DNA from: Candidatus Avispirillum sp.
Lineage (GTDB): Bacteria > Bacillota > Clostridia > Oscillospirales > CAG-272
DNA length: 64,000 nucleotides
Assembly: GCA_045636685.1 (NCBI GenBank)
Contig: JAZTXZ010000109.1
Span: 10,381 to 74,380, forward strand
Direction: 5' to 3'
This document shows positions 1 to 64,000 of this stretch, piece after piece; within the stretch, counting starts at the first letter, position 1, and the number at the start of each line of letters is the position of its first letter. A program made the position numbers and the translations under genes. The notes under the pieces are model-generated. The model had not been told where the DNA came from. It saw only the letters and a program-made list of their open reading frames with translations, and did no database searches.

Positions 1-639
1 GAGATGATTGCAAAGCTTTCAAACATCGTTGGCAACAGCGCCGCTGCCGCTACAGAAGATGAGCTCTACGAGGCCAGACGCGCATGGGGCGGTATTGTCA
101 AGGCAGAATTTGAAGACGAGCTTCCCGAATACTGCGCAGACGGCGTTGTTGAGATCGCCGTTGCCGCAATGAACTCAGAAATTCGCCGCGGCAATAAATG
201 TACTGTTGTCTGGTATGATTCAAGAAGCGAAAAAGGTATGTACTGCGTTGACCTTTCCGATATGGGAGAGTTTGATGATACGTATCTGCGTTTTGCATCA
301 GCACCGGTTATGCCCTCCGAAAAAATAATCACAGATCTTACCGGTATTATAGGCGAGGCTGTTAACGTTACTATCCGTATCGTTACCGCAAATATCGACC
401 CGGCCTCAGTTTCCCGTTACTGCGCTGTTCCCTCCATGTTCGGAGGAGCAGGAACCGGATGCGTTACTGAGATCATGCTCTTCAATCCTCATGACAAGTA
501 TCTCGATAAATTGGAGCGACTTGAATTTGCCGCTTCTCAGAGAATGAGACTCCGTCACAACGGTATCTCCATGACAGACGTAAGAGAAATGACTCAAAAT
601 GACGGACGCACCGTTCTTATAAACAGCGACAACATCTGA
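1..639 (+). CDS. Hypothetical protein, C-terminal part (frame is open to the window edge; first in-window ATG at 4)
   Basis: ORF track 4..639. Position 1-3 (gag) is in frame, so the gene may start upstream. It lies directly upstream of a transglutaminase-like membrane protein, the position occupied by DUF58 proteins in MoxR/DUF58/transglutaminase operons. That is context only; no motif was recognised. Confidence 0.45.
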   Translation, partial: EMIAKLSNIVGNSAAAATEDELYEARRAWGGIVKAEFEDELPEYCADGVVEIAVAAMNSEIRRGNKCTVVWYDSRSEKGMYCVDLSDMGEFDDTYLRFASAPVMPSEKIITDLTGIIGEAVNVTIRIVTANIDPASVSRYCAVPSMFGGAGTGCVTEIMLFNPHDKYLDKLERLEFAASQRMRLRHNGISMTDVREMTQNDGRTVLINSDNI

Positions 640-674
640 AAGGAGATAAAACCTTAAAAGGTATAATCATAACA

Positions 675-3600
675 ATGAAAAAACCAAAGATTTTGTCTCT
701 TTTCAAAAGAGGCAACAAAAACACAAAGCCCAAGGAAAGAAAGCCTGTTAACGTTTACTACTCACCTGCAGACAATATGTCCCCCCTTTGGCAGTACGTC
801 GGTCTTTTTCTCCGAACCCTTATCCTTTATATCGGCGTTTTCGGTATAACATCATTTATTTGCGGCGCCGCAGGTCTTACAACCTCTGATTACTGGCAGG
901 CAACAGCGGTGACTCCCGGATACATCGCACTTCTTAGCATCCCCGTCGCCATCGCAAGCGCTGCCGCATCTCTGGGTAAGATTCCCGCCCTCATTACCCC
1001 CTTTGCTTACACGGGCATATATGCTGCCATCACAGCTATAGCCTACGGCAATCCTATTGACTTCACAGTAAAAAGCGCTCTTCGAATCTACAACTATGCG
1101 CTTTATACCGTATCCTCCATAGGATATTACTCCATCGGAAACTTTATGATAAACGACGGATATGACTACTCTACTGCGGGTTCTGCCATATCTGATCCAT
1201 ACCGCTTCGGCGGCACGTTTCTCCTTGCTACGCTTTTAGGCTTTATTCTTTATTTCTGTGTTCAGAGAAAAACCAGAGTGCTCCCTATAATTATTCTCAT
1301 AAGCGCAGTATTTGCACCTATCCTTACGTACAATATTGCCGAGGGCAACTCAGGCATCGCGTTTATGCTCGTATTTATATGCGCGGTTCTTGCTCTTAAT
1401 GTTTACGATTATCGCTACGGCGGAAAAGCTGAAAGCATACTGCTCAAAAGGAAGCTGAGATCTGAAAAGAAAAAGGAAAAGATTGAAAAGAAGCTGAAAA
1501 AGAAAGCAGAAAAAAAAGCCCTTCGCGATGAGGCGGAACGAGTTTTTGACAAGGCAATAGATGCGGACATTCCTCTCTCGAAAGCAAGAGCCGCTAAGCG
1601 TGCCGTTTTCAAAAACCAAAAGGAAACGAGAAAAAATCAAAAGCTTACTTTGAAGGCTGAAAAAAAGCTGGAAAAGAAAAACGCAAAAAAAGCAAAAAAG
1701 GAAAAGTCTCTTCTTATAAAAGAGGCAAAAAAGGAGATCAAAAAAGCAAAAAAGGATTCTTTGGCAAGAGCTGCAGCCACAGAAAAACTTTCCCAGCTTC
1801 TTTCGGCTGACACTGAAAAAAAGCTCAAGCAAAAAGCAGACGCAAAAACAAGACGTCTTGAAAAGAAAACCTTTGACAAGCGCCGCCGCAAGATATCCAT
1901 GGCAGGCGGCTACACAGGCTTTGGCGTTGCTCTTATCGCCTTTCTTGCTGTATGGCTCCCTCTCGCCATAGTTGACAGCCCCTTTGCTGTTATCAAGCCT
2001 ATCAACAGCCGTGTTCAGGCTACCCGCGCTTACGTTACCGCATATCTCAGAGGAAGTGACGTCGATCTTGACGATCCTTATGTTTACGGTGTCAACACTC
2101 TTGCACCAAGAACTCTCAGCTTTGATCCGCTGGAGCTCGAGGACAAAAAAATGTTCACCGTAGATGCCAAGGGAACCGGCAACGTTTACCTCAGAAGCTG
2201 GGTTGCTACAGACTTTAACTGGCAGGAAAACACATGGATCAGCGCAACATATGATCAGGTTCACTCCTACAGAGATCAGTTCGGCACCGACTTTACTCCC
2301 GACAGCATCAAGACCGACTATTACAAATATGTATACCCTTCTTCTGCTGTCATCACAGATGCAAACACCTATAAGAATTTCTCAAAATACGGTTTTACCG
2401 TGCAGCAGATAGACGTATGGCGAGTTCGCGGATCAAGCCTTCTTCTGTTTGTCCCCGCCCACATGAACACCGATGCAGGTATTCTCACCTACACCGATAT
2501 CTTGCCTGCACCGTACAAATACCAGAACTATTATGAAGGAACATACTCCTCCTTCTATTATCGCTACGGAAGAGGCTACAGTACCGTCTCCTTCATTACG
2601 GCACTGAATCGCGCAGATACAAAAACAAGTATTGACGCTTCTCTCGAATACTACAAGCTCTCCCTTGATACCATCAGAAATGCCCCCTACGCCACAGGTC
2701 CCGACGCCGACAGCATCCTTTACAACTACGAGATGCAACTGATGGAAAAAGGACTTGAGTATCAGGGAACAAGCATCGTTGACAGATTTTATTTTTCCAT
2801 GTCTGCCGAAGAGAAGGAAGCATTTATCAAGAGCGCTGACACAGAAGACAAGTACTACGAATACGTTCTTGATACATACACAAAAAAATCTGAAAACGAA
2901 AGAATTGCCGGAGTTGCCGAAACACTCAAGGCAGATGCCATAGCCAAAGAAACAGAGAACGGTGGCGACGGGGTACTCTCTGCCCATGAAGCAGTCATGG
3001 CAATAGTAGATTATTTCAGAAGCGATGAGTTTTATTACACAGAGACCCCTAACAAGGATCTTATAAAAGGCCAGGCAAAACCTGTTATCGAATCCTTCCT
3101 CCTTGACGTAAAACAGGGTTACTGCACACACTTCGCATCAAGTGCAGTTGCTCTCCTTCGTGAGATGGATATTCCCTGCCGCTATGCCGAAGGCTATGTG
3201 GCAACTGACTTTGAGCCCCTCGGCTCAAACGGAACGAAATACCGTACCGATGTTTACGGAACTCAGGCTCACGCCTGGATCGAGGTGTACTTCGAGGATA
3301 TGGGCTGGATGCAGTATGAAGTCACTCCCGGCCAGCTCTGCGACGATATGTATGACCCCAACAGTGATACAATCGCTCCCGAAGAGGATTACATTCCCGA
3401 GGAAGAAGAAGAAAACACACCCAAGCCTCCCTTCGGCATCGAAGACGAGGATGAGGATGAGGATATTATCCCCGACGACGACTTTGAGGTGAAAGAGGAA
3501 GTATCAGATCTTGAGTGGTTTGTTCGCATTATCTTCATCGGTCTTGGTATTGCTGCATTTGCGCTTCTTATCTGGCTCATCATCAGATTTATCAGAAAGC

Positions 3601-3992
3601 GCACCATCGAATTTATGGAAGCGCGATACGCTGTTATCGATACAGCAAAAAACATCGATGCATACTATGCTCCCGAGACAGACAAACATGCTCTTGCAAG
3701 AAGCATAAATGACTGGATACTTGAGATATACTCCACCATCGGCTGTCAGCCTCAGGTAGGCGAGCTGCCCGGCGAGTTTGCTCTTCGTATGCACGAGGAC
3801 TACGGCGATCTTTCTACCGTTGACGTTCGCGATGTTGTCTACGCAATGCAAAAGGAAGAATTCGGCCACGGACTCACTTATGAGGAACTCAGCTCATGCG
3901 CTACTTATCTGGAGGATATCATAGCATCCGTTTATTCCGGCATGAATCCTTGGCAAAAGATAGTCACAAGATACATCAAGAGGAAGATTTAA
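675..3992 (+). CDS. Transglutaminase-like membrane protein (polytopic N-terminus, Lys-rich coiled-coil insert, TGase core, acidic linker, C-terminal TM plus DUF4129-like tail)
   Basis: 1105-aa ORF. TGase core motif is GYCTHFASSAVALLREMDIPCRYAEGY ... AHAWIEVY (about nt 3110-3300). There are multiple hydrophobic helices at the N-terminus and one after the D/E-rich linker. Confidence 0.85.
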   Translation: MKKPKILSLFKRGNKNTKPKERKPVNVYYSPADNMSPLWQYVGLFLRTLILYIGVFGITSFICGAAGLTTSDYWQATAVTPGYIALLSIPVAIASAAASLGKIPALITPFAYTGIYAAITAIAYGNPIDFTVKSALRIYNYALYTVSSIGYYSIGNFMINDGYDYSTAGSAISDPYRFGGTFLLATLLGFILYFCVQRKTRVLPIIILISAVFAPILTYNIAEGNSGIAFMLVFICAVLALNVYDYRYGGKAESILLKRKLRSEKKKEKIEKKLKKKAEKKALRDEAERVFDKAIDADIPLSKARAAKRAVFKNQKETRKNQKLTLKAEKKLEKKNAKKAKKEKSLLIKEAKKEIKKAKKDSLARAAATEKLSQLLSADTEKKLKQKADAKTRRLEKKTFDKRRRKISMAGGYTGFGVALIAFLAVWLPLAIVDSPFAVIKPINSRVQATRAYVTAYLRGSDVDLDDPYVYGVNTLAPRTLSFDPLELEDKKMFTVDAKGTGNVYLRSWVATDFNWQENTWISATYDQVHSYRDQFGTDFTPDSIKTDYYKYVYPSSAVITDANTYKNFSKYGFTVQQIDVWRVRGSSLLLFVPAHMNTDAGILTYTDILPAPYKYQNYYEGTYSSFYYRYGRGYSTVSFITALNRADTKTSIDASLEYYKLSLDTIRNAPYATGPDADSILYNYEMQLMEKGLEYQGTSIVDRFYFSMSAEEKEAFIKSADTEDKYYEYVLDTYTKKSENERIAGVAETLKADAIAKETENGGDGVLSAHEAVMAIVDYFRSDEFYYTETPNKDLIKGQAKPVIESFLLDVKQGYCTHFASSAVALLREMDIPCRYAEGYVATDFEPLGSNGTKYRTDVYGTQAHAWIEVYFEDMGWMQYEVTPGQLCDDMYDPNSDTIAPEEDYIPEEEEENTPKPPFGIEDEDEDEDIIPDDDFEVKEEVSDLEWFVRIIFIGLGIAAFALLIWLIIRFIRKRTIEFMEARYAVIDTAKNIDAYYAPETDKHALARSINDWILEIYSTIGCQPQVGELPGEFALRMHEDYGDLSTVDVRDVVYAMQKEEFGHGLTYEELSSCATYLEDIIASVYSGMNPWQKIVTRYIKRKI

Positions 3993-3993
3993 T

Positions 3994-4362
3994 ATGACCT
4001 GTCACGAAGCAAATCAGCTACCCATAGCATCTCTCGCATATCTCGGAGATTCAGTTCTTGAGATAATGGTAAGAAAAAAGCTCATACTCGATAAAAAAGG
4101 TAACATACAAACACGTGCCCGCGAATACGTTACCGCTGTCAGCCAGGCTCGCGCCTCAGAAAAGTTGATGGATATTTTTACAGAGCAGGAGCTGGATATC
4201 TTCAAAAGAGGAAGAAATCATACTCACTCCTCCCCCAAAAGCGCAACCCACGCACAATACAGCCGCGCGACCGGCCTTGAATGTGTTTTTGCGTACTTAT
4301 ATCTCATCGGCGAGACCGAGAGACTTGAGCTTATCTTTGAAAAAGGATTTGAAGAGAACTGA
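3994..4362 (+). CDS. mrnC: Mini-ribonuclease 3
   Basis: 122 aa. N-terminal LAYLGDSVLEIMVRKKL signature and size are typical of Mini-III. The ATG is 1 nt after the upstream TAA stop. Confidence 0.85.
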   Translation: MTCHEANQLPIASLAYLGDSVLEIMVRKKLILDKKGNIQTRAREYVTAVSQARASEKLMDIFTEQELDIFKRGRNHTHSSPKSATHAQYSRATGLECVFAYLYLIGETERLELIFEKGFEEN

Positions 4363-4451
4363 TACTGTGAGGCGAAAGCATATACTTTCGCCTCATTTAT
4401 CATAATTTCACCAATATTTATGATCAATAATTACAGAAAGGAACACACATA

Positions 4452-5765
4452 ATGGGACTTATTAAAGCAGGAATCGGAGCTATAGGCGGAACCCTTGCAG
4501 ACCAGTGGAAAGAGTTTTTTTATTGTGACGCTCTTCCCGCAGACGTGCTTGTAAGAAAAGGACAAAAAAGAACAAGCTCCCGTTCATCAAATACAAAGGC
4601 AGAAAATAACATCATCACAAGCGGCTCCGGAATTGCCGTTGCCGACGGACAGTGCATGATGATAGTTGAGCAAGGCAAAATAGTTGAGGTTTGTGCCGAG
4701 CCCGGCGAATATACCTTCGATGCTTCAACTGAGCCCTCCGTTTTTTCGGGAAACCTTGGCGAAAATATTCTCGCAACATTTAAGACCATAGGAAAGCGTT
4801 TCACATACGGCGGAGATACCGCAAAAGATCAGAGGGTCTATTATTTCAACACCAAAGAGATAATCGGAAACAAGTTCGGAACTCCCAGCCCTATTATCTT
4901 TGAAGTTATGAATAAACGTATCGGAATGAGCCGCACCGTAAGTGTTCGCTGCAACGGTATGTATTCTTACACCATCACAGATCCCCTTATTTTCTATACA
5001 AAGGTCTGCGGAAATGTAGAATATGAATACACCCGCGACATGATTGACGATCAGCTGAAAACTGAGTTTATATCAGCTCTTCAGCCCGCTTTCGGAGCCC
5101 TTGCAGAGCTTGAGCTTCGTCCGGCTCAGATCCCTGCAAAGGTAAACGAGCTTAAAGCAGCTATGAACGAAGCCCTTAAGGCAGAATGGGTAGAAAGCCG
5201 CGGAATCACTGTTGAAAAGATCGCCATCAATCCCATCACCCTCACCGATGAGGATATGAAGAAGATAAATGAGATGGAAGACTCCGCTTCATACGGTTCA
5301 AATCCATTTATGATGGCCGGAAGAATGACTACCGCAACCGCAAATGCCATGGAAACTGCCGCAGGAAATACCGCAGGCGCCATGAACGGATTTATCGGCA
5401 TGGGCATGGCAGGAGGCGCAATGGGCGGTGGCTTCAATGCAGCCCAGCAATTCTACGGAATGGGCGCTCAGCAGGTTGCCAAGGCTGAAACTGAACAAAA
5501 CGGCTGGAAATGCTCATGCGGTGCTACCGCAACAGGCAAGTTCTGCACCGAATGTGGCGCAAAAAAGCCCTCCGCTGAGGGGTGGACCTGCTCTTGCGGA
5601 ACTGTTAACCGCGGAAAGTTCTGCTCAGAGTGTGGTGCAAAGAAGCCTGCAGGAGCTCCCCTCTATCGCTGCGATAAGTGCGGCTGGGAGCCTGATGATC
5701 CACACAATCCTCCAAAGTTCTGTATGGAATGCGGAGACAGATTTGACGACGGCGATCTCATATAA
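4452..5765 (+). CDS. SPFH-domain protein of the YdjI / virion-core-protein-like family with three C-terminal zinc-ribbon repeats
   Basis: 437 aa. N-terminus MGLIKAGIGAIGGTLADQWKEFF is typical of YdjI/COG4260. The C-terminus carries CSCG..FCTECGAKKP, CSCG..FCSECGAKKP and CDKCG..FCMECG. Confidence 0.75.
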   Translation: MGLIKAGIGAIGGTLADQWKEFFYCDALPADVLVRKGQKRTSSRSSNTKAENNIITSGSGIAVADGQCMMIVEQGKIVEVCAEPGEYTFDASTEPSVFSGNLGENILATFKTIGKRFTYGGDTAKDQRVYYFNTKEIIGNKFGTPSPIIFEVMNKRIGMSRTVSVRCNGMYSYTITDPLIFYTKVCGNVEYEYTRDMIDDQLKTEFISALQPAFGALAELELRPAQIPAKVNELKAAMNEALKAEWVESRGITVEKIAINPITLTDEDMKKINEMEDSASYGSNPFMMAGRMTTATANAMETAAGNTAGAMNGFIGMGMAGGAMGGGFNAAQQFYGMGAQQVAKAETEQNGWKCSCGATATGKFCTECGAKKPSAEGWTCSCGTVNRGKFCSECGAKKPAGAPLYRCDKCGWEPDDPHNPPKFCMECGDRFDDGDLI

Positions 5766-5782
5766 CCTACAAGGAGAATCCA

Positions 5783-6868
5783 ATGACACAGATACTTCAA
5801 TATAAGTGTCCTTGCTGTGACGGTGCTATTGAGTTTGACAGCACCGCACAAAAGATGAAATGCCCCTACTGCGATACGGAATTTGAGCCCGAGACACTTC
5901 GCTCCTATGATGAGGAATTGAAAAGCCGCAAACCTGACGACATGAGCTGGAACACTCATGCAGGTAAGGAATGGACAGAAGGAGAAGAAGAGGGCCTTCG
6001 CTTCTACCGTTGTAACTCCTGCGGCGGTGAAATCATCGGAGATGAAACACTGGGAGCTACGAGTTGCCCTTTTTGCTCAAATCCCGTCATAATTATGGGG
6101 CAGTTTGCAGGGAATCTGAAGCCCGATCTGGTTATTCCCTTCAAGCTTGACAAAAAGGCCGCTATTGACTCTTTAAAAAAGCATTATATGAATAAGAAGC
6201 TTCTCCCCAAGGCCTTTAAGGATAAGAACCACCTTGACGAGATCAAGGGAGTTTATATTCCCTTCTGGCTTTTTGATGCTGATGCAGATGCACATCTCAA
6301 CTACCGTGCAACTAAAGTGAGGGTATGGAGTGACAGCAAATACAGTTACACCAAAACCAGCTTCTATAGTATCACACGCGGCGGAGGACTGAATTTCAGG
6401 GCTGTTCCAGTTGACGGTTCTTCAAAAATCGATGACACGCTTATGGAATCCATTGAGCCTTTTGATCTCTCCGAGGCAGTTGATTTTCAGACGGCTTATC
6501 TTTCAGGCTTTTTGGCCGACAAATATGATGTTTCGAGCGATGAAAGCATAGGACGTGCAAATGAAAGAATCAAAAGAACCACTGAGGATGCTTTTTCAGA
6601 AACTATTTCGGGATATACCTCTGTGACTCCTACCCACAGCAGTATAAATCTGAAAAACTCAACGGCACGCTATGCTCTTTATCCCGTTTGGCTTCTCAAT
6701 ACCTCTTACGATGGCAAGAATTACACCTTTGCAATGAACGGACAAACAGGAAAGTTCGCCGGAGATCTTCCTCTTGATAAAAAAGCCTTTAAAAAATGGC
6801 TTTTCGGTATTTGGGGTATTGCTGCGGCAGCTATCTTCTTAGCCTTGATGCTCTTTAACTTACTGTAA
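5783..6868 (+). CDS. Zinc-ribbon membrane-anchored protein (YdjG-like)
   Basis: 361 aa. Two N-terminal CxxC...CxxC ribbons (CPCC..CPYC, CNSC..CPFC) and a single C-terminal TM helix. It sits between the SPFH and TPM genes, as in the B. subtilis ydjGHI operon. Confidence 0.55.
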   Translation: MTQILQYKCPCCDGAIEFDSTAQKMKCPYCDTEFEPETLRSYDEELKSRKPDDMSWNTHAGKEWTEGEEEGLRFYRCNSCGGEIIGDETLGATSCPFCSNPVIIMGQFAGNLKPDLVIPFKLDKKAAIDSLKKHYMNKKLLPKAFKDKNHLDEIKGVYIPFWLFDADADAHLNYRATKVRVWSDSKYSYTKTSFYSITRGGGLNFRAVPVDGSSKIDDTLMESIEPFDLSEAVDFQTAYLSGFLADKYDVSSDESIGRANERIKRTTEDAFSETISGYTSVTPTHSSINLKNSTARYALYPVWLLNTSYDGKNYTFAMNGQTGKFAGDLPLDKKAFKKWLFGIWGIAAAAIFLALMLFNLL

Positions 6869-6878
6869 GGAGGATATT

Positions 6879-7637
6879 ATGAAAAAGAAAATTATTTCAC
6901 TTTTATTCGCTATCCTTCTTACGCTTGCCCTTCCCTTGTGCGTAACAGCAGCAGAAGATCCGCTAAGACTTTGGGATGGTGCACAAATACTGACAAAAGA
7001 AGAAAGCAGCGAGATAACTTCGGAACTAAACAGAATCAGCACCTCCCTCGGAGTTGATGTGGTTATCGTTACTGTTCCCACAACCGAGGATAAAAGCACG
7101 ATGGAATATGCCGACGACTATTACGATACTCACGGCTTTTCCGATGACGGCGTTATCCTACTCGTTTGTATGGATCCGGAAAACAGATCTATGTGGATAT
7201 CAACAGCGGGACTTTGCATCAATGCTATAAACGATTTGAATATTGAAACAATATTCGATCTGATTGAATTTGATATGCAGGAGGGTTACTACAGAGATGC
7301 GTTCAAGACCTTCTGCGAGCAGTGCGAATTTTACATAAACGGCGAGGTTAACGGATATCCGCCCAATTATTTCTTTACTGCATTGATATCCATCGGAATC
7401 GGTATTATTATTGCACTTATAGTTACAGGCATTATGAAAGGTCAGCTCAAATCTGTCAGAGCAAACAACGCTGCAGCCCGATACGTCGAAAAATCCAGCA
7501 TGAAGATTACTACATCTAAGGATCTCTACCTTTACTCCACAGTTACAAAAATAAAAAATCCTGAAAAAAGTTCGGGCTCATCTACGCATCGCTCATCGTC
7601 AGGCAGGTCCCACGGTGGCGGCGGAAGAAGTTTTTAA
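6879..7637 (+). CDS. TPM-domain protein (YdjH/YgcG-like) with signal peptide, TM helix and Gly/Ser-rich tail
   Basis: 252 aa. Signal peptide MKKKIISLLFAILLTLALPLCVTA, TPM-like core (ILTKEE...VDVVIVTV...GVILLV...ISTAG), and an SSGRSHGGGGRSF tail. Confidence 0.75.
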   Translation: MKKKIISLLFAILLTLALPLCVTAAEDPLRLWDGAQILTKEESSEITSELNRISTSLGVDVVIVTVPTTEDKSTMEYADDYYDTHGFSDDGVILLVCMDPENRSMWISTAGLCINAINDLNIETIFDLIEFDMQEGYYRDAFKTFCEQCEFYINGEVNGYPPNYFFTALISIGIGIIIALIVTGIMKGQLKSVRANNAAARYVEKSSMKITTSKDLYLYSTVTKIKNPEKSSGSSTHRSSSGRSHGGGGRSF

Positions 7638-7651
7638 ATGATTTTCAACAG

Positions 7652-7682
7652 AAAAAACCTCCGAAGAATCGGAGGTTTTTTC
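7652..7682 (+). terminator. Rho-independent terminator after the TPM gene
   Basis: Stem acctccga / tcggaggt followed by a T-run. Confidence 0.7.
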
Positions 7683-7844
7683 TATGATATTAAATTTTCT
7701 CATGGTATTTATATTGTACTTATTATGTATTGATTTAACAGTTTCAATCGAACTTACAATGCACGCCTATCTTATTTTAACATCCTTTTATAAGGTTTTT
7801 TTGAAGGCATGGGGACTTTTTCAAAAAAAGCTTCTGCTATTCTC

Positions 7845-8951
7845 CTAATGTCCTCGCACCTTTGCAAAATACCCGTCTGCGGCCTTCTGGAGGCATTCGA
7901 CGGCATTTTCCATGGCATACTCAACACCCATCTCCTCACTGACACAAATGGCCGTAACGCCATCAGGCAAGGATTCCGTGCCGTTAATGCCACAGAATAC
8001 CGTTACTGTTTTTCCGACAGATCTTTCAATAACTCCTCCTACCGCTTTTCCCATAAAGCTTTGACTGTCAAGCTTTCCTTCTCCTGTTATAATAACATCC
8101 GCATCTTCAATATGCTTCTCAAAATTATACAGAGAAAGAACCACATCGATCCCTCTCTCAAATTCGGCACGAAGAAAGGACATAGCGCCATATCCTATTC
8201 CGCCGGCGGCACCGGCCCCTTCAGCTTTACTTTCATCCTTTCCCGTTACTCTCCGGATCACCGCTACAATCTTCTCTGCACCTCTTTCAAGATGCTCCAC
8301 CCCCTCGGGAGTCGCTCCTTTTTGAGGACTGAAGACTCTCGCGCAACCTTCATCTCCGAGAAGGGGATTTTTTACATCACACATAAGTACAAAATCTATC
8401 CCTCTGTACTTTGAAAATGCCTGATTGAACTCAATAGACTCAACTCGCTCAAGATTTCCGCCAACGGGAACAAAATGATTACCGCATATATCTACAAACT
8501 GCACACCCATGGCACTAAGCATTCCTGCACCGAGATCGTTTGTACAGCTTCCGCCGAGGGCAAGGATTATCTTTTTCGCCCCTCGCGATGTGGCATAAGA
8601 TATCATCTGGCCAACTCCGAAGCTTGATGTCCGCTCCGGGTTTGCTCTTTTACCTGCCAGAGGCAACCCTATTGCCTGCGCACTCTCAATAATGGCAGTA
8701 TTTCCTTTATCAATAAAGCCGATGGATACTTTTACAGGCTTTGCAAACGGACCCTCGACTACTGTTGTTTCTATTTTTCCCTTAAGAACCTTTGTCAGGA
8801 GAGCCACAGTTCCCTCTCCGCCATCGGCGATGGGAAGCTCTGTGACTGTGCAATCGGGATATGCGCGCCTTGCGGCATATCTGATTATTCTGCAGATCCT
8901 TTCAGCATCAAGGGTTCCTTTAAAGGAATCGGGTGCAATTACTATCTTCAT
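7845..8951 (-). CDS. glxK: Glycerate kinase
   Basis: 368 aa. MKIVIAPDSFKGTL N-terminus and overall GK-family architecture. Confidence 0.9.
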   Translation of the reverse strand: MKIVIAPDSFKGTLDAERICRIIRYAARRAYPDCTVTELPIADGGEGTVALLTKVLKGKIETTVVEGPFAKPVKVSIGFIDKGNTAIIESAQAIGLPLAGKRANPERTSSFGVGQMISYATSRGAKKIILALGGSCTNDLGAGMLSAMGVQFVDICGNHFVPVGGNLERVESIEFNQAFSKYRGIDFVLMCDVKNPLLGDEGCARVFSPQKGATPEGVEHLERGAEKIVAVIRRVTGKDESKAEGAGAAGGIGYGAMSFLRAEFERGIDVVLSLYNFEKHIEDADVIITGEGKLDSQSFMGKAVGGVIERSVGKTVTVFCGINGTESLPDGVTAICVSEEMGVEYAMENAVECLQKAADGYFAKVRGH

Positions 8952-9157
8952 ATCCCCACCGACCTTTCTTTGGTATACATCAATTATACCATATTTCTTC
9001 TGATTTTCAAGTTATTTTTGTGCTTTTTGCCAAAGTTGATTTTGCCCAATTTCTTATAACAAGATTATTGATTTGGAATTGTTGACAAATCCGAGTAAAT
9101 ATTGCAAAATAATATAGAAATTTGGATTTTTCTTATCCACCGTGGAGGTGAGCCTGT

Positions 9158-9742
9158 ATGGCGCGCAAGCATGAACAGGAACGCAACGAGGCAATCAAGA
9201 AGATGATCATTGATGCCGCCCTTGCAATCTGCATAGAAGACGGTTACAGCGAGGTAACAGTCCGCAGAATTGGTGAAAGAATCGGATACTCAACCGGTGT
9301 AATTTACTATCATTTTCGAGACAAGCAGGATATCATCAACTGCCTTGACCAGCAGCTTGACGAAGAGGTTTATAAAACTGTTTCCGACCTTATGGACCCC
9401 ACAAAGAGTCTCAAGGAAAATATTTCTGCCCTTTATATTTTCGTATGCGACTTGGCATACAATAATACTGAAGCTTACAAGCGTATATTCGCTTCCAGCA
9501 GAATAGAAGCTAACTCCTATACACGCAGTATGTGGCTCAAGATGTTCACAGAGTGGCTCGCAGCTGCAGCAAACAACGGAGAGATCAAGAACGAAAACCT
9601 TGAATTCAAGGCAAAGTGTCTTCTCTCTTATATTCTCGGCTATAATCTTCTCTTCTTCGAGGTTGATAAAACAAACATCGATACTGCCCTTGCAGAAACT
9701 GATATGGCTGTAAATGCGATCCTCAACGGAATACTTAACTAA
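9158..9742 (+). CDS. TetR/AcrR-family transcriptional regulator
   Basis: 194 aa. N-terminal HTH (VTVRRIGERIGYSTGVIYYHFRDKQDI). Confidence 0.85.
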   Translation: MARKHEQERNEAIKKMIIDAALAICIEDGYSEVTVRRIGERIGYSTGVIYYHFRDKQDIINCLDQQLDEEVYKTVSDLMDPTKSLKENISALYIFVCDLAYNNTEAYKRIFASSRIEANSYTRSMWLKMFTEWLAAAANNGEIKNENLEFKAKCLLSYILGYNLLFFEVDKTNIDTALAETDMAVNAILNGILN

Positions 9743-9747
9743 AAATA

Positions 9748-9780
9748 AACGAGGCTGTCAATGACAGCCTCGTTCTCTTT
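9748..9780 (+). terminator. Rho-independent terminator after the TetR gene
   Basis: Stem aacgaggctgtca / tgacagcctcgtt. Confidence 0.7.
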
Positions 9781-9890
9781 GTATGACATATAAAGAATAT
9801 GAAGTAAAGCAAATCCCCATACGCCAAGCATATTTCATAGAGCCCTTATGGGATTTGATTCATTGAAAATGCCCCTTTCGGGGCATTTTC

Positions 9891-10799
9891 TTATATTTCT
9901 CCGCAAAGGCGAGAAGTAAGGAATCTCTTGAACTTTTCTTTGTCGCCCCATTTAAGAGCAACGTTCATTTCTTTACCTCGTTCGGGGTCTATAAGGGTCT
10001 GAGAAGCATCATTTGCATAAATGGGAAGAACCTGATACTTAAGGTTCTCCTTTGTAAAGCATGCATATACGCCGACTGTATCGAAGAGAGCACTTGAACC
10101 GCCACCGTTATTCCACTCGATCTCCTTTGCCCAAAGATCAACATTTTCACAAAGAGCTTTGATTATGGGATCCTTATCACTGCATGCGCGGATTCTTCCG
10201 AATGCTTCTGCATCAAGAAAGAGATTGCCCGTTACATCAAGGGGAAGAAGCTCTACGGGGATATCTGAATTCACAAGCGCCGCATTCCATGAATCCTTAT
10301 CACACTTAACGTTCCAGTCAGATCCGAGGGGAGGATACCAGCCAACGCAGTGTCCGTTATAAATAACGCCGCCGATAGCAATGATCTTGCACTTCTTTGC
10401 AATTCTGGGATCGATCGCATAAGCATCTGCCATATTTGTAGATGCGCCGATAACAAGAACTGTGATCTCTTCATCAGAATCCATAATATAGTCTACTATG
10501 GCCTGCGCCGCGTTTTCCTTATAGTTGGGATAGCTTGCAAGATCAAAGTCTCCGATCCATGCCTCCTGATAGCGGGGATCCATATCTGTCGGTCTGCCCT
10601 TTGCAACTATGATATCATCTCTTCCGCAGACTGTGAGGAATTTTGCCGCAAGGCGAGCCTGATACTCTGTACCAAATCCGTTTACGGAAACCATCCTGAT
10701 ATCAAGCTCAGGGCTCTTCAGTGCCATGGCAAGCGCCCATGTATCGTCAATATCGCTTCCGATATCAGTATCAAAAATGATTGGGATTGGTTTGAACAT
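9891..10799 (-). CDS. Nucleoside hydrolase (inosine/uridine-preferring family)
   Basis: IIFDTDIGSDIDDTWALAMAL aspartate-cluster motif. Start moved to the ATG at 10799 (MFKPIPIIFDTD), which is preceded by GGAAGGA. The ORF-track start at 10844 adds 15 unlikely residues. Confidence 0.85.
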   Translation of the reverse strand: MFKPIPIIFDTDIGSDIDDTWALAMALKSPELDIRMVSVNGFGTEYQARLAAKFLTVCGRDDIIVAKGRPTDMDPRYQEAWIGDFDLASYPNYKENAAQAIVDYIMDSDEEITVLVIGASTNMADAYAIDPRIAKKCKIIAIGGVIYNGHCVGWYPPLGSDWNVKCDKDSWNAALVNSDIPVELLPLDVTGNLFLDAEAFGRIRACSDKDPIIKALCENVDLWAKEIEWNNGGGSSALFDTVGVYACFTKENLKYQVLPIYANDASQTLIDPERGKEMNVALKWGDKEKFKRFLTSRLCGEI

Positions 10800-10904
10800 A
10801 ATAATCCGTTCCTTCCATATAATGTGATACGTATATTGTATCACAAACTATCCCGATTGTACAGTAAATAAGCCATTTTTATTTGGCATTTTTTATAAAA
10901 AGTA

Positions 10905-10933
10905 TTGACTTTAAAATGTCCTTGTGCTAAAAT
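10905..10933 (+). promoter_or_regulatory. Sigma-70-type promoter for the T-box leader
   Basis: TTGACT (10905-10910), 17-nt spacer, extended -10 TGcTAAAAT (10925-10933). Confidence 0.6.
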
Positions 10934-10939
10934 ACCACC

Positions 10940-11192
10940 AAAGCTGTGACGGGGATCACGCTTCAATGTTGCTTTTTCAGAGATGTGCCGTTTGGTGCAA
11001 GGCACAACTGCAACTGATGCTACTCACCCCTGAGCTGTCGGCTGAACTGCAGTAGGCTTGACCGGTCGCCTCCGTTATCTTAGGCTCGGATATGTATGTA
11101 TCCCAAAGTGGGCATTTTATATGCCAACAAGAGTGGTACCGCGGAAGTGTTGCTTTCGTCTCTTGCATTTGCAGGAGAGCGAAGGCTTTTTT
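10940..11192 (+). promoter_or_regulatory. T-box riboswitch leader, probable Leu (CUC) specifier
   Basis: K-turn-like base (GUGAC-GGGG 10947-10954 with CCCC-UGAGC 11027-11035). AGAGA bulge at 10979-10983 and distal hairpin UGUGCC/GGCACA. CUC-A at 11023-11026 lies directly 5' of the CCCC strand. F-box CCGTTA at 11072-11077 and Stem III ggcat/atgcc at 11111-11125. T-box core GAGTGGTACCGCGG at 11131-11144. CAAGAG (11128-11133) can pair with CTCTTG (11159-11164) as an antiterminator. Terminator hairpin at 11152-11186 plus a T-run. Confidence 0.8.
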
Positions 11193-11236
11193 ATTTCTCC
11201 TGCCAAACCACACCACCAAAGAAAGGCAAAAACACT

Positions 11237-13768
11237 ATGAAACTGGCATTTTCAACCCTTGGCTGTCCCGATTTTTCCTGGTCCGATATTTATGCTATGG
11301 CAAAGGACTTTGGCTTTAACGGCATTGAACTGAGAGGTCTTGGCGACAACATTTTCTCCGTTCATGCAGAACCCTTCAGCCCTCAGAAGATCGATTCCAC
11401 CGTAGCTCATCTCAAAAAGCTTGGACTCGAGATCCCCTGTCTCTCCTCAGGCTGTGCTCTCCGATTCGAAGAAAAAAGAGAAGACACCGTTCGTGAGCTT
11501 CTTGAATATATCGCCCTTGCAGAAAAGCTTTCTGCATCATATATCCGAATTCTCGGTGATCTTACCGCCGAGCCTACAACCGATTTTGACGACAACGCGG
11601 TAATTGAGACTCTCAAGATCCTCGCTCCCCACGCAGAAGCAGCAGGCGTTACTCTTCTCGTTGAGACAAACGGCGTTTACACCGATACAAAGAGACTTGC
11701 GGAGGTTCTCAACTCTGTTGCAAGTGACTATGTAGCGGCTCTCTGGGACGTTCACCACCCCTACAGATTTGCAGGTGAAAGTGCAGCCCAGACTATTCAG
11801 AACCTTGGCGCTTATATCAAGTACACCCATATCAAGGACTCCGTTATGAACGGAGAAAGTGTTGAATACAGAATGATGGGCGAAGGAGATCTTCCTATCG
11901 AGGACTTTATGATGGCTCTCCGCTCCATCAACTACGAGGGCTACGTTTCTCTCGAGTGGCTTAAAAAGTACATGCCTGATCTCCAGTCCTCCGGCATCGT
12001 ATTCCCTCATTTTATAAACTATATGAGTCAGTTCACCGGATTTGCAAGACAAGGCGGAAGACTTCAGACCTCCCTTGATGGCAAAGGACAATATATCTGG
12101 CCCAAAGAAACGCTCATAGATTACACATTCCCGCAGATACTTGACCGCATCTGCGAAGAATTCCCCGACCAGTATGCATTCCGATTCACAACCCTTGACT
12201 ACACCCGCACATACAGAGAATTCCGCGACGACGTCGACAGCTTTGCACGTTCTCTTATCGCAATGGGCGTCCGCCCCGGAGATCACGTTGCTATCTGGGC
12301 TACCAACATCCCTGCATGGTACATCACCTTCTGGGCAACAGTTAAGATCGGCGCAGTTCTCGTTACCGTTAACACAGCATACAAGATCCATGAGCTTGAG
12401 TATCTGCTCCGTCAGTCCGACACCCACACACTCGTTATGTGCGACGCTTACAAGGACTCCGACTACATTAAGATCATCAACGATCTGCTCCCTGAGCTTA
12501 AGGATGCAAAGAAGGGCGCTCCCCTTCATTTCAGAAAGCTTCCCTTCCTTCGTAATATCATTACCTGCGAATCTACTCAGCCCGGCTGCTGGAACTGGGA
12601 AGAGGCTTGGAACGCAGGAAAGGATGTTCCCATCGAAGAGGTCTACCGTCGCAGCGCAATGATCGACAAGCACGACGTTTGCAATATGCAGTACACCTCC
12701 GGCACCACAGGATTCCCCAAGGGCGTTATGCTCACACACTACAACGTTGTCAACAACGGTAAGGCTATCGGCGACTGTATGGATCTTTCCACTGCTGACA
12801 GAATGATGATTCAGGTTCCCATGTTCCACTGCTTCGGAATGGTTCTTGCAATGACCGCTTCCGTTACTCACGGCGTTACAATGAGCCCCATTCCCGCTTT
12901 CTCCCCCTCAAAGGGACTTGCCTGCATCACAAAAGAAAAGATCACAGCATTCCACGGCGTTCCCACGATGTTTATCGCTATGCTCGGCCATCCCGAGTTC
13001 AAGAATACTGATTTCTCCCACATGAGAACAGGTATCATGGCAGGAAGCCCCTGCCCCGTTAAGGTTATGGAGCAGGTTATCAACGAGATGCATATGAAGG
13101 ATATCTGTATCACCTACGGACAGACAGAGGCCTCTCCCGCAACCACAATGTCAAAGACAACAGACACAATTGAGACCCGAGTTAACACCGTTGGCGGTCC
13201 TATCTTCGGAGTCGAGTGTAAGATAGTTGATCCTGAGACCGGCGAAGATCTGCCTGATAACTGCGACGGCGAGTTCGTTGCCCGCGGTTATAACATTATG
13301 AAGGGCTACTACAAGATGCCCGAGGCTACTGCCGCTGCCATCGATAAGGACGGCTGGCTCCACACGGGAGACCTTTGCCGCAGACTTCCCGATGGAAATT
13401 ACAAGGTTACAGGTCGTATCAAGGACATGATTATCCGCGGCGGCGAGAACATCTACCCCAAGGAGATCGAGGACTTTATTTACACTCATCCCAAGGTAAA
13501 GGATGTTCAGGTCATCGGCGTTCCCGACAAGGCATACGGCGAGGAGATCATGGCCTGCGTTATCCTCAAGGAAGGCGAATCTTCAAGCGAGGAAGAGATC
13601 AAGAAATATGTTCTTGATCACATGGCAAAGCACAAGGTTCCCCGCTACGTTGCATTTGTTGACTCCTTCCCCATGAATGCAGCGGGAAAGATTCTCAAAT
13701 ACAAGATGCGCGAGGATGCCGTCAAGCTTCTCGACCTTGGCGACGCCAGCAAGATAGTTACTGCGTAA
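11237..13768 (+). CDS. Fusion protein: xylose-isomerase-like TIM-barrel (sugar-phosphate isomerase/epimerase family) N-domain plus AMP-dependent acyl-CoA synthetase/ligase C-domain
   Basis: Start set at ATG 11237 (MKLAFSTLGCPDFSW), downstream of the leader terminator; the ORF-track start at 11096 would run through the T-box. The N-terminal ~290 aa are TIM-barrel-like. The C-domain has YTSGTTGFPKGVMLTH, GWLHTGD and GRIKDMIIRGGENIYP adenylate-forming motifs. Confidence 0.85.
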   Translation: MKLAFSTLGCPDFSWSDIYAMAKDFGFNGIELRGLGDNIFSVHAEPFSPQKIDSTVAHLKKLGLEIPCLSSGCALRFEEKREDTVRELLEYIALAEKLSASYIRILGDLTAEPTTDFDDNAVIETLKILAPHAEAAGVTLLVETNGVYTDTKRLAEVLNSVASDYVAALWDVHHPYRFAGESAAQTIQNLGAYIKYTHIKDSVMNGESVEYRMMGEGDLPIEDFMMALRSINYEGYVSLEWLKKYMPDLQSSGIVFPHFINYMSQFTGFARQGGRLQTSLDGKGQYIWPKETLIDYTFPQILDRICEEFPDQYAFRFTTLDYTRTYREFRDDVDSFARSLIAMGVRPGDHVAIWATNIPAWYITFWATVKIGAVLVTVNTAYKIHELEYLLRQSDTHTLVMCDAYKDSDYIKIINDLLPELKDAKKGAPLHFRKLPFLRNIITCESTQPGCWNWEEAWNAGKDVPIEEVYRRSAMIDKHDVCNMQYTSGTTGFPKGVMLTHYNVVNNGKAIGDCMDLSTADRMMIQVPMFHCFGMVLAMTASVTHGVTMSPIPAFSPSKGLACITKEKITAFHGVPTMFIAMLGHPEFKNTDFSHMRTGIMAGSPCPVKVMEQVINEMHMKDICITYGQTEASPATTMSKTTDTIETRVNTVGGPIFGVECKIVDPETGEDLPDNCDGEFVARGYNIMKGYYKMPEATAAAIDKDGWLHTGDLCRRLPDGNYKVTGRIKDMIIRGGENIYPKEIEDFIYTHPKVKDVQVIGVPDKAYGEEIMACVILKEGESSSEEEIKKYVLDHMAKHKVPRYVAFVDSFPMNAAGKILKYKMREDAVKLLDLGDASKIVTA

Positions 13769-13928
13769 GTTTATCTGCTTTCTTTAAAAACAAAAAGAGT
13801 CTTTTTGCAATTGAGATTATTACTTAATAAACTCACCCCAGAAAGTTAACAAAATAATCAAAAAAGGCTTTGAGTACTATCTCATAGCCTTTTTTGTTGT
13901 CTTCACTTTTCATCCTAATTTATAACAC

Positions 13929-13960
13929 AAAAAAGACCTCCGAAATCGGAGGTCTTTTTA
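13929..13960. terminator. Bidirectional terminator between convergent genes
   Basis: Stem agacctccg / cggaggtct flanked by an A-run and a T-run. Confidence 0.75.
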
Positions 13961-13965
13961 TTATC

Positions 13966-15741
13966 TTACCAGTTAAGGAATTCCTCACCGTAGATGCTGA
14001 TGCAGTAATCCTGCCACTGATTTGCAAGAGAACCTTCTGCATACCAGCCATTCTCCTCTGTTCTGCCCTTATTAGTATCAGAATCAGCGGGGATATATGT
14101 AAGCTTCTGGAATGCAGGCTCATTATCTACTCTGAGCTTCCAGGATGCGATATTCGCCTTGAACTCTTCTGCTGTGCAGGACTGCATTTCCTTAAAGATA
14201 GCAGCGCTGAGTGCATCAAGCTTCTTGAAGTTGTCCTGGTTAAACTCATTTACATAGTCAAAGCTATATGTTGTGGGAAGATAAGAATCAATGTTCTGAT
14301 TCTTTGCAGAATCCCAATAAGTGAGATCTACTTTATAGTCGGGATATGTCATGTATACATTACCGGTATCAAAGAGATCCATCTTGTATGTATAGATAGG
14401 ATCGTCATGAACGATGGGAACGATAATGTCTGCATTTTCCTCATCATACTTCCAATGAGTTCCCTCTGCACCGTACTGAAGAATAGTACGAAGCTCTGTA
14501 TCTGTGTTGAGAAGTGTGATAATTTCCATTGCACGGGATGTGCTCTTTGTGAACTCACAAACAGCGAACATGCTCTGGAGATAGTCTTCCTTTTCGCCTT
14601 CGGGTCTCTTGAATACGTTGATATGATAATCATCAGCGTACTTTGCGATCTCGTCAGCTGTACATGTGATATAACCTACACCGAAGTTCTCAGGAACAGT
14701 AGCGGAGGTATTAACGTATCCCTTCTCCTTGAAGAGCTTATAGAGATAGTAGTTGGATGTGAAGTTGTTGTAAGAGAAGATATTATCGAATGTTACGTTC
14801 TCAGGCTTGGAGCTGTAGAGAACACGGGAAGCGAGAACAGAAAACTCTGCATCTCCGCCGCCGTTACCGGACCAATACTGGTAGTAGCTGGGGCTATACT
14901 CACCGTATACGATATTGTTCTTTTCGATCTCGGGATGATACTCTGCGATATCCTCGATAAGGCTCTCACAGTCAGCAAGGCTTGTAAGTCTTGCGGGATC
15001 GAGATATTCCTTCTCAACGATATCCTTATTTACAAGGAAGTATGTATACTCGCCAACAGCGTGGTTATTGGGAACGCCGTAAATGCTTCCGTCAAGGGTT
15101 GCTGCTGTGAAGAAATCGGGGTAAATATAGTTTCTGAGAACCTTGGAAGATCCGGAAAGCTCTTCGTTAAGATCCTTGATATAGAAATTCTCAGCATAGT
15201 ACTTATAATCCTCTTCTCCGCGAATGAGGAAAATATCAAGCTGGTTTCTTTCAATGTTTGTATATCCTGTAGCACCTCTTACAACAAGGCTGTAATCACC
15301 GTCCATATTGGGGTTGATATACTCTGTTGTCTGAGCTGCGAGAGTCTCGCCCTTCTGAGCCGCCTCGATCTGTTCCTGTCTGAGCTTAATTGCGTCCTGC
15401 TCTTCCTTCTCGATACGGGTCTCAATAGTTTCGATACGCTCTCTCATAACCTTTTCGTATTCACTGTCGGGAATACCGTAAAGCTTAATAGCTGTATCAA
15501 ACTCGGTCTGAGTTACTCTGTTGATAGCTTCTTCTACCATGTAGAGAGCTTCTTCAGTTGTGTTTTCGTTTGTGGGAACCCAGAGGCTGAGAGTAATACT
15601 TGTACGGCTAACCTCTGCTTCCTCTGATCCTGTTGTATCCGAAGATATGGTATTGCCGCCGGCAATTGAGCAACCGGTGCTCATTATACAGCCAACGAGC
15701 ATTACAGCGCAAAGCAGGATACATACGAGCTTCTTTTTCAT
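13966..15741 (-). CDS. Large lipoprotein, probable extracellular solute-binding protein (no cognate permease genes adjacent)
   Basis: 591 aa. Lipobox signal MKKKLVCILLCAVMLVGCIMSTGCS. Size and composition resemble large family-1-type SBPs; the function call is tentative. Confidence 0.55.
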   Translation of the reverse strand: MKKKLVCILLCAVMLVGCIMSTGCSIAGGNTISSDTTGSEEAEVSRTSITLSLWVPTNENTTEEALYMVEEAINRVTQTEFDTAIKLYGIPDSEYEKVMRERIETIETRIEKEEQDAIKLRQEQIEAAQKGETLAAQTTEYINPNMDGDYSLVVRGATGYTNIERNQLDIFLIRGEEDYKYYAENFYIKDLNEELSGSSKVLRNYIYPDFFTAATLDGSIYGVPNNHAVGEYTYFLVNKDIVEKEYLDPARLTSLADCESLIEDIAEYHPEIEKNNIVYGEYSPSYYQYWSGNGGGDAEFSVLASRVLYSSKPENVTFDNIFSYNNFTSNYYLYKLFKEKGYVNTSATVPENFGVGYITCTADEIAKYADDYHINVFKRPEGEKEDYLQSMFAVCEFTKSTSRAMEIITLLNTDTELRTILQYGAEGTHWKYDEENADIIVPIVHDDPIYTYKMDLFDTGNVYMTYPDYKVDLTYWDSAKNQNIDSYLPTTYSFDYVNEFNQDNFKKLDALSAAIFKEMQSCTAEEFKANIASWKLRVDNEPAFQKLTYIPADSDTNKGRTEENGWYAEGSLANQWQDYCISIYGEEFLNW

Positions 15742-16036
15742 TTGGAGAACCTCCTATAAGCGTAATCACGCATCATTAACATTAATATTTTACATCAAAG
15801 TTACGTTTATGTCAAGTTCAATTTGTCCTTAGTTGGGCGTTTTGACCATGTCAAAGGCATAACTTTTACACATTTTTATTTTTGTTTTGTGACAATACAC
15901 TTGATTGAAATATGCTTTTTTGTGACAAATAGAAAAAAATCTGTCAAACACACCAAAAAGCAATACTGTTATTTATCAAGTCAGCCACAATTTTTTAACA
16001 ATTAGTCGTTTCCGTACGCTACAAATTCAGACGATA

Positions 16037-17140
16037 TCAGACATCAAGAAAGTCCTTAAGCCTCTTTGAGCGGCTTGGATGCCGAAGCTTTCTAAGAGCC
16101 TTTGCCTCGATCTGACGGATACGCTCACGGGTGATATTAAACTTCTTACCTACTTCCTCAAGAGTATGGGTACGTCCATCCTCAAGACCGTAGCGAAGCT
16201 TAAGCACCTGCTCTTCTCTGGGGGTCAGAGTATGAAGAACCTCTCTGATCTGCTCGCGAAGCATTGCATAGGAAGCAGCATCCTGAGGAGCGGGGCTATC
16301 GTCATCGGGAATAAAGTCGCCAAGGTGAGAGTCTTCCTCCTCACCGATAGGTGTTTCAAGGGATACGGGATCCTGAGCAATCTTCATGATCTCGCGAACC
16401 TTCTCGGGAGACATGCCGATCTTCTCTGCTACCTCATCTGCCGTTGCTTCGTGACCAAGCTCCTGAAGAAGCTGTCTCTGATAGCGTGATACCTTATGTA
16501 TCGTTTCTACCATATGAACGGGGATACGGATAGTTCTTGCCTGGTCTGCGATCGCACGGGTAATAGCCTGGCGGATCCACCATGTTGCATATGTTGAGAA
16601 CTTATATCCCTTTGTATAGTCAAATTTCTCAACAGCCTTCATAAGACCAAGGTTACCCTCCTGAATAAGATCAAGGAAGAACATGCCCTTACCTACGTAT
16701 CTCTTTGCAATACTTACAACAAGACGGAGGTTTGCTTCAATAAGCATCTGCTTTGCGGCCTCATCACCGTTTGCCATTCTTTCAGAAATCTCAAACTCCT
16801 TGTCTGCATCAAGAAGAGCAACCTTACCGATCTCCTTAAGATACATTCTTACAGGGTCATCGATAACAAGACCTTCCTGCTGGAGGACCTTTTCCATATC
16901 CTCTGCGCTTTCAAGCTGACCTACCTCAGTTTCGATCTCCTCGATCTCTGCCGCATTTTCCTCATATGCAGCTACCTCGATACCATTTGCCTCAAGCTGA
17001 TCGTAAACCTTTTCGATCTGATCGATATCGAAATCTGCAAACTCAAGAGCCTCCATGATCTCAGAATTGGAAAGAGAGCCCTTAGCCTTGCCCTTTTCAA
17101 TAAGGGTCTTGATATCAAACTGTTTCTTTTCCTGTTCCAT
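16037..17140 (-). CDS. rpoD: RNA polymerase primary sigma factor
   Basis: [54 protein letters not shown] (regions 2.x) and region 4 [20 protein letters not shown]. Confidence 0.95.
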
Positions 17141-17172
17141 ATTTATCCTTTCATGCCAACTTGGCTTTTTAT

Positions 17173-18939
17173 TTATTTCTTTTCTTTTCTTCTTCTTGCA
17201 AGAACATCAGCAATATCCTCTCCGCTGCTGCGTCCGCGAATCTTATCGGATTCTTTTTTCAGCTCCGATACGGCATCAAGAAATGCGCTTTCGGAATTGT
17301 TTGAAAGCACCCTTCTTTTGGATATCATTTCTACAGCCTTTGATATCTCATCCTGAGAAAAGCTGTCTGAAAGCATACCGAACTCAAATCCGCCGCTTTC
17401 GTAAAGCTCACGTATTTTTACATAAAATCTACGATTCAGCTCAGAGAAGAACATTTCGGGATTCAGCAGAGATCTTTCACAGTCAAGCTTGATATACTCA
17501 TGTCTGTACAAAAGCAGACCAAGCACTGCCGCTTCAAGAACTCCTGATCGCTTTTCCTTTGCAAAATCTGGGTCCACACGGTCTCCGAGCCTTGCGGTAT
17601 TACGGATAAGCTCTTCCCTGTTCTTTTTTTTCTGTGTTGCCGTTTTCCTTCTGATGATATTCTGAACATCCGCTTTTATCCCCGCGGCATCTATCTCCAG
17701 GGCGGTTGCTGTTTTTCTGATATAAATATCCTGTTCAACCTTTGAAGAGATTTCGGAAATAGCATAGCAAAGCTCCTTTGCCGCCCTTACCTTTGAATCC
17801 GCATCGGAAATATTATATTTCGACAGTGTTTGAAATATCTTATAGTCAAAAGGAGTTTTAGCATTTTCTATAACCTCACGGAAGCGCACAGCACCGTAAG
17901 GAGCATTTGACTTTATAAATTCATCGGGGTCCTTTGCTCCCGGAATACGGATGACTCTCACCGAGATATCTACCTCGGAAAGCAGGCGCATGGCTTTATC
18001 TGCTGCTTTTTGCCCAGCCTCGTCACTATCGTAGCATATGACGACCTTATCCGTATATTTTTTCATTATCCTTGCCTGCTCAGGTGTTATTGCAGTACCG
18101 AGAGTTGCAACAGCGCTTGTAAAACCTGCTGCATGTAATGCGATAACATCCATATATCCCTCGCAAAGGATAAGATAATCATCCTTTGAATTTTTTGCAT
18201 AATTCAGCGCAAAGAGATTTCTTGATTTTTTAAACGCCGGAGTATCCGATGAGTTGAGATATTTGGGTTGGGAGTCATCAAGAACTCTTCCTCCGAAGGC
18301 GACGACATTTCCCGAAACATCGATGATGGGAAACATCACTCTGCCCCTGAAGCAGTCATAGGTGTTATTTTCATTCTTTCGGCTTCTCTGGCACAGGTAG
18401 CCTGCAACCATTTCTTCATCTGTAAAGCCTTTTTCGCGTAGGTGCTTTTTTAAAGCATCGTAGCTGTTTGGAGCATATCCAAGGCCAAAGTGCTTTATAG
18501 TTGCACCCGAGAGTTTACGACGAGCGAAATACTCTCTTCCCGCGGCGCCCTCCTCGCTCTGCATAAGCATTTTATGAAAGAAACGCGCCGCTGCCTTATT
18601 CATTTCAAGAACGCGATTTCGGCTGACACCGCCGCGTTCCCGTTGATCCTCGTCCGGCAGGCTTATGCCGCATCTCTGAGCAAGAAACTCAAGAGCTGAT
18701 CTGTAATCAAGATTTTCCATCCTCATTACAAAGCTGACAACATCTCCACCCGCGCCGCAACCGAAGCAGTAAAAATGTCCGTCTCCCGAATAGACTGTAA
18801 AGGACGGTGTTTTCTCGCTATGAAACGGACACAGCCCCTTCAGATTGGACCCTGATCGGGACAGGGTCACATAAGATGATATTACATCCTCTATATTATT
18901 TCGAAATTTCAGGTCTTCTATAACATTTGCCGGTATCAT
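17173..18939 (-). CDS. dnaG: DNA primase
   Basis: N-terminal zinc finger [23 protein letters not shown], a TOPRIM region (EGYMDVIAL), and a position upstream of rpoD. Confidence 0.95.
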
Positions 18940-18973
18940 AACAACATATCCCTCACAAAAACACTATAAATTA

Positions 18974-19978
18974 TCAATCCTTCTGCCAGACCGTAGGCAT
19001 AAACAGCTTTCTGAAAATATCAATTGCGTATCTGTCTGTCATGCTGGAGATATAATCACATACGCAACGACCGACAGGCTCAAACTCAGTATTATAATAA
19101 TAAAGCTCAGGCATTTCCTCAGGGCGGAAAACAAAATACTCATAAAGATCACGGAGCATGCTCTTAGCTTTTTTCTCCTCGCCCTTGGCAATTGGGTTTT
19201 TATATACCGCATCAAAAAGGAAGCTTCTAAGTTCAAGCATTGCCTCTCCCACCTCTGCGGTCATCTGTATATCAGGCTTATCGCGGCTTCCGTCAATAAC
19301 TGAAGTTACCATCGTATTGATGCGCTGGCTATGGCCTTTTCCGACAACAGATATTATATCTTTCGGAATATCATCAATAGTAAGTATTCCTGCACGACAT
19401 GCATCATCAATATCATGATTGATGTAGGCGATACGGTCTGCAAATTTGATAATACGTCCTTCAAGGGTGGATGCTTTATTGTCGCCTGCGTGATTAAGTA
19501 TTCCGTCTCTGACTTCAACGGTAAGGTTAAGACCAGCTCCGTCATTTTCGAGACGCTCCACAACACGAACAGACTGTTTGTAATGGGTAAAGGAAGAATC
19601 AAAGCACTCCTGCATCACAGTCTCTCCCGCATGACCGAAGGGAGTATGCCCAAGATCGTGCCCAAGAGCCGCCGCCTCGCAAAGATCCTCATTGAGCATC
19701 AGCGCGCGGCAAATGATACGGGCGATCTGTGCAACCTCCAGTGTATGAGTGAGACGGGTGCGGTAATGCTCGTCCACAGGAAAAAGGAAAACCTGTGTTT
19801 TGTGCATCAATCTTCGGAACGCCTTGGAATGAATGATCTTATCTCGGTCCCTCTGGAACTCTGTTCTGTTCTGACAAGGGGTATAGGCATAATCTCTTCC
19901 CTTTGTATCCGATGTCAGAAAAGCATAAGGCGAGAGTGTCTGCTTTTCACGTTCGCAGAAAAGCTCGGCAACTGTCAT
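18974..19978 (-). CDS. dGTP triphosphohydrolase-like HD-domain protein
   Basis: HD motifs (RLTHTLEVAQI, GHDLGHTPFGH, DRIAYINHDIDD). Position upstream of dnaG is conserved in Firmicutes. Confidence 0.85.
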   Translation of the reverse strand: MTVAELFCEREKQTLSPYAFLTSDTKGRDYAYTPCQNRTEFQRDRDKIIHSKAFRRLMHKTQVFLFPVDEHYRTRLTHTLEVAQIARIICRALMLNEDLCEAAALGHDLGHTPFGHAGETVMQECFDSSFTHYKQSVRVVERLENDGAGLNLTVEVRDGILNHAGDNKASTLEGRIIKFADRIAYINHDIDDACRAGILTIDDIPKDIISVVGKGHSQRINTMVTSVIDGSRDKPDIQMTAEVGEAMLELRSFLFDAVYKNPIAKGEEKKAKSMLRDLYEYFVFRPEEMPELYYYNTEFEPVGRCVCDYISSMTDRYAIDIFRKLFMPTVWQKD

Positions 19979-20079
19979 ATCAGCTATCCCTCCTTCAACA
20001 CACTTGTTGTACTATAATATACGCAAAAAATTACTTTTTTACTTTTTTCTTTGAAATTTACGAGATTTTTTTATTTTTA

Positions 20080-20640
20080 TCAATTAATCTCTCCGTATTT
20101 TCTTTTTACTTCTCCTATACTCATACGGTATTTGGCGCAAAGAAGCTTTTTTCGCGCCTTATGGTCAGGGAGAAAGCTTGAAAGCAGTCCGTAAAACTCC
20201 TTTGAATGATTCATATGGCGAAGATGGCAAAGTTCATGAATTATTACAAGATCCTGGGCCGCCTCCGGATACATCATAACATACAAGGAAAGTGATATGC
20301 TCCCCTTATTGGAACAGGAGCCGAAACGGCTTTTGGCAGTGCTTATTCTTACCTTCCCGGGCCTAAGTCCCAAAAGAGCTGCATAACGCCAAGTCTTTTG
20401 AATCAAAACTATTTCACTGAGAGACCGAAGATATCTGATATCACTCTCGGAAAGCTCCTCTTTTTTTCTTTCCAAACTATCTTCAAGCTTTTTCTCGATC
20501 CATGCTGAATGTTTTTCTACTATCTTTTTGATCTCTTTATCCGAAATGCCATAAGGGGCCCGAACTGTGACCGCGCCTTCCTTTACAGCTATACCCACAG
20601 TTTTTCTTTTTGATCTGATGATATTATATTTAATTTCCAT
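20080..20640 (-). CDS. YgjP-like (DUF45) metal-dependent hydrolase
   Basis: HELCHLRHMNHSKEFY zinc-binding motif; 186 aa. Confidence 0.75.
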   Translation of the reverse strand: MEIKYNIIRSKRKTVGIAVKEGAVTVRAPYGISDKEIKKIVEKHSAWIEKKLEDSLERKKEELSESDIRYLRSLSEIVLIQKTWRYAALLGLRPGKVRISTAKSRFGSCSNKGSISLSLYVMMYPEAAQDLVIIHELCHLRHMNHSKEFYGLLSSFLPDHKARKKLLCAKYRMSIGEVKRKYGEIN

Positions 20641-20768
20641 ATTCTACATTATACTTTTCATTTGTTAATATTTCTACATGATAGTATATGTTTTCGGAGA
20701 ACATACAGTATGACGGTCGGTTGTAAATTTAGTTTTATCGGGGAGTTTGAAACCACATTGTCTCTAAC

Positions 20769-20798
20769 TTGACTTTAACGGCAATAATGGTATATAAT
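20769..20798 (+). promoter_or_regulatory. Candidate sigma-70 promoter of the ABC exporter operon
   Basis: TTGACT (20769-20774), 18-nt spacer, TATAAT (20793-20798). Confidence 0.5.
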
Positions 20799-20827
20799 TA
20801 CACCATCAACCATATAAAGGATATTCC

Positions 20828-22546
20828 ATGAAAAAATCTTTAAAATACTTAAAAAAATACAAGAAAGAGGTAGTTCTCGGCCCTCTTTTTAAGCTCATTG
20901 AGGCTACCTTTGAGCTTTTTATCCCTCTCGTTGTTGCTGCTATCATTGACATTGGTATCGGCGGAGGTGACAAGGGGATTGTTATCAATAACGGACTTCT
21001 TATGATAGGCCTTGGAATACTTGGTCTCATTTTCTCCGTTATTGCCCAGTTTTTCTGCGCAAAAGCTGCCGTCGGATTTGCAACGGATATAAGACAGGCG
21101 CTTTTTCAAAAGCTTCAAAAGCTTTCCTACTCTCAGATCGACTCCCAGGGCGAAAGCGCACTGCTGACCCGTCTCACAAGCGATACCAACGCCATGCAAA
21201 ACGGCGTAAATCTGGTATTACGCCTTGTTCTTCGCTCTCCCTTTATCGTTTTCGGCGCTGCTATCATGGCCTTTACCGTTGACCCCGAAAGTGCCGTTTG
21301 GTTCGTTATTGTTATTCCCGTCCTTGCGGCAGTAGTACTTGCGGTTACAGTCATAACCGTTCCTCTTTATAAGAAGGTTCAGAAAAAGCTTGAGGGAGTT
21401 CTCTCGCTCTCTGAGGAAAATATCCGCGGAGCAAGAGTTATACGAGCATTTTGTGCCGAGGAAACCGAAAAGGAAAAGTTCATCTCCGAAAACCGCGCAC
21501 TCTATTCTCTCCAGAAACTGGCGGGCAGATTTTCCGCTCTTATGAACCCCGTTACATACGTCATAATCAATGCGGCAACAGTTGCCCTTCTTTGGACGGG
21601 AGCTGTGAGAGTTGACAGTGGAGTCATAAAGGTGGGCGCAGTTGTTGCACTTTTCAACTATATGTCTCAGATTCTTATTGAGCTTATAAAGTTTGCAAAT
21701 GTTATCGTAAACATGCTGAAGGCCGTCGCCTGTGCAGACCGAGTCGAGGCTGTTCTCTATGCAGAGGATGAAGCACTTCCTGAAGGCTCGGACAAAACTT
21801 TCGACGGACTTGTCACCTTTGAGAACGTTACTCTAAGATACACCAAAGATGCTGATCCCGCCCTTGAGAATATATCCTTCTCCTGCAATGCCGGAGAGAC
21901 TGTCGGTATCATCGGCGGCACCGGAAGCGGAAAGACATCACTCGTGAATCTTATCTGCGGTTTCTATACGCCAGAAAAAGGCACAGTTGCCCTTTTCGGA
22001 CATGACGTTCTGAGACAAAGCCGCGAAGAGCTTCTCTCAAAGATTGCCATAGTGCCTCAAAAAGCTGTTCTTTTTAAGGGAACGGTTCGTGAAAACCTTC
22101 TCTGGGGAAAGCGCGATGCCACAGATGAAGAAATGTACAGCGCTCTCAGAGCCGCTCAAGCCGAGGATTTCATCCTTGAAAAAGGAGGACTTGACTGTCC
22201 CGTTGAAGAAGGAGGAAAAAACTTCTCCGGCGGCCAGCGCCAACGTCTTTGTGTTGCCCGCGCACTGGTCAGACAGGCCCATGTTCTTATCCTTGACGAC
22301 TCTTCCTCTGCGCTTGATTTTGCAACAGACAGTGCCATGAGAAAAGCTATCAAGTCCCTCTCTTATTCCCCCTGCACCTTTATCGTCTCCCAACGCACAT
22401 CCTCCATTATGCATGCCGATAAAATAATCGTTCTTGATGACGGACAGGCCGTAGGCATAGGTCAGCATGAGGACCTTCTCGAAAGCTGTCCCGTTTACCG
22501 CGAGATCTACGATTCTCAGTTTACAAAAGGAGGGGATGCTCGATGA
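20828..22546 (+). CDS. ABC exporter, fused permease/ATPase subunit 1
   Basis: 6-TM N-domain. Walker A GGTGSGKTS, signature FSGGQRQRL, Walker B ILILDD. Confidence 0.9.
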   Translation: MKKSLKYLKKYKKEVVLGPLFKLIEATFELFIPLVVAAIIDIGIGGGDKGIVINNGLLMIGLGILGLIFSVIAQFFCAKAAVGFATDIRQALFQKLQKLSYSQIDSQGESALLTRLTSDTNAMQNGVNLVLRLVLRSPFIVFGAAIMAFTVDPESAVWFVIVIPVLAAVVLAVTVITVPLYKKVQKKLEGVLSLSEENIRGARVIRAFCAEETEKEKFISENRALYSLQKLAGRFSALMNPVTYVIINAATVALLWTGAVRVDSGVIKVGAVVALFNYMSQILIELIKFANVIVNMLKAVACADRVEAVLYAEDEALPEGSDKTFDGLVTFENVTLRYTKDADPALENISFSCNAGETVGIIGGTGSGKTSLVNLICGFYTPEKGTVALFGHDVLRQSREELLSKIAIVPQKAVLFKGTVRENLLWGKRDATDEEMYSALRAAQAEDFILEKGGLDCPVEEGGKNFSGGQRQRLCVARALVRQAHVLILDDSSSALDFATDSAMRKAIKSLSYSPCTFIVSQRTSSIMHADKIIVLDDGQAVGIGQHEDLLESCPVYREIYDSQFTKGGDAR

Positions 22547-24282
22547 AAAAAATCAAAAAAGGCACCCTTTCCAGAATAATGAAATATCTTGGAAAGAGAA
22601 AATTTCTCATTTTCCTCTCCGTTTTATTTGCGGGCATCTCAGTTGCCCTGACCCTTTATCTGCCTACCCTTTTCGGTAACGCGGTGGATACGATGATCGG
22701 AAAAGGCAAGGTTGATTTCAATACCCTCATTTCCGTATTCACGCTGGCGGGCGCAGTTATCGCCCTTACCGCTCTTACCAACTGGATAATGACGGTTATA
22801 AACAACCGCATCACCTACGGCGTTTCCCGTGATATCAGAAACGCCGCCGCTGAAAAGCTGCATCGACTGCCTCTTTCTTATCTTGACAGCCACCCTGCGG
22901 GTGATACTCTAAGCAGAATGATAAGCGATGTTGACCAGTTTGCAGACGGACTTCTTATGAGCTTTACTCAGCTCTTCACGGGAGTTATCACCGTTGTTGG
23001 CACTGTTGGTTTTATGATAGCCATTAATTGGAAGATCGCGGCCATCGTGATCCTGCTCACTCCTCTTTCCCTTCTCCTTGCAAAGTTTATTGCAAAAAGC
23101 ACCCACTCAATGTTCAAGGCACAGGCCGGAGCACGGGGCGAACAGACAGCTTTTCTTGATGAGATGACCTCAAATCAGAAAACAGTTCGTGCCTTCGGCG
23201 TTGAAGAAGAGACCGCAAAGCGCTTCTGCACTCTTAACGAGCGACTCTGCGATGCTTCTCTTAAAGCCACGTTTTTTTCTTCCCTCGTCAATCCCACAAC
23301 GAGAATTATCTATAATATTATTTATGCAGTAGTTGCCCTTGTGGGCGCTCTGGCTGTTATGGGCCCTTCTGCGGCGCTGACAGTAGGCGGACTTTCCTGC
23401 CTTCTTTCCTATGCAACTCAGTATGCCAAGCCCTTTAACGAAATCACGGGCGTTATTGCAGAGCTCCAGAGCTCCTTTGCCTGCGCAGAGCGAGTTTTTG
23501 AGCTTATCGATGAAGAAGAAGAATGCGCCGACGGAGATATAGAAATAGGCGAAGCTATAGGAGACGTTTGCTTTGAGGGAGTAAGCTTTTCCTACAGCCC
23601 CGATAAAAAGCTTATCGAAAACCTTGATCTTCACGTCTCAAAGGGAATGAGAGTTGCAATCGTTGGCCCCACGGGATGCGGAAAGACTACCCTTATAAAC
23701 CTTCTTATGCGTTTTTACGACGTAGACCGCGGATGTGTGAAGGTTGACGGACAGCCGCTGCCACTTCTCAAAAGAAAGAGTCTTCGCAAAAATTACGGCA
23801 TGGTCCTTCAGGATACTGTCATTCGCCGCGGCACCGTTTATGAAAACATTGCAATGGGTCGCCCCGAAGCTACAAAGGAAGAGATCATTGAAGCAGCCAA
23901 GGCCGCCCACGCCCATGGCTTTATAAAGAGACTGCCAAAGGGATATGATACCGTTATCGGCCCCAACACAGGTCTTTCAGGAGGACAGCGCCAGCTTCTC
24001 TGCATTGCAAGAATAATGCTTACCATGCCTCCCATGCTTATTCTTGATGAGGCCACAAGCTCCATTGATACAAGAACTGAAATGAAGATTCAGGATGCCT
24101 TTGCAAAAATGATGAAGGGACGCACATCCTTTATCGTTGCCCATAGACTTTCCACGATCCGCGATGCAGACCTTATCCTCGTTATGGACAAGGGTCGCAT
24201 TATTGAAACGGGAAGCCACAAGGAGCTCCTTTCAAGGGGCGGATTTTACGCAAAGCTTTACAACAGTCAGTTTGAAAATTAA
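22543..24282 (+). CDS. ABC exporter, fused permease/ATPase subunit 2
   Basis: GPTGCGKTT, LSGGQRQLL, ILILDE. A 4-nt ATGA overlap with the upstream subunit suggests a heterodimer. Confidence 0.9.
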   Translation: MKKIKKGTLSRIMKYLGKRKFLIFLSVLFAGISVALTLYLPTLFGNAVDTMIGKGKVDFNTLISVFTLAGAVIALTALTNWIMTVINNRITYGVSRDIRNAAAEKLHRLPLSYLDSHPAGDTLSRMISDVDQFADGLLMSFTQLFTGVITVVGTVGFMIAINWKIAAIVILLTPLSLLLAKFIAKSTHSMFKAQAGARGEQTAFLDEMTSNQKTVRAFGVEEETAKRFCTLNERLCDASLKATFFSSLVNPTTRIIYNIIYAVVALVGALAVMGPSAALTVGGLSCLLSYATQYAKPFNEITGVIAELQSSFACAERVFELIDEEEECADGDIEIGEAIGDVCFEGVSFSYSPDKKLIENLDLHVSKGMRVAIVGPTGCGKTTLINLLMRFYDVDRGCVKVDGQPLPLLKRKSLRKNYGMVLQDTVIRRGTVYENIAMGRPEATKEEIIEAAKAAHAHGFIKRLPKGYDTVIGPNTGLSGGQRQLLCIARIMLTMPPMLILDEATSSIDTRTEMKIQDAFAKMMKGRTSFIVAHRLSTIRDADLILVMDKGRIIETGSHKELLSRGGFYAKLYNSQFEN

Positions 24283-24283
24283 G

Positions 24284-24318
24284 AAAAAACTTGCAGATTT
24301 TATCTGCAAGTTTTTTTC
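24284..24318. terminator. Bidirectional terminator between the ABC exporter and the P-type ATPase
   Basis: Stem acttgcagat / atctgcaagt flanked by A- and T-runs. Confidence 0.75.
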
Positions 24319-24327
24319 TTTTAAGTA

Positions 24328-26991
24328 TTATTTTTTCGAAATGCCCTTTTGCAATATTTTCCTTATCATATCCGCGGGGATGACCGTTAGAGCGATGAGG
24401 GCACAGTAGAACAGATGCAATGGCTCGAGGGGGGTACAACGGAATACCTCGCCGCCGAAATAGATTATGAGAAGCTGTACTGCTGCAACAAGGGTCATTA
24501 TAAAAACGAAGGGCTTATTGCCCGCAATGCAGGAGAAAATATTTATACACTCCGTTCTCGCATTGAAGGAATTGAATATTCCGCAGAAAATAAACATTGC
24601 GAAAAATGCCGTCAGAAAATAAAGCTCGCTGCCACCGAAAAGCCCCCTTACAAATCTGCTTTTTAAAAACCAGATACCGAGAAACAAAGTATATCCACCG
24701 GTTATAAGTATCTGAGAAAGCATACTGCCTGATATTATTTTTTCATCTCTGGAAAGGCTTTCCGTTTTCATATACGCTCTCATAGCAGGCTCTCCCGCAA
24801 AGGCAAGGCCGCCGAGGGTATCCATAATTATATTGACCCAGAGCATCTGGATCACCGTCACCGGGCTGTTTATACCTATAAACGGGCCGATGAGTGATAT
24901 TCCCATGGCTGAAAGATTCATCAAAAGCTGAAAGACCACGAATTTCCGAATGCTTCTGAATATGGTTCTGCCGTAAAGAACTGCACGAGTAATTGAAACA
25001 AAGGAATTATCTGTTATTACAACATCACCCGCTTCCTTGGCTACGTCCGTACCGCCGCCCATTGCAAAGCCCACATCTGCCGCCTTAAGAGCAGGAGCAT
25101 CGTTTATTCCATCCCCCGTCATGCCCACAGTTTTGCCCATTTCTTCCGAAAGGCGAACAAGCCTTATCTTATCTGAGGGCAGAGCTCTGGAAACCACAGC
25201 AACCTTCGAAAGAGATGCTTTTACCTCTTCATCCGTCATTGTGTGGAGCTTCTCCGCAGTCAATATCTCATTCGTTTCCCCATTGATTATCCCCGTCTCC
25301 ATAGCAACCGCTCTTGCGGTATGAGGGTTATCTCCGGTTACCATAACGACCTGTATTCCCGCAGTATGGCAATCGTTTACGGCTCTTCGCACATCTTTTC
25401 TGACGGGGTCTCTTATAGCCGCAAGAGCTATAAAGCAAAGGCCGCATATAGCTCCTTGCTTTGCAGAAAAAAATGATTTTTCATCTCCCATTGCAAGGCA
25501 TAGAACGCGACAGGCCTTATCGGAAAAATCCTTCTGAGTATCTTCGATATCTCTTATTGCCATGCTGTCGAGACCGCATATCTCGCCGCCGTCTCCCATA
25601 TAGCATGAGCAAGCACTCATGAGGACCTCAGGCGCACCAACAAAATAAGACACTCCTCTGTCTGTAAGTCCTGCGGAGAATTTGTTTTTTGAATCAAAGG
25701 GAATACGCTCAGTTGTTTTTACTTTACTTTGGAGGAATGTGCAGAGGGCCTTTTCCGTAGCACCGGAATTGACAGAGCAACAGGCTCCTATGCAATGGGA
25801 AATGCTCTCTTTATTCGGCACAGTTTTCTTGTTTTCCGAGTTTCCTCTCCACCCGATGCCCCACACGTCTGTAACGCTCATTTTTCCCGTTGTGAGAGTG
25901 CCGGTTTTATCTGTAAAAAGCACGTTCAGATTTCCCGCCGTTTCAATGCCTACAAGCTTTCGGACAAGGACGCCTCCACGCATCATCTTTTTCATATTGG
26001 AGGAAAGGACCACAGTTATCATCATTGGAAGACCCTCGGGGACTGCCACGACCACAACGGAAACGGCGACGGTGACAGCTCTGAGAATTTCGGAAATGAG
26101 AAAGGGTCTGTCAGCAAATCGCTCCCGTACCAGAACCATATCCATACCTGATGCTATGAAAAAGGAATTGAAAAGATAGGCAAAAGCTATCATAAATGCG
26201 CCAATGTATCCCATAAAGCCGATAGACTTTGCAAGAGCGGAAAGCCTATGCTTCAATGGGCCGGGTCTACCTGAATCCGCAAGGCTTCCTGCAATCTGGC
26301 CCATGAATGTATCGTCTCCCACACGAAGGACCACCATCTCGCCGCCGCCTTTGACAACAGCAGTTCCGCCAAACACCTGAGAAGGACTTGAAAGCTCAAA
26401 CTCTGTCTTTCCGATATCTGAAAAGCAAGTGTTGCAAGGCACCTTTTTCACATCCAAGCTTTCCCCCGTCAGGACAGACTGATCACAAAATACTTCTCCC
26501 AAAACAAGAACTCCGTCTGCAGGAATACTCATGCCCTGTACAAGTATAACTCTGTCGCCAACTACTATCTCAGACGGGGATATCTCCATTTCTCTGCCTC
26601 CTCGTCTGACAATACATTTTCCTTTGGCCGCCCCATCGCAAAGGCGGCTATATGCCAAAGAAGAGCTATACTCGGAAACGGTTGACACAAGGGTGGCTAT
26701 GAGTATTGCTGCTACTATTCCGAGGCTTTCGGCCCAGTTTATCTTTCCGAGGCTTGCCAGGGCATTGATTATCAACGCACCTATAAGTATTTTGATTATA
26801 GGATCGTTGAAACTTTTGAGAAGCTGGCGAAAGAACCCGGCCTGTTTTTTTCTTGTAAGTATATTTTTACCGTATTTCTCTGCATTTTCGGTTGCCTCTC
26901 TTGCACTGAGCCCGTCATAGCTGTATTCGATACGCCCGTATCTCTTATCCTTTGCAAATCCCCTCTCATGACTTTTTATCTGCACATTCAT
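24328..26991 (-). CDS. P-type cation-transporting ATPase (Ca2+-ATPase-like, P2 type)
   Basis: DKTGTLT phosphorylation motif, TGES, MVTGDN, GDGINDAPALK; 887 aa. Confidence 0.9.
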   Translation of the reverse strand: MNVQIKSHERGFAKDKRYGRIEYSYDGLSAREATENAEKYGKNILTRKKQAGFFRQLLKSFNDPIIKILIGALIINALASLGKINWAESLGIVAAILIATLVSTVSEYSSSLAYSRLCDGAAKGKCIVRRGGREMEISPSEIVVGDRVILVQGMSIPADGVLVLGEVFCDQSVLTGESLDVKKVPCNTCFSDIGKTEFELSSPSQVFGGTAVVKGGGEMVVLRVGDDTFMGQIAGSLADSGRPGPLKHRLSALAKSIGFMGYIGAFMIAFAYLFNSFFIASGMDMVLVRERFADRPFLISEILRAVTVAVSVVVVAVPEGLPMMITVVLSSNMKKMMRGGVLVRKLVGIETAGNLNVLFTDKTGTLTTGKMSVTDVWGIGWRGNSENKKTVPNKESISHCIGACCSVNSGATEKALCTFLQSKVKTTERIPFDSKNKFSAGLTDRGVSYFVGAPEVLMSACSCYMGDGGEICGLDSMAIRDIEDTQKDFSDKACRVLCLAMGDEKSFFSAKQGAICGLCFIALAAIRDPVRKDVRRAVNDCHTAGIQVVMVTGDNPHTARAVAMETGIINGETNEILTAEKLHTMTDEEVKASLSKVAVVSRALPSDKIRLVRLSEEMGKTVGMTGDGINDAPALKAADVGFAMGGGTDVAKEAGDVVITDNSFVSITRAVLYGRTIFRSIRKFVVFQLLMNLSAMGISLIGPFIGINSPVTVIQMLWVNIIMDTLGGLAFAGEPAMRAYMKTESLSRDEKIISGSMLSQILITGGYTLFLGIWFLKSRFVRGLFGGSELYFLTAFFAMFIFCGIFNSFNARTECINIFSCIAGNKPFVFIMTLVAAVQLLIIYFGGEVFRCTPLEPLHLFYCALIALTVIPADMIRKILQKGISKK

Positions 26992-27197
26992 TGTCCCACC
27001 TCCGTTTACTTTTCATTATATGAGGGAGATGAGAGATACTATGCAGAAAACCTTGAAAAGGATTGAAAATCACTCCGCTTACAAACATACACTACATTAA
27101 ACAGTCGCCCCTGCAATGAATTGCACGTCCACACATATGCACGTAATGTGAAACGGAATTTAATGCAAAAGCCAACGGTTTTGTTACACGTTTGAAT

Positions 27198-27224
27198 GAA
27201 AAAACCGCCCGAAGGCGGTTTTTA
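27198..27224 (-). terminator. Terminator downstream of the DUF218 gene
   Basis: Stem aaccgcc / ggcggtt with flanking A/T runs. Confidence 0.55.
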
Positions 27225-27324
27225 TCATTTATTGATTTTTTAATTTTATGGAAGAACCTCTTCCTTCTTTATGCAGAGCACCAATGGCAATTTCCAGGTT
27301 ATGACCTTCACTTCATTGGCAAAA

Positions 27325-27936
27325 TCATCCCTTGGAATGGCCGAGAAACTCGTCCATTTCGTCGCAAAGCTGGCCACCTGCTTTTCTGAGCTCTGACATT
27401 ACTCTCTTCGTTGCCGCACCGTCAAGATGCCACGTGTTCTTCTCAATACCGTCCACATCTGTGGGGACTATAATAAACTCCGTTTCCGGAAAAGCATAGG
27501 TATAGTACATAAGACATCGACGGGCATGGAATGACTTACAGCATATTATGGCCTTTTTTACTTCAAGGCCCATCTTATCCGTAAGTTTTCTTGAATAAAC
27601 CGCATTCAGCTTAGTATACGTAGCTCTGTTCTCACACACGACAGCATCCTCGGGCACTCCGCACTTTACAAGAACATCCTTATAGAAGTCGCTCTCCGTT
27701 TCATAATTCCCGTTATAGATATCTGACTTTGTGTGTATCACAAGGGGGCCTTCTTTATCGATAGCCTTCTTTCCGGAGGGCATAATTATTGGCGCATAGC
27801 CCTTGAGATATACCTCTGCTCCCTTTTCGGGGACTTCTGCGTGTCCGCCACCGGGAAGAAAGATAATGTCTGCTTTTTGCAACTCATCTTCTAAAAATAT
27901 AAAATCGGAAATATCCTTGATTATTCTGTTTTGCAT
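27325..27936 (-). CDS. DUF218 (YdcF/ElyC-like) domain protein
   Basis: 203 aa. DIIFLPGGGH ... IIMPSGK pattern typical of the DUF218 family. Confidence 0.65.
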   Translation of the reverse strand: MQNRIIKDISDFIFLEDELQKADIIFLPGGGHAEVPEKGAEVYLKGYAPIIMPSGKKAIDKEGPLVIHTKSDIYNGNYETESDFYKDVLVKCGVPEDAVVCENRATYTKLNAVYSRKLTDKMGLEVKKAIICCKSFHARRCLMYYTYAFPETEFIIVPTDVDGIEKNTWHLDGAATKRVMSELRKAGGQLCDEMDEFLGHSKG

Positions 27937-28034
27937 TTTATCACCTCAAATATATTTTAGCAGAAACCTTCTTAAGTTTCAATATAAATGCAAAAACGGA
28001 AGGTTTTGTTCTTTTTCTATTTTATCCCTTATCT

Positions 28035-28072
28035 CAAAAAACTCCCTGCAAATTTTGCAGGGAGTTTTTTGT
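28035..28072 (-). terminator. Terminator of the xpt/BMP ABC importer operon
   Basis: Stem actccctgca / tgcagggagt with A/T runs, directly after the stop at 28073. Confidence 0.7.
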
Positions 28073-29068
28073 TTATCTCTCCTCGCGGAAATAAGTGAGG
28101 CCCAGACTTTCAGGAGGCTGATGCTCTCTCTTTTTTCTCATACTTGTGAATACGAGGACTATTATTGTTACCACGTAGGGGAGCATCTTGAAAAGCTCCT
28201 GAGTTTCAGCGCCAAGACCGTGGATATAGTTATTGGCGTTACAAAGGGCACCGAATACAAATGAGCCAACGATTGCCATTGAAGGCTTCCAGAGGGCGAA
28301 AATTACAAGAGCAATCGCCATCCAGCCGCGGTCTCCGAAGGCATTATTTGACCAAACGCCGTTTGCATATGCCATTACATACTGAAGTCCGCCGAGACCT
28401 GCAACCGCGCTTCCTATCATAGTTGCAATATACTTATAAGCAGTTACGTTTATACCTGCCGCATCTGCCGTTGCGGGATTCTCACCCACGGAGCGGAGAT
28501 TAAGTCCCACGCGAGTACGGTTAAGTACCAAGGACGCGCCAACTGCTATGATAATTGCAAGATAGGTAAGAAAATCATGTGAAAGGAAAATATCTCCAAA
28601 CCAACCGAGATCGTCTGCAAAGGGGAGCTTTGCGCAGAAGAACTGGCTTGTTTTTGAAAGAGCGATGGAAGGCATATCGCTGTCTGTAAGCTTGATAAGC
28701 GATCCACCGAAGAAGTTACCGAGACCGATACCGAAGGTTGTGATAGCAAGACCCGTAACGTTCTGATTTGCTCTGAGAGTTACTGTGAGGAAGCTATAGA
28801 TAAGACCCATAAGAACGCTTCCGAGAATAGCGCAAAGAAAAGGGATCATAATGCTGAGAAATGCGTTCATATTAGCAACATCATTTGAGCAGGCCTGCTC
28901 ATAAAGAAATGCGCCGATAACGCCGCCGATAGCACCGGTATACATAATACCGGGAATACCCAGATTAAGATGTCCGGACTTCTCAGTAATTATCTCACCG
29001 GTTGAGCCGTAAAGAAGGGGAACACCCAGCATTATTGCTCTGCATATAAACTGTACTACAATGCTCAT
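28073..29068 (-). CDS. ABC importer permease (BMP/nucleoside-type, second permease)
   Basis: 331 aa polytopic membrane protein, 4-nt overlap with the upstream permease, operon context. Confidence 0.85.
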   Translation of the reverse strand: MSIVVQFICRAIMLGVPLLYGSTGEIITEKSGHLNLGIPGIMYTGAIGGVIGAFLYEQACSNDVANMNAFLSIMIPFLCAILGSVLMGLIYSFLTVTLRANQNVTGLAITTFGIGLGNFFGGSLIKLTDSDMPSIALSKTSQFFCAKLPFADDLGWFGDIFLSHDFLTYLAIIIAVGASLVLNRTRVGLNLRSVGENPATADAAGINVTAYKYIATMIGSAVAGLGGLQYVMAYANGVWSNNAFGDRGWMAIALVIFALWKPSMAIVGSFVFGALCNANNYIHGLGAETQELFKMLPYVVTIIVLVFTSMRKKREHQPPESLGLTYFREER

Positions 29069-30180
29069 GCTCTTTCCTCCTTTTTCTTATGACGAAGCTT
29101 AAAGCTATAGCGGATGAAGAACTCGCATCCTACAACGCAAAGGATAACCACACCTACCGCAATATCCGCAAAGGACGCATTGAGATAGCAGGTATCCGCA
29201 ACCTTTGCAGTACCCAGTCTCAGGAAAATGACGATAGCCGTCATAATTACCATAATAAAGGGATTGAACTGACCGAGCCATGAGATCATAATCGCAGTGA
29301 AGCCCTGGCCGCCAACGGTCTTTGTATTAATAGTATGGTCTGTACCGGCAACAAGAAGCATACCTGCAATACCGCAGACAGCACCTGATATAAGCATGGT
29401 TCTGATTATTATCTTCTTAACGTTTACGCCGATATAACGGGCTGTATTCTGGCTCTCACCTACAACGCTGATCTCATATCCGTGCTTTGAGTACTTAAGA
29501 TAAACGTACATAAGAACTGTGAGAACAGCTACTATCACGATATTTACAAGATAGCGGTTTCCGTCTACAACGGGGAAATTACCGTGCTCTACAGGCTGGA
29601 TAATATTTGATCCGCCGCCCTTGATATATACATAATATGCGATGATCTGAGTGGCGATATAGTTCATCATCAGGGTGAACAAGGTCTCGTTTGTATTAAA
29701 GAATGCCTTGAAAACAGCGGGAACAAAGCCCCAGAATGCACCTGCAAGAATACTTGCAACGGCGATGATGACAAGAAGAAGTCCGTCAGGAACCTTGCCG
29801 CCAAGCTCGATCATACAGATCATTGCCGCAAAGCCGCCCATAAGGGCCTGACCCTCTGCGCCGCAGTTCCAGAACTTCATCTTAAATGCGGGGGTAAGAG
29901 CAAGTGCAAGGCAAAGAAGGATAGCTATCTCCTGGAGATATTTCCAGAGCATTACAGTGGATCCTGTTTCGATTCTGCCGAACACTCCTCGATACATTAT
30001 TTCAAAAGTTTCGAAGAGGCTCTTCTCTGTCAGGAGCATTGAGAGAAAGCCAACGAAAAGCACTGACAAAAGAATAGTTACGACTCTGATTATCCAAGCC
30101 TTCCACCATACCATATCATCGCGCTTTGCGATATGGACGAGAGGCTCGCGATGAGCTTTTTGGTGCACACTTTTAGTCAT
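29065..30180 (-). CDS. ABC importer permease (BMP/nucleoside-type, first permease)
   Basis: 371 aa polytopic membrane protein; operon context. Confidence 0.85.
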   Translation of the reverse strand: MTKSVHQKAHREPLVHIAKRDDMVWWKAWIIRVVTILLSVLFVGFLSMLLTEKSLFETFEIMYRGVFGRIETGSTVMLWKYLQEIAILLCLALALTPAFKMKFWNCGAEGQALMGGFAAMICMIELGGKVPDGLLLVIIAVASILAGAFWGFVPAVFKAFFNTNETLFTLMMNYIATQIIAYYVYIKGGGSNIIQPVEHGNFPVVDGNRYLVNIVIVAVLTVLMYVYLKYSKHGYEISVVGESQNTARYIGVNVKKIIIRTMLISGAVCGIAGMLLVAGTDHTINTKTVGGQGFTAIMISWLGQFNPFIMVIMTAIVIFLRLGTAKVADTCYLNASFADIAVGVVILCVVGCEFFIRYSFKLRHKKKEERA

Positions 30181-30184
30181 CTCT

Positions 30185-32239
30185 TTACTCCTTTCCTTCT
30201 TTTTTAGACTTTGTCATAAGAAGACCGATCTCTTCCTTAGTTGCAGTTCTACCGTCAACCATGCCTGTGATACGTCCCGAGCCGATTACCATGATTCGGT
30301 CACAAAGCTCAAGAAGAACATCAAGGTCCTCTCCGACGAAAATTATGCAAACGCCCTTCTCTTTCTGCTCATTGAGAAGGTTATAGATAAGATAAGAGGA
30401 GTTGATATCAAGTCCTCTTACGGGATAAGCTACCATAAGGACCTTAGGGGAGGATGCGATCTCTCGGCCTACAAGGACCTTCTGAACATTACCGCCGGAA
30501 AGACGGCGGACGGGAGTTGTTGCGCCGGGGGTTACAACCTCAAGATCACTGATTATCTTCTGAGCAAGATCCTTGGGATCCTTTCTCTTGAGGAACACGC
30601 CACGGCCCTTGGAATAGCTGCGGAGCATCATATTATCTACGATATCCATATTACCTACAAGACCCATACCCAGTCTGTCCTCGGGAACAAAGGAAAGACG
30701 GACACCAAGCTCTCTGATCTGCATGGGAGTAAGATCGCGGAGATTCTCCACAGGCTTCTGCTCCTTGATTATGCTTCTATCGGGCTTAAGCTTCAGTTCT
30801 CTTACGATCTCGAAATCCTCGCGGTTATTCTTTACGTAAATGAAGTTCGAAAGATAGATAAAGAAGGAAACGGGATTAAAGAAAAGATAAAGGATAAGCA
30901 TTCCCACGCTGCTTTCGTGCTGAACTGCGCGGTTACAGCTGCTATAGTTAAGTCTGTCTATACATTCCTTGATCTTTATCTCATTGGACTTATTCACAGA
31001 AGACCAGACAAAGGAAAGAACACTTCCGAGAAGAAGGAAAAGAGGAACTACAACATCTGCATTTCCAAACTCTCCGCTGACAGCCTTGAGAGCTATGAGA
31101 ATAGCTGCACCGAGGATGCCAAAGACACCGACAATATTGAAGAACCACTTTCCGATCTTATTGACCAGATACTCAAGCTTGAATTTCTTGCAGAACTTAT
31201 TATAAAGGCTCTGGAGCTCTTTTGTTTTTTCCTCACCGTAGTTATTTTCAACCTTAGGCTGTACCGGATTATGATAATAGATCTCGCCCTCATTTATATG
31301 CTGGAGGCCCGCAATAGCCTCGAGAAGCTCTCTCTGTCCGCTTCCCGCAATACCTGCGATACCGAGGATCTCTCCTCCCTTTGCAGTAAATGAAACGTTA
31401 TCAAGGACAACAGAGCCCTGACGGTCGGTGCAAGTCAGATTTTTGACCTCAAGTCTGTCTGTTGCATCCTTTACGTCTGTTCTGTTGATATTGAGCTCGA
31501 TCTTTTTGCCAACCATCATTTCTGTAAGCTCAGATTCACTTGTCTCTGAGGTGTTTACAGTACCCACGTATTCACCCTTACGGAGAACAGCAACTCTATC
31601 GGAAAGAGAAAGCACCTCATGGAGCTTATGGGTGATGATGATGATACACTTACCGTCGTCACGCATACGGCGAAGAATATCAAAAAGCTTAGTGGTTTCC
31701 TGAGGAGTAAGCACGGCGGTGGGCTCGTCCAGAATAAGGATATCCGCGCCGCGGTAAAGCACCTTGATTATCTCAACGGTCTGCTTTTCGGAAACGGACA
31801 TTGTATATACCTTTTTCTCGGTATCAAGTTCAAAACCGTACTGAGCGCTGATCTGTGTTATCTCCTCTGTGGATTTTTTCAGATTATACTTGCCGTCCTC
31901 AATACCGAGAACTATATTCTCTGCCGCAGAGAACACATCAACAAGCTTGAAATGCTGATGGATCATACCGATTCTGTAATTAAAGGCATCCTTTGGGGAT
32001 GCAATAACTACCTGTTCTCCGTTTACGCTGATGGAACCCTCATCGGGGAAATAGATACCTGAGATCATATTCATGAGGGTGGTCTTTCCGCTTCCGTTTT
32101 CACCCAGAATAGAAAGTATCTCCCCATGGTATGCAGTAAGGCTGACGTTCTTGTTTGCTACCACCTTACCAAATCTTTTGGTTATATTTTTTAGTTCAAT
32201 AGCAGGCTGTTTTGTCACAGTTGGCCTCCTTTTTATCAT
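30185..32239 (-). CDS. ABC importer ATPase with duplicated NBDs and a ~170-aa hydrophobic insertion in NBD2
   Basis: NBD1 has GENGSGKTT, SVSEKQTVEI and ILILDEPT. NBD2 has GIAGSGQRE, LSGGNVQKV and VLMVAYPVRGLD. The protein is 684 aa, longer than I would expect for this family of double-NBD importer ATPases (from memory, not checked). Confidence 0.9.
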   Translation of the reverse strand: MIKRRPTVTKQPAIELKNITKRFGKVVANKNVSLTAYHGEILSILGENGSGKTTLMNMISGIYFPDEGSISVNGEQVVIASPKDAFNYRIGMIHQHFKLVDVFSAAENIVLGIEDGKYNLKKSTEEITQISAQYGFELDTEKKVYTMSVSEKQTVEIIKVLYRGADILILDEPTAVLTPQETTKLFDILRRMRDDGKCIIIITHKLHEVLSLSDRVAVLRKGEYVGTVNTSETSESELTEMMVGKKIELNINRTDVKDATDRLEVKNLTCTDRQGSVVLDNVSFTAKGGEILGIAGIAGSGQRELLEAIAGLQHINEGEIYYHNPVQPKVENNYGEEKTKELQSLYNKFCKKFKLEYLVNKIGKWFFNIVGVFGILGAAILIALKAVSGEFGNADVVVPLFLLLGSVLSFVWSSVNKSNEIKIKECIDRLNYSSCNRAVQHESSVGMLILYLFFNPVSFFIYLSNFIYVKNNREDFEIVRELKLKPDRSIIKEQKPVENLRDLTPMQIRELGVRLSFVPEDRLGMGLVGNMDIVDNMMLRSYSKGRGVFLKRKDPKDLAQKIISDLEVVTPGATTPVRRLSGGNVQKVLVGREIASSPKVLMVAYPVRGLDINSSYLIYNLLNEQKEKGVCIIFVGEDLDVLLELCDRIMVIGSGRITGMVDGRTATKEEIGLLMTKSKKEGKE

Positions 32240-32334
32240 AGCTTTTAAGAATATGTCCGAACTTCGGGCACATTCTTAAAAACCATGATAAGGCGAGGAA
32301 AGATTTCCCCGCCTTATACAGTTTTTCGTTAGTA

Positions 32335-33570
32335 TTAGCCGTAGTTTCTGTCAAGAAGAGTGATACCGTCGATCTCGATATCGAAGTAAGGAGCAGAACG
32401 GTGCTTGGACTCATAGAAAATGCCGTCCTCAATAACCTCTGTATCCTTCTCGAAGTTTGCGTCGGTATCAACGTCTGCCATGTAAGAAGTGATAGTCTCA
32501 CCGCCTACTGTGAAGTTCTTTGTATCAAATACGTGGATAGTACCGTCAAGAAGACCCTTCTTAACTTCAGCGATCTTATCTGCAGTGCCTTCAGCAGCAG
32601 CCTTATCGTTGATGTCTGTGAGAAGAACGGACTCAGTGTTGATAGTACCTGTCCAGTCAGCCTCAATAGCCTTACCCTCTTCAACGCACTTGATCATATG
32701 CTCGAAGTAGGGAGCCCAGTTGATTCTGGAGGAAACGATAAATGTGTTGGGGCAAGCAGCTACTGTGGAGCCGTTGTAGGAAACGTTGGGAACGCCTGCG
32801 TTCTCACAAGCTGTGGGAGCGCCCATAGAGTCTGCATGCTGGCTGATAAGAACACAACCGCCGTTGATAAGAGCCTGAGCTGCTTCCTTCTCGAGCTGCT
32901 CGTCGTACCATGAACCTGTGAACTTAACGTCCATAGTTACAGAGGGACAAACGGACTTAGCACCGAGATAGAAGGATGTGTAGCCGGAAATAACCTCAGC
33001 GAATGTGAATGCGCCAACGTAGCCCATCTTAGCTTCTTCAGCCTTGATTGTGCCTGCGTCGATCATCTCGTTGAGCTTGAGGCCTGCAGCAACACCTGCA
33101 AGGAATCTACCCTCGTAGATAGATGCGAATGCATTGTGGAAGTTGTCAAGACCTGCTGTGTGTGCCTGTGTACCTGTTGCGTGGCAGAACTGAACGTCCT
33201 TGTACTCCTCTGCAGCCTGCATAAGGAAGGACTCGTGGCCAAAGCTGTCTGCGAAAATAACGTTACAGCCATCAACCTCGATAAGCTCTACTGCTGCGTC
33301 ATAGCACTTTGTGGACTCGGGGATCTGAGTCTTCTGTGCATACTCAACGCCCATAGCCTCGCATGCAGCCTTTGCAGCGTCCATGAAGTTCTTGTCGTAT
33401 GTGGAGTTTTCGTCGTGAAGGAAGATGAAGCCTACCTTAACTTCAACCTTGTCATCACCCTTGTTGTCGTCGCCCTTGTTGTCGCCGCCCTTGTTACCGC
33501 ATGCCGCAAATGCGAACATGGAAACAACCATGAGAGCTGCGAGAAGAAGCGCCATAATTCTTCTGCTCAT
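32335..33570 (-). CDS. BMP-family (PnrA/TmpC-like) lipoprotein, nucleoside/purine-binding component of the ABC importer
   Basis: Lipobox MALLLAALMVVSMFAFAACG, a GDNKGDDNKGDDK linker, and BMP-family core motifs (GFIFLHD.., GYVGAF). Confidence 0.9.
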   Translation of the reverse strand: MSRRIMALLLAALMVVSMFAFAACGNKGGDNKGDDNKGDDKVEVKVGFIFLHDENSTYDKNFMDAAKAACEAMGVEYAQKTQIPESTKCYDAAVELIEVDGCNVIFADSFGHESFLMQAAEEYKDVQFCHATGTQAHTAGLDNFHNAFASIYEGRFLAGVAAGLKLNEMIDAGTIKAEEAKMGYVGAFTFAEVISGYTSFYLGAKSVCPSVTMDVKFTGSWYDEQLEKEAAQALINGGCVLISQHADSMGAPTACENAGVPNVSYNGSTVAACPNTFIVSSRINWAPYFEHMIKCVEEGKAIEADWTGTINTESVLLTDINDKAAAEGTADKIAEVKKGLLDGTIHVFDTKNFTVGGETITSYMADVDTDANFEKDTEVIEDGIFYESKHRSAPYFDIEIDGITLLDRNYG

Positions 33571-33631
33571 TGGTTAATACCTCCGAAAAATTTAATTGTA
33601 TATTTTAGGGGATTTCTCCCTTAAAACCATA

Positions 33632-34207
33632 TCAGTCAGCAAATACAACGCCGCCGTCAACGCTCATAGAAGCAACTCTTGCAAGAGATTCAACCCTGTA
33701 GCCCTTGCCTCTGATAAGCTCGCCGCCGCACTGATAAGCCTTTTCAACTGCAATGCCGATGCCCTTTACCTCTGCGCCCGCATCCTCACAAAGAGAGATA
33801 AGACCCTCAAGAGCCTTACCGTTTGCCAAAAAGTCATCAATGATGAGAACCTTGTCCCCTGCATTCAGAAACTCCTTGGAAACAATGATATCGTAAACAG
33901 TCTTATGAGTAAAGGATTCCACTTTTGAGGTGTAAACATCCGCTGAGATATTGACGGTCTTCGTTTTTTTTGCGAATACCACGGGAACGCCGAACTCAGG
34001 CGCCGCAATACAGGCAATACCGATACCGGATGCCTCTATTGTGAGGATCTTTGTTATCTCTTCACCCTCAAAAAGGCGCTTCCATTCAAGAGCCAGTTCG
34101 CGGATAAAGGGAACGTCTATCTGATGGTTGAGAAAGCTGTCTACTTTAAGAACATTTCCCTCAAAAACCTTACCGTCTTTTCTTATTCTATCTTCCAGAA
34201 GCTTCAT
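33632..34207 (-). CDS. xpt: Xanthine phosphoribosyltransferase
   Basis: [27 protein letters not shown]-terminus and PRPP motif [11 protein letters not shown]. Confidence 0.9.
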
Positions 34208-34254
34208 TTTGTACCCTCACTAATAAAAAATAAACAATATCTTCAATCTACCAC

Positions 34255-34283
34255 ATTATACTATGTTTCGTCTCTTATTGCAA
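34255..34283 (-). promoter_or_regulatory. Candidate sigma-70 promoter of xpt
   Basis: On the minus strand: TTGCAA (34283-34278), 17-nt spacer, TATAAT (34260-34255). This leaves a ~45-nt leader to the ATG. Confidence 0.55.
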
Positions 34284-34340
34284 CAACAGTTTTAATAAAA
34301 TATCATTTTTCGGCAAAAAATTATTAATATTTTTTGGCAA

Positions 34341-34378
34341 AAAGAAGAAAACCGCCGAAAGGCGGTTTTCTTCTTTTC
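34341..34378 (-). terminator. Terminator after the cysteine desulfurase gene
   Basis: Stem aaaccgcc / ggcggttt with flanking A/T runs. Confidence 0.7.
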
Positions 34379-34380
34379 TC

Positions 34381-35520
34381 TCAGTTCTTCAGATGCTTTT
34401 CAAGGGCGCTGACAAATATTTCAGCTTCTCTTTCAGAGGTGAGCGGGCCTGCACTTACTCTTACGGCACCGTCCTCTGGCGTATTTAAAGTTTTATGAGC
34501 AAGAGGAGCACAATGAAGCCCCGGACGGGTGCAAACTCCCATTTCAGAAAGCTTTTGAGATGTTTTCTGCGAGCTTTCTCCCCTCACACAAAAGAGCCAT
34601 ATATTTCCCTTTCCCTTACTGTATGTCAGAATTTTATCACTTTTCATAAAATGCGCTCTGATCCTCTCCATAAGAAAGGCCTCTCTTTGGAATATATCAA
34701 AGGTTCCGCGCTTTTCAATATATTTCAATCCTTCGCACAGACCTGCCACGGCAGGGGTAGGCATCGTTCCTCCCTCAAGCCTGTCGGGCAGAATTCCCGG
34801 CATATGGGCTTCCCTTGAAAGAGATCCGCTTCCACCATGAACAAAGGGACGAGGCACTTCATCCGAAGAAAACATTGCTATTCCAACGCCCTGTGGGCCA
34901 AGGAGCCCCTTATGCCCCGCCATACACAGCGCAGATATCCCGCTTCTTTCCATATCTATTCTGTGAGCACCTGCGCTTTGAGAGCCATCAACGATCAGCT
35001 TTATCCCTCTCGATTTTGCAAATCTGCCTATTCGTTCAATAGGCAGAACTCTGTTTGTAATATTTGAAGCATGGGTACAAACTATAACTTTTGTTTCTCT
35101 TTTTAACATGCTTTTTATATTATCCAAAACGTTCCCATCTGTTTCAAAAATGCTGTAAGTGATCTTTCCTATACTTCTCAAATACTCTATCGGGCGAAGC
35201 ACGCTGTTATGCTCAAGATCCGATATCAGAACATGGCTACCGTCCTCGATCATTCCGTTTATTGCCATATTCAGAGCATAGGTTGCGTTTAAAGTAAAAA
35301 CAACCCCGTCAGACCACGGACAGCCAAACAGTCTTGCTGCTCTCTCCCTTGCCTCATATAGCTTTTCCGATGCCTTCAGCGCAAGGGTATGACTGCCGCG
35401 GCCCGGATTTCCGCAATATTCAAGGATGCACCTACGCATCTCCTCTGCAACCTCAGGAGGTTTTCTGAAAGTTGTTGCGGCATTATCAAAATAGCATATA
35501 TCAGTCACGGCTGTCTCCAA
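34381..35520 (-). CDS. Class-V aminotransferase-fold PLP enzyme (cysteine desulfurase / selenocysteine lyase family)
   Basis: 379 aa. YFDNAATT N-terminus and PLP-lysine context CMAGHKGLLGPQG. Confidence 0.85.
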   Translation of the reverse strand: METAVTDICYFDNAATTFRKPPEVAEEMRRCILEYCGNPGRGSHTLALKASEKLYEARERAARLFGCPWSDGVVFTLNATYALNMAINGMIEDGSHVLISDLEHNSVLRPIEYLRSIGKITYSIFETDGNVLDNIKSMLKRETKVIVCTHASNITNRVLPIERIGRFAKSRGIKLIVDGSQSAGAHRIDMERSGISALCMAGHKGLLGPQGVGIAMFSSDEVPRPFVHGGSGSLSREAHMPGILPDRLEGGTMPTPAVAGLCEGLKYIEKRGTFDIFQREAFLMERIRAHFMKSDKILTYSKGKGNIWLFCVRGESSQKTSQKLSEMGVCTRPGLHCAPLAHKTLNTPEDGAVRVSAGPLTSEREAEIFVSALEKHLKN

Positions 35521-35725
35521 TCATTACGCCGTATCCTATATTTGCAAGTCCAAGTATGCCCTTGACCTCCGCAACATCCGAGCAAGGAAAGCTTATACCG
35601 TATGCACATCCGTTCTTTGTAAGCGTTTTGTCAAGGCTCACGATCTCGCACTGTATACCCGCACGTTCTACTGCATTCCTTCCTCTGATTGCTTTTGTCA
35701 TGGTTTTCATTGTTACTATGCACAT
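35501..35725 (-). CDS. DUF3343-like small protein (putative S/Se carrier-associated)
   Basis: 74 aa. The KAIRGRNAVERAGIQCEIVSLDKTLTKNGCAYGISF pattern is typical of DUF3343. It overlaps the desulfurase gene by 20 nt. Confidence 0.6.
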   Translation of the reverse strand: MCIVTMKTMTKAIRGRNAVERAGIQCEIVSLDKTLTKNGCAYGISFPCSDVAEVKGILGLANIGYGVMIGDSRD

Positions 35726-35841
35726 TCTTTTTCTCCTTCAATTTTATATCTGAATCACATCCCTTAACATTCTATTCAAACAGAGGGAGAAATGTACTGC
35801 TTTTACATGTATGATCTTACCAGTCAGAAAGGAGGAAAAGC

Positions 35842-36111
35842 TTGACAAAGAAAAAAAGAATGAGGCGCAATGAAAAAAAGCTGACTCGGGCAGTTGACAC
35901 CATCGCCTCAATAATCGAATCCATAGCATCGTCTATGAAGGGGGAGATAGACAGCGGAGGTAATTGGGATATCAAACAACTAAAAGAGCTGACAGGTGCC
36001 GCAAAAGAGCTTTCCGTGCTGATATGCGCGCTGAACACCGACGGTGATGAAAAGACGGGGGATCATATCACCGTTTACTTTGAAGGAGACAGCAAGGAAT
36101 GGGCACAGTGA
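35842..36111 (+). CDS. Small phage-associated protein upstream of the terminase (function unknown; small-terminase role not demonstrable)
   Basis: 89 aa. TTG start 6 nt after AAAGGAGG; 13-nt overlap with terL. Confidence 0.4.
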   Translation: MTKKKRMRRNEKKLTRAVDTIASIIESIASSMKGEIDSGGNWDIKQLKELTGAAKELSVLICALNTDGDEKTGDHITVYFEGDSKEWAQ

Positions 36112-37496
36112 CCCTTGCTCTTCCCTCGCCTTCTGAAAGGCAAAGGGAATTTCTGAGAGATCGTCACCGCTATATCGCCTTTGGCGGCGCACGGGGCGGC
36201 GGAAAAAGCTTCGCCGTTCGTATCAAGGCGGCTCTCCTTGCACTGAACTATCCTAAAATACACATTATGATCGTGCGCCGGACTTATCCCGAGCTTCGGC
36301 AAAACCATATTATCCCAATGAAAGAGCTTCTTGCGGGAGTTGCCGTATATAAAGAAACATCAAAGGATATGACATTTAATTGCGGGTCTGTCATATCATT
36401 CCGATACTGCCGCAACATTTGCGACCTTGACAAATTTCAAGGAACGGAATGCGATATTCTCTTTATCGATGAAGCTACTCAGTTTACAGAAGAGATGTAC
36501 GACAGGATCAAGGCATGCGTCAGAGGCGTTAACAGTTTCCCCAAGCGTATCTATCTGACATGTAACCCGGGCGGCCGCGGACACGGCTGGGTGAAAAGAC
36601 TGTTTATCGACGGTGCCATGAAAGCGGGAGAGAATCCCGAAGATTACTTTTTTATAAGATCTCTTGTGACTGACAATAAAGCCCTTATGCGAGATGACCC
36701 GAATTACATAAAGGCCCTTGAATCTTTGCCTCCAAAGCTGAAAAGCGCATGGCTTGACGGAAACTGGGATATTTTTGAGGGCCAGTTTTTTGAAGAGTTT
36801 TCAAATGACCCAAAACATTACCATGACAGAAAAAGCACTCACGTTATCGATCCCTTTGAGATCCCCCGCGACTGGATCATATACAGAAGCTTTGACTTCG
36901 GCTACTCCAAGCCCTTCTCCTGCGACTGGTGGGCTATTGACTATGAAGGCAGAGCCTATCTTATTTTACAGCTGTATGGCTGTAACGGCACCCCAAACGA
37001 AGGAGTCAAATGGGATCCGGACAGGATATTCCGAGAAATCCACCGCATAGAAACAGAGCACCGCTGGCTCAGGGGAAAGAACATTACCGGAGTTGCCGAC
37101 CCTTCCATCTGGGATGCTTCCCGCGGAGATGCCATCATTGAATCCGCTGACCGCAATTTCGTTCACTTCTATCCGGGAGACAACAAGCGTATCCCGGGCT
37201 GGATGCAATGCCACTACAGGTTATCCTTTGACGAAAACGGATATCCCATGGTATATTTTTTCAATACATGCCGCGATGCGGTTCGCACTCTCCCCCTTCT
37301 CACATATTCGGAAAACTCCCCAGAAGATCTGGATACTGACGGAGAAGATCATTTTGCCGATTCCTTCCGTTACTTCTGTATGAGCAGACCCGTGAAGCCG
37401 AAATATGCAGGCAATACAGACACCTTGACAGACGACCCTCTTAATCTTCTAAACGATAAGACCCTATACCCACACTACACATATTTATCGCCTTAA
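36099..37496 (+). CDS. Phage terminase large subunit
   Basis: Walker A GGARGGGKS, Walker B-like ILFIDEATQ, C-terminal nuclease-type region; 465 aa. Confidence 0.9.
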   Translation: MGTVTLALPSPSERQREFLRDRHRYIAFGGARGGGKSFAVRIKAALLALNYPKIHIMIVRRTYPELRQNHIIPMKELLAGVAVYKETSKDMTFNCGSVISFRYCRNICDLDKFQGTECDILFIDEATQFTEEMYDRIKACVRGVNSFPKRIYLTCNPGGRGHGWVKRLFIDGAMKAGENPEDYFFIRSLVTDNKALMRDDPNYIKALESLPPKLKSAWLDGNWDIFEGQFFEEFSNDPKHYHDRKSTHVIDPFEIPRDWIIYRSFDFGYSKPFSCDWWAIDYEGRAYLILQLYGCNGTPNEGVKWDPDRIFREIHRIETEHRWLRGKNITGVADPSIWDASRGDAIIESADRNFVHFYPGDNKRIPGWMQCHYRLSFDENGYPMVYFFNTCRDAVRTLPLLTYSENSPEDLDTDGEDHFADSFRYFCMSRPVKPKYAGNTDTLTDDPLNLLNDKTLYPHYTYLSP

Positions 37497-37514
37497 GGCT
37501 AAAGAAAGGACATT

Positions 37515-39131
37515 ATGAGTATTTTTAAAATCAAAGACGAAGCAAAACAAAAGCCTATCAAAAACGAGCACGCAAGAGAAGCATACGCCACTTTGCAGCG
37601 CTATAAGGCAGGAAAAGCATCTCTCGAGGCAAGGATCATTGAAAATGAGCAATGGTGGAGAATGCGCCACTACAATTTTGACGCAGGCACAACCCCTTCG
37701 GCATGGCTTTTCAATTCTATTATCAACAAGCACGCAGACGCCATGGACAACCTTCCCACCGTTGCTTGTCTGCCAAGGGAAGAAAGGGATATAAGCGCAT
37801 CAAAGCTCCTTTCAGACATTCTTCCCGTCATTCTCGAGGAAAACAAATTTGAAAACACATACTCCGAATGCTGGTATGACAAGCTTAAAAGCGGAAGCGC
37901 CTGCTACGGCGTTTTCTGGAACCGTTCTTTTGACGGAGGGCTTGGAAACATTGATATCAGACGCATTGATCTGCTTGATCTTTTTTGGGAACCGGGAATC
38001 ACAAACATTCAGGATTCAAGAAACATATTCCACGTTGAGCTTTGGGATAACGATATTCTGAAAAGCAAATATCCGCAGCTTGAAGATTGCCTTGCATCTC
38101 CCATATTCGATACCTCAAATTATATTTACGATGACGCTGTCGACACATCAAACAAAACTCATCTGATCGACTGGTACTACAAAAAGACAGTAAACGGCAG
38201 GGAAATCGTTCATTTTGCAAAGATTGCAAACGGCATTCTTCTATATGCATCGGAAAATGATGCCGTATACCGCGAAAGCGGATTTTATAATCACGGTAAA
38301 TATCCCTTTATTATCGACAAGCTGTACCCCGTTCAGGGTTCTCCCTGCGGATTCGGCATCATTGATGCCATGCGCTCTACTCAGGAGCAGATCGATACTC
38401 TCGGTTCAGCCATTATCAAAAACGCAAAAATGGCGGCAGAAAGAAGATACTTTGTCAGAGCGGACGGTTCTCTTAACGAAAAGGAATTTGCGGATTTTTC
38501 CCGTCCCTTCGTTCATTATCAGGGCTCCGGCGATCCCAATTCTTCGATCATGCCCATAAACACCCCCACACTCTCAGGTATTTATGTTTCCATACTGAAC
38601 AATAAAATCGATGAGTTGAAGGAAACAAGCGGCAATCGCGACTTTTCCCAGGGCTCCGTTACAGGAGGTGTCACAGCGGCGGCAGCGATCGCTGCTCTCC
38701 AGGAAGCGGGAAGCAAGACATCGAGAGATACTATTTCCGGCTCCTATCGCGCCTTTGAGGAGATATGCTCTATCGCTATCTGCCTTATAAGTCAGTTTTA
38801 TGAGATCCCCAGATGCTTTCGAATCACGGGGGAAGACTCTGCAATTGAGTTTATGTATGCACAAAAAAGCTGTTTCCCTCCTCTCAGTGATAAGATCCCT
38901 GTATTTGATATCAAAGTCAGAGCTCACAAAAAGTCTGCTTTTTCCAAGGCATCTGTTAATGAGCTTGCACTTGAGCTTTACAGGCTTGGGGCATTTAATC
39001 CCGAATATTCAAAGCAAGCGGAGATCCTTCTTTCTCTTATGGATTTTGAAGGAAAGGATGAGGCTCTTTCCGCTATACGCGAAAACAAAAGCCTTGCAAA
39101 TACTATAAGGACTCCTTCAGCTGTATTATGA
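37515..39131 (+). CDS. Phage portal protein
   Basis: 538 aa, directly after TerL. N-terminal YKAGKASLEARIIENEQWWRMRH is typical of SPP1-type portals as I recall them. Confidence 0.8.
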   Translation: MSIFKIKDEAKQKPIKNEHAREAYATLQRYKAGKASLEARIIENEQWWRMRHYNFDAGTTPSAWLFNSIINKHADAMDNLPTVACLPREERDISASKLLSDILPVILEENKFENTYSECWYDKLKSGSACYGVFWNRSFDGGLGNIDIRRIDLLDLFWEPGITNIQDSRNIFHVELWDNDILKSKYPQLEDCLASPIFDTSNYIYDDAVDTSNKTHLIDWYYKKTVNGREIVHFAKIANGILLYASENDAVYRESGFYNHGKYPFIIDKLYPVQGSPCGFGIIDAMRSTQEQIDTLGSAIIKNAKMAAERRYFVRADGSLNEKEFADFSRPFVHYQGSGDPNSSIMPINTPTLSGIYVSILNNKIDELKETSGNRDFSQGSVTGGVTAAAAIAALQEAGSKTSRDTISGSYRAFEEICSIAICLISQFYEIPRCFRITGEDSAIEFMYAQKSCFPPLSDKIPVFDIKVRAHKKSAFSKASVNELALELYRLGAFNPEYSKQAEILLSLMDFEGKDEALSAIRENKSLANTIRTPSAVL

Positions 39132-39454
39132 CACAGATAACATTTACACAATATTATGATACCTATCTTTTTGAATGCAAAGGTCATACGGGATATTCTT
39201 CGTGCGGCAGAGATATTCTCTGCTCTGCGGTTTCCTGCCTTTGCTATACCCTCGACAGATATCTGACGGGAGCGCGCGAAAAGGGACTAATTGAAAACTA
39301 CCGAAGTGATTTTTCCGAGGGAAACGTAAGCATATCATTTGAATATGCTGATATCAGCTTCCCATTTGCCGCTGAAGAGGCTGTGCGCGCAATTCTTGAA
39401 GGTTTTGTCCTTCTCTCGGAAAACTTTCCCGATCATATTTCAGCTGATATTTAA
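39128..39454 (+). CDS. Prp-like cysteine protease (DUF464, ribosomal-processing protease family; phage-encoded version)
   Basis: 108 aa. CKGHTGYSSCGRDILCSAVSCL matches the GH...G.D.vC..VS catalytic His/Cys pattern. 4-nt overlap with the portal gene. Confidence 0.7.
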   Translation: MTQITFTQYYDTYLFECKGHTGYSSCGRDILCSAVSCLCYTLDRYLTGAREKGLIENYRSDFSEGNVSISFEYADISFPFAAEEAVRAILEGFVLLSENFPDHISADI

Positions 39455-39480
39455 ACGATTTGTAGTTAATAGGTATTAAG

Positions 39481-39506
39481 AAAGGCGGACTCTCGTCCGC
39501 CTTTGG
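39481..39506 (+). terminator. Hairpin after the phage module
   Basis: Stem aaaggcggac / gtccgccttt; weak T-tract. Confidence 0.5.
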
Positions 39507-39509
39507 TTA

Positions 39510-39684
39510 TTCAAATTCGGGTTTTGCGTGGGAGGTTATGTAGGGAAGCCGCTTGCTGCTCCTGCCCATCTGCACGCGAACCAAACTAACATTTACCCAT
39601 ATCGTTGCGTTTGCAGCGGATCGCCGAGGACGTCGACCCCTACAAATTCAATATCGTCTCCTCGATAAACCAGGATTTAAAATA
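39510..39684. repeat. REPIN/MITE-like element, copy 1 (~175 bp, imperfect 15-bp TIRs, inverted GTAG-headed hairpin motifs)
   Basis: Left end TTCAAATTCGGGTTT, right end AAACCAGGATTTAAA. Long blocks are identical to 54696-54891 (for example GCGAACCAAAC.AACATTTACC and ACGTCGACCCCTACAAA..TCAATATCGTCTCCTCGATAAACC). It contains GTAGGGAAGCCGCTTGCTGCTCCT at 39540-39563. Confidence 0.7.
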
Positions 39685-39813
39685 ACATAGAGATCAACTT
39701 TATACTCTGTGCATTCCTTTCTCCATTGTCAAAAAGCTATCCTTTGCATACTATGAAACTGAAGGTATAACAGTCCTTCAAAGATCTTTCAAAAGAAAGG
39801 ATAGGTATTATTT

Positions 39814-40653
39814 ATGTCTGAAAACAGACAGTGTCAGTCTTCGGCAAAAGAAATGGTATGCATTGATACATACCGCATCCTCGATTCCTGCCGCGACAAG
39901 GACTGCTTTGAAGATGTTCGCGTGTTTCTCACGGAATACGGTCAGGAGCTTATCGAACGTGCAGGCGCGGTGAGAGCAAAGTGCGCACGGATAGTATGGT
40001 CTTATATCGACATTGACCCTGTTCCCTTTAACCGCGGCTTCTATCAGCTTAACATCAAAATATATATCCGCATTATTGCAGAGGTTTGCGTTTCCCCCGG
40101 AAATATTCAGGAGATCGAGGGCATCGCAGTTGTTGAAAAAAAGGTAATCCTTTTTGGTAGTGAAGGAAACGTTTCGGTATTCAAGAGTGAAGCAGGCACA
40201 CCGTGCTCGGGATTTTGCCCTCCCTCAGACCGTTGCAGCTGCAAGAAGGGCTCAAATCTCCCCGTTGCCGTTCTCGAGACAGTTGACCCCATTATTCTCG
40301 ATTCCAAGGTAGTTTGCGCGCCTCAGAAGATCCGCTGCTGTTGCTACTGTGAAGATATTCCCGAATCGGTATGCTGTACGATAAACGGCGGCTCTATCTG
40401 TGACTCTGATGGAGATAAACTTGTGGTTACTCTTGGACTATTCTCCATCATTCGCATCGAGCGGCCCGCCCAGTATCTCATACAGGCAACAGAATACTGC
40501 GTTCCCGAAAAGGAATGCGTTGAAGCCAAAGATAATGACCCCTGCAAACTTTTCAATTCAATGGCCTTCCCTATCGGAGAATTCTGCCCTCCATCTGCAG
40601 GATCGCTGATTCATCACACCGGTGATTGTGGTGGCAAATGCAGTTGTAAATGA
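39814..40653 (+). CDS. Cysteine-rich hypothetical protein (about 25 Cys in 279 aa)
   Basis: ORF with RBS AAAGGATAGG. Cys clusters CSGFCPPSDRCSC, CCCYC, VCC and CGGKCSCK. No signal peptide or TM helix is evident. Confidence 0.6.
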   Translation: MSENRQCQSSAKEMVCIDTYRILDSCRDKDCFEDVRVFLTEYGQELIERAGAVRAKCARIVWSYIDIDPVPFNRGFYQLNIKIYIRIIAEVCVSPGNIQEIEGIAVVEKKVILFGSEGNVSVFKSEAGTPCSGFCPPSDRCSCKKGSNLPVAVLETVDPIILDSKVVCAPQKIRCCCYCEDIPESVCCTINGGSICDSDGDKLVVTLGLFSIIRIERPAQYLIQATEYCVPEKECVEAKDNDPCKLFNSMAFPIGEFCPPSAGSLIHHTGDCGGKCSCK

Positions 40654-40682
40654 TAAAAACCCGCCTTTGGCGGGTTTTTATC
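40654..40682 (+). terminator. Terminator after the Cys-rich gene
   Basis: Stem aaaacccgcc / ggcgggtttt plus T-run. Confidence 0.75.
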
Positions 40683-40828
40683 ATTTATGAGCACATCGTG
40701 CGTTAGAATACCCTCAGAACAACAATGATGTGATCGCTTCTAACTTAGTAAAACCGATCATAGCTCGCGGACCATTCCCCACGACAAGGACCTTGCCGTC
40801 GGGGGCCCCTATGGTAGGCGAATTTAGC

Positions 40829-40858
40829 TAAAAAAAAAGCACCCCGAAGGGTGCTTTT
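40829..40858 (-). terminator. Terminator after the TIM-barrel gene
   Basis: Stem agcaccc / gggtgct flanked by long A/T runs. Confidence 0.75.
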
Positions 40859-40860
40859 TT

Positions 40861-41835
40861 TCACGCCCAAGCCATGGTTGTGGGCTTAGGCTCGTGGATG
40901 ATGCAGGGTGCGAGGCACTCGATTGCCTTGCAAAGACCCTCGTCGATGGACATAAGGCTGTCCTCGTGCTCGATGGACATAACCTTATCGTAACCAACAA
41001 GACGAAGAGCGGAGCAGATGTCCTTCCACCACTTCTGGTCGTGGCCGTAACCTACTGCACGGAATACCCATGCGCGGTTGAGCTCGTCACCGTAGTGCTT
41101 TGTATCAAGAACACCGTTTACGCTTGTGTTAATATCGTCGATCTTATTATCCTTAGCATGGAAGTGATAGATAGCATCGCCAAGGTAACGGATAGCCGCT
41201 ACGGGATCGATGCCCTGCCATACAAGGTGAGAGGGGTCGAAGTTTGCACCGAGAACGGGGCTAACTGCATTTCTGAGTCTCATAAGAGTCTCGGGGTTGT
41301 ATACACAGAAGCCGGGGTGCATCTCGAATGCGATCTTTGTTACGCCGTGAGCCTCTGCAAATGCAGCAGTCTCCTTCCAGTAAGGAATGAGAACCTCGTT
41401 CCACTGGTAATCAAGAACGCCAAGGAAGTCATCGGGCCAGGGGCAAGTTACCCAGTTGGGTGTCTTATCCTCTGCGCATCCGCCGGGACAGCCGGAGAAT
41501 GTGATGATAGTATCAACGCCTACCTTCTCTGCGAGAAGAACTGCGTTTACAAAGTCCTTATGGAAGGACTCAGCGATAGCCTTATCGGGGTGAACTGCGT
41601 TGCCGTGGCAAGCAAAAGCAGCAAGCTCGATATCATACTTCTTGAATGTATCAACGAACTCCTGAAGAGCCTTCTCATCTGCGAGAAGCTTCTCGGGGTC
41701 GCAATGAGCCTTGCCGGGGAAACCGCCGGCACCGATCTCAACTGCCTCAACGCCGAGAGCCTTGAGCTTTGCAAGGGTCTCATCAAGTGTGAGGTTTGCA
41801 TAAAGGTTTGCAAGTACGCAAAGTTTCATAATCAA
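40861..41835 (-). CDS. Sugar-phosphate isomerase/epimerase (xylose-isomerase-like TIM barrel)
   Basis: 324 aa. Typical AP-endonuclease-2/TIM-barrel pattern (GVEAVEIG, FEMHPG, SIEHED). Confidence 0.85.
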   Translation of the reverse strand: MIMKLCVLANLYANLTLDETLAKLKALGVEAVEIGAGGFPGKAHCDPEKLLADEKALQEFVDTFKKYDIELAAFACHGNAVHPDKAIAESFHKDFVNAVLLAEKVGVDTIITFSGCPGGCAEDKTPNWVTCPWPDDFLGVLDYQWNEVLIPYWKETAAFAEAHGVTKIAFEMHPGFCVYNPETLMRLRNAVSPVLGANFDPSHLVWQGIDPVAAIRYLGDAIYHFHAKDNKIDDINTSVNGVLDTKHYGDELNRAWVFRAVGYGHDQKWWKDICSALRLVGYDKVMSIEHEDSLMSIDEGLCKAIECLAPCIIHEPKPTTMAWA

Positions 41836-41901
41836 AAGAACCTTTCAATAAAAGTTAGACCCGTGTACCCGAGGGCACACGGGTGCTGAATTAGTTTTTT
41901 A

Positions 41902-42990
41902 TCAGTTGAAGTAAACCGCTTTACCTGTCTTGGCACTTTCATAAATGCCCTCGAGGATCTGAGTTACAACGTATGCCTGCTCGGGAAGTACAAGGGGCTC
42001 TGTATCGTCGATGATGCAGTGGATCCACTGATAAGCCTCTCTCTCGTGAGGAGCGCCACCTGCGTTACCGGAGTAGAAGTCTACGCCGCCTGCACCAAGC
42101 TCGATAGTCTTTGTGAACATTCTGTTGTTGTCAACGCCGTTGATGCGGAGACCGTCAACCATGTCAGCACCGCCCTGAGTACCGCAAAGAGTTGTCTTTG
42201 CCTCTCTTACGTCAAGAGAGTTGAGCGCCCATGCAGACTCGAGAACGATAGTAGCACCGTTTTCCATTACAACGAAGCCGAATGCAGAATCCTCAACTGT
42301 GAACTCATCAGGGTTCCAGTCGCCAACTGCGTTAGCTGTGTTTGTCTGGTAACGGAACTTATGGTAAGTTGTACCAACACAGTACTTGGGCTTATAGTTG
42401 TTCATTGTCCAGAGAGTGAGGTCGAGAGCGTGTGTTCCGATATCGATGAGGGGACCGCCGCCCTGCTCGTCTTCCTTAAGGAATACGCCCCATGTGGGAA
42501 CGAAACGACGACGGATAGCGTGAGCCTTTGCATAATAGATCTCACCGAGATCGCCGCGATCGCAGATATCCTTAAGATAGAGAGAATCGGGTCTCTGACG
42601 GTTCTGATAGCCGATAGAGAGCTTCTTGCCTGTTCTCTTAGCAGCCTCAAGCATCTTGAGAGCCTCTTCGGAGTTGATAGCCATGGGCTTCTCGCACATT
42701 ACGTGCTTGCCTGCCTCAAGAGCATCAACTGTGATAAAGCTGTGAGAAATGTTGGGAGTACAAACGTGTACAACGTCGATAGATTCGTCAGCGAGAAGGT
42801 CCTTGTAGTTCTCATAGAACTTAGCGTCTGCAGTACCGTACTGCTTGCAAGCAGCCTCAGCTCTTTCAACGATGATATCGCAGAAAGCAACCATCTCTAC
42901 CTCAGGTACAGACTTAAGACCGGGAAGGTGCTTACCGTTAGCAATACCGCCGCAACCGATAATACCAACTCTTACTTTTCCGTTTTCCAT
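41902..42990 (-). CDS. Gfo/Idh/MocA-family NAD(P)-dependent oxidoreductase
   Basis: N-terminal Rossmann VRVGIIGCGGIANGKH and the family motif EKPMA. Confidence 0.9.
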   Translation of the reverse strand: MENGKVRVGIIGCGGIANGKHLPGLKSVPEVEMVAFCDIIVERAEAACKQYGTADAKFYENYKDLLADESIDVVHVCTPNISHSFITVDALEAGKHVMCEKPMAINSEEALKMLEAAKRTGKKLSIGYQNRQRPDSLYLKDICDRGDLGEIYYAKAHAIRRRFVPTWGVFLKEDEQGGGPLIDIGTHALDLTLWTMNNYKPKYCVGTTYHKFRYQTNTANAVGDWNPDEFTVEDSAFGFVVMENGATIVLESAWALNSLDVREAKTTLCGTQGGADMVDGLRINGVDNNRMFTKTIELGAGGVDFYSGNAGGAPHEREAYQWIHCIIDDTEPLVLPEQAYVVTQILEGIYESAKTGKAVYFN

Positions 42991-43231
42991 TGGGGTAATC
43001 CTCCGTATTATATAAATTTATTATTTCATTGTAGAAATTGCATAATTCCAACTCTATTTTATAGTAACAAATCAATGATTTCAAGGCTTTTCGGTATTTT
43101 TTTCAATATATTTCCAATATCGTTATTTCCAACAAAACATATATACCTTATTTTGTGCTTTTGACTATTGGTTTATGCGATAAAACTCGGCAAAAAGGCA
43201 TCCAACGACCCATAATTTACCGCCAAACATT

Positions 43232-43258
43232 GTAGGGGCGACCATTGGTCGTCCCTAC
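43232..43258. repeat. REP-like palindrome GTAGGGGCGACC-ATT-GGTCGTCCCTAC
   Basis: 27-nt near-perfect palindrome with GTAG/CTAC ends. It lies 19 nt downstream of the GNAT stop and about 470 nt from the RAYT-like gene. Confidence 0.6.
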
Positions 43259-43276
43259 GTTATCCGATACAATAAC

Positions 43277-43738
43277 TTATTCTGTATAAGCGGATATATT
43301 TATTTCTTTTCTATATATTTTCTCAACACTCCCCCAAGGTGCTACTTTTCTGTCTATCACAACAAATCCGTATTTTTCATAAAGATTTTCATGATCGCTA
43401 ATAAGGTAAATGTCTGAAAATCCTACGTTCTTCAAATACCGTTCCGCGTATTGGATCATCAACTGACTCAAACGGTTACCTCTGTATTTTTGATCAACGA
43501 AAATGTAACTGACATACGGAGTATAGGGAACATCGGGAATACAATCATTTTTTTGAACCGTACAAAATCCGCATATATCTTCATTTTCAGTTACTACAAT
43601 CACTTTCTCCCAATCTGAAAACTGATTTTCTTCCATCAAAAAAGCGAGATTTTTACCTGCTCTCCACGAACAATTCTCAGCATAATTCTTTGCAATTTGC
43701 CAGAAAGGGTCGGTTGAATCTATTAATCTAAATTTCAA
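43277..43738 (-). CDS. GNAT-family N-acetyltransferase
   Basis: 153 aa. Acetyl-CoA binding pattern VDQKYRGNRLSQLMIQYAERYLKNVG. Confidence 0.8.
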   Translation of the reverse strand: MKFRLIDSTDPFWQIAKNYAENCSWRAGKNLAFLMEENQFSDWEKVIVVTENEDICGFCTVQKNDCIPDVPYTPYVSYIFVDQKYRGNRLSQLMIQYAERYLKNVGFSDIYLISDHENLYEKYGFVVIDRKVAPWGSVEKIYRKEINISAYTE

Positions 43739-44330
43739 TATCAGTCTTTTCTCCCAAATTCATATTTTTGTAATACCACCGCATCGGATTTTCGTGGATG
43801 TATTTAACATGCTCCTCGTAATCCTCGCGATTGCGGATAACGTGCTCAGAAAAGGAACGTTGAAACATTTTATCGATTCCAAATTTCTTTTTACATTCAC
43901 GGGACATCAAAGATTTAAATGCACGAACTACATCATGCAGCGTAGGGGAGCCGCTTGCTGCTCCCGACTCCATGCGTAAAAATATAAGTAAATGAATATG
44001 GTCGGGCATAATAACGTAATTCTTTATTTTTACGTTATTATATCGATTTTCTAAATTCAGGATCTGTTCTTCTGCGATTTTGCCAATGGGGGTTAACCTT
44101 GATTTATAGTTGTTTGAAAATGAAGATTGTGCCTCTGAAATTTCGTTTAAATCAAGACGTTCGTTCTCGGGAGCAGCAAGCGGCTCCCCTACGATGTTTG
44201 ACAAAATCCGTTTTCTATCCTGCGTACATATCGTTACAAAATATACGCCGGTTTTGCTGTAATCATAATTTTTGAGATGCGTTGCTTTTCTCTCAGGTAA
44301 TTTGTTTTCCATATCTATCACCTTATTCAA
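43728..44330 (-). CDS. IS200-like Y1 (HUH) transposase family protein, REP-associated tyrosine transposase (RAYT)-like
   Basis: 200 aa. YFVTICTQDR N-terminal strand, HUH motif IMPDHIHLLI, C-terminal catalytic Tyr context EHVKYIHENPMRW. No IS ends or second IS gene are present. Confidence 0.8.
   Translation of the reverse strand: MNKVIDMENKLPERKATHLKNYDYSKTGVYFVTICTQDRKRILSNIVGEPLAAPENERLDLNEISEAQSSFSNNYKSRLTPIGKIAEEQILNLENRYNNVKIKNYVIMPDHIHLLIFLRMESGAASGSPTLHDVVRAFKSLMSRECKKKFGIDKMFQRSFSEHVIRNREDYEEHVKYIHENPMRWYYKNMNLGEKTDIEI
43942..43965 (+). repeat. GTAG-headed hairpin 24-mer inside the RAYT-like CDS (copy A)
   Basis: GTAGGGGAGCCGCTTGCTGCTCCC (GTAG + GGGAGC/GCTCCC stem). Read on the coding strand it gives SGAASGSPT. 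Confidence 0.7.
44169..44192 (-). repeat. GTAG-headed hairpin 24-mer inside the RAYT-like CDS (copy B, inverted)
   Basis: Exact reverse complement of 43942-43965 (24/24). In the coding frame it reads GTA GGG GAG CCG CTT GCT GCT CCC = VGEPLAAP. Confidence 0.7.
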
Positions 44331-44361
44331 AAAAAACCGCAGGGTTTCCCCTGCGGTTTTT
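44329..44361 (-). terminator. Terminator after the BNR-protein pair
   Basis: Stem accgcaggg / ccctgcggt flanked by A/T runs. Confidence 0.75.
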
Positions 44362-44365
44362 AAGA

Positions 44366-45487
44366 TTACTTATTCAATTTCCACTTTGTGGAAAGGATGC
44401 TGGTGTGCCAGTCCTCGGGGAGGGCCTGATAATAAATTGTATAGAGAGATCCGTCGGGAAGCTCTACTGTTGCGGGGTAGCCCATATCGCGCTGACCCTC
44501 GTAATTGATATTATCGTTAAGGATATAATCCTCTTCCCATGTTTCGCCGTTATCGTAGCTTACCACTGCTCTTTCGGAGATCTGTCCCCAGGTACGGCAG
44601 GAATAGCTGCAGATAACAGCACCGGAAGAATGCACCATAAAGTGAGGAGGCATTCCGTCAACACCGATGCACTTGGGAACGCTCCATGTCTTACCCTTAT
44701 CATCGGAATATGTTACGTATACGGAATCGGAGGGTGCATCCTTTCTGCCGTTTACGCGGATACCGCCGAGGATTCTGCCGTTAGGAAGCTCGATCTGGTG
44801 AGCCTCGTACATCTGACCGTAGTCGCAGTCCTCGCCCATGGGAACCTGACCTGCATATTCCCATGTTGCGCCGTCATCTGTACTTGTATAGCAAACGAAA
44901 TCGTTATCGAAAGCATAATCAGGCTCGAATCTCTTGCCCATATAAACGAGAGTACCATCCTTGCAGCGGCAGGGGCCGTGAGGAGAATGAACGTTGAGTC
45001 TTACTCTTTCACCCCATGTTACGCCGTTATCTGTGGAAAGGCTTACGTATGAGCCCTTCTCCTCGTTATACTCCTCGTCTGTGAGAGTATGCCAATACTT
45101 GCTCCAGCCATCCATCATTGCCTTATCGCCGGGGTTGAGCCATGTCTGCTCCTGCATATGATCGAGGTAATTATCGTAATTATCGGTATACCAGGACATG
45201 AGCATCTTTCCGCCGCCGAGGTTAAGGATTCCGGGGTCGCGGTCGTCAATTCTTGAATCGTATACCACGATAGGGGGAGTCCATGTCTTACCCTCGTTGA
45301 AGCTGACCCACATGATGTTCTTTCCTGCGTGGTCAACGTGGGACATACGAAGGCCTGATGCTACTGCATAAAGCCAGCCGTTATCGCCCATAGCAAGAGA
45401 GGGCCATGCGTTATACTTGAAGGGATTATGATCGTTTGTATATCTGTGTACTATGCCGTGCTCGGCTTCGGGTCTGATTATTTTCAT
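44366..45487 (-). CDS. BNR/Asp-box repeat protein, sialidase-like beta-propeller (no signal peptide), paralog 2
   Basis: Five SxDxGxTW-type Asp boxes (SFNEGKTW, STDNGVTW, STDDGATW, SDDKGKTW, SYDNGETW). Start set at ATG 45487 (MKIIRPE), homologous to the paralog's start and forming an ATGA overlap with the upstream stop. Confidence 0.8.
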   Translation of the reverse strand: MKIIRPEAEHGIVHRYTNDHNPFKYNAWPSLAMGDNGWLYAVASGLRMSHVDHAGKNIMWVSFNEGKTWTPPIVVYDSRIDDRDPGILNLGGGKMLMSWYTDNYDNYLDHMQEQTWLNPGDKAMMDGWSKYWHTLTDEEYNEEKGSYVSLSTDNGVTWGERVRLNVHSPHGPCRCKDGTLVYMGKRFEPDYAFDNDFVCYTSTDDGATWEYAGQVPMGEDCDYGQMYEAHQIELPNGRILGGIRVNGRKDAPSDSVYVTYSDDKGKTWSVPKCIGVDGMPPHFMVHSSGAVICSYSCRTWGQISERAVVSYDNGETWEEDYILNDNINYEGQRDMGYPATVELPDGSLYTIYYQALPEDWHTSILSTKWKLNK

Positions 45488-46605
45488 TTGTTTAAACTCC
45501 ATTTCGTATAAAGAATACTTGTATGCCAGTCATCGGGAAGTGCCTGATAATAAAGGGTGAGAAGTGAGCCGTCGGAAAGCTCAACAGTTGCGGGGTAGCC
45601 CATATCGTGCTGCTTATTTCTGTTGATTCTCTCATCAAGAACGTAATCCTCGGACCATGTCTCGCCGTTATCGTAGCTGACAACTGCACGCTCGGACATA
45701 GTTTCCCAGTTTCTGCAGCTATAGCTGAGAATGAGAGCGCCTGAGGAATGGATCATGAAATGAGGGGGCATTCCGTCGATTCCCATGCATTTAGGAGTAG
45801 ACCATGTTACGCCCTTATCATCGGAATATGTAAGATATGTGGAATCTGTGGGTGCCTCCTGTCTTCCGTTTACGCGGATAGCGCCGAGAAGGCGTCCGTT
45901 TGGAAGCTCGATGATATGAGGCTCGTGCACCTGATTGGGAGCAAGGTTTTCAAAATCGGGAACCTTTCCGCAGAACTCCCAATTCTTTCCGCCATCAGTG
46001 CTCTTCCAACACTCAACGTCGGGGCCGTAGGGATGCTCATAGGTCATTGTTTTGCCGAGATAGTAAATAGTTCCGTCCTTTGCAACACAGGGACCGTGGG
46101 GGCTTGTTACGGGAACTCTGATGTTCTCGCCCCATGTTACACCGTAATCATCGGAAAGCTTAACAAAGCTTCCCCACTCCTCCTTTGCCTTTTCGGGAGG
46201 AAGAGTTTTCCAATATCCGCTCCAGCCGCTGATCATTGCCTTATCGGAGGGATGCATCCAATCCTGATCCTGCATATGGTCAAGATGGTTTTCATACACA
46301 CTTGTGAACCATGACATAAGCATTTTGCCCTCACCGAGGTAGAGGATACCTGTATCGCGGTCATCAAAATTGGAATCGTTTACGATAATGGGGGCAGTCC
46401 AGCTTTCGCCGTCGTTAAAGCTGACCCACATTACGTTCTTACCGCAGGGGTCAACGTGGGAAAGTCTGAGGCCTGATGCAGTTGCATAAAGGATACCGCG
46501 ATCGTCCTTACAAACTGTAGGCCATGCATTATATCTGAAGCAGTTATGCTCTGTAGGGTATCTGTGAACTATGCCGTGCTTCTTTACAGGATCGATTATC
46601 TTCAT
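45484..46605 (-). CDS. BNR/Asp-box repeat protein, sialidase-like beta-propeller (no signal peptide), paralog 1
   Basis: Same architecture. Start set at ATG 46605 (MKIIDPV), preceded by GAGGAAAGGAA. The ORF-track extension to 46725 was rejected. Confidence 0.8.
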   Translation of the reverse strand: MKIIDPVKKHGIVHRYPTEHNCFRYNAWPTVCKDDRGILYATASGLRLSHVDPCGKNVMWVSFNDGESWTAPIIVNDSNFDDRDTGILYLGEGKMLMSWFTSVYENHLDHMQDQDWMHPSDKAMISGWSGYWKTLPPEKAKEEWGSFVKLSDDYGVTWGENIRVPVTSPHGPCVAKDGTIYYLGKTMTYEHPYGPDVECWKSTDGGKNWEFCGKVPDFENLAPNQVHEPHIIELPNGRLLGAIRVNGRQEAPTDSTYLTYSDDKGVTWSTPKCMGIDGMPPHFMIHSSGALILSYSCRNWETMSERAVVSYDNGETWSEDYVLDERINRNKQHDMGYPATVELSDGSLLTLYYQALPDDWHTSILYTKWSLNK

Positions 46606-46825
46606 AAATCCTATTCCTTTCCTCTGTTTGCGCATAGCGCGAAGGTCGTCTGTTTTTTTCGTACAACGTTTTTGCAAAGCAAAATAATACAAGGTAAGTT
46701 TACCATTTTTGCCTTGTCTTGTCAATGTTTATGGGGAAAGTAAAATTTAGCAAACGCGAAACCAAACAGATCAAAATATTTGTTTTTGCATCATAGTCTT
46801 CCGATCAACTATAAATTTTAACAAA

Positions 46826-46862
46826 GCAAAAAGCTGCTGCACAATGTGCAGCAGCTTTCTTC
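46826..46862 (-). terminator. Terminator after cpsB
   Basis: Stem aagctgctgcac / gtgcagcagctt with an A-run (T-run on the minus strand). Confidence 0.7.
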
Positions 46863-46873
46863 TAATATTGAAT

Positions 46874-47575
46874 TTATTGTATCGAAATTGCATTTTCAAG
46901 AAGATACTGTGTTTCGCTTGTAACGTCAAGTCCTGCTTTTTCAAGGCGCTTCACAAGGCTGAGAAGATTTTTAACAGCCTTTTTATCCGCTCCGTGGATA
47001 TCGCTGCCAACGGCAATCACAGGAAGATTTTCAATGATCCATTTCACCTTCTTGCGTCCCTTAAAGGTTGCCTGAGTTTCACCATTTATCTGATAAAGGA
47101 CATCACATTCATTACAAAGCCTTATAATATCGGCAGTTGGATATCTGTCTATATGCGCCATCACAACTGTCATTCCCATACGTGATATCCTCGAAACTGC
47201 CTCTATATGGCTATCATTCCAGGAGGAAAATGGCATTTCCAACAGGATCACATCCGTTCCCTCAATGCAAAGCCGTCCGAAATCTTGCATATGATCTATT
47301 CCCGGGCAGACAAGAACTTCTGCGCCGAGATAAACCTTAGGATTAACGTCAGAAACAATACGGGAAAGCTCCCCTACAGCGGCACTTCTTCTTTCAAGGA
47401 AGCTATCAACACTATCCTTCTGCGGATAGAAATGGGGCGTAGCAACAACTGATTTTACACCCGCGCTTTTAAGAAGAAAAAGCTGCTCCTCAGAGTTTTT
47501 TACACTTTTTGATCCATGATCGGCACCGGGAAGGATATGTGCATGAAAATCTATGATAAAGTCACTTTTTTTCAT
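46874..47575 (-). CDS. cpsB: PHP-family protein-tyrosine phosphatase (CpsB/YwqE type)
   Basis: DFHAHILPGADHGS N-terminal motif; 233 aa; lies downstream of the BY-kinase. Confidence 0.85.
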   Translation of the reverse strand: MKKSDFIIDFHAHILPGADHGSKSVKNSEEQLFLLKSAGVKSVVATPHFYPQKDSVDSFLERRSAAVGELSRIVSDVNPKVYLGAEVLVCPGIDHMQDFGRLCIEGTDVILLEMPFSSWNDSHIEAVSRISRMGMTVVMAHIDRYPTADIIRLCNECDVLYQINGETQATFKGRKKVKWIIENLPVIAVGSDIHGADKKAVKNLLSLVKRLEKAGLDVTSETQYLLENAISIQ

Positions 47576-47609
47576 ACGTCGGCTCCTTTATATTTGCCGG
47601 ATTTGGGGC

Positions 47610-48419
47610 TCACTCACCCTTATCTTCTTTATGGCCATAATGACTGTAGCCATAACCATAGTTGCCATATCCGTAACCGTAACCGTATTTCTTTCCGTAT
47701 CTGCCATACTTACCGTATTTTCCGTACTTGCCATATCTGCCGTAGCGTCCGTATCCGCCGGATTTCGGATCAACGTCATTAAGTACAAGTCCTACGATTT
47801 TGGCATCCATCTGCTCCATGGTGGAGAGGCCGTGGCTGAGAGATTTTGTATCATCAGCGCGGCTTCTTACAACATAAAGGTAACCTGTTACAAGCTCGTT
47901 TATTACAACTGCATCGGTTACGATACCTATGGGGGGAAGGTCTATGAAAATAACATCAAAGTGCTGTTTCATAAACTCAATAAACTTGCCCATTCTTGCT
48001 CCCGCGAGAAGCTCTGCAGGATTAGGAGGAGTACCTCCCGCTGTTATAATAGACAAATTCTGATACTTTGTTTTCTTTACGTACTTATCTACGCCGCTGT
48101 CTGCACTTGCGAGAAGCTCACTGATACCCTCGCCCTTTTCTATTTCAAATATCTTATGAATAACGGAGCTGCGAAGGTCGCAATCAATAAGAAGCACTTT
48201 CTTTTCAAGCTGTGCGAAAGATACTGCAAGGTTTGAAATAAGAAGACTTTTTCCGCTATGTGCAAAGGTACTGGTTATACCATATACGGGACATTTTTCG
48301 CCCTTTGAGGTATAGAAAAGGTTGGTTCTGAGCATTTTAAATGCTTCATTGATAGCAAAGGAGGATGCCTCTGACAAAAGCTTTCCTTTATAGCTGCTTA
48401 CTACAGGTTCATTTGTCAT
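47610..48419 (-). CDS. cpsD: Bacterial tyrosine kinase (CpsD/YwqD type) with an expanded C-terminal Tyr cluster
   Basis: Walker A context TSTFAHSGKS, Walker A'-like LLIDCDLR, Walker B-like VIFIDLPP. The C-terminal 52 aa contain 15 Tyr. Confidence 0.9.
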   Translation of the reverse strand: MTNEPVVSSYKGKLLSEASSFAINEAFKMLRTNLFYTSKGEKCPVYGITSTFAHSGKSLLISNLAVSFAQLEKKVLLIDCDLRSSVIHKIFEIEKGEGISELLASADSGVDKYVKKTKYQNLSIITAGGTPPNPAELLAGARMGKFIEFMKQHFDVIFIDLPPIGIVTDAVVINELVTGYLYVVRSRADDTKSLSHGLSTMEQMDAKIVGLVLNDVDPKSGGYGRYGRYGKYGKYGKYGRYGKKYGYGYGYGNYGYGYSHYGHKEDKGE

Positions 48420-49159
48420 TTATTTTTGCTCCTTTCCCTTTTAAATCCGATACCGGCTGAGCTTTTTGCAGGCTGATCAACTATGATGGAAGGAATAAGG
48501 CCTACAACGGGATATCCGAACTTATCCTTAACATCTTCTTCCGTATAAATTGTATTATCAAGAACCTCTCTGAGGAAGAACACAAGAAAGGCTATAGCAA
48601 AGCCTATTATTCCGCCGATAAATGTATTGATGAGCAAGCTGGGAGAATCGGGCTCAACGGGCTTTCTCGGATGGTCCATCTGGGATACGTCACCCTTATT
48701 GATGATCTCGGGAATATCTGTGGGAATTATCTCATAAAACGCATTGGCAAGAGCATGTGCATCCTCGGGATTTTTATGACTTACAGATATATAAAACGCC
48801 TCTGTTCCCGAATATGTTCCTGCTGTTATGCTGCTCTTGAGCTTTGAAGCAGTTATATTAACGCCTGATGCCTCTGCTACCTTTTCCAAAAGTGACGTAC
48901 TGTTTTTTACAATTACGATAGATGATTCTGCAAGGCTTTTTGATGCGCTCATATCCTGCGAAGATACACTCGACATCTGATCTGACGTATTATTTACATA
49001 AAACTTTGCTGTTGAGGAATAGATAGGTGTTATCAAAAACATTGTTACCAGAGCAAACACAAGTGCAACGGCAACTCCGATTGCAAATATGAGTACTATC
49101 TTTCTTCTCAGAACAAAGAGAAGAGCCTGAAGGCTTGACTGGCTTTCATTTCTTTCCAC
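48416..49159 (-). CDS. cpsC: Wzz/CpsC-type chain-length determinant (BY-kinase transmembrane activator)
   Basis: 247 aa. Two TM helices flank a periplasmic-type domain. PIYSSTAKFYV motif. 4-nt overlap with the kinase gene. Confidence 0.85.
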   Translation of the reverse strand: MERNESQSSLQALLFVLRRKIVLIFAIGVAVALVFALVTMFLITPIYSSTAKFYVNNTSDQMSSVSSQDMSASKSLAESSIVIVKNSTSLLEKVAEASGVNITASKLKSSITAGTYSGTEAFYISVSHKNPEDAHALANAFYEIIPTDIPEIINKGDVSQMDHPRKPVEPDSPSLLINTFIGGIIGFAIAFLVFFLREVLDNTIYTEEDVKDKFGYPVVGLIPSIIVDQPAKSSAGIGFKRERSKNK

Positions 49160-49189
49160 TTAACCGTACTCCTTTTCATTTTTTGCTTT

Positions 49190-50284
49190 TCAGAGATATT
49201 TGGCAACTATTACCTTCATCTCTTCCATTTTTTTGTCCATATCACGAAGCAGAGCAAGCTGATTTCTTGCGCGGTCGCGGTTATGGAACGGATAATCTAT
49301 ATGGTAGTATACATCTCCGTTGAGATAATCTCCAAGAAAACGTATAGCTGTTTCGAGGGTCATAAGATATGCGCCCATAGGAAGACCCATGACCTCATCC
49401 TCCGTCATGGAAGCTCTGAGTTCGCCGAGAAATCCCTTCACAAAAACATCGAACTTCTCAAGATCAAGGCTGACCTTTGACAGATCTGTCTCATCTTCCA
49501 TTGCAGTTGATGCTCCGAAGCGGATAGCATCTCCGAAATCATAAAGAATGCTTCCGGGCATTACGATATCAAGATCGATAACACATATTCCCTCGTCGGT
49601 ATGCTTGTCCATAAGCACATTATTTATCTTCGTGTCATTATGGGTAACGCAAAGTCTGAACTTCCCGTCACGAATACCGTCTGTAATGTATGTACAAAGA
49701 GGCTCCTTGGAAAGCGCAAAGGCGATTTCCTCAGCAAGCTCCCCTGCTCTTCCCATTTTATCCTCGCTGACTGCCGCTTTGAACTGATCCATTCGGCTCT
49801 TTGAGTTGTGAAAATTGGGAATGGTTTCATAAAGGGTCTCTGCGGGATAGTCTGCAAGCTGGCTGGCAAATTTACCGAAAGCCACAGCACTCTTATAGAA
49901 AAGGTCACAGCTCTCGGGATAGTCATAAGATATAACATCGGGAATCTCAAGGAAAGCTCTCCAGTAGCATCCGTCAGGATCTACAAAATAATCTTTCCCA
50001 TCCTTTGTTCCTACAACTGTTCTGACCTCCCTGAGAGGGTCTCCACCTGCTTCTTCGACTTTTTTCGCAATATGAGAACAAACTCCCTTGATATTCGCCA
50101 TGAGCTTATCGGGCTCAGGGAATATCTCCGTATTGATCTTCTGGAGGATATAGCCGGGGTTTCCCACTCCGCAATCAATAAAAAAGGTATCGCTTATAAG
50201 TCCTGCATTACATCTTTTATATTCAACGGGAGGTGCGGCAAAATCAAATGCCGCACCCGCCATATCGAGATAACTTACTCCCAT
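49190..50284 (-). CDS. N-acetylhexosamine 1-kinase-like phosphotransferase (APH fold), paralog 2
   Basis: VTHNDTKINNVLMD, IDLDIVMPGSILYDFGDAIRFGAST and EDETDLSKV closely resemble my recollection of Bifidobacterium NahK/LnpB. Confidence 0.75.
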   Translation of the reverse strand: MGVSYLDMAGAAFDFAAPPVEYKRCNAGLISDTFFIDCGVGNPGYILQKINTEIFPEPDKLMANIKGVCSHIAKKVEEAGGDPLREVRTVVGTKDGKDYFVDPDGCYWRAFLEIPDVISYDYPESCDLFYKSAVAFGKFASQLADYPAETLYETIPNFHNSKSRMDQFKAAVSEDKMGRAGELAEEIAFALSKEPLCTYITDGIRDGKFRLCVTHNDTKINNVLMDKHTDEGICVIDLDIVMPGSILYDFGDAIRFGASTAMEDETDLSKVSLDLEKFDVFVKGFLGELRASMTEDEVMGLPMGAYLMTLETAIRFLGDYLNGDVYYHIDYPFHNRDRARNQLALLRDMDKKMEEMKVIVAKYL

Positions 50285-50320
50285 CTGATCTCCCCGGGCG
50301 TGTTGCCCTCACAATATGAA

Positions 50321-51427
50321 TTAGAGATACTTCTTTACGATTTCCTGCATCTGGGGCATCTTCTCATCCATGTCTGCGATGAGCTTGAGCTGGTTTCTTG
50401 CGCGGTCCTTATTCTGACCTTCATAGCGTGTATGGAAATATACGTCGCCGTTGAGGTAGTCGCCAAGGAAGCGGATACCTGTTTCAAGAGTCATAAGGTA
50501 TGCACCCATGGGGAGAGAAAGGATCTCATCCTCTGTCATTGAGTCGTGAAGCTCGCCGACAAATCCCTTTACGTATGTCTCGAACATTTCAAGATCCATA
50601 TATACCTTATCAAGGTCTGTTTCGTCCTCAGCAGCGCTGGATGCACCAAATCTGATAGCATCGCCGAAATCATAAAGAACAGAACCGGGCATTACTGTAT
50701 CAAGGTCGATAATGCAAACACCCTCACCTGTCTCAGCGTCCATGAGAACGTTATTGAGCTTTGTATCGTTATGTGTTACGCAGAGCTTGCAGCGTCCATC
50801 AGCAAGTCTGTCAAGAATATAAGAGCAAAGAGGCTCCTTGGAAAGTGCAAACTCGATCTCGGGACCCATCTCGCATGCGCGGCCCATCTTATCCTCAGCC
50901 ACAGCTGCCTTGAAGTCGTTCATACGGCTTACGGAGTTATGGAAGTTGGGAATAGTCTCATAAAGAGTCTCTGCGGGGTAGTCTGCAAGCTGGTTGAAGA
51001 ACTTACCGAATGCAACTGCGCTCTTATAGAAAAGCTCGGGGGAGTCGGGAGAGTTGTAGGATACAACATTATTGATCTCAAGGAATGATCTCCAGTAGCA
51101 TCCGTCAGGGTCTACAAAATAGTCTCCGCCATCCTTTGTGAAGATGATCTTTCTTACCTCACGATCAGGATTACCGCCTGCTGCCTCTACCTTTTTTGCA
51201 ACATGAGAGCAAACTCCCTTCATATTTGCCATAAGCTTTATGGGATCTTTGAAGATAGTTGTATTTACTCTCTGGAGAAGATAACGGGGATTTCCCTCTC
51301 CGCAGTCAACAAAGTAAGTGTCATTGATGTGTCCGATATCGCATCTTTCGTAGTTTACGGGTTCTGCGGCAAAAGCAAATGCTCTTCCTGCTTCCTCAAG
51401 ATATTTTACTGCCATTATAGCCTCCAA
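50321..51427 (-). CDS. N-acetylhexosamine 1-kinase-like phosphotransferase (APH fold), paralog 1
   Basis: VTHNDTKLNNVLMD, IDLDTVMPGSVLYDFGDAIRFGASS. Roughly 70% identical to the neighbouring paralog by eye. Confidence 0.75.
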   Translation of the reverse strand: MEAIMAVKYLEEAGRAFAFAAEPVNYERCDIGHINDTYFVDCGEGNPRYLLQRVNTTIFKDPIKLMANMKGVCSHVAKKVEAAGGNPDREVRKIIFTKDGGDYFVDPDGCYWRSFLEINNVVSYNSPDSPELFYKSAVAFGKFFNQLADYPAETLYETIPNFHNSVSRMNDFKAAVAEDKMGRACEMGPEIEFALSKEPLCSYILDRLADGRCKLCVTHNDTKLNNVLMDAETGEGVCIIDLDTVMPGSVLYDFGDAIRFGASSAAEDETDLDKVYMDLEMFETYVKGFVGELHDSMTEDEILSLPMGAYLMTLETGIRFLGDYLNGDVYFHTRYEGQNKDRARNQLKLIADMDEKMPQMQEIVKKYL

Positions 51428-51596
51428 ATAATAATAATTTTCAAATTTAAAACATCAAAACTGCAAAATAGACGCAGTTCGTCATGATATTACAGTTCAT
51501 ATTATTATACCCTTTATCCCCTTTTATGTCAAGGGCTTTGTACAAATTATATGAATATGCCCTCTCTTTATTTACAATCGGCACAAAATGAAATTC

Positions 51597-51625
51597 TTGA
51601 CATTAAAACTTGCAAGGTGTATAAT
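51597..51625 (+). promoter_or_regulatory. Consensus sigma-70 promoter of serC-serA
   Basis: TTGACA (51597-51602), 17-nt spacer, TATAAT (51620-51625). Confidence 0.65.
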
Positions 51626-51681
51626 CAATAATATCATTTTATGCATTTTCAACAACATGCATACAGAAAGGAACGACAACT

Positions 51682-52767
51682 ATGAACAGAGTATTCAATT
51701 TCTCAGCAGGTCCCTCCATGCTCCCCATGCCCGTGCTCGAAAAAGCGGCAGCGGAGCTCGTATGTTACGGCGACTCAGGAATGTCCGTAATGGAGATGAG
51801 CCATCGCTCACCTGTTTATGAAGAAATTATCACTGCGGCTGAAGCTGGCCTCAGAGCTCTGATGAATATACCCGATAATTACAAGGTACTCTTCATGCAG
51901 GGCGGAGCTTCCACACAGTTCGCATGTGTCCCCCTCAATCTTATGAAGAACGGCAAAGCAGATTACATTCTCTCAGGTCAGTTCTCCACCAAGGCTTATA
52001 AGGAGGCTCAGAAGTACGGCGACGTTGTAGCCGTAGCATCCTCCAAGGAGCAGAATTTCTCCGAGATCCCCGTAGTGACTCGCGAGTCCTTCCGCCCCGA
52101 CGCAGATTATGTTCACATCTGCTTCAACAACACAATTTACGGAACAAAGTACAACTACATCCCCGATACAGGCGATATCCCTCTCGTTGCGGATATGTCA
52201 TCCTGCATCATCTCCGAGCCTGTTGACGTTCCCAAGTTCGGCGTGATCTACGCAGGCGCCCAGAAGAACATGGCTCCCGCAGGCGTTACAGTTGTAATTG
52301 TACGCGAGGATCTTATCGGCAATGCACGTCCCGACACACCTGCAATGCTCGATTGGAAAAATATGGCCGACAACGGCTCTATGTACAACACACCTCCCTG
52401 CTACTCCATCTACATCGCAAAGCTTGTTTACGAGTGGATCGAGTCTCTCGGCGGTCTCGAAGCTATGAAGGCTCTCAACGAAAAGAAGGCTAAGCTTCTT
52501 TACGATTATCTTGATTCTCAGGATTATTACATCGCACCCGTAAAGAAGGAATTCCGCTCTATGATGAACGTTACATTCGTTACAGGTGATGCAGACCTCG
52601 ATAAGAAGTTTGCAAAAGAATCAGGCGAGGCAGGCCTCAAGAATCTTAAAGGCCACCGCTCCGTTGGCGGTATGCGCGCTTCCATCTACAATGCTATGCC
52701 CTACGAGGGTATTGAAGCACTTATTGCATTCATGAAAAAATTCGCAGAGGAAAATCCCAAGGCATAA
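51682..52767 (+). CDS. serC: Phosphoserine aminotransferase
   Basis: MNRVFNFSAGPSMLP N-terminus, 361 aa, typical SerC pattern. Confidence 0.95.
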   Translation: MNRVFNFSAGPSMLPMPVLEKAAAELVCYGDSGMSVMEMSHRSPVYEEIITAAEAGLRALMNIPDNYKVLFMQGGASTQFACVPLNLMKNGKADYILSGQFSTKAYKEAQKYGDVVAVASSKEQNFSEIPVVTRESFRPDADYVHICFNNTIYGTKYNYIPDTGDIPLVADMSSCIISEPVDVPKFGVIYAGAQKNMAPAGVTVVIVREDLIGNARPDTPAMLDWKNMADNGSMYNTPPCYSIYIAKLVYEWIESLGGLEAMKALNEKKAKLLYDYLDSQDYYIAPVKKEFRSMMNVTFVTGDADLDKKFAKESGEAGLKNLKGHRSVGGMRASIYNAMPYEGIEALIAFMKKFAEENPKA

Positions 52768-52791
52768 AACTAAAAAATCAGGTATACCACT

Positions 52792-53949
52792 ATGACAAAC
52801 ATTAAACTTCTCAATAAGATCGCTTCCTGCGGAACTGACATTTTCGCAAAGGACAAATATAACGTAGCAACCGATGCTGAGGGCGCTGAGGCCATTATGG
52901 TAAGAAGCGCTTCCATGCACGAAATGACATTCGAGCCCTCCCTCCAGGCAATCGCCAGAGCAGGTGCAGGCGTTAACAACATCCCCCTCGACAAGTGTGC
53001 TGAAGCAGGTATCGTAGTATTCAACACTCCCGGTGCTAATGCAAACGGCGTTAAGGAGCTTGCAATCGCAGCACTCCTTCTCGCTTCCCGTGATATCGTT
53101 GGCGGTATCAAGTGGGCAAACTCTCTTGAAACTGACGTTGCAAAGTCTGTAGAAAAGGGCAAGAGCTCCTTTGCAGGCTGTGAGATCAAGGGCAAGAAGC
53201 TGGGCGTTATCGGTCTCGGTGCTATCGGCGGTCTCGTTGCAAACGCGGCTGACGACCTCGGCATGAACGTTATCGGCTGCGACCCCTTCATGACAGTTAA
53301 CGCTGCATGGAATCTTGACCGCAACGTTCACTCTGCGGCAAGCTATGAGGAGATCTTCAAGACCTGTGATTACATCACACTTCACGTTCCCTCCACTCCC
53401 GAAACAAAGAACATGATCAATGCTGAGACCCTCAATCTTATGAAGGACGGCGTTCGCATCATCAACCTCTCCCGTGCAGACCTCGTTAATGCTGAGGACA
53501 TCAAGGCTGCTATCGAGGACGGCAAGGTTAAGAGCTACGTTACAGACTTCCCCACAGAGGCAACAATAAACTGCCCCGGAATCATCACAATCCCCCACCT
53601 CGGCGCATCTACTGCCGAGTCTGAGGATAACTGCGCTATCATGGCTGCAAATCAGCTCGTTGATTACCTTGAAAACGGTAATATCACAAACAGCGTAAAC
53701 TTCCCTGCAGTTTCAATGCCCCGCGATGCTGGAACAACAAGACTTGTTGTTCTCCATAAGAATCAGCCCGAGATGCTTTCCAAGGTTACAAGCGTTCTCT
53801 CCGCTGACGGAGTAAACATCGAGCACATGGCATCCCGCTCCAAGGGTAACTATGCTTGCGCACTCTTCGATTGCGCACAGGAGGTTACCGCCGCTCAGGT
53901 TGCCGACATCGAAGCTGTTGACGGAATAATCAGAGTTCTTGTTAAATAA
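52792..53949 (+). CDS. serA: D-3-phosphoglycerate dehydrogenase (with C-terminal ACT-like domain)
   Basis: NAD-binding GVIGLGAIGGLVA, 2-hydroxyacid dehydrogenase core, position after serC. Confidence 0.9.
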   Translation: MTNIKLLNKIASCGTDIFAKDKYNVATDAEGAEAIMVRSASMHEMTFEPSLQAIARAGAGVNNIPLDKCAEAGIVVFNTPGANANGVKELAIAALLLASRDIVGGIKWANSLETDVAKSVEKGKSSFAGCEIKGKKLGVIGLGAIGGLVANAADDLGMNVIGCDPFMTVNAAWNLDRNVHSAASYEEIFKTCDYITLHVPSTPETKNMINAETLNLMKDGVRIINLSRADLVNAEDIKAAIEDGKVKSYVTDFPTEATINCPGIITIPHLGASTAESEDNCAIMAANQLVDYLENGNITNSVNFPAVSMPRDAGTTRLVVLHKNQPEMLSKVTSVLSADGVNIEHMASRSKGNYACALFDCAQEVTAAQVADIEAVDGIIRVLVK

Positions 53950-53955
53950 ATGATA

Positions 53956-53989
53956 AAAAGGCAGGAGGGACTTCCATCCTGCCTTTTTT
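53956..53989 (+). terminator. Terminator after serA
   Basis: Stem aaggcagga / tcctgcctt plus T-run. Confidence 0.75.
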
Positions 53990-54002
53990 GAAAGGTATCT
54001 TT

Positions 54003-54638
54003 ATGAATATCTTATTTGAAGATAAATATCTTGTGATTGCACAAAAGCCTGCAGGAGTCCCCTCTCAGCCCGACCCTTCGGGAAGAGAGGACATGATAAC
54101 TCTCCTGAAAAAAGAATGCGGAGGAGAGATATTCTGTGTTCACAGGCTTGATACGGCCACAAGCGGAGTTATGGTCTATGCAAAGGATTCCAAAACCGCA
54201 GGAAGGCTCACGGCATCACTATCCGATGAGAAATCGATCAAGCAGTATTTATGCGTAGTTTATTCCGACGATGCCAAGAGCGGTACCATGCGCGATCTGC
54301 TTTTCCACGACAAGCATAAAAACAAAGCATATGTTGTTGAAAGAATGAGAGCAGGAGTCAAAGAAGCGCTTCTTGACTATGAAACCATAGCAAAAAAAGA
54401 AGGACTATCCCTTGTTATGGTCACATTACATACAGGAAGAACCCATCAGATACGAGTACAGTTTGCAAGCCGTAAGATGCCCCTTGTCGGAGACGGTAAA
54501 TACGGAGCAAAGGACAACTGTTCCCTCGCTCTCCACTGTTTTCACCTCGCCTTTCCTCATCCTATAACGAAAAAGCTTGTTGATACAGTGTGGCTCCCTC
54601 AGACGGGCTGGCATTCCTTTGAAATTAATAATTATTGA
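54003..54638 (+). CDS. RluA-family pseudouridine synthase
   Basis: HRLDTATSGVMVYAK catalytic Asp motif. Start set at ATG 54003, because the TTG at 53988 lies inside the serA terminator. Confidence 0.85.
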   Translation: MNILFEDKYLVIAQKPAGVPSQPDPSGREDMITLLKKECGGEIFCVHRLDTATSGVMVYAKDSKTAGRLTASLSDEKSIKQYLCVVYSDDAKSGTMRDLLFHDKHKNKAYVVERMRAGVKEALLDYETIAKKEGLSLVMVTLHTGRTHQIRVQFASRKMPLVGDGKYGAKDNCSLALHCFHLAFPHPITKKLVDTVWLPQTGWHSFEINNY

Positions 54639-54639
54639 A

Positions 54640-54668
54640 GAAATCCGCCGTGTGGCGGATTTCTTTAT
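54640..54668 (+). terminator. Terminator after the pseudouridine synthase gene
   Basis: Stem gaaatccgcc / ggcggatttc plus a T-rich tail. Confidence 0.7.
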
Positions 54669-54695
54669 CTATTATTTAAGCTTTATTCCTTATCT

Positions 54696-54891
54696 TTCAA
54701 ATTCGGTTTTTTCGGCAAGGTTAACCCGTAGAGGCGAATTCCATATCCGCCCGTTATCTGCAAGCGAACCAAACCAACATTTACCTATATTGTTGCGTTT
54801 GCAGCGGGTCGATCGTAGGAATGGAACATTCCTACAGACGTCGACCCCTACAAAATATCAATATCGTCTCCTCGATAAACCCGAATTTGAA
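54696..54891. repeat. REPIN/MITE-like element, copy 2 (196 bp, 15-bp TIRs, nested GTAG hairpin)
   Basis: TIRs TTCAAATTCGGTTTT / AAACCCGAATTTGAA. Core shared with 39510-39684. GTAGAGGCGAATTCCATATCCGCC at 54729, perfect hairpin GTAGGAATG-GAA-CATTCCTAC at 54815-54835, and ...GTCGACCCCTAC ending at 54851. Confidence 0.7.
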
Positions 54892-54916
54892 GGTTAAATA
54901 AAATCCAATTTTCATT

Positions 54917-54950
54917 TTAAAAGGCTGTCGCATCTGCGACAGCCTTTCTT
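54917..54950 (-). terminator. Terminator after the dockerin protein gene
   Basis: Stem aaggctgtcgca / tgcgacagcctt. Confidence 0.7.
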
Positions 54951-54954
54951 TATT

Positions 54955-57192
54955 TTACGGATAAACGTTTCCGCGTCTTGATCCTTCCTCATAGATCTGG
55001 ATCATGGGATTTTCTTCATAGTCGATTTTTGAAGGAAGCTTATAAAGATCGGATGAGAACACTCTCATGCCCTTATTTTTGATGGAATTATACATCCAGT
55101 CATAACGCTCCATATAAAGCGACTTGTTGTTTCCGTTTACATACCAATCAGTATGTACTGAGGAAAGTCCCATAAAGTCACAGCATACAAGAAGATTCTG
55201 TATTCTGCTTCTCTGATCGTCTGTTTTCGCCTTTTCATATGCAGTTACCAAAAGGCCTCTCATATACTCATAGTTTTCTGCAAGATACTCATATGAATAC
55301 ATATCTCCGGGACGGTCAAAGTTATTGATAAAGCAGGTTCCGCATTGATCTCCGGCCTCAGTCTGCATAAGCATATACTCGTAAAGCTCATCTACACCGT
55401 TGCCGTAGTTGATATACAGATATTCCTTCAGTATATCTGTCCACTCCTCATAGGTCATATCGGGATCCCACATGAACTTAACGGAAACATATTCTTTAAG
55501 TGTTTCAAAGTTATATGTAGTTCCGCCACCCTCATAGAAGAAGCCTGTTACATTTGCTTCCTCATGGAGCCACTTCATATTATAATAAAGATTTATTACG
55601 TTAGGACAGCTTGAAAGATAGTAGTGATATGTTACCGGATAAATCCAGAACCAAAGCTCAGCGCCTGTTTCACGACAGAGATTGCCCCAGAAAGGAAGCG
55701 CCTCAAGGTCGCCTTTATTACTCATATTATTAAGCTGACCACCGTATTCATAACATTCCTCCTTGCCGAGGATATGGTTGTTACAACCGATACCGCAGTA
55801 AAGAATGATGAAATTCTTATGAGGCTTGATAGTTGAAGGATAATCCTTTGCATATACGATACCGTAGAGACGCACACCGGGATAATACGCTTGAGCATCC
55901 TCTGTTGCCCTATTATAAAGCTGGAGGTAAAGTCCGGAATATCCCTCGGGAGGAACATACTCGTTCTTCTCTGTATTAACGTTATCCTTTTTACCGTTTG
56001 TGATAAGAGAACAGTTACGGCATGTGCAGTAATACTGGTTATCTGCAATGGAGAAGGAGAACAGTGTCTGTCCCTCTTCGATAAATGTAGGTCTGCCCCA
56101 GCTCATTACCATTCTGTTACAGTCGAGCATACCTTCAAAAAGGGTATTGTATGTATTATTATTTGTTGCGCAGGGCTGCCACTTGTATTCGTCCTTCTTT
56201 TCGCCGGAATCAAACTTTGCCTGATAGCGCTGAGATATATTGCCGTAGCTTTCATCGGGCATAGTACCTGTACCCATCTGCCAATACTCAAGGAAAGAGT
56301 GAGCATTACTGTAAAGAGGACCGATCTTTGTTCCATAGAACATTTCATCATGGCCGGAAAGCTGGCTTCCGTTAAGCTTATTGGGGAAGAAATGCCATTT
56401 GGGATTTCTTCCGAAAGTATGACGGGCATAACGGAAGTTGATCTCGGGAATCTTCTCAACGCTGACTCCCTCGGGAATATCAACTACTCTCTGCTTATAT
56501 ACGAATGTTTCTGAATTGGAATAAAATCTGATACCGAGATAATCCTCAAGAATATCAAATACAGCATACATGTTTCCACGGTATGTACCGTAAATATTGA
56601 GATTACCGTCTGTTACATCATATCTGTATCCCTCGATACCAAGGGTTTGACCGAGCTCGGAATCAAGTGCTACATCATGGAAATATATTGCTTTTGCAGT
56701 AGTAGACTCGCCATAGGACATGGGAAGTTCATATCCTGTGAGATATCTAACATACTTCATGAGGTTGAGGCTTGCAAAGTACACATTATCGTCCTCTGTT
56801 GAACCCTCGGGAAGAACAATAGACATCTGTGTTATCTCAGTTCCGGCAATAGTCATTTTGTATACCTGCATGCTATCTCCGAAATCGTCTGTTGTCTTCG
56901 CACCGGAAAGCACCATCTTCATGCAGAAAGAGTCACCTGCACCACACTTGGAATCGGCATCAAGGTCTGCCGCATCAAGGATCATATCAATTCCTGTTTC
57001 TACGCCGACTATGGAAGCCTTGATATAAAATGCATCCTGGGCGTTGACAAGACCGTTTCCGTCAACATCGCCAAGTTTAAAGGTATCATCCTTCAAAAAG
57101 CCTAGCTCAAGGGAAAAATCGCCTGCAGATACTGCAGCTGCAGAACCGATAAGCATAATCGCGCATAGTAATAACGCAAGTATTTTTTTCAT
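54955..57192 (-). CDS. Secreted protein with N-terminal dockerin-like module and a large DUF4838-like (glycoside-hydrolase-associated) domain
   Basis: Signal peptide MKKILALLLCAIMLIGSAAAVSA. Two Ca-binding dockerin-type repeats (GDVDGNGLVNAQDAFYIK; ADLDADSKCGAGDSFCMK). The CTCRNC-containing C-terminal region resembles DUF4838, from memory and tentative. Confidence 0.6.
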   Translation of the reverse strand: MKKILALLLCAIMLIGSAAAVSAGDFSLELGFLKDDTFKLGDVDGNGLVNAQDAFYIKASIVGVETGIDMILDAADLDADSKCGAGDSFCMKMVLSGAKTTDDFGDSMQVYKMTIAGTEITQMSIVLPEGSTEDDNVYFASLNLMKYVRYLTGYELPMSYGESTTAKAIYFHDVALDSELGQTLGIEGYRYDVTDGNLNIYGTYRGNMYAVFDILEDYLGIRFYSNSETFVYKQRVVDIPEGVSVEKIPEINFRYARHTFGRNPKWHFFPNKLNGSQLSGHDEMFYGTKIGPLYSNAHSFLEYWQMGTGTMPDESYGNISQRYQAKFDSGEKKDEYKWQPCATNNNTYNTLFEGMLDCNRMVMSWGRPTFIEEGQTLFSFSIADNQYYCTCRNCSLITNGKKDNVNTEKNEYVPPEGYSGLYLQLYNRATEDAQAYYPGVRLYGIVYAKDYPSTIKPHKNFIILYCGIGCNNHILGKEECYEYGGQLNNMSNKGDLEALPFWGNLCRETGAELWFWIYPVTYHYYLSSCPNVINLYYNMKWLHEEANVTGFFYEGGGTTYNFETLKEYVSVKFMWDPDMTYEEWTDILKEYLYINYGNGVDELYEYMLMQTEAGDQCGTCFINNFDRPGDMYSYEYLAENYEYMRGLLVTAYEKAKTDDQRSRIQNLLVCCDFMGLSSVHTDWYVNGNNKSLYMERYDWMYNSIKNKGMRVFSSDLYKLPSKIDYEENPMIQIYEEGSRRGNVYP

Positions 57193-57396
57193 ACGTCCTC
57201 CTATAATTTTAGTGTTATAATTATATCACAAATATACATTTATTTCAACTGTATTTTTGTAAGTTATTTACATTTTTCAGTTGATAATTTGTTTGTTTTT
57301 TTAGGATTTCTTTTTTAGATATTTTTTGGTACCTCTTGTAAAATAATATACATTTATGTTAAAATAAACTGACATATATTTTTTTAGAGAGTGCTT

Positions 57397-58617
57397 ATGA
57401 AAAATAATAAAAACAAAAAGAAATGGGTCCGACGCAGGCACCGTGTAGTACGAAATATCCTGATATGCGTTCTGAAGCCCTACTCCGTGCTGAAATACGG
57501 CATCAAAGTGGACAAGTTCAAAGAACAAAAAGATCGCCCATATCTTATTCTATACAATCATCAGACCCCCTTCGATCAGTTCTTTGTAGGAATGGCATTT
57601 AAGGGACCGGTCTATTATCTTGCAACTGAGGATATATTCTCTAAGGGATGGATCTCCTCACTTATCCGTTGGCTTGTTGCACCTATTCCGATAAAGAAGC
57701 AAACTACAGATGTAAGGGCAATACTTAACTGTATCAAAGTTGCAAGAGAGGGCGGCACCCTTGCTATCGCCCCCGAGGGCAACCGAACATACAGCGGAAA
57801 GACCGAGCATATGAGTTCTGCCATTGCTTCTCTGGCGCGAAAGCTTGGTCTGCCTATCGTCATTTACCGTATTGAGGGCGGATACGGCACTCAGCCCCGT
57901 TGGAGTGATAAGGTTCGCAGGGGCAAAATGCACTCTTATGTTTACCGTGTTATAGAGCCCGAAGAATATGCGGATATGACAGATAATGAGCTTTTCGACC
58001 TGATCGAAAAAGAGCTTTATGTCGATGAGGGAGTCGCTGACGGCGAGTTTCTCTCCTCAAAACGTGCTGAGTATCTTGAGCGAGCAGTGTATGTTTGTCC
58101 ATACTGCGGCTTTTCCAAATTTGAAAGTCACGGTTGCGAGATCACATGCTGTACCTGCCAAAGAAAGATCATATACGGTTCAGACAAGTCCTTATCGGGA
58201 GTTGGATTTGATTTCCCGTTCCCCTTCGTTTCCCAGTGGTATGACTATCAAAAGGACTATGTCAATTCTCTCGACACCGATAATTACACTTCGATCCCCA
58301 TATTCACAGATACCGCCGATATTTCCGAAGTGATCATCAGCAAAAAGAAGATCCCCCTAAAAAAAGGTTGCACTGTTTGCCTTTACGGGGACAGAGTCAC
58401 CCTGGATGAAGGTGGGGCTGACTGCATTACTCTTCACTTCAATGATATTTCTGCCGCTTCTGTTCTCGGACGTAACAAGCTTAATATATATCACGACAAT
58501 AAGGTATATCAGTTCAAGGGTTCAAAGCGTTTTAATGCACTCAAATATGTCAACCTATATTACAGATATAAAAACATAAACGGAGGTATTCCCGATGTCA
58601 AATTTCTGGGACTCTAA
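57397..58617 (+). CDS. Lysophospholipid/1-acyl-glycerol-3-phosphate acyltransferase family protein with C-terminal zinc-ribbon-containing extension
   Basis: HX4D motif NHQTPFD, PEGNRT motif, CPYCG...CCTC ribbon. ATG 57397 is preferred over GTG 57391. Confidence 0.75.
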   Translation: MKNNKNKKKWVRRRHRVVRNILICVLKPYSVLKYGIKVDKFKEQKDRPYLILYNHQTPFDQFFVGMAFKGPVYYLATEDIFSKGWISSLIRWLVAPIPIKKQTTDVRAILNCIKVAREGGTLAIAPEGNRTYSGKTEHMSSAIASLARKLGLPIVIYRIEGGYGTQPRWSDKVRRGKMHSYVYRVIEPEEYADMTDNELFDLIEKELYVDEGVADGEFLSSKRAEYLERAVYVCPYCGFSKFESHGCEITCCTCQRKIIYGSDKSLSGVGFDFPFPFVSQWYDYQKDYVNSLDTDNYTSIPIFTDTADISEVIISKKKIPLKKGCTVCLYGDRVTLDEGGADCITLHFNDISAASVLGRNKLNIYHDNKVYQFKGSKRFNALKYVNLYYRYKNINGGIPDVKFLGL

Positions 58618-59980
58618 CGTATGGGGCTTCTTTAACCTCCTTGCGGTACTTCTTATAAGTCTGCTCGCCGCAAACATGATAAAAAGATCATTTAAGATCC
58701 TCCAGATGTCTCTTATTCCCACTGCAGTACTGGCAGGCGGAATTCTTATTATCATTGCAGGCATCTACAAGCTCATAACCGGCAATATTATGTTTGACAG
58801 CGCGTTCTTTGGCCAGAACGGTACTGAAGGTCTTGAGATTATTACTTATCATACTCTTGCCCTTGGTTTTATCGCCGCTACATTCAAGTCCTCAAAGGGC
58901 AAGCTTACAAAGAAGCGCTCCGGCGAAATTTTCAACACCGGTGTTACTACAGTTTCTACATATCTTTTACAAGGTATATCCGGACTTGCAATATCAATAA
59001 TAGCCGCATTTTTTGTTTCAGGCTTTTTCTCTGCAGCGGGAATGCTTCTTCCCTTCGGCTACGGTCAAGGCACGGGACAGGCTCTTAACTACGGCGGCAT
59101 TTATGAATCTGACTTCGGATTTGTAGGCGGTAAAAGCTTCGGCCTCACGATTGCGGCAATCGGATTCATCAGCGCAAGCTTCGGCGGAGTTATCCACCTG
59201 AATATCCTCAAAAAAATGGGTAAGTTCAAAAAGCAAACCTTCAAAGAACAGGCACTCAAGTCTGAGGATATTATGACTGCAGATGAAGTACCTATGCAGG
59301 AAAACCTTGATAAGCTGACCATTCAGGTTGCACTCATCGTTCTTGCATATATGCTCACATTCGCTATTATGTTCTTCCTCGGAAAGCTTCTTCCCGGAAT
59401 GAAATCGGTTATATACGGCTTCAACTTCCTTCTCGGCGTTCTTACAGCTACCATTATCAAGTCTGTTATGGGCTTCCTCAGAAAGAAAAATCTTATCCAC
59501 AGAGAATATATAAGCGATTTCCTTATGACCCGTGCCAGCAACTTTTTCTATGATATAATGGTTGTTGCGGGAATCGCGGCTATCCGCCTCGGTGCTCTCA
59601 AGAATTACTGGGGTATTATAATCATCATAGGATTTGCAGGACTTGCAGTTACATACATATATAACCGAATCGTTGCAAAAATTCTCTTCAAGGAGTATCC
59701 GGAGGAGCAATTCCTTGCAATGTATGGAATGCTTACAGGTACTGCCAGCACAGGCGTTATCCTTCTTCGCGAAATAGACGGCGAGTTCAAGACTCCCGCC
59801 GCAGATAACCTTGTTTATCAGAACTTCCCTGCCATCGTTTTCGGCTTTCCTCTTATGTTCCTCGCAACTCTTGCACCAAAGAATCCTATTCTCATTCTGT
59901 TGGTCCTTGCAGGATTCTTTATTGTTATGAACATTCTCCTTTTCAGAAGTTTGATCTTCAAAAAGAGAAAAAAGAAGTAA
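58595..59980 (+). CDS. Polytopic membrane transporter, GltS (sodium/glutamate symporter)-like
   Basis: 461 aa, about 11-12 TM. IPTAVLAGGIL and GYGQGTGQA resemble GltS IPEPVAGGLL and GGHGTGAA. The family call is tentative. Confidence 0.55.
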   Translation: MSNFWDSNVWGFFNLLAVLLISLLAANMIKRSFKILQMSLIPTAVLAGGILIIIAGIYKLITGNIMFDSAFFGQNGTEGLEIITYHTLALGFIAATFKSSKGKLTKKRSGEIFNTGVTTVSTYLLQGISGLAISIIAAFFVSGFFSAAGMLLPFGYGQGTGQALNYGGIYESDFGFVGGKSFGLTIAAIGFISASFGGVIHLNILKKMGKFKKQTFKEQALKSEDIMTADEVPMQENLDKLTIQVALIVLAYMLTFAIMFFLGKLLPGMKSVIYGFNFLLGVLTATIIKSVMGFLRKKNLIHREYISDFLMTRASNFFYDIMVVAGIAAIRLGALKNYWGIIIIIGFAGLAVTYIYNRIVAKILFKEYPEEQFLAMYGMLTGTASTGVILLREIDGEFKTPAADNLVYQNFPAIVFGFPLMFLATLAPKNPILILLVLAGFFIVMNILLFRSLIFKKRKKK

Positions 59981-60019
59981 TAAAAACAAATTTACAACTC
60001 TGTATCCTGTGAAAAAGCC

Positions 60020-60068
60020 AAAAGGCTTTCGGTGCACCTTTTACGAAGGTGTCCCGAAAGCCTTTTTC
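60020..60068 (+). terminator. Compound hairpin terminator after the transporter gene
   Basis: aaaggctttcgg ... ccgaaagcctttt enclosing gtgcacctt / aaggtgtc. Confidence 0.6.
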
Positions 60069-60189
60069 TTATTTCGTTATACAAAAAGCGTAGTGAGATC
60101 ACTCCGCTTTCCTTCATGCCCTTTGAATACAGTTGATTATATAATAAAATTATGATACAATAAAGCCAACCAAATTGGAGGTTTAAAAA

Positions 60190-60420
60190 ATGGCCAACAA
60201 TGATTTTATAATCAAAATGGTGTTTTAGAGAAATATAACGGCGTAGGCGCAGATGTTATTATTCCAAATATTGTTATCGATATTGGTTATGAGGCGTTTA
60301 GTGATTATGAAAGTCTCATAAGCATCACTATCCCCGATAGCGTCAAAAATATTGGCCGGGGTGCATTCAAAAATTGTATCAACCTCACTGACTTAACTAT
60401 TCTCGACAGTTGTAATTCAC
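60190..60420 (+). pseudogene. Frameshifted, truncated N-terminal remnant of a BspA-type leucine-rich-repeat protein
   Basis: MANNDFIIK then, after a 1-nt frame slip, NGVLEKYNGVGADVIIPN..IGYEAFSDYESLISITIPDSVKNIGRGAFKNCINLTDLTI. No continuation follows. Confidence 0.5.
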
Positions 60421-60437
60421 AAAGACGATTTTTATAT

Positions 60438-60486
60438 ATGAAAGCAACAGGTATAGTTCGTAGAATAGAGGAATGAGGTATAATAA
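60438..60486 (+). repeat. Duplicated 5' end of an abrB/spoVT-type gene (12-codon stub MKATGIVRRIEE*)
   Basis: TTTATATATGAAAGCAACAGG is identical to 61781-61801. The next ~20 nt differ only at third-codon positions. Confidence 0.55.
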
Positions 60487-60588
60487 CACAAAGAGCTATA
60501 AACCCGCATAAACACTAGGGTTTTCGCTGGTTTGCCCTATTGAACGCATTGGTGTCAAAAACGGGTTTTGGGCGGTTTTTATGCATAG

Positions 60589-60617
60589 CAAAAGCGAGGT
60601 GAATTTCACCTCGCTTT
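60589..60617 (-). terminator. Terminator hairpin after the membrane-protein gene (member of a repeated hairpin pair)
   Basis: aaagcgaggtgaa-t-ttcacctcgcttt; nearly identical to 63782-63808. Confidence 0.7.
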
Positions 60618-60622
60618 GATGG

Positions 60623-61666
60623 TTAATGTAACACTTTTTCGGTTATATCAATTAATGCTTCGAAATCAGCAGGCAATTCTTCTTGGCTACCATAGACATC
60701 CGATGTGTATGCTCTAAAAAGAGTATAATCAGAAGCAAATTCCTGCACGGTATAATAAACCGAATCTTCGTTTGGATATCCAAACAAGGTAATACGCCCT
60801 GTGTAATTTTCATCGGCAAAAACCTTGATTACATTTCCAGGTAGCAAAGGATGTGTTTCAATGATAGTTCTTTGAATATAGTATTTAAGTTTTTCTATCG
60901 GGACATTATTCTTTCCTGTTCTTCCGGCGAAATAGAAAGTAGTAACAACTGTTGCAATTTCTATTGCACACATAATGGCGAATATTGTCCAATCAATGTT
61001 ACTGAATTCGTGCATTTCTCTTTCGCCGGTAAAAAATACTGCGATAAAGATATTAACGAACATTAATGCCAATCCGGAGCAAACATATATAAGCCCCTTT
61101 TTCTTGGCAGATTTTAAGTTTTGTAATTTTTCAATTAATGCTTCGGACTGCTCGTTCATTTCAAAAGGCATATTATGTCGAATTATTGAAGCAAGTTGCC
61201 AAGCATTTTCAACTCCCATAATGGTATGAGTTTTCCCGTCTTTTAATTGAATAATTAAAGTCCTGTTTCTACCCAATGCAAAAATCACATCATGAATACT
61301 GCAATCAATTTTACCGAAATAATGGTATTTACCTTTTATATGTTCATTGTCTATGTAAAAAAATGACTTAAAATTAAACAAAAGAAAACAAATTCCAATT
61401 AACGAGAGAAATGTTCCTAACCCCAAACCCACAAACAAACCACTTGGGGTGGCTTCACTGTCTTTGAAACTTATAAAAACAAATAAGCCCATTAAAAGTA
61501 TTCCACTAAGGATACATGTGATTCCGCTTGCTTTGTCGTGCTTAAAAATTCCATTCGTTTCTAATAACAATGAAGCGGGATGATTTTTTTGCTGTTTCTT
61601 GTAAATAAAAAGGATACTCAACAAATAAATGGCAAGACCAATGCATATGTAAATTGCTGAATTCAT
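60623..61666 (-). CDS. Hypothetical membrane protein (two TM clusters separated by a bPH-like soluble segment), low-GC
   Basis: 347-aa ORF. By eye it is clearly more AT-rich than its neighbours. No family was recognised. Confidence 0.55.
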   Translation of the reverse strand: MNSAIYICIGLAIYLLSILFIYKKQQKNHPASLLLETNGIFKHDKASGITCILSGILLMGLFVFISFKDSEATPSGLFVGLGLGTFLSLIGICFLLFNFKSFFYIDNEHIKGKYHYFGKIDCSIHDVIFALGRNRTLIIQLKDGKTHTIMGVENAWQLASIIRHNMPFEMNEQSEALIEKLQNLKSAKKKGLIYVCSGLALMFVNIFIAVFFTGEREMHEFSNIDWTIFAIMCAIEIATVVTTFYFAGRTGKNNVPIEKLKYYIQRTIIETHPLLPGNVIKVFADENYTGRITLFGYPNEDSVYYTVQEFASDYTLFRAYTSDVYGSQEELPADFEALIDITEKVLH

Positions 61667-61787
61667 TCAATTCACCGCCTTTGATTTATTATAACATAAC
61701 CACTCTAAAAAGTAAATTATTGCAGTATAAATTCCCACGAGTTACAAATAATAGTATCACGATTTGAATTAAAAGGAGAATTTATAT

Positions 61788-61892
61788 ATGAAAGCAACAG
61801 GGATCGTTCGCAGAATCGATGACCTCGGTCGTGTTGTTATCCCAAAATAAATCCGACGCACTTTAAAAATCCGCGGAGGAGACCCGTTATAA
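61788..61892 (+). pseudogene. spoVT/abrB-type SpoVT-AbrB-domain gene remnant with two in-frame TAA stops
   Basis: RBS AAAAGGAG. MKATGIVRRIDDLGRVVIPK*IRRTLKIRGGDPL* matches the SpoVT/AbrB N-terminal domain. Both stops fall where Glu (GAA) is expected, and the gene ends after about 35 codons at a terminator. Confidence 0.6.
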
Positions 61893-61902
61893 ATACATAC
61901 AA

Positions 61903-61933
61903 AACAAAAAGGACCGAAATCGGTCCTTTTTTA
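61903..61933. terminator. Bidirectional terminator (glgA / spoVT-like remnant)
   Basis: Stem aggaccg / cggtcct with an A-run and a T-run. Confidence 0.75.
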
Positions 61934-61938
61934 TTTAA

Positions 61939-63639
61939 TTACTTTTCTGCAGTTTTTTTAGCAGTCTTCTTTGCGGGAGCCTTCTTTGCAGCAGCTTCCT
62001 TAGCAGCTTTCTTTTCTGCTGCCTTGGCCTCTTTTTCAAGGGCCTTCAATGCTGCCTTTTCAGCCGCTCTCTGAGCCTTCTCTGCTTCCTTTGCAGCCTT
62101 CTTCTCTGCTGCGATTCTTGCCTTTTCAGCTTCCTTAGCTGCTTTCTTTTCAGCAGCTATTCTTGCCTTTTCTGCAGCGAGAAAGTCTGCATAAAGCTCA
62201 TCGTAGAGAGCCTCATACTTTCTTGCGGAGGCATTCCAGGAGAAGTCTGTTCTCATGCCGCGCTCAACGATGTTGTTCCAATCCTCCTTGAAGTCGTAGA
62301 AGATCTTCTCGGCATAGCGGATAGTGTCGAGCATATAGTGAGCGTTGTAGTCCTCAAAGCTAAAGCCTGTACCTGTCTTTTCGTCAACGTTGTAGTTATC
62401 AACAGTATCTCTGAGACCGCCTGTTGCACGTACGATCGGAACAGTACCGTATCTGAGGCTCATCAGCTGGCTGAGGCCGCAGGGCTCAAAGCGTGAGGGC
62501 ATAAGGAATGCATCACAAGCTGCATAGATCTTGTGAGAAAGGGGCTCGGAATAGTAGATATTCGCAGAAACCTTGCCGGGATACTTATCCTGATAGTAGC
62601 GGAACATATTCTCATAGCGCTCCTCACCTGTACCAAGGATAACAAGCTGAACTGCATCACGGCAGATATCGTCCATAACTCGGTCGATAAGGTCAAATCC
62701 CTTCTGGTCTGTAAGGCGGGAAACTATACCGATAAGCATAACATCGGGATTCTCATCAAGACCAAGCTCTCTCTGAAGAGCAAGCTTATTCTTAACCTTT
62801 TCACATCTGAAGTTATCAGCATTGAAGTGATGCTCGATATTCTTGTTTGTTTCGGGATCGAACTCTACGTAGTCGATACCGTTAACGATACCGGAGAGAA
62901 CGCCTGCCTTTGCGCAAAGGAGAGGATCGAGATTTTCGCCGTATTCGGGAGTCTTGATCTCCTCGGCATAGGAATCACTTACAGTTGTAACTCTGTCAGC
63001 ATAAACGATACCGCCCTTGAGGAGGTTAAGCGCGCCGTATGCCTCAAGCTTGTCGGGAGTGAAGTAATAATCGGAGAGACCTGCAACGTCAGTAAGCATA
63101 TCCTTGCCGTATACGCCCTGGAACTTGAGGTTATGAATTGTCATGATAGTGCGGATACCGCGGAAGAAAAGATCTCCCTGGAAGCTATCGTTAAGGTATA
63201 CGGGAACAAGACCGGACTGCCAGTCATGGCAATGGATAATGTCGGGTCGGAAACCGATAATGGGAAGTGCTGAGAGAGCCGCCTTTGAGAAATAGATAAA
63301 CTTTTCCATATCTCCGCGGATCTCGCCGTAGGGCTTATCCCCTGCGAAATAGAACTCGTTATCAACGAAATAGAAGGTGATGCCGTCGATCTCAGCTGTG
63401 AAGATTCCAACGTGCTGCTTTCTCCATGCAAGGTCCATCTCAAAGTGAGTGAGATATGTAAGCTTTTCCTTCCACTGAGGCTTTATGCAGAGATACTTGG
63501 GAAGAATAACGCGAACGTCATACTTTTCATTGTCGAAATACTTGGGAAGAGTACCTGCAACGTCAGCAAGACCGCCTGTCTTGATAAAGGGAACAGCCTC
63601 ACTTGTTACAAAAAGAATCTTTTTTCTTTCCATTGGCAA
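61939..63639 (-). CDS. glgA: Glycogen/starch synthase (ADP-glucose type) with 83-aa Lys/Ala/Glu-rich C-terminal tail
   Basis: KTGGLADV N-terminal motif, GT5 architecture, core ending ...SWNASARKYEALYDELY, followed by a repetitive AEKARIAAEKKAAKE tail. Confidence 0.9.
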   Translation of the reverse strand: MPMERKKILFVTSEAVPFIKTGGLADVAGTLPKYFDNEKYDVRVILPKYLCIKPQWKEKLTYLTHFEMDLAWRKQHVGIFTAEIDGITFYFVDNEFYFAGDKPYGEIRGDMEKFIYFSKAALSALPIIGFRPDIIHCHDWQSGLVPVYLNDSFQGDLFFRGIRTIMTIHNLKFQGVYGKDMLTDVAGLSDYYFTPDKLEAYGALNLLKGGIVYADRVTTVSDSYAEEIKTPEYGENLDPLLCAKAGVLSGIVNGIDYVEFDPETNKNIEHHFNADNFRCEKVKNKLALQRELGLDENPDVMLIGIVSRLTDQKGFDLIDRVMDDICRDAVQLVILGTGEERYENMFRYYQDKYPGKVSANIYYSEPLSHKIYAACDAFLMPSRFEPCGLSQLMSLRYGTVPIVRATGGLRDTVDNYNVDEKTGTGFSFEDYNAHYMLDTIRYAEKIFYDFKEDWNNIVERGMRTDFSWNASARKYEALYDELYADFLAAEKARIAAEKKAAKEAEKARIAAEKKAAKEAEKAQRAAEKAALKALEKEAKAAEKKAAKEAAAKKAPAKKTAKKTAEK

Positions 63640-63693
63640 AACCTACTTTCTGTATTTTAATTTTTATTTTTATAGTCATACTATACTATTTTA

Positions 63694-63722
63694 ATTTTAT
63701 AGTTTTTTTCGCTGATTGTCAA
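63694..63722 (-). promoter_or_regulatory. Candidate sigma-70 promoter of glgA
   Basis: Minus strand: TTGACA (63722-63717), 17-nt spacer, TAAAAT (63699-63694). Confidence 0.5.
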
Positions 63723-63781
63723 TAAAGTTATTGTAAAAAAGACATTCTTTTGGTGTAAGATTAAAACAGAACAAAATTTTT

Positions 63782-63810
63782 AAAGCGAGGTGAAGTTCAC
63801 CTCGCTTTTT
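63782..63810 (-). terminator. Terminator hairpin after the partial gene at the window end (second copy of the repeated hairpin)
   Basis: aaagcgaggtgaa-g-ttcacctcgcttt. Confidence 0.65.
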
Positions 63811-63811
63811 C

Positions 63812-64000
63812 TTATTCCTCACAAAGGCCTATGGCCTCCATATATTTTTTCATCTGGTTTTCGCTGGGGTGGTAATCGGGGTGGGAGCAGCAAGGGAGGG
63901 TGGGCTCGCTTCCGTCCTCTCCGTAGAAGGGGGAAAGACGATCGTTTTCGTAAAGCAGGCAATCCTCTTCCCTGTCAAAGTCGGGTATCATATAAGGCTT
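63812..64000 (-). CDS. Hypothetical protein, C-terminal 62 codons (gene continues beyond the window)
   Basis: Hand translation of the minus strand is open from 64000 to the TAA at 63814-63812: ...KPYMIPDFDREEDCLLYENDRLSPFYGEDGSEPTLPCCSHPDYHPSENQMKKYMEAIGLCEE*. It is not in the ORF track because no start lies in the window. Confidence 0.4.
   Translation of the reverse strand, partial: KPYMIPDFDREEDCLLYENDRLSPFYGEDGSEPTLPCCSHPDYHPSENQMKKYMEAIGLCEE

Follow-up and report, generated by a model that had tools for sequence, protein, structure and literature searches.

The ATPase of a Bmp/PnrA-type importer from Candidatus Avispirillum sp. carries an insertion of 167 amino acids inside its second nucleotide-binding domain (NBD2). 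The gene lies in a stretch of 64,000 nucleotides, here called the window, and all positions are counted from its first letter. The domain insertion is real and unusual, and it is narrowly distributed, among a few uncultured Clostridia of the gut. The central claim of the original prediction, a membrane-type insertion in NBD2 of the ATPase of an importer with separately encoded permeases, is borne out as genuine and unusual by sequence alignment, Kyte-Doolittle (KD) hydropathy analysis and Pfam annotation of the operon. Taken as a whole, the observations are probably best explained by a captured membrane module in NBD2, which has been kept by selection and most likely anchors the ATPase by the permeases.

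In ABC importers that depend on a binding protein, the ATPase is a soluble subunit, which docks on separate permeases. The operon described here comprises the genes for a Bmp lipoprotein, the ATPase and two permeases, and the same gene order is found in loci L001, L003, L004 and L007. The lengths of the permeases equal those in L007, where the ATPase lacks the insert. With a Bmp (PF02608) lipoprotein and two BPD_transp_2 permeases encoded in the same operon, the importer can be assigned to the Bmp/PnrA type. PMC7093131 describes Bmp proteins as the substrate-binding proteins of nucleoside ABC transporters. A phosphoribosyltransferase gene adjoins the importer operon, and from this context we regard the transporter as nucleoside-type, with a nucleoside as the putative substrate. 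The positions of the genes and of the features within the ATPase are summarized in Table 1.

Table 1. Positions in the window of the importer genes, the insert and the features of the ATPase (aa, residue numbers in the ATPase).
Feature	Position	Strand	Evidence
Host gene, tandem-NBD ABC ATPase of Bmp-type importer	30185..32218	-	ORF list, Pfam, NCBIfam
Bmp/PnrA-like substrate-binding lipoprotein gene, same operon	32335..33570	-	Pfam PF02608, E 3.9e-26
Two permease genes: 29065-30180 (371 aa) and 28073-29068 (331 aa)	28073..30180	-	Pfam BPD_transp_2 (PF02653), E 1e-30 and 8e-32
Degenerate Walker A of NBD2, GIAGSGQRE (aa 296-304)	31328..31354	-	Read directly; invariant with and without insert
Insert, 167 aa (aa 326-492), captured small-membrane-protein module in NBD2 beta-hairpin	30764..31264	-	Alignment, homology, AF2
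N-terminal conserved motif VQPKVENNYGEEKT (aa 326-339), exit from NBD2 strand	31223..31264	-	Invariant V, Q, VENNYGEEKT in 6 sequences
Amphipathic cytoplasmic stalk helix (aa 340-364), running on into TM1	31148..31222	-	AF2 single helix; 9 K/R in aa 326-364
Hydrophobic segment 1 (aa 365-387), predicted TM1, in to out	31079..31147	-	KD maximum 2.47; variable but hydrophobic
Hydrophobic segment 2 (aa 396-415), predicted TM2, out to in	30995..31054	-	KD maximum 2.08; preceding loop aa 388-395 without K/R
Invariant cytoplasmic motif CIDRLNYSSCNRA (aa 426-438), between TM2 and segment 3	30926..30964	-	Identical in 6/6 sequences
Hydrophobic segment 3 (aa 445-469), probably non-spanning (re-entrant or interfacial), kink at N455	30833..30907	-	AF2, K/R flanks, hydrophobicity, parity
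Conserved C-terminal helix and linker DFEIVRELKLKPDRSIIK (aa 475-492), back to NBD2	30764..30817	-	Invariant except I/V
Leu503, host-domain substitution linked to insert	30731..30733	-	Lys in all insert-less relatives
Degenerate Walker B of NBD2, VLMVAYPVRGLD (aa 600-611)	30407..30442	-	Read directly; invariant with and without insert

Taken mechanically from the ATG at 32239, the host open reading frame (30185..32239, minus strand) encodes 684 amino acids. The true start is probably the GTG at 32218, which would give a protein of 677 amino acids. This GTG is preceded by a Shine-Dalgarno sequence, AAAGGAGG, and both elements are kept in all relatives, unlike the upstream ATG. Pfam assigns ABC_tran (PF00005) to both halves of the protein (E 3.6e-43, three stretches), and the NCBIfam profiles for tandem ATPases (~500-510 aa) match in two stretches that flank the insert, the first of which stops at residue ~323. 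None of the curated NCBIfam equivalogs matched the ATPase at its cut-off, the best being a putative B6 ABC ATPase (407 bits versus a cut-off of 670), and a sequence search of the PDB yielded no solved close tandem ATPase. With two ABC_tran domains in one chain, the protein resembles the tandem-NBD ATPases of Bmp/PnrA-type importers (CUT2-like; NupO/RbsA type), and it also shares their operon content and their degenerate NBD2. Its flanks are 85-90% identical to ordinary members of 509-515 amino acids, from which it differs by the membrane-type module inside NBD2.

The NBD motifs had been described as all intact, a statement that does not hold. NBD1 has the Walker A motif GENGSGKTT, the Walker B motif ILILDEPT and the signature VSEKQ. 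In NBD2 the signature is LSGGN, the Walker A motif GSGQRE lacks the Lys, and the Walker B motif VLMVAYPV lacks both the Asp and the catalytic Glu. The canonical set of Walker A (GxxGxGK[ST]), Walker B (hhhhDE) and LSGGQ is not found in each of the two NBDs. The ATPase is still a member of the PF00005 family but, judging from these motifs, an asymmetric one with one consensus site and one degenerate site, as are all its relatives. Because all insert-less relatives have the same degenerate motifs, the insert is not the cause of the degeneracy. The catalytic degeneracy of NBD2, which is family-wide, probably explains why an insertion has been tolerated in this domain.

Alignment with insert-less relatives places the insert exactly between P325 and E493. 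An insertion of about 170 residues had been predicted after the Walker A motif of NBD2, between 30746 and 31267 (residues 325-498), and is indeed present there, the earlier bounds being a few codons too wide at the right. The relatives have only six residues, KTGSVD, at the insertion site, which is a surface hairpin loop, and this finding refutes a common soluble linker as the identity of the segment. The reading frame is continuous as originally described, with no stops in the insert. The three hydrophobic segments that had been quoted were located (Table 1), and nothing else in the protein reaches a 19-residue KD mean of 1.6 (maxima of 2.47, 2.08 and 1.94 in the segments, compared with a maximum of 1.38 elsewhere). 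The impression that the insert is more AT-rich than its surroundings is correct (GC 40.7% versus 46.1% in the flanks), but not as a sign of foreign DNA. Because GC3 matches the host value (49.7% versus 48.5%), the low GC content reflects the amino-acid content of the insert. At position 503, and nowhere else in the ATPase, 6/6 insert-bearing sequences share a residue that is found in none of the 114 insert-less relatives. Both junctions show a possible CCN-GTN (Pro-Val) microhomology, which is too short, and not conserved.

The insert has stand-alone relatives. In a library of 1.84 billion proteins, phmmer matched residues 8-160 of the insert to a stand-alone protein (E 4.9e-11), and a profile search extended the family to 87 members of 134-256 amino acids. 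Comparison of the insert with this family by hhalign gave 99.5%, with an E-value of about 6e-23 over 152 columns. Many members have an N-terminal Zn_Ribbon_1 domain, and they are annotated as ‘zinc ribbon domain-containing protein’ or ‘hypothetical protein’. The homology between the insert and these Clostridial proteins covers ~150 residues, and comprises an amphipathic helix with a conserved Glu, two hydrophobic spans, an L-Y-x-x-C loop, an FFN...INF segment and a K-x-N-x-x-x-F-E tail. However, the stand-alone proteins are independent genes, whereas the insert is joined to the ATPase domain at both ends and is without the zinc ribbon, as neither CxxC pairs nor a Zn_Ribbon match (Pfam) were found in it. 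On sequence grounds the insert is a derivative of the stand-alone zinc-ribbon membrane family, and not a regular member. Because almost all of it is homologous to free-standing proteins, we regard it as a captured gene module. Among three readings offered at the outset, domesticated insertion is the one that this homology, together with the purifying selection described below, has established. Pfam, NCBIfam and PHROGs contain no model for the module, and returned only sub-threshold matches to 8xMP, MYPE2350 and CCC-motif membrane proteins. A tblastn match of the stand-alone relative P0122 at 21116-21400, a candidate paralogue in the window, is spurious and falls in the transmembrane domain of an ABC exporter, so that the window contains no stand-alone paralogue of the module.

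The pattern of substitutions indicates that the insert is translated and under purifying selection (dN/dS = 0.16 for the whole insert). Synonymous sites are saturated, yet there is almost no variation in the motifs VENNYGEEKT, CIDRLNYSSCNRA and DFEIxRELKLKPDRSIIK, with a pN of 0.019 versus a pS of 0.64 for CIDRLNYSSCNRA, and a pN of 0.043 versus a pS of 0.78 for the N-terminal motif. Within these invariant motifs the codons of Ser and Leu switch between families, Ser489 being encoded by AGC or TCT depending on the lineage. Because synonymous variation is found inside invariant peptides, the conservation acts on the protein and not on the nucleic acid. The stand-alone family shows no conservation of CIDRLNYSSCNRA or of the KLKPDRSIIK tail, both of which therefore became fixed after the fusion.

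Such strong conservation could result from folding constraints rather than from a new function. It is conceivable, although we consider it unlikely, that the module is a tolerated passenger in a permissive loop of a dead domain, conferring no benefit, with selection keeping it foldable and non-toxic and with precise deletion being improbable. The degeneracy of NBD2 and the location of the insert in a short surface loop would be compatible with such a history, as would the very narrow distribution (one GTDB species representative and one JGI contig) and permease lengths without any accompanying change. Protein evolution is also 4-5 times faster in the insert than in the flanks (pN 0.26 versus 0.05). 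However, a mere passenger would not readily account for three motifs of the fused version that are better conserved than the NBDs themselves (pN 0.02-0.04) over saturated synonymous divergence, nor for the fixation of CIDRLNYSSCNRA and the tail after fusion. The linked substitution K503L suggests co-adaptation of the host domain, and the insert has been kept in frame in 7/7 lineages.

Stand-alone relatives are often encoded next to an HTH_3 plus DUF3169 pair, which is AyrR/AyrA-like (PMC4542188), and a small ABC system; the context of P0122 is unrelated. We speculate, with considerable doubt, that the module might be a portable accessory subunit for ABC-type machines. Its stand-alone kin would then serve the AyrR/AyrA-like pairs and small ABC systems, and the copy described here would have been hard-wired into a dead NBD, with its spans acting as extra translocator helices or coupling import to membrane or secretion stress. 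The same neighbourhoods would also suit a regulatory or sensor module in place of an anchor, by analogy with the regulatory insertions and domains of other ABC proteins, a reading that we hold to be improbable. Such a module would sense the state of the membrane or envelope, or bind a partner, and gate ATP turnover via NBD2. Two Cys residues are present among the invariant cytoplasmic motifs, and the degenerate nucleotide site that the insert adjoins is potentially allosteric, both of which would be in line with regulation. On the other hand, no curated family matches the stand-alone proteins, and the conservation of their neighbourhoods may partly be a matter of shared ancestry, with the deviating context of P0122 as a counterexample.

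An AlphaFold model, which had been proposed as a check, shows a confident long antiparallel helical hairpin, made up of the stalk and TM1/TM2, and four short helices. In the full-length AF2 model the insert has a pLDDT of 84-97 throughout, and modelled alone it has a pLDDT of 90.9 and a pTM of 0.79. The two helices of the hairpin are 53 and 40 residues long (model residues 329-381, which are residues 336-388 in the ATPase numbering of Table 1, and model residues 386-425), and the short helices have 8, 10, 16 and 12 residues. The helix of segment 3 is broken at the conserved Asn of FFN, into model residues 438-447 and 449-464.

Three transmembrane helices had been predicted in the insert, of which the first two are likely. 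Segments 1 and 2 fit membrane spans, with mean KD values of 2.1-2.5 and a connecting loop free of K/R. All faces of these segments are hydrophobic, and their sequence varies while the hydrophobicity is kept. Rough Hessa-type sums for these two segments are mostly near or below zero (-2.9 to +3.2 kcal/mol in six sequences). Segment 3 is also very hydrophobic on all faces, but it is the weakest of the three by the same rough sums (-1.2 to about +7.2 in six sequences), it is flanked by K/R and its helix is interrupted at N455. Moreover, because both ends of the insert join one cytoplasmic domain, three full spans would be topologically impossible. The four loops of the insert contain 9, 0, 5 and 8 K/R residues, and the variable acidic insertions of the stand-alone relatives occur only in the TM1-TM2 loop. 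Sequence and model together point to a two-span hairpin plus a non-spanning hydrophobic element as the likely architecture.

It is very improbable that the hydrophobic helices are not embedded in the membrane at all, and instead form a soluble or oligomerising helical bundle beside NBD2. AF2 gives helices only and takes no account of the membrane, and from the helix lengths segment 3 may pack along the stalk. A PDB fold search with the insert gave no significant match (best E 0.46), and the weak matches include soluble coiled coils. Yet the length of TM1/TM2 (20-23 residues) and the combination of high hydrophobicity on all faces with sequence variability are typical of lipid-facing spans, and the K/R distribution obeys the positive-inside rule. 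The best local structural matches, which are not significant (E > 1; 69-82 aligned columns, rmsd 1.4-5.2 Å), are the membrane glycosyltransferases GtrB and ArnC.

Six database proteins of 675-683 amino acids, which are 81-100% identical, and one further JGI contig carry the insert. The next 114 relatives (509-529 aa) are without it, and their flanks are 85-90% identical to those of the insert-bearing proteins. Operon and neighbours are alike in L004, with the insert, and L007, without it. On a tree built from the flanks of a reduced sequence set the insert-bearing proteins are monophyletic, the bootstrap value for a single origin being only 48/100. The alignment of the six inserts was used as the query for searches of GTDB representatives and JGI metagenomes, which yielded one locus each, and every recovered copy with the insert-specific motifs lies in this ATPase gene. 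A word-index search with the insert alone found no match, missing even the identical protein P0001, as embedded segments are a blind spot of this search. The profile search for the module family did not list the six carriers either, and the exhaustive search covered representatives of 50% clusters, in which insert-bearing proteins are hidden behind insert-less ones. That no other host protein carries the module is weakly established.

All carriers of the insert are metagenome assemblies, and misassembly had been named as a possible cause. It is refuted by seven independently assembled and diverged copies, from different projects and assemblers. An artefact or removable element (a chimera, pseudogene, intein, group I/II intron or in-frame MITE) is hardly conceivable, because the empty word-index search and the AT-richness that might suggest one are set against seven assemblies with the same site and frame, no stops and a GC3 at the host value. 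The insert starts with Val326 and ends with Lys492, followed by Glu493, and thus has neither the Cys/Ser start nor the His-Asn plus Cys/Ser/Thr end of an intein; a Hint/intein match was not found in Pfam at E up to 1. For a group I/II intron or structured RNA, Rfam returned no intron family at E up to 1, and only chance-level matches far below the gathering scores. As to a MITE or IS, the junctions have neither terminal inverted repeats nor target duplications, and none of the recovered copies with the insert-specific motifs lies outside this ATPase gene.

To account for these observations by a captured, anchoring module, we propose the in-frame insertion of an entire small membrane-protein module into the beta-hairpin loop in the antiparallel-beta subdomain of NBD2, with the zinc ribbon of the donor family left out. 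The insertion may have been a single event, in the ancestor of the Candidatus Avispirillum MAG and the other members of a small clade, followed by purifying selection. The two long helices would start as a cytoplasmic stalk, with ~29 residues (roughly 40 Å) on helix 1 and ~17 on helix 2, and end as a two-span hairpin in which TM1 runs from in to out and TM2 from out to in, which would turn a soluble ATPase into an integral membrane subunit. Segment 3 would not cross the bilayer, and may dip in, lie at the interface or pack on the hairpin. The conserved C-terminal helix would bring the chain back to NBD2. The single consensus ATP site, consisting of the Walker A and B motifs of NBD1 and the LSGGN signature of NBD2, would be left intact, because the insertion adjoins the dead site in an NBD2 that is degenerate throughout the family. 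The invariant cytoplasmic motifs, together with K503L, may mark where the module meets NBD2 in a new interface.

We infer that the hairpin enters the membrane, and likewise its direction of exit from NBD2 and its contact with the permeases. The role of the module is most likely to anchor the ATPase beside the two permeases, which would stabilise the complex, and modulation of the transport cycle is possible. The lengths of the permeases are unchanged in insert-bearing genomes, and thus give no independent sign that the permeases accommodate extra helices.

Internal insertions in ABC-type NBDs are known from CFTR, which has a regulatory insertion in NBD1, and from SMC/Rad50, with its coiled coil. 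These insertions are soluble and either disordered or coiled-coil, and they are ancient and family-wide. They have in common with the insert described here that the ABC fold tolerates a sizeable stretch of extra sequence between Walker A and the remaining domain. The antiparallel helical hairpin projecting from the head resembles Rad50/SMC, and the insertion in the beta subdomain of an NBD belonging to a degenerate site resembles CFTR. However, the positions of the insertions differ and the sequences are unrelated, and the insert described here has a membrane-type tip and stems from a recent event. ATPases covalently tied to membrane helices are also found among half- and full-transporters with a terminal TMD-NBD fusion (exporters, MacB-type). 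There the fusion is end to end and to the translocating domain, whereas here a foreign two-span module is nested in the NBD and the permeases are separate genes. A literature search for precedents found no transmembrane insertion inside an importer NBD.

The weight of the finding is limited by its narrow distribution, in one uncultured lineage. It documents a rare evolutionary mechanism, in which almost an entire gene has been captured in frame inside another gene, and the result is a nested foreign membrane module, kept by selection, in a type of importer ATPase that is normally soluble. If the module is a portable subunit, this would be a natural case of a soluble ABC ATPase made into an integral, regulated membrane subunit by gene-in-gene insertion. 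For the Clostridial zinc-ribbon membrane proteins, the topology predicts that both the N and the C terminus are cytoplasmic. The insertion also shows that in asymmetric ABC ATPases the degenerate NBD is a permissive platform for domain insertion. Relatives that are ~90% identical and share the operon, but differ in the presence of the insert, form a natural before/after pair, which could be used to ask how tethering of the NBD affects assembly and coupling.

The insert in NBD2, the second ATPase domain of the tandem ABC ATPase, is a translated, selected and confidently folding module of membrane-protein origin. The host ATPase is an ordinary member of the Bmp-type tandem ATPases, with ABC_tran matched in both halves of the 684-residue protein (Pfam), and its gene lies in an operon with the genes for a lipoprotein, two permeases and a phosphoribosyltransferase (table). 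Nucleoside ABC importers use Bmp proteins as their binding proteins (PMC7093131). The NCBIfam tandem-ATPase profiles (~500-510 aa; putative B6, XylG, RbsA and others) match in two blocks, the first of which ends at about residue 323.

Features of the ATPase operon and of the insert. Residues are numbered on the 684-aa ORF (window); AlphaFold2 model numbers are 7 lower.
Feature	Nucleotides	Strand	Residues	Remark
Bmp/PnrA-like lipoprotein gene	32335-33570	-		same operon as ATPase
Tandem ATPase ORF	30185..32239	-		684 aa, ORF list
Insert	30764-31264	-	326-492	
BPD_transp_2 permease gene	29065-30180	-		same operon as ATPase
BPD_transp_2 permease gene	28073-29068	-		same operon as ATPase
Phosphoribosyltransferase gene	adjoining	-		same operon listing
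Strand			model 310-316 = window 317-323	AlphaFold2
Helix, 53 residues			model 329-381 = window 336-388	AlphaFold2
Helix, 40 residues			model 386-425 = window 393-432	AlphaFold2
Four short helices			model 429-436, 438-447, 449-464, 466-477 (window = +7)	AlphaFold2
Strand re-entering NBD2			model 490-492 = window 497-499	AlphaFold2

Translation probably starts at the GTG at 32218, giving a protein of 677 instead of 684 residues, because this codon, preceded by a Shine-Dalgarno sequence 6 nt upstream (AAAGGAGG), is common to all relatives, whereas the upstream ATG at 32239 is not conserved. The MIKRR codons of the mechanical ORF overlap the Shine-Dalgarno sequence. Two adjacent RNA hairpins are strongly predicted in the gap between the Bmp and ATPase genes (32216-32336, minus strand; MFE -49.3 kcal/mol, z = -7.9), and both are conserved across the six related loci that were compared, whether these have the insert or not. 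Their stems differ between loci on both arms, for example AAGAATGTG...CATATTCTT versus AAGAGTGTG...CACACTCTT, and by appearance these differences look compensatory. The hairpins are probably intercistronic elements that set the ratio of binding protein to ATPase; they also account for the chance 'miRNA' Rfam matches at 32231-32293.

Searching with the whole protein brought up six database proteins of 675-683 aa, with 81-100% full-length identity, and a long series of 509-529 aa proteins with flanks 85-90% identical. The short relatives read ...YHNP-KTGSVD-NLRDKTP... at the site where the long proteins have 167 extra residues between P325 and E493, and the large insertion of the original prediction is thus bounded by alignment. 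Misassembly, which had been raised as a concern, is excluded: the carriers, metagenome assemblies throughout, stem from separate projects and were built with different assemblers (NCBI MAGs, ENA MEGAHIT and scaffold assemblies, one JGI contig), diverge by 34-47% inside the insert while all staying in frame, and a locus with the insert (L004) and one without (L007) have the same neighbouring genes on either side. A tree built on the flanks alone groups the six carriers as one clade within the insert-less sequences, with weak bootstrap support (48/100). In GTDB, scanned at one genome per species, the insert turned up in a Candidatus Avispirillum MAG alone, and a scan of JGI metagenomes added one further contig; the search methods have blind spots for embedded copies, so that occurrence in other host proteins is possible. 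A few kb upstream of the operon, P22-type portal and large terminase genes are present (positions 1-2300 of L004, L005 and L007) in related genomes with and without the insert alike, which suggests a conserved prophage or phage remnant.

Judged by its substitution pattern, the insert is a selected protein feature and not a nucleic-acid element. Synonymous sites are saturated among the six coding sequences (pS 0.5-0.87), and dN/dS for the whole insert is ~0.16. Constraint is strongest in the invariant cytoplasmic motif CIDRLNYSSCNRA (pN 0.019, pS 0.64), followed by VQPxVENNYGEEKT (pN 0.043, pS 0.78) and the C-terminal tail (pN 0.135, pS 0.78); the TM1-TM2 region (pN 0.41, pS 0.74) is variable in sequence and retains its hydrophobicity. 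Codon families switch between lineages inside invariant peptides (Ser AGC or TCT, Leu CTN or TTA). The insert had been seen to be more AT-rich than its flanks, and GC content bears this out (40.7% versus 46.1%); GC3 is equal (49.7% versus 48.5%), and the AT-richness therefore reflects the codons of the residues Phe, Ile, Lys and Asn. An intein is rejected, as the insert begins with Val, ends with Lys followed by Glu and is without an intein domain; no intron family matched in Rfam, and the terminal repeats and target duplications of a mobile element are absent at the insert. The insert has a higher proportion of synonymous differences between the six carriers (0.76) than the NBD flanks have (0.50-0.60), possibly owing to stronger codon constraint in the flanks or to their homogenisation by recombination with insert-less relatives.

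AlphaFold2 models the insert with pLDDT 84-97 in the full protein (alignment of 79 sequences) and, when it is modelled alone, with identical elements (pLDDT 90.9, pTM 0.79). Kyte-Doolittle peaks of at least 1.6 are confined to the insert within the protein (2.47, 2.08 and 1.94). Lys and Arg number 9 before TM1, 0 in the TM1-TM2 loop, 5 between TM2 and segment 3, the third hydrophobic segment, and 8 after it; by the positive-inside rule, the predicted topology is N-in, with TM1 running outward and TM2 inward. Stand-alone relatives carry long acidic insertions in the TM1-TM2 loop only. Since the insert leaves and re-enters a single cytoplasmic domain, it cannot have an odd number of spans, and segment 3 is therefore probably not a normal span. 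It has positive charge on both sides, is broken in the model at the conserved Asn455 of FFN, and has the weakest of the rough Hessa-type sums (-1.2 to +7.2 kcal/mol; TM1 and TM2, -2.9 to +3.2). The three transmembrane helices originally predicted would thus be reduced to two. Helix 1 is amphipathic over its first ~29 residues and helix 2 over its last ~17; from the helix lengths, these parts would make up a cytoplasmic stalk about 25-40 Å long. Foldseek found no significant match in the PDB; GtrB and ArnC, both membrane glycosyltransferases, gave the best local similarities (69-82 aligned columns, rmsd 1.4-5.2 Å, E > 1).

The module is a derived member of an uncharacterised family of Clostridial membrane proteins. 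An exhaustive phmmer search with the insert only, against 1.84 billion cluster representatives, matched small free-standing proteins (best match 178 aa, E 4.9e-11, insert residues 8-160), and a profile search collected 87 proteins of 134-256 aa from Ruminococcus and Clostridia assemblies. Many of these carry an N-terminal Zn_Ribbon_1; a family model for the membrane part was found for none. Profile-profile comparison of the six inserts with 46 stand-alone proteins gave 99.5% probability (E 6e-23, 152 columns), and both share an amphipathic helix with an invariant Glu, two hydrophobic spans, an L-Y-x-x-C loop, an FFN...INF hydrophobic segment and a K-x-N-x-x-x-F-E tail. Because the stand-alone family is broad and the fused form is a small clade within the insert-less radiation, the direction read from these distributions is capture of the module by the ATPase gene, minus the zinc ribbon.

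In the loci of stand-alone members (L011-L013, L014-L015, L016 and L017-L018), the members recur directly downstream of an HTH_3 and DUF3169 gene pair, sometimes as two tandem copies, and the triple is retained across two differing wider contexts. The pair resembles AyrR/AyrA from the ayrRABC secretion-stress operon in S. aureus (PMC4542188). Members also recur near a 232-234 aa ABC ATPase and a 526-aa membrane protein without Pfam family, and one member (P0122, in L008) lies in an unrelated context. In the window, a 437-aa protein ending in several tandem CxxC...CxxC zinc-ribbon repeats (4452-5765, plus strand) precedes a 361-aa protein (5783-6868, plus strand) that has zinc ribbons at its N-terminus and a TM helix at its C-terminus; both are unrelated to the insert and are the source of weak zinc-ribbon tblastn matches.

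Contrary to the earlier claim, the NBD motifs are not all intact. NBD1 has canonical Walker A and B motifs and a degenerate signature (VSEKQ), whereas NBD2 has the signature LSGGN, a Walker A without Lys (GSGQRE) and a Walker B without Asp-Glu (VLMVAYPV). On these motifs, one ATP site, made up of NBD1 Walker A/B and the NBD2 signature, is therefore of consensus type and the other is dead. All relatives share this arrangement, whether they have the insert or not. The module is lodged in the hairpin after the dead Walker A helix, plausibly a permissive position. Four residues past its C-terminal junction, Leu503 (30731-30733) is the sole ATPase position that separates carriers (Leu in 6/6) from insert-less relatives (Lys in 114/114), which suggests that the base of the module packs on NBD2.

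Internal NBD insertions are known, such as the CFTR regulatory insertion, the Rad50/SMC coiled coil and the UvrA insertion domains, and terminal TMD-NBD fusions are common; a literature search turned up no account of an importer NBD that has a membrane module nested within it. As a rival to anchoring, the insert might instead regulate the transporter. It may also be a functionless but constrained passenger, but two of its motifs are invariant only since the fusion and K503L is linked to it, both of which point to co-adaptation. In the anchoring proposal, the two-span hairpin on its helical stalk would hold the ATPase in the membrane beside the permeases, with segment 3 interfacial or re-entrant, the invariant cytoplasmic motifs forming a new interface with NBD2, and the consensus ATP site left untouched. 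Anchoring or stabilisation of the complex would be the simplest role of the module.

Follow-up and report, generated by a model that had tools for sequence, protein, structure and literature searches.

A REPIN-type palindromic repeat of an uncultured Clostridia lineage and its REP hairpin within RAYT genes

REPIN–RAYT systems have been described in Pseudomonas, Enterobacteria, Neisseria and Stenotrophomonas (Bertels & Rainey, 2011, PMC3116915; PMC5581495; PMC3479197). They have been studied almost only in Proteobacteria, and both the pairing of RAYTs with REPs and the roles of RAYTs are standing questions. For Clostridia, the literature reports only 'Group 1' RAYTs with a weak repeat association. 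The E. coli enzyme TnpA-REP binds REP hairpins and requires the GTAG motif (PMC3479197; summarized in PMC3733652). Head-to-head dimers of GTAG-REPs set in longer palindromes (GTAG-15 of Anabaena variabilis) and 'TIRYT' genes with repeated terminal inverted repeats have also been reported (Di Nocera et al., 2013, PMC3733652). A literature search returned neither an account of co-varying REP pairs within RAYT ORFs nor biochemical data on a Clostridial RAYT.

The window analysed here (the whole stretch of DNA, 64 kb in length) contains a pair of repeats, c1 (39510–39681/4) and c2 (54696–54891), that could be aligned over their full length. Of the 114 positions aligned between ATCTGCA and the right end, 103 were identical (a core of about 90%), with a 22 nt insertion in c2 relative to c1 within this part; identity in the left third was far lower (41/54). 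The shared blocks on which a sequence-only reading had based the relationship proved to be real. GCGAACCAAACNAACATTTACC, GACGTCGACCCCTACAAA and TCAATATCGTCTCCTCGATAAACC each occurred exactly twice in the 64 kb, against 0.00–0.02 expected from shuffled sequences, and a shared terminator does not account for the similarity. No third copy was found in the window by low-stringency blastn. Two diverged copies in 64 kb do not support recent movement within the window, which counts against mobilization by a RAYT as considered below.

With its extended imperfect inverted ends, c1 spans 39506–39686 (+ strand) as delimited by alignment and inverted-repeat search. It starts with the left terminal inverted repeat TTCAAATTCGGGTTT (39510–39524, +), which is homologous to GATAAATCGGAGTTT of the metagenome copies described below and has a partner arm with compensatory changes, and it ends with the right terminal inverted repeat AAACCAGGATTTAAA (39667–39681, +), located by inverted-repeat search; the imperfect inverted ends proposed earlier were thereby recovered. 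Between them lie the left REP, consisting of GTAG and the hairpin GGAAGCCGCTTGCTGCTCCT (39540–39563, +), a spacer hairpin CTGCACGCGAAC...GTTGCGTTTGCAG (39570–39616, +; placed by alignment) and the right REP GTAGGGGTCGACGTCCTCGGCGATCC (39618–39643, −). The latter is the canonical REP of the family and matches the Avispirillum copies and the hairpin of a RAYT fragment (L050) at 25 of 26 positions. The two GTAG motifs of c1 face in opposite directions, as the same reading had stated, one at 39540 (+) and the other at 39618–39643 (− sense), where it is written ...GACCCCTAC.

The second copy spans 54690–54897 (+) with its extended inverted ends (alignment, inverted repeats and fold z score) and is flanked by two intrinsic-terminator-like hairpins (54636–54667 and 54920–54947). 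Its left terminal inverted repeat TTCAAATTCGGTTTT (54696–54710, +; inverted-repeat search) is followed by a left GTAG hairpin with a third, distinct stem sequence, GTAGAGGCGAATTCCATATCCGCC (54728–54751, +), a spacer hairpin (54758–54804, +; fold and inverted repeats) and a right REP of the canonical class (54806–54851, −; sequence comparison). The loop of this REP holds a nested perfect palindrome, GTAGGAATGGAACATTCCTAC (54815–54835, unstranded), which explains most of the length difference between c2 and c1; the same nested variant is also found in the left REP of the copies L002, L030 and L034. The copy closes with the right terminal inverted repeat AAACCCGAATTTGAA (54877–54891, +; inverted-repeat search).

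Each of the two copies carries one GTAG-headed hairpin per side, both pointing inward, and the extended inverted arms are 20 nt long and 70% complementary in c1 and 25 nt long and 84% complementary in c2. Within each copy the left and right REPs are of different classes: the spacer, right REP and right arm are kept, and the left REPs are two other GTAG hairpins. Folding of c2 was well separated from that of shuffled sequence (z = −5.8 as RNA, −5.3 as DNA), its two strands folding about equally (z = −5.8 versus −5.0). The fold of c1 was no better than that of shuffled sequence (z = −1.3 as RNA, −1.1 as DNA), a second observation that counts against the RAYT model. Since its REPs differ in class and its fold resembles that of shuffled sequence, c1 could not be retained as an intact element. 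Both c1 and c2 are best read as old, partly decayed hybrid copies. The composition of c1 from two REP classes suggests that such elements can exchange modules.

Further copies were sought outside the window. A scan of 185,579 species-representative genomes with one exact pattern identified a MAG of Candidatus Avispirillum sp. (Clostridia), and a metagenome scan identified the metagenome JAEIGA01. The other matches to the two scans (Nitrososphaera, actinobacteria and others) had only the search pattern in common and were discarded as unrelated. The copy numbers observed were two in the 64 kb of the source genome, at least four in the MAG (all four truncated at a contig end) and at least 11 in the metagenome (eight truncated in the same way and three full length), so most copies break contigs. 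Viral contigs gave no match to two search patterns, and blastn searches of phage and plasmid collections gave no element-like sequence. All copies in the window, the MAG and the metagenome are intergenic and each has different flanks; several start a few bases after a terminator-like hairpin. Their orientation relative to neighbouring genes is mixed, as judged from crude stop-to-stop ORF calls, which are weak evidence. The copy-number check proposed in the sequence-only reading thus yielded additional copies in other genomes, in unrelated contexts and at assembly breaks, instead of two conserved syntenic copies, and establishes a dispersed family.

The JAEIGA01 copies are near-identical to one another and show the intact design. 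The best-preserved copies are near-perfect palindromes of about 185 nt; the intact unit measures about 185–200 nt and the copies range from 175 to 205 nt. A 15 nt terminal inverted repeat GATAAATCGGAGTTT is followed by an arm of about 25 nt, a REP hairpin consisting of GTAG and GGGTCGACGTCCTCGACGACCC, a spacer of about 50 nt with its own stem CTGCACACGAAC...GTTGCGTTTGCAG and then the inverted REP, arm and terminal repeat. Owing to this mirror-image design, one strand can fold into a hairpin of about 80 bp; such a hairpin was obtained for L013 as single-stranded DNA (−60.8 kcal/mol, z = −12). The terminal stem has been altered on both sides between the window and metagenome lineages (AAATTCGGG/CCCGAATTT versus AAATCGGAG/CTCCGATTT), and the changes are compensatory. 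G–U and A–C mismatches are balanced in the pair table, giving no strand asymmetry. In L027 and c2 the palindrome reaches into the copy-specific flanks. The inner REPs and the spacer are better conserved than the ends, in a comparison that is biased by the search patterns.

A REP doublet forming a hairpin was recognized by alignment and folding in 17 copies, among which c1 and c2 have REPs that differ in class. The REPs, GTAG followed by GGGTCGACGTCCTCGGCGACCC or by GGAAGCCGCTTGCTGCTCC, have the form of GTAG-tagged REPs, i.e. imperfect GC-rich palindromes of 20–40 nt with a GT[AG]G end. With its anatomy thus established, the element is, as far as its sequence tells, a head-to-head GTAG-REP dimer (REPIN) set in longer palindromic arms. 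The terminal inverted repeats are an additional feature that tells against the RAYT model, being dispensable for IS200/IS605-type substrates and having no role in known Y1 HUH transposition.

A RAYT-like Y1 HUH gene encoding 194 amino acids is located in the window at 43728–44312 (−; the ORF is also given as 43728–44330), with the HUH motif PDHIHLL and the motif EDY..YIHENP. Its product matched Pfam Y1_Tnp over the cut-off (E = 6.8e-6) and just missed the cut-off of 80 bits for NCBIfam REP_Tyr_transpos (E = 2.8e-22, 79.2 bits). The putative catalytic tyrosine was placed by comparison with E. coli RayT. The protein database contained an identical protein (P0001) and 1078 homologues, mostly unnamed; the named homologues are annotated to Clostridia and some are called 'REP element-mobilizing transposase RayT' by JGI.

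Within this gene lie two inverted copies of GTAGGGGAGCCGCTTGCTGCTCCC with 35 nt arms that are 91% complementary. The first intragenic GTAG hairpin (44169–44192, −) is on the sense strand of the gene and encodes VGEPLAAP; the second (43942–43965, +) is antisense to the gene and its complement encodes GAASGSPT. The left REP of c1 matches each of them at 22 of 24 positions, as the sequence-only reading had it; the chance expectation for such matches is 0. Orthologues with 67–70% amino-acid identity supplied four more instances of the 24-mer; three of these are unaltered, whereas the codons around them have drifted. In a homologue with 59% identity both hairpin copies read GTAGGGGAGGGGCTTGCTCCTCCC, i.e. 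they have changed together. On sequence, the left REP of c1 can accordingly be placed in the same class as the RAYT gene lying 4 kb from it. Within the window, no RAYT was seen whose class corresponds to the right-hand REPs.

The family REP was translated in the two hairpin frames of the window RAYT, which gave the predicted motifs VGVDVLGDP and GSPRTSTPT. A 44-residue chimera carrying only the second of these (GSPRTSTPT) was used to query the protein database and returned two matches, one of which (P0242) carries both predicted motifs, flanking the HUH. The corresponding DNA (L050, 790–815 and 959–984) consists of GTAGGGGTCGACGTCCTCGGCGACCC and its exact reverse complement, and this 26 nt hairpin is identical to the REP of the Avispirillum copies and 25/26 identical to the right REP of c1. 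With P0242 as query, 1.84 billion representatives yielded 886 relatives, among them a full-length RAYT (P0250) whose gene in L051 agrees with the L002 REP at 27 of 27 positions. In 150 of 190 usable proteins the two motifs were compatible as reverse-complement translations at six or seven of the seven positions; across 11 distinct motif classes compatibility was 96% for cognate versus 28% for non-cognate pairs.

The identity between the family REP and RAYT-internal hairpins is therefore an established observation, and the family REP GTAGGGGTCGACGTCCTCGGCGACCC is, by its sequence, the hairpin present two times in inverted orientation within the ORF of VGVDVLGDP/GSPRTSTPT-class RAYT genes. The family is in this way associated with a cognate RAYT carrying the same REP, with the REP and RAYT occurrences coming from different assemblies; no RAYT gene adjoining a copy was found in the element-bearing loci searched by tblastn. 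The separate assemblies, the lack of an adjoining RAYT and the absence of the right-hand class from what was seen of the window all weigh against the RAYT model. As a tentative reading, held with somewhat less than even confidence, the intragenic hairpins may be the enzyme's own recognition sites, serving self-regulation or making the gene core a REPIN-like cassette, and elements such as c1 and c2 would be dispersed substrates written in the same code. The starting point of this reading is a large Clostridial RAYT superfamily in which each gene has an inverted pair of class-specific GTAG-REP hairpins bracketing the HUH-coding core, the pair being kept at the DNA level and encoding VGxxxxxP and GxxxxxPT as reverse-complement translations.

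Related genomes were compared for presence or absence of the element. Four related contigs (L041–L044, from one related species with 74% amino-acid identity), which were reached by using the pseudouridine synthase encoded upstream of c2 as a protein query, have an empty c2 site: the same convergent gene pair is spaced by 59 nt, which hold one bidirectional terminator, compared with 316 nt in the window. The flanks of these contigs are too diverged to place the exact junctions, the element ends or the target. The closest syntenic relative found (L040, GCA_045545335.1), with 77–86% DNA identity over positions 40761–54386 of the window, is without the entire c1-bearing region. The presence/absence comparison suggested in the earlier reading, here made between related genomes, thus bore out a polymorphism at the c2 site and for the c1 region, and the empty site is established.

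A further difference was observed downstream of the RAYT–GNAT gene pair, where the window has a solo palindrome GTAGGGGCGACCATTGGTCGTCCCTAC (43232–43258, unstranded) and L040 a full REP dimer. The L040 counterpart, 40 nt after the gene pair, consists of two inverted copies of that REP with a spacer of about 125 nt between them; the spacer begins CACATCTGCACAAGAACCAAAAG and shares homology with the central part of c1 and c2. A RAYT with the motifs predicted for the solo palindrome (VGATIGRP/GRPMVAPT) was found in none of 272 proteins. By inspection only, the termini of the five full-length copies and of the partial copies showed no target-site duplications or other direct repeats and no constant target motif; the target-site duplications that the sequence-only reading had proposed to look for thus did not materialize.

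The first copy lies at the edge of a group of phage genes encoding TerL (36099–37496), a portal protein (37515–39131) and a Prp-like peptidase (39128–39454). It starts 56 nt past the last stop codon of this block and 5 nt (not 4 nt, as given previously) past the hairpin at 39481–39504 that follows the Prp-like gene. Among 80 related viral contigs, several of about 40 kb, the portal is present in all by construction, TerL in 73 and Prp in 26; none has a homologue of the next ORF (39814–40653) or of the three upstream ORFs, and none of these 80 phage loci contains the element. Because the homologies end at both sides among the 80 contigs, the three-gene block is regarded as an orphan remnant. 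Of the proposal that c1 marks the point at which the prophage was cut off, the location stands, since c1 does sit where phage homology stops; that it caused or marks the truncation finds no support in these data.

Compared with proteobacterial REPINs and BIMEs, the Clostridial element likewise consists of two inverted REP hairpins with a GT[AG]G head around a spacer, is extragenic and multi-copy, folds into one long hairpin and is linked by sequence to a single RAYT-type Y1 HUH gene. It differs from proteobacterial REPINs in its host, an uncultured Clostridia lineage, in the length of its unit, which is about twice as long with arms of about 40 nt and terminal inverted repeats outside the GTAG heads, and in the position of the cognate REPs, which lie within the RAYT ORF and do not flank it. 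With the GTAG-15-type dimers (PMC3733652) it shares outward GTAG heads, a conserved spacer with its own stem-loop, a dimer placed inside a longer palindrome and hybrid dimers of different REP classes, but the phylum and the sequences differ, and the GTAG-REP survey contains no mention of Firmicutes (PMC3733652). The flanking repeats described there overlap the ends of the RAYT genes, whereas in the Clostridial RAYTs the co-varying pair is deep inside the ORF.

A presumed Y1 HUH enzyme, a hairpin with a short 5' foot and the lack of a target duplication are features in common with IS200/IS605 and their miniature derivatives (PATEs). The hairpins of IS200/IS605 have the same orientation on one strand without terminal inverted repeats, in contrast to the inverted hairpins and palindrome of the Clostridial element, and the RAYT gene lies outside the Clostridial repeat unit. 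An IS200/IS605 miniature was ruled out on the grounds that the hairpins are mutually inverted and terminal inverted repeats are present. MITEs of the ERIC/IRU, Correia, RUP and BOX type are similarly intergenic imperfect palindromes of 100–200 nt, often near gene ends, with variable internal insertions at fixed points, but they are without GTAG-REP modules and without a RAYT link; the TA target duplications and DDE partners known from Correia and RUP were not seen for the Clostridial element. The earlier label 'REPIN/MITE-like' consequently holds in its REPIN part, on account of the inverted REPs and RAYT-internal hairpins, and not in the sense of a classical MITE, for which a target duplication and a matching transposase are missing. 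The REPIN/RAYT-kind variant in Clostridia is new.

The explanation that best fits these data is that c1 and c2 are probably copies of a non-autonomous REPIN-type palindromic repeat of an uncultured Clostridia lineage, mobilized by a matching RAYT. The mechanism is proposed by analogy with E. coli TnpA-REP and IS200/IS605 TnpA. The REP hairpins would fold on single-stranded DNA, a RAYT (Y1 HUH) of matching class would bind the hairpin together with its GTAG foot and would cut and rejoin the bound REP DNA, and the unit would thereby be excised, or copied to other intergenic sites, without target duplication. Catalysis by a RAYT, the single-stranded intermediate and any present-day activity of the element in the source genome are inferences.

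The terminal inverted repeats, preserved by compensatory change, recall a classical MITE, i.e. an internally deleted IS moved in trans by a DDE transposase acting on these 15 nt ends, with the GTAG hairpins being incidental; the size of 175–205 nt, the intergenic placement and the multi-copy dispersal would all fit. Such an origin is considered very unlikely, as the five full-length copies have no flanking direct repeats (inspection only), no other sequence with these ends and no transposase beyond the RAYT-like gene were found in the parts of the window examined, no parent IS of a DDE-type MITE was present in the window or in the loci compared, and the phage and plasmid collections gave no matches. 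Conservation, moreover, peaks in the inner REPs and spacer and not at the ends (a pattern-biased comparison), and the inner hairpins are exactly those found inside RAYT genes. The element was also considered as a structured RNA (a small RNA gene, or a 3'-UTR hairpin stabilizing or terminating transcripts), its many copies being due to usefulness and not to mobility. No Rfam family was matched at gathering or permissive thresholds: the whole window gave nothing at c1 or c2 at the gathering threshold, only an unrelated T-box leader, and c1 and c2 searched at E values of up to 10 gave only sub-threshold matches resting on the neighbouring terminators. The good fold of c2 (RNA z = −5.8) between two terminator-like hairpins and the position of several copies after the terminator of a gene, in the same orientation, agree with an RNA function, and REPs of Proteobacteria are known to act on mRNA (PMC3733652). 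However, c1 and c2 have no consistent promoter or terminator of their own, both strands fold alike with G–U and A–C balanced so that neither strand is favoured, and orientation relative to neighbouring genes is mixed. An RNA function would also fail to account for a copy number that breaks assemblies and for the REP being identical to hairpins inside RAYT genes, and it is judged unlikely.

Alternatively, the host itself could have spread and remodelled the palindromic copies without a dedicated enzyme, for instance through template switching, gene conversion or recombination of REP hairpins with one another, the RAYT hairpins being alike by common descent only. Several features bear the marks of such processes: the arms are mosaic, with the nested REP variant on the left in L002, L030 and L034 but on the right in c2, c1 and c2 show three different left hairpins, the palindromes of L027 and c2 continue into flanks specific to each copy, and the solo palindrome versus dimer at 43232 fits a deletion between self-complementary REPs. 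Existing copies are remodelled by these processes but not distributed over many unlinked intergenic sites, and the near-identical JAEIGA01 copies indicate recent multiplication; as the origin of the family they are thought improbable, and mobilization of a REPIN-type unit by a matching RAYT is preferred.

In practical terms, c1 and c2 should be annotated as repeat elements rather than as regulatory regions or RNA genes. A REPIN-like family that breaks metagenome assemblies of uncultured gut Clostridia is relevant to the quality of MAGs. Since the ORF contains the hairpin twice, the sequence of a RAYT protein reveals its REP class, and a prediction made from element DNA retrieved the matching RAYT class, which provides a computational pairing of enzyme and substrate together with concrete oligonucleotides. 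If the intragenic hairpins are indeed recognition sites of the enzyme, REP–RAYT pairing would be readable from protein sequence and the Gram-positive anaerobes would possess a REPIN–RAYT system of new architecture.

The RAYT-like gene of the window (43728-44312, minus strand), which encodes a Y1 HUH protein, carries two intragenic GTAG hairpins, at 43942-43965 on the plus strand and at 44169-44192 on the minus strand. RAYT genes of this superfamily, among them those at the loci L036, L040, L048, L050 and L051, contain within their open reading frame two inverted copies of a GTAG hairpin that is specific to the class, one on each side of the HUH-coding core. The peptide motifs encoded by the two hairpins are mutual reverse-complement translations (for example VGEGLAPP/GGASPSPT, VGVDVLGDP/GSPRTSTPT and VGADSISAR/RADMESAPT); across 11 classes, reverse-complement compatibility was 96% for cognate pairs versus 28% for non-cognate pairs.

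GTAG hairpins (REPs) were also observed outside genes. At L048 an extragenic hairpin, GTAGGGCGGGGGCTTGCTCCCGCC (8803-8826), lies 44 nt 5' of a gene that is itself followed by the RAYT homologue; the hairpin's loop is the same as that of the internal hairpins of this neighbouring homologue, but its stem is different. At L051 (60-300 and 8300-8400), the locus with the full-length RAYT P0250, GTAG REPs whose stems fall into at least three classes are clustered outside genes, and close to the contig end tandem GGATGCGG(G/A) repeats come after a GTAGGGG head.

The surroundings of the repeat copy c1 (39510-39684) were compared with phage loci and with the syntenic relative L040 (GCA_045545335.1). 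The orphan TerL-portal-Prp-like block 5' of c1 spans 36099-39454. The portal was shared, by construction, with 80 related phage contigs, several of them ∼40 kb in length, of which 73 also had TerL and 26 Prp; the window genes that were examined to the left and right of the block were all missing from these contigs. Immediately 3' of c1, an ORF of 279 aa (39814-40653) gave no match in Pfam, PHROG or NCBIfam, and the related phage loci lacked a homologue of it; the region containing this ORF is missing from the syntenic relative. At the synteny break, more than 12 AGCTAAAT(T)/AATTTAGCT motifs, facing either way, form an array in L040 (13690-14030) that is possibly of an iteron-like or centromere-like kind; the window retains one such motif, at 40823-40832. 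The sole Rfam match at gathering score across the window was a T-box leader at 10937-11166 (107.3 bits).

In two copies of the repeat, one at L027 (1760-2002) and the other the window copy c2 (54696-54891; positions 54672-54683 and 54890-54901), the palindrome reaches 12-17 nt past the family-conserved ends, and the additional nucleotides are copy-specific flank sequence. Such extended palindromes could have arisen by insertion into a pre-existing hairpin or by template-switch 'perfecting', or, for L027, as a fold-back assembly artefact. At L009 a second, solitary right-end fragment, ATCTCCTCGATAAATACAAATTCG (∼5662-5692, minus strand), was seen ∼60 nt downstream of a repeat copy.

A solo palindrome (GTAG...CTAC) occupies window positions 43232-43258, whereas the matching site in L040 (11041-11215) is a full REP dimer with a spacer of ∼125 nt, a difference suggestive of either collapse or expansion between the self-complementary REPs. 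At L050 a RAYT gene fragment (735-1003, P0242) lacks the first ∼25 codons. Its RAYT similarity ends exactly behind the CTAC of hairpin 2, and a second RAYT gene start (MNNEKEFPKRKPTRLKGFDYNTT, region 1019-1088) follows ∼30 nt further on, which suggests that the DNA was broken or rejoined at the GTAG foot. In several RAYT homologues the hairpin-encoded motif is tandemly duplicated, and in others the C-terminus is frameshifted 3' of motif 2 (proteins listed for the two: P0030, P0259, P0260, P0283; P0245, P0246, P0308). The intragenic RAYT hairpins therefore look like hot spots of rearrangement, or of assembly error.

What the first reader, a model, noticed from the sequence alone, without database searches (positions are those of the whole stretch)
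43728..44330. RAYT-like Y1 transposase gene carries two perfect inverted copies of a GTAG-headed hairpin 24-mer inside its own coding sequence
Seen: the 200-aa ORF has the HUH (DHIHLL) and C-terminal Tyr (YIHENP) motifs of IS200-like/RAYT transposases, but no IS termini.

Within the CDS, GTAGGGGAGCCGCTTGCTGCTCCC occurs at 43942-43965. Its exact reverse complement occurs at 44169-44192 (24/24), 203 bp apart. Both copies keep the frame open, so one sequence is translated in two orientations, as VGEPLAAP and as SGAASGSPT. The motif is GTAG followed by a GGGAGC/GCTCCC stem. A 22/24 copy sits in the intergenic element at 39540-39563, and other GTAGGGG-headed palindromes lie at 43232, 39631-39643 and 54838-54851.

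Established knowledge: REP sequences bound and cleaved by RAYTs are short palindromes with a conserved 5' GTAG, and they usually flank the RAYT gene.

Inference: this looks like a REP/RAYT system in a Firmicute where the cognate hairpins are embedded in the transposase gene. The cause could be recent REPIN insertion tolerated in loops, gene conversion, or a self-targeting or regulatory arrangement.
Basis: partly seen in the sequence, partly recalled or inferred. Interest (0 to 1): 0.75.

Follow-up and report, generated by a model that had tools for sequence, protein, structure and literature searches.

The report
RAYT gene carrying its own REP hairpins
A domesticated transposase gene (RAYT) in a gut Clostridia genome carries, in frame and in opposite orientations, two copies of the short DNA hairpin (REP) that this enzyme family recognises; this has been reported for one RAYT subclass, but here the pair sits at two fixed sites and changes in step across hundreds of relatives.

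Summary
GTAGGGGAGCCGCTTGCTGCTCCC lies at 43942-43965 (+), and its exact reverse complement lies at 44169-44192. With flanking bases the inverted repeat is 27 bp. Both copies are in frame in a 194-aa HUH/Tyr protein whose best structural match is E. coli TnpA-REP (4ER8).

The 24-mer is a real dispersed REP. It has 95 copies in 11 genomes, up to 25 per Oscillospiraceae MAG. Ninety of these lie outside long ORFs.

The in-gene pair is conserved across the family, not a recent insertion.
- All 120 closest homologues carry REP-type peptides at both sites; in nearly all, the two are reverse-complement-compatible.
- More than 20 hairpin "alleles" change in both sites together.
- Of 80 divergent metagenomic homologues, 47 have a perfect internal inverted repeat of at least 12 nt, against 2 of 196 control segments.
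- Synonymous sites in REP codons are 93% conserved, against 64% elsewhere in the gene.
- Where the two arms differ, each keeps its own hairpin through compensatory changes.

Both sites are surface loops flanking the HUH half of the protein.

In-frame REPs inside tnpA-REP genes were already reported for subclass 2.4 (Quentin et al. 2018). This is therefore a new member or variant of a known kind. The fixed inverted pair and its covariation appear not to have been discussed. The function of the pair remains inferred.

The parts
43728..44312 (-). RAYT (TnpA-REP-like HUH/Y1) gene, 194 aa from the ATG at 44312. The mechanical ORF extends to a TTG at 44330. HUH motif DHIHLL; catalytic motif YIHENP (Y-x-x-x-N-P).
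   Evidence: ORF and translation. Pfam Y1_Tnp 26.6 bits against a cutoff of 23. NCBIfam REP_Tyr_transpos 79 bits against a cutoff of 80. PDB sequence hit 4ER8, E=1.1e-6. AF2 model with pLDDT 84 has 4ER8 as top Foldseek match. It is the only copy in the window.
44169..44192 (-). REP site 1. The GTAG-headed hairpin lies on the coding strand and is translated VGEPLAAP. It sits in the insert after the short strand that follows beta1 (the beta1-alphaA region). With flanks the arm is 44167-44193.
   Evidence: Exact match. ssDNA hairpin. The position is conserved in homologues, about 105-170 nt (mode about 123 nt) upstream of HUH. Low-pLDDT insert after strand 44-47 of the model.
43942..43965 (+). 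REP site 2. The same hairpin in the opposite orientation (GTAG head on the non-coding strand), translated (S)GAASGSPT. It fills the loop between the HUH beta-strand and the next helix. With flanks the arm is 43941-43967.
   Evidence: Exact match. It aligns to the loop after the HUH strand of 4ER8. Loop 119-130 in the model. A minus-strand GTAG-REP lies within 90 nt after HUH in about 57 of 80 divergent loci. This corresponds to the beta3-alphaC insertion domain of subclass 2.4.
39540..39643 (+). Extragenic composite (BIME/MITE-like) element. It consists of a 22/24 copy of the same REP (39540-39563, +), a conserved module CATCTGCACGCGAACCAAAC, and a different REP on the minus strand (39618-39643, GTAGGGGTCGACGTCCTCGGCGATCC).
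   Evidence: It lies between ORFs 39128-39454 and 39814-40653. It aligns with elements that flank the 24-mer in Oscillospiraceae MAGs.
54728..54851 (+). Second, more diverged copy of the same composite element. A small GTAGGAATGGAACATTCCTAC palindrome (54815-54835) is nested in its right-hand REP.
   Evidence: Sequence. Alignment A2. It lies in the gap between the real-looking ORFs 53988-54638 and 54955-57192.
43232..43258 (.). Stand-alone 'double-foot' REP GTAGGGGCGACCATTGGTCGTCCCTAC (GTAG at one end, CTAC at the other), just downstream of the GNAT gene. It belongs to a different REP family, which other RAYTs carry in frame (site-2 peptide GRPMVAPT).
   Evidence: -10.7 kcal/mol, z = -5.9. The same REP type sits inside the RAYT genes of L092, L098 and L134. 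Double-foot REPs are a hallmark of subclass 2.4.

Best explanation
The gene encodes a REP-associated tyrosine transposase (RAYT/TnpA-REP). Its features fit subclass 2.4 of Quentin et al. 2018, or a close sister group.

Its cognate REP is a GTAG tetranucleotide followed by a GC-footed hairpin. This REP is present twice inside the gene's own reading frame, in opposite orientations. Both copies sit in structurally permissive surface loops that bracket the HUH half of the catalytic domain.

Shown:
- The two segments are kept as DNA hairpins rather than as a protein motif.
- They belong to a REP family that is dispersed and mostly extragenic in related genomes.
- Across the family the two sites are fixed, while the hairpin sequence turns over. 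The two sites usually change together, and each always keeps its own stem.

Inferred:
- The pair is the internalised equivalent of the REPs that flank other RAYT genes (a 'REPtron'). These would be sites that the enzyme binds and can cleave when they are extruded in single-stranded DNA during replication or transcription.
- Enzyme and a REPIN-like copy of its substrate would then be inherited as one unit.
- The in-gene copies would be kept matched to the genomic REP pool by RAYT-mediated strand exchange between REPs, and/or by template switching between the arms. Selection would retain only in-frame, loop-compatible outcomes.
- An effect of the hairpins on RAYT expression is possible but secondary.
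For: Identity of the protein
- HUH and Y-x-x-x-N-P motifs.
- Pfam Y1_Tnp above its cutoff. NCBIfam REP_Tyr_transpos scores 79 bits against a cutoff of 80.
- 4ER8 is the best hit by sequence and by fold.

The 24-mer is a dispersed REP
- 95 matches in 11 genomes: 25, 21, 14, 10 and 8 copies in five Oscillospiraceae/Clostridia MAGs.
- Only 3 copies lie in RAYT genes, and 90 are not inside long ORFs.
- Extragenic GTAG-outside doublets and composite elements exist.
- L006-L008 carry an inverted pair just downstream of the gene.

The pair is family-wide and covaries
- All 120 closest homologues carry REP-type peptides at both sites, and in nearly all of them the two are reverse-complement-compatible.
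- 36 of 139 divergent representatives have reverse-complement-compatible runs of at least 7 codons, against 0 of 139 shuffles. They span more than 20 different hairpin alleles.
- At the DNA level the arms are perfect 24-mers with different sequences in L001 and L003.
- 47 of 80 metagenomic homologues have a perfect inverted repeat of at least 12 nt, and 24 of 80 have one of at least 21 nt. Only 2 of 196 controls reach 12 nt.
- Positions and orientations are fixed.

The constraint acts on DNA
- Third-codon positions in REP codons are 50/54 identical, against 282/443 elsewhere.
- The 24-mers are 71% GC in a gene that is otherwise 35% GC.

The local hairpin is the conserved unit
- Differences between arms fall in loops, or are compensated within each arm: 8 compensated pairs in 8 loci.

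Both sites are loops
- AF2 model and the 4ER8 alignment.

Prior description of the kind
- Quentin et al. 2018.

Breakage at the sites
- L171 is a relic that has lost exactly the inter-REP segment.
Against: - No biochemical evidence shows that this protein binds or cleaves this hairpin.
- The source genome itself could not be surveyed. Within the 64-kb window there is only one degenerate extragenic copy of this REP.
- The NCBIfam RAYT model falls 1 bit short of its cutoff.
- The HuH-to-Tyr distance is 64 aa, shorter than the subclass 2.4 median of 88 aa, so subclass membership is not secure.
- About 23 of 80 divergent homologues lack a REP after the HUH motif. Many others have degenerate or mixed-type pairs. 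The pair is therefore dispensable for the protein, and it could be a tolerated passenger rather than a functional part.
- The linkage and exchange mechanism is inference only.
Confidence: 0.75

Rival explanations
1. Passive passengers. REPs land preferentially in the RAYT's own gene because the enzyme acts in cis. They survive only in two loops that tolerate in-frame insertions, and they have no role. This is essentially how Quentin et al. 2018 read the subclass 2.4 insertions.
For: - Both sites are peripheral loops.
- Occupancy varies: about 23 of 80 loci have no REP after HUH.
- Some genes carry mixed REP types at the two sites.
- Site 1 can hold 2-4 tandem REP-containing repeats, as in P0122, P0034 and P0043.
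- Di Nocera et al. 2013 report REPs in frame in unrelated genes.
Against: - Site, frame and orientation are the same in homologues down to about 25-40% identity, with more than 20 hairpin alleles.
- REP-less relatives keep loops of the same length, so the REPs do not behave as simple indels.
- Each arm keeps its stem through compensatory changes.
- Random cis insertion would be expected to give more varied positions and orientations.
Confidence: 0.3
2. RNA-level autoregulation. The two complementary 27-nt arms pair in the mRNA, or each forms a hairpin. This limits translation or recruits a double-strand-specific RNase and keeps transposase levels low.
For: - The mRNA segment is predicted to form a 27-bp long-range helix. 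The MFE is -102.8 kcal/mol against -70.0 +/- 5.4 for shuffles, z = -6.1.
- Transposase mRNAs are often structure-repressed (general knowledge of IS200 and IS10).
Against: - Where the arms differ, the changes preserve each arm's own hairpin and break the long-range pairing.
- Wobble-type mismatches are symmetric between strands: 15 sense G.U against 19 antisense.
- The conserved GTAG head, and identity to extragenic REPs, are not needed for an RNA helix.
- In some lineages the partner lies upstream of the ORF, or site 2 is a self-palindrome.
Confidence: 0.15
3. Self-limiting switch. The RAYT cuts at its own two REPs and excises or inverts the HUH-coding segment, inactivating itself.
For: - The arrangement, GTAG-REP ... 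REP-CTAC, is that of a REPIN.
- One relic gene (L171/P0153) has lost exactly the inter-REP segment, with the junction at the REPs.
Against: - Only one relic was found among 268 proteins inspected.
- Its junction is untidy, with an extra 8 nt and 28 nt, and fits replication slippage at an inverted repeat equally well.
- Inversion would give an immediate stop codon (read), and no inverted form was seen.
- Extragenic doublets have spacers unrelated to the gene.
Confidence: 0.1
4. The feature is only a conserved protein motif (two Gly/Pro/Ser-rich loops), and the DNA complementarity is a chance by-product.
For: The peptides recur in many homologues.
Against: - The 24-mer is dispersed outside genes.
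- Shuffles never give such pairs.
- Synonymous positions are over-conserved.
- The peptides change freely as long as the DNA stays a GTAG hairpin.
Confidence: 0.01

Closest known systems
Subclass 2.4 TnpA-REP (RAYT) genes with in-frame intragenic REPs (Quentin, Siguier, Chandler & Fichant 2018, BMC Genomics 19:475; equated there with RAYT Group 4 of Bertels et al. 2017)
   Same: - Class 2 Y-x-x-x-N-P motif.
- GTAG REPs with a GGG/CCC stem foot.
- 'Double-foot' REPs in the same genome.
- REPs inside the gene that keep the reading frame.
- A variable insert between the HUH strand (beta3) and alphaC.
- No C-terminal extension domain.
   Different: [quoted passage not shown]
- Here there is in addition a second, oppositely oriented copy upstream of HUH at a fixed site. 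The two copies covary, and the HuH-Tyr distance is 64 aa rather than a median of 88 aa.
- The host is a gut Clostridia lineage rather than Cyanobacteria or Bacteroidetes.
- Phylogenetic placement in subclass 2.4 could not be tested.
E. coli REPtron (TnpA-REP with flanking REP/BIME; Nunvar 2010; Ton-Hoang 2012; Messing 2012, PDB 4ER8)
   Same: - HUH/Y1 fold, with the best structural and sequence match.
- A GTAG guide tetranucleotide 5' of a hairpin.
- Single-copy gene.
- Inverted REPs associated with the gene.
- The GTAG-contact residues Q, E, H and R align.
   Different: - In E. coli the REPs flank the gene. Here they are inside the coding sequence and are translated.
- The tryptophan at E. 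coli position 94 is Phe here.
- The REP copy number is much lower, at tens per genome.
REPINs (REP doublets forming hairpins; Bertels & Rainey 2011)
   Same: Two REPs in inverted orientation with the GTAG heads outside. Extragenic doublets of this type, spaced about 75-90 bp, exist for the same 24-mer.
   Different: The in-gene pair is separated by 203 nt of protein-coding, non-self-complementary sequence. It is not itself seen as a repeated unit.
IS200/IS605 insertion sequences
   Same: A Y1 HUH transposase that recognises subterminal hairpins with a 5' guide tetranucleotide in single-stranded DNA.
   Different: - IS ends are direct, not inverted.
- IS ends flank the gene.
- The whole IS is multi-copy.
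- Here the NCBIfam IS200 model scores 23 bits against a cutoff of 55, there is one gene copy in the window, and there is no tnpB.
REPs and RPEs inserted in frame in unrelated genes (Di Nocera et al. 2013; Rickettsia palindromic elements)
   Same: Short palindromic repeats translated as part of functional proteins, located in loops.
   Different: Those are sporadic, lineage-specific insertions. Here the host gene is the REP's own transposase, and the sites are conserved family-wide.

Membership tests
RAYT / TnpA-REP (class 2 TnpA-Y1) | HUH motif plus a catalytic Tyr in a Y-x-x-x-N-P context | tested here: met
   DHIHLL and YIHENP in the translation. Definition from Quentin 2018.
RAYT / TnpA-REP (class 2 TnpA-Y1) | Curated profile match | tested here: inconclusive
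   Pfam Y1_Tnp scores 26.6 bits against a cutoff of 23, which is met. NCBIfam REP_Tyr_transpos scores 79 bits against a cutoff of 80, 1 bit short.
RAYT / TnpA-REP (class 2 TnpA-Y1) | TnpA-REP fold | tested here: met
   AF2 model with pLDDT 84.3 and pTM 0.77. The top Foldseek PDB hit is 4ER8 (E=8.6e-8), ahead of the IS608 and ISDra2 TnpA structures.
RAYT / TnpA-REP (class 2 TnpA-Y1) | Association with a genome-dispersed family of GTAG-headed palindromes | tested here: met
   The same 24-mer occurs 95 times in 11 genomes. It is mostly extragenic, and RAYT genes of two of those genomes carry it. In the window itself there is only one degenerate extragenic copy.
RAYT / TnpA-REP (class 2 TnpA-Y1) | Single copy per genome, not IS-like | tested here: inconclusive
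   One copy in the 64-kb window. The whole source genome is not available.
RAYT / TnpA-REP (class 2 TnpA-Y1) | Binds and cleaves its REP as single-stranded DNA | not testable with these tools
   Needs recombinant protein and oligonucleotide assays.
Subclass 2.4 of Quentin et al. 2018 | REP sequences inside the tnpA-REP gene without disrupting the frame | tested here: met
   Definition.
Subclass 2.4 of Quentin et al. 2018 | Variable insertion domain between beta3 (HUH) and alphaC | tested here: met
   Site 2 fills loop 119-130 between strand 111-118 and helix 131-150. The loop is variable in the alignment. Here it is short, at about 10 aa.
Subclass 2.4 of Quentin et al. 2018 | REP types: canonical hairpins with three G-C pairs at the stem foot, and 'double-foot' GTAG...CTAC REPs | tested here: met
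   GGG.../...CCC foot. Double-foot REP at 43232-43258. Similar entries appear in their table, for example GTAGGGGCGACCGGCCGGTCGCCCCTAC.
Subclass 2.4 of Quentin et al. 2018 | Enlarged HuH-Y distance (median 88 aa) | tested here: not met
   The distance from H113 to Y177 is 64 aa, within the 58-67 aa range of most other subclasses. The paper notes that the distance is 'quite variable' in subclass 2.4.
Subclass 2.4 of Quentin et al. 2018 | Placement in the subclass 2.4 clade with the authors' profiles or tree | not testable with these tools
IS200/IS605 insertion sequence | Profile match, multi-copy element, direct subterminal hairpins flanking tnpA | tested here: not met
   NCBIfam transpos_IS200 scores 23 bits against a cutoff of 55. 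There is a single copy. The hairpins are inverted and internal.
REPIN | Two inverted REPs that together fold into one long hairpin and recur as a unit in extragenic space | tested here: not met
   The arms are inverted, but the 203-nt spacer is coding and not self-complementary. The unit is not repeated. True extragenic doublets of the same REP exist elsewhere.

The most novel reading that the evidence does not exclude
The in-gene inverted REP pair is not a passenger. It is the heritable 'master copy' that ties each RAYT to its REP family. New extragenic REPs or REPINs are seeded from it, or exchanged with it, by the enzyme acting on its own gene. Enzyme specificity and substrate sequence therefore co-evolve as one locus. 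Occasional self-cleavage, as in the L171 deletion relic, provides a built-in brake.
Probability: 0.15. Interest if true: 0.7.

Novelty: new variant of a known kind. Interest (0 to 1): 0.4.

Why it matters
How REP families and their single-copy RAYTs stay matched over long periods is an open question, and so is how REPs are copied at all.

A large RAYT clade carries two oppositely oriented copies of its own substrate at fixed in-frame sites, with hairpin-preserving covariation. This gives a compact and testable handle:
- The hairpins can be destroyed by synonymous recoding without changing the protein.
- The in-gene allele predicts which REP family a given RAYT serves. That is useful for annotating metagenomes, where such genes are usually labelled only 'transposase' or 'hypothetical'.

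It may also help explain why surveys that look only at flanking DNA can miss REPs associated with some RAYTs.

The basic phenomenon is already published, so the gain is incremental unless a function is shown.

Tried and rejected
- Exact look-up of the window protein's contig (P0001) found nothing on record. The source genome could therefore not be surveyed, and it was not among the GTDB representatives hit.
- A strict perfect-stem GTAG-hairpin scanner found no excess in the window: 4 observed against 0-3 in shuffles. It was too strict, since it missed the G.T-containing palindrome at 43232, and was dropped.
- A first mismatch-tolerant peptide test timed out. It was replaced by the longest-compatible-run test.
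- I considered that the extragenic doublets might be internal-deletion derivatives of the gene's inter-REP segment. Their spacers share a different conserved module and do not resemble the gene, so this was rejected.
- I considered inversion of the inter-REP segment as a dual-coding switch. The inverted reading frame hits a stop after 9 codons (read), so this was rejected.
- I considered subclass 2.1/TIRYT (Bertels Group 1, reported in Clostridia). The protein lacks the C-terminal HTH extension that defines it, so this was rejected.
- An Rfam scan of 39000-45500 found no known RNA family.
- The long-range mRNA helix was considered as the selected feature. It was downgraded after the analysis of differences between arms.
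Full report
**Observation.** The 24-mer GTAGGGGAGCCGCTTGCTGCTCCC is at 43942-43965 on the + strand. Its exact reverse complement is at 44169-44192. A 22/24 copy is at 39540-39563. None of 100 dinucleotide shuffles of the window gave any match. Including flanking bases, the inverted repeat is 27 bp: 43941-43967 and 44167-44193. Both arms lie in the minus-strand ORF 43728..44330 and are read as VGEPLAAP and (S)GAASGSPT. The ORF has DHIHLL and YIHENP motifs. The likely start is the ATG at 44312, which has an AAGGTG ribosome-binding site 6 nt upstream. The identical database protein P0001 also starts there. As single-stranded DNA the 24-mer forms a 6-bp GGGAGC/GCTCCC stem with an unpaired 5' GTAG.

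**What the protein is.**
- Pfam Y1_Tnp is matched above its cutoff.
- The NCBIfam 'REP-associated tyrosine transposase' model scores 79 bits against a cutoff of 80. The IS200 model scores only 23 bits against a cutoff of 55.
- The only solved relative by sequence is E. coli TnpA-REP, 4ER8.
- An AlphaFold model built from a 38-sequence alignment has pLDDT 84 and pTM 0.77. Its best PDB match is also 4ER8, followed by the IS608 and ISDra2 transposases.
- There is one copy in the window and no known RNA family over the region.

**The 24-mer is a real REP.** One scan of 185,579 species-representative genomes with a slightly degenerate pattern returned 82 stretches with 95 matches.
- The matches are concentrated in a few Oscillospiraceae/Clostridia MAGs, with 25, 21, 14, 10 and 8 copies.
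- Four matches are in Chloroflexi.
- Only two stretches overlap a RAYT homologue.
- 90 of 95 matches are not inside long ORFs.
- Many lie next to other GTAG/CTAC palindromes, or form GTAG-outside doublets 75-90 bp apart.
- Several share the module CATCTGCACGCGAACCAAAC with the window's elements at 39540-39643 and 54728-54851.

**The in-gene pair is family-wide and covaries.**
- All 120 closest homologues carry REP-type peptides at both sites, and in nearly all of them the two change together as reverse complements. Examples are VGEPLAAP/GAASGSPT, VGEGLAPP/GGASPSPT, VGECLGAP/GAPRHSPT and VGEGIAPP/GGAIPSPT.
- At the DNA level, L001 and L003 carry perfect 24/24 pairs with different sequences. L006-L008 add an extragenic pair just downstream of the gene.
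- Among 139 representatives of 50%-identity clusters, 36 have reverse-complement-compatible runs of at least 7 codons, against 0 of 139 shuffled controls. More than 20 hairpin alleles are represented.
- In 80 metagenomic homologues at 25-55% identity, the longest perfect internal inverted repeat is at least 12 nt in 47 and at least 21 nt in 24. Only 2 of 196 equal-length flanking controls reach 12 nt. The arms almost always begin with GTAGGG.
- About 57 of the 80 have a minus-strand GTAG-REP within 90 nt after the HUH motif. About 40 have the plus-strand partner inside the ORF, 105-170 nt (mode about 123 nt) upstream of HUH.
- In a few lineages the partner lies just upstream of the ORF, or site 2 is a self-palindrome.

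**The constraint is on DNA, and the unit is the local hairpin.**
- Between the window gene and four relatives, third-codon positions at identical residues are 50/54 identical inside the REP codons, against 282/443 elsewhere.
- L040 has both 24-mers identical to the window, although the two genes are only 74% identical in nucleotide sequence.
- The 24-mers are 71% GC in a gene that is otherwise 35% GC.
- Where the two arms differ, the differences lie in the hairpin loops, or are compensated within each arm: 8 compensated stem pairs in 8 loci. Few are disruptive.
- Wobble-type mismatches are symmetric between strands, 15 against 19.

The mRNA is predicted to form a 27-bp long-range helix (z = -6.1). 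Even so, the conserved feature is a GTAG hairpin at each site, not the pairing between sites.

**Structural context.**
- Site 1 follows a short strand after beta1, in a low-confidence insert (residues 48-70).
- Site 2 fills the loop between the HUH strand (111-118) and the next helix (131-150).
- REP-less homologues keep a loop of the same length after HUH. Some genes carry two different REP types at the two sites. Site 1 can hold 2-4 tandem REP-containing repeats.

The REPs therefore behave as replaceable cassettes at two fixed, permissive sites, not as a recent one-off insertion.

**Prior knowledge.**
[quoted passage not shown] They describe a variable insertion domain between beta3 and alphaC, and canonical plus 'double-foot' REPs. 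Their REP table lists hairpins of the same type as the window's 43232 palindrome.
- Di Nocera et al. (2013) report REPs in frame in unrelated genes, and REPs or TIRs overlapping the ends of RAYT genes.
- Bertels et al. (2017) looked at flanking 16-mers only.
- Four full-text searches found no other description of in-gene REPs in RAYTs.

The kind is therefore known. I did not find the following in the text: the fixed, oppositely oriented pair bracketing the HUH half, its covariation, or the synonymous-site constraint. Their Fig. S10 could not be viewed.

Membership of subclass 2.4 is plausible on REP type, the in-frame REPs, the beta3-alphaC insert and the lack of a C-terminal domain. However, the HuH-Tyr distance is 64 aa against a median of 88 aa, and phylogenetic placement could not be tested.

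**Mechanism.**

Shown:
- The two sites hold members of a dispersed REP family.
- They are maintained as hairpins.
- They sit in surface loops.

Inferred:
- They are the internalised equivalent of REPtron flanking REPs, so that enzyme and substrate are inherited together.
- They are kept matched to the genomic pool by RAYT-mediated exchange or by template switching between the arms.

One relic gene (L171) has lost exactly the inter-REP segment. Its junction is an intact site-1 REP, then 8 nt, then the last 9 nt of the site-2 REP. This is consistent with breakage or slippage at these hairpins, but it is a single case.

The rivals are a passive passenger, RNA-level autoregulation and a self-excision switch. 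They are weighed in the rival-explanations section of this report, and none is excluded by experiment.

Noticed in passing
window 39540-39643 and 54728-54851; L012, L021, L023, L043, L048: Two copies of a composite BIME/MITE-like element: REP(+), a conserved module CATCTGCACGCGAACCAAAC, a variable stretch, then a REP(-) of another type. The same module follows the 24-mer in several Oscillospiraceae MAGs, while the right-hand REP differs between genomes.
   Followed up: partly
window 54815-54835: A small GTAGGAATGGAACATTCCTAC palindrome is nested inside the right-hand REP of the second composite element, a REP-like unit inserted into a REP.
   Followed up: no
window 43232-43258: The double-foot REP GTAGGGGCGACCATTGGTCGTCCCTAC belongs to a different REP family. 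Other RAYTs carry that family in frame (site-2 peptide GRPMVAPT in L092, L098 and L134). This suggests a second RAYT/REP system in the source genome, outside the window.
   Followed up: partly
L028, L035, L051, L071: The exact Clostridia 24-mer also occurs in Chloroflexi: Nitrolancea hollandica and a Chloroflexia MAG. With about 0.07 chance matches expected by my own estimate, this points to shared or transferred REP types across phyla.
   Followed up: no
L171 3001-3405 (GCA_045658525.1): A RAYT relic (P0153, 134 aa) lacks the whole alphaA-HUH segment. Its junction is the intact site-1 REP, then 8 nt, then the last 9 nt of the site-2 REP, then a 28-nt insert.
   Followed up: partly
window 43277-43738 (-); L003 9536-9967: A GNAT acetyltransferase gene overlaps the 3' end of the RAYT gene by 11 nt. 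A GNAT gene is also adjacent to the RAYT in L003-L005, on the other side.
   Followed up: no
window 44366-45502 and 45484-46725 (-); L001 25-2387: Tandem BNR_2 (sialidase-like) paralogues lie upstream of the RAYT. The same neighbours occur in L001, where the RAYT is truncated before the Tyr motif and is followed by an MmeI-type restriction-modification gene.
   Followed up: no
P0122, P0034, P0043, P0107, P0113 (site 1); P0047, P0114 (site 2): Some homologues have 2-4 tandem in-frame repeats, each containing a REP. P0122, for example, has four 29-aa units. This suggests REP-associated duplication inside the gene.
   Followed up: no
window 43728-44312: Outside the two 24-mers the RAYT gene is 35% GC, against 44.7% for the window as a whole.
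   Followed up: no
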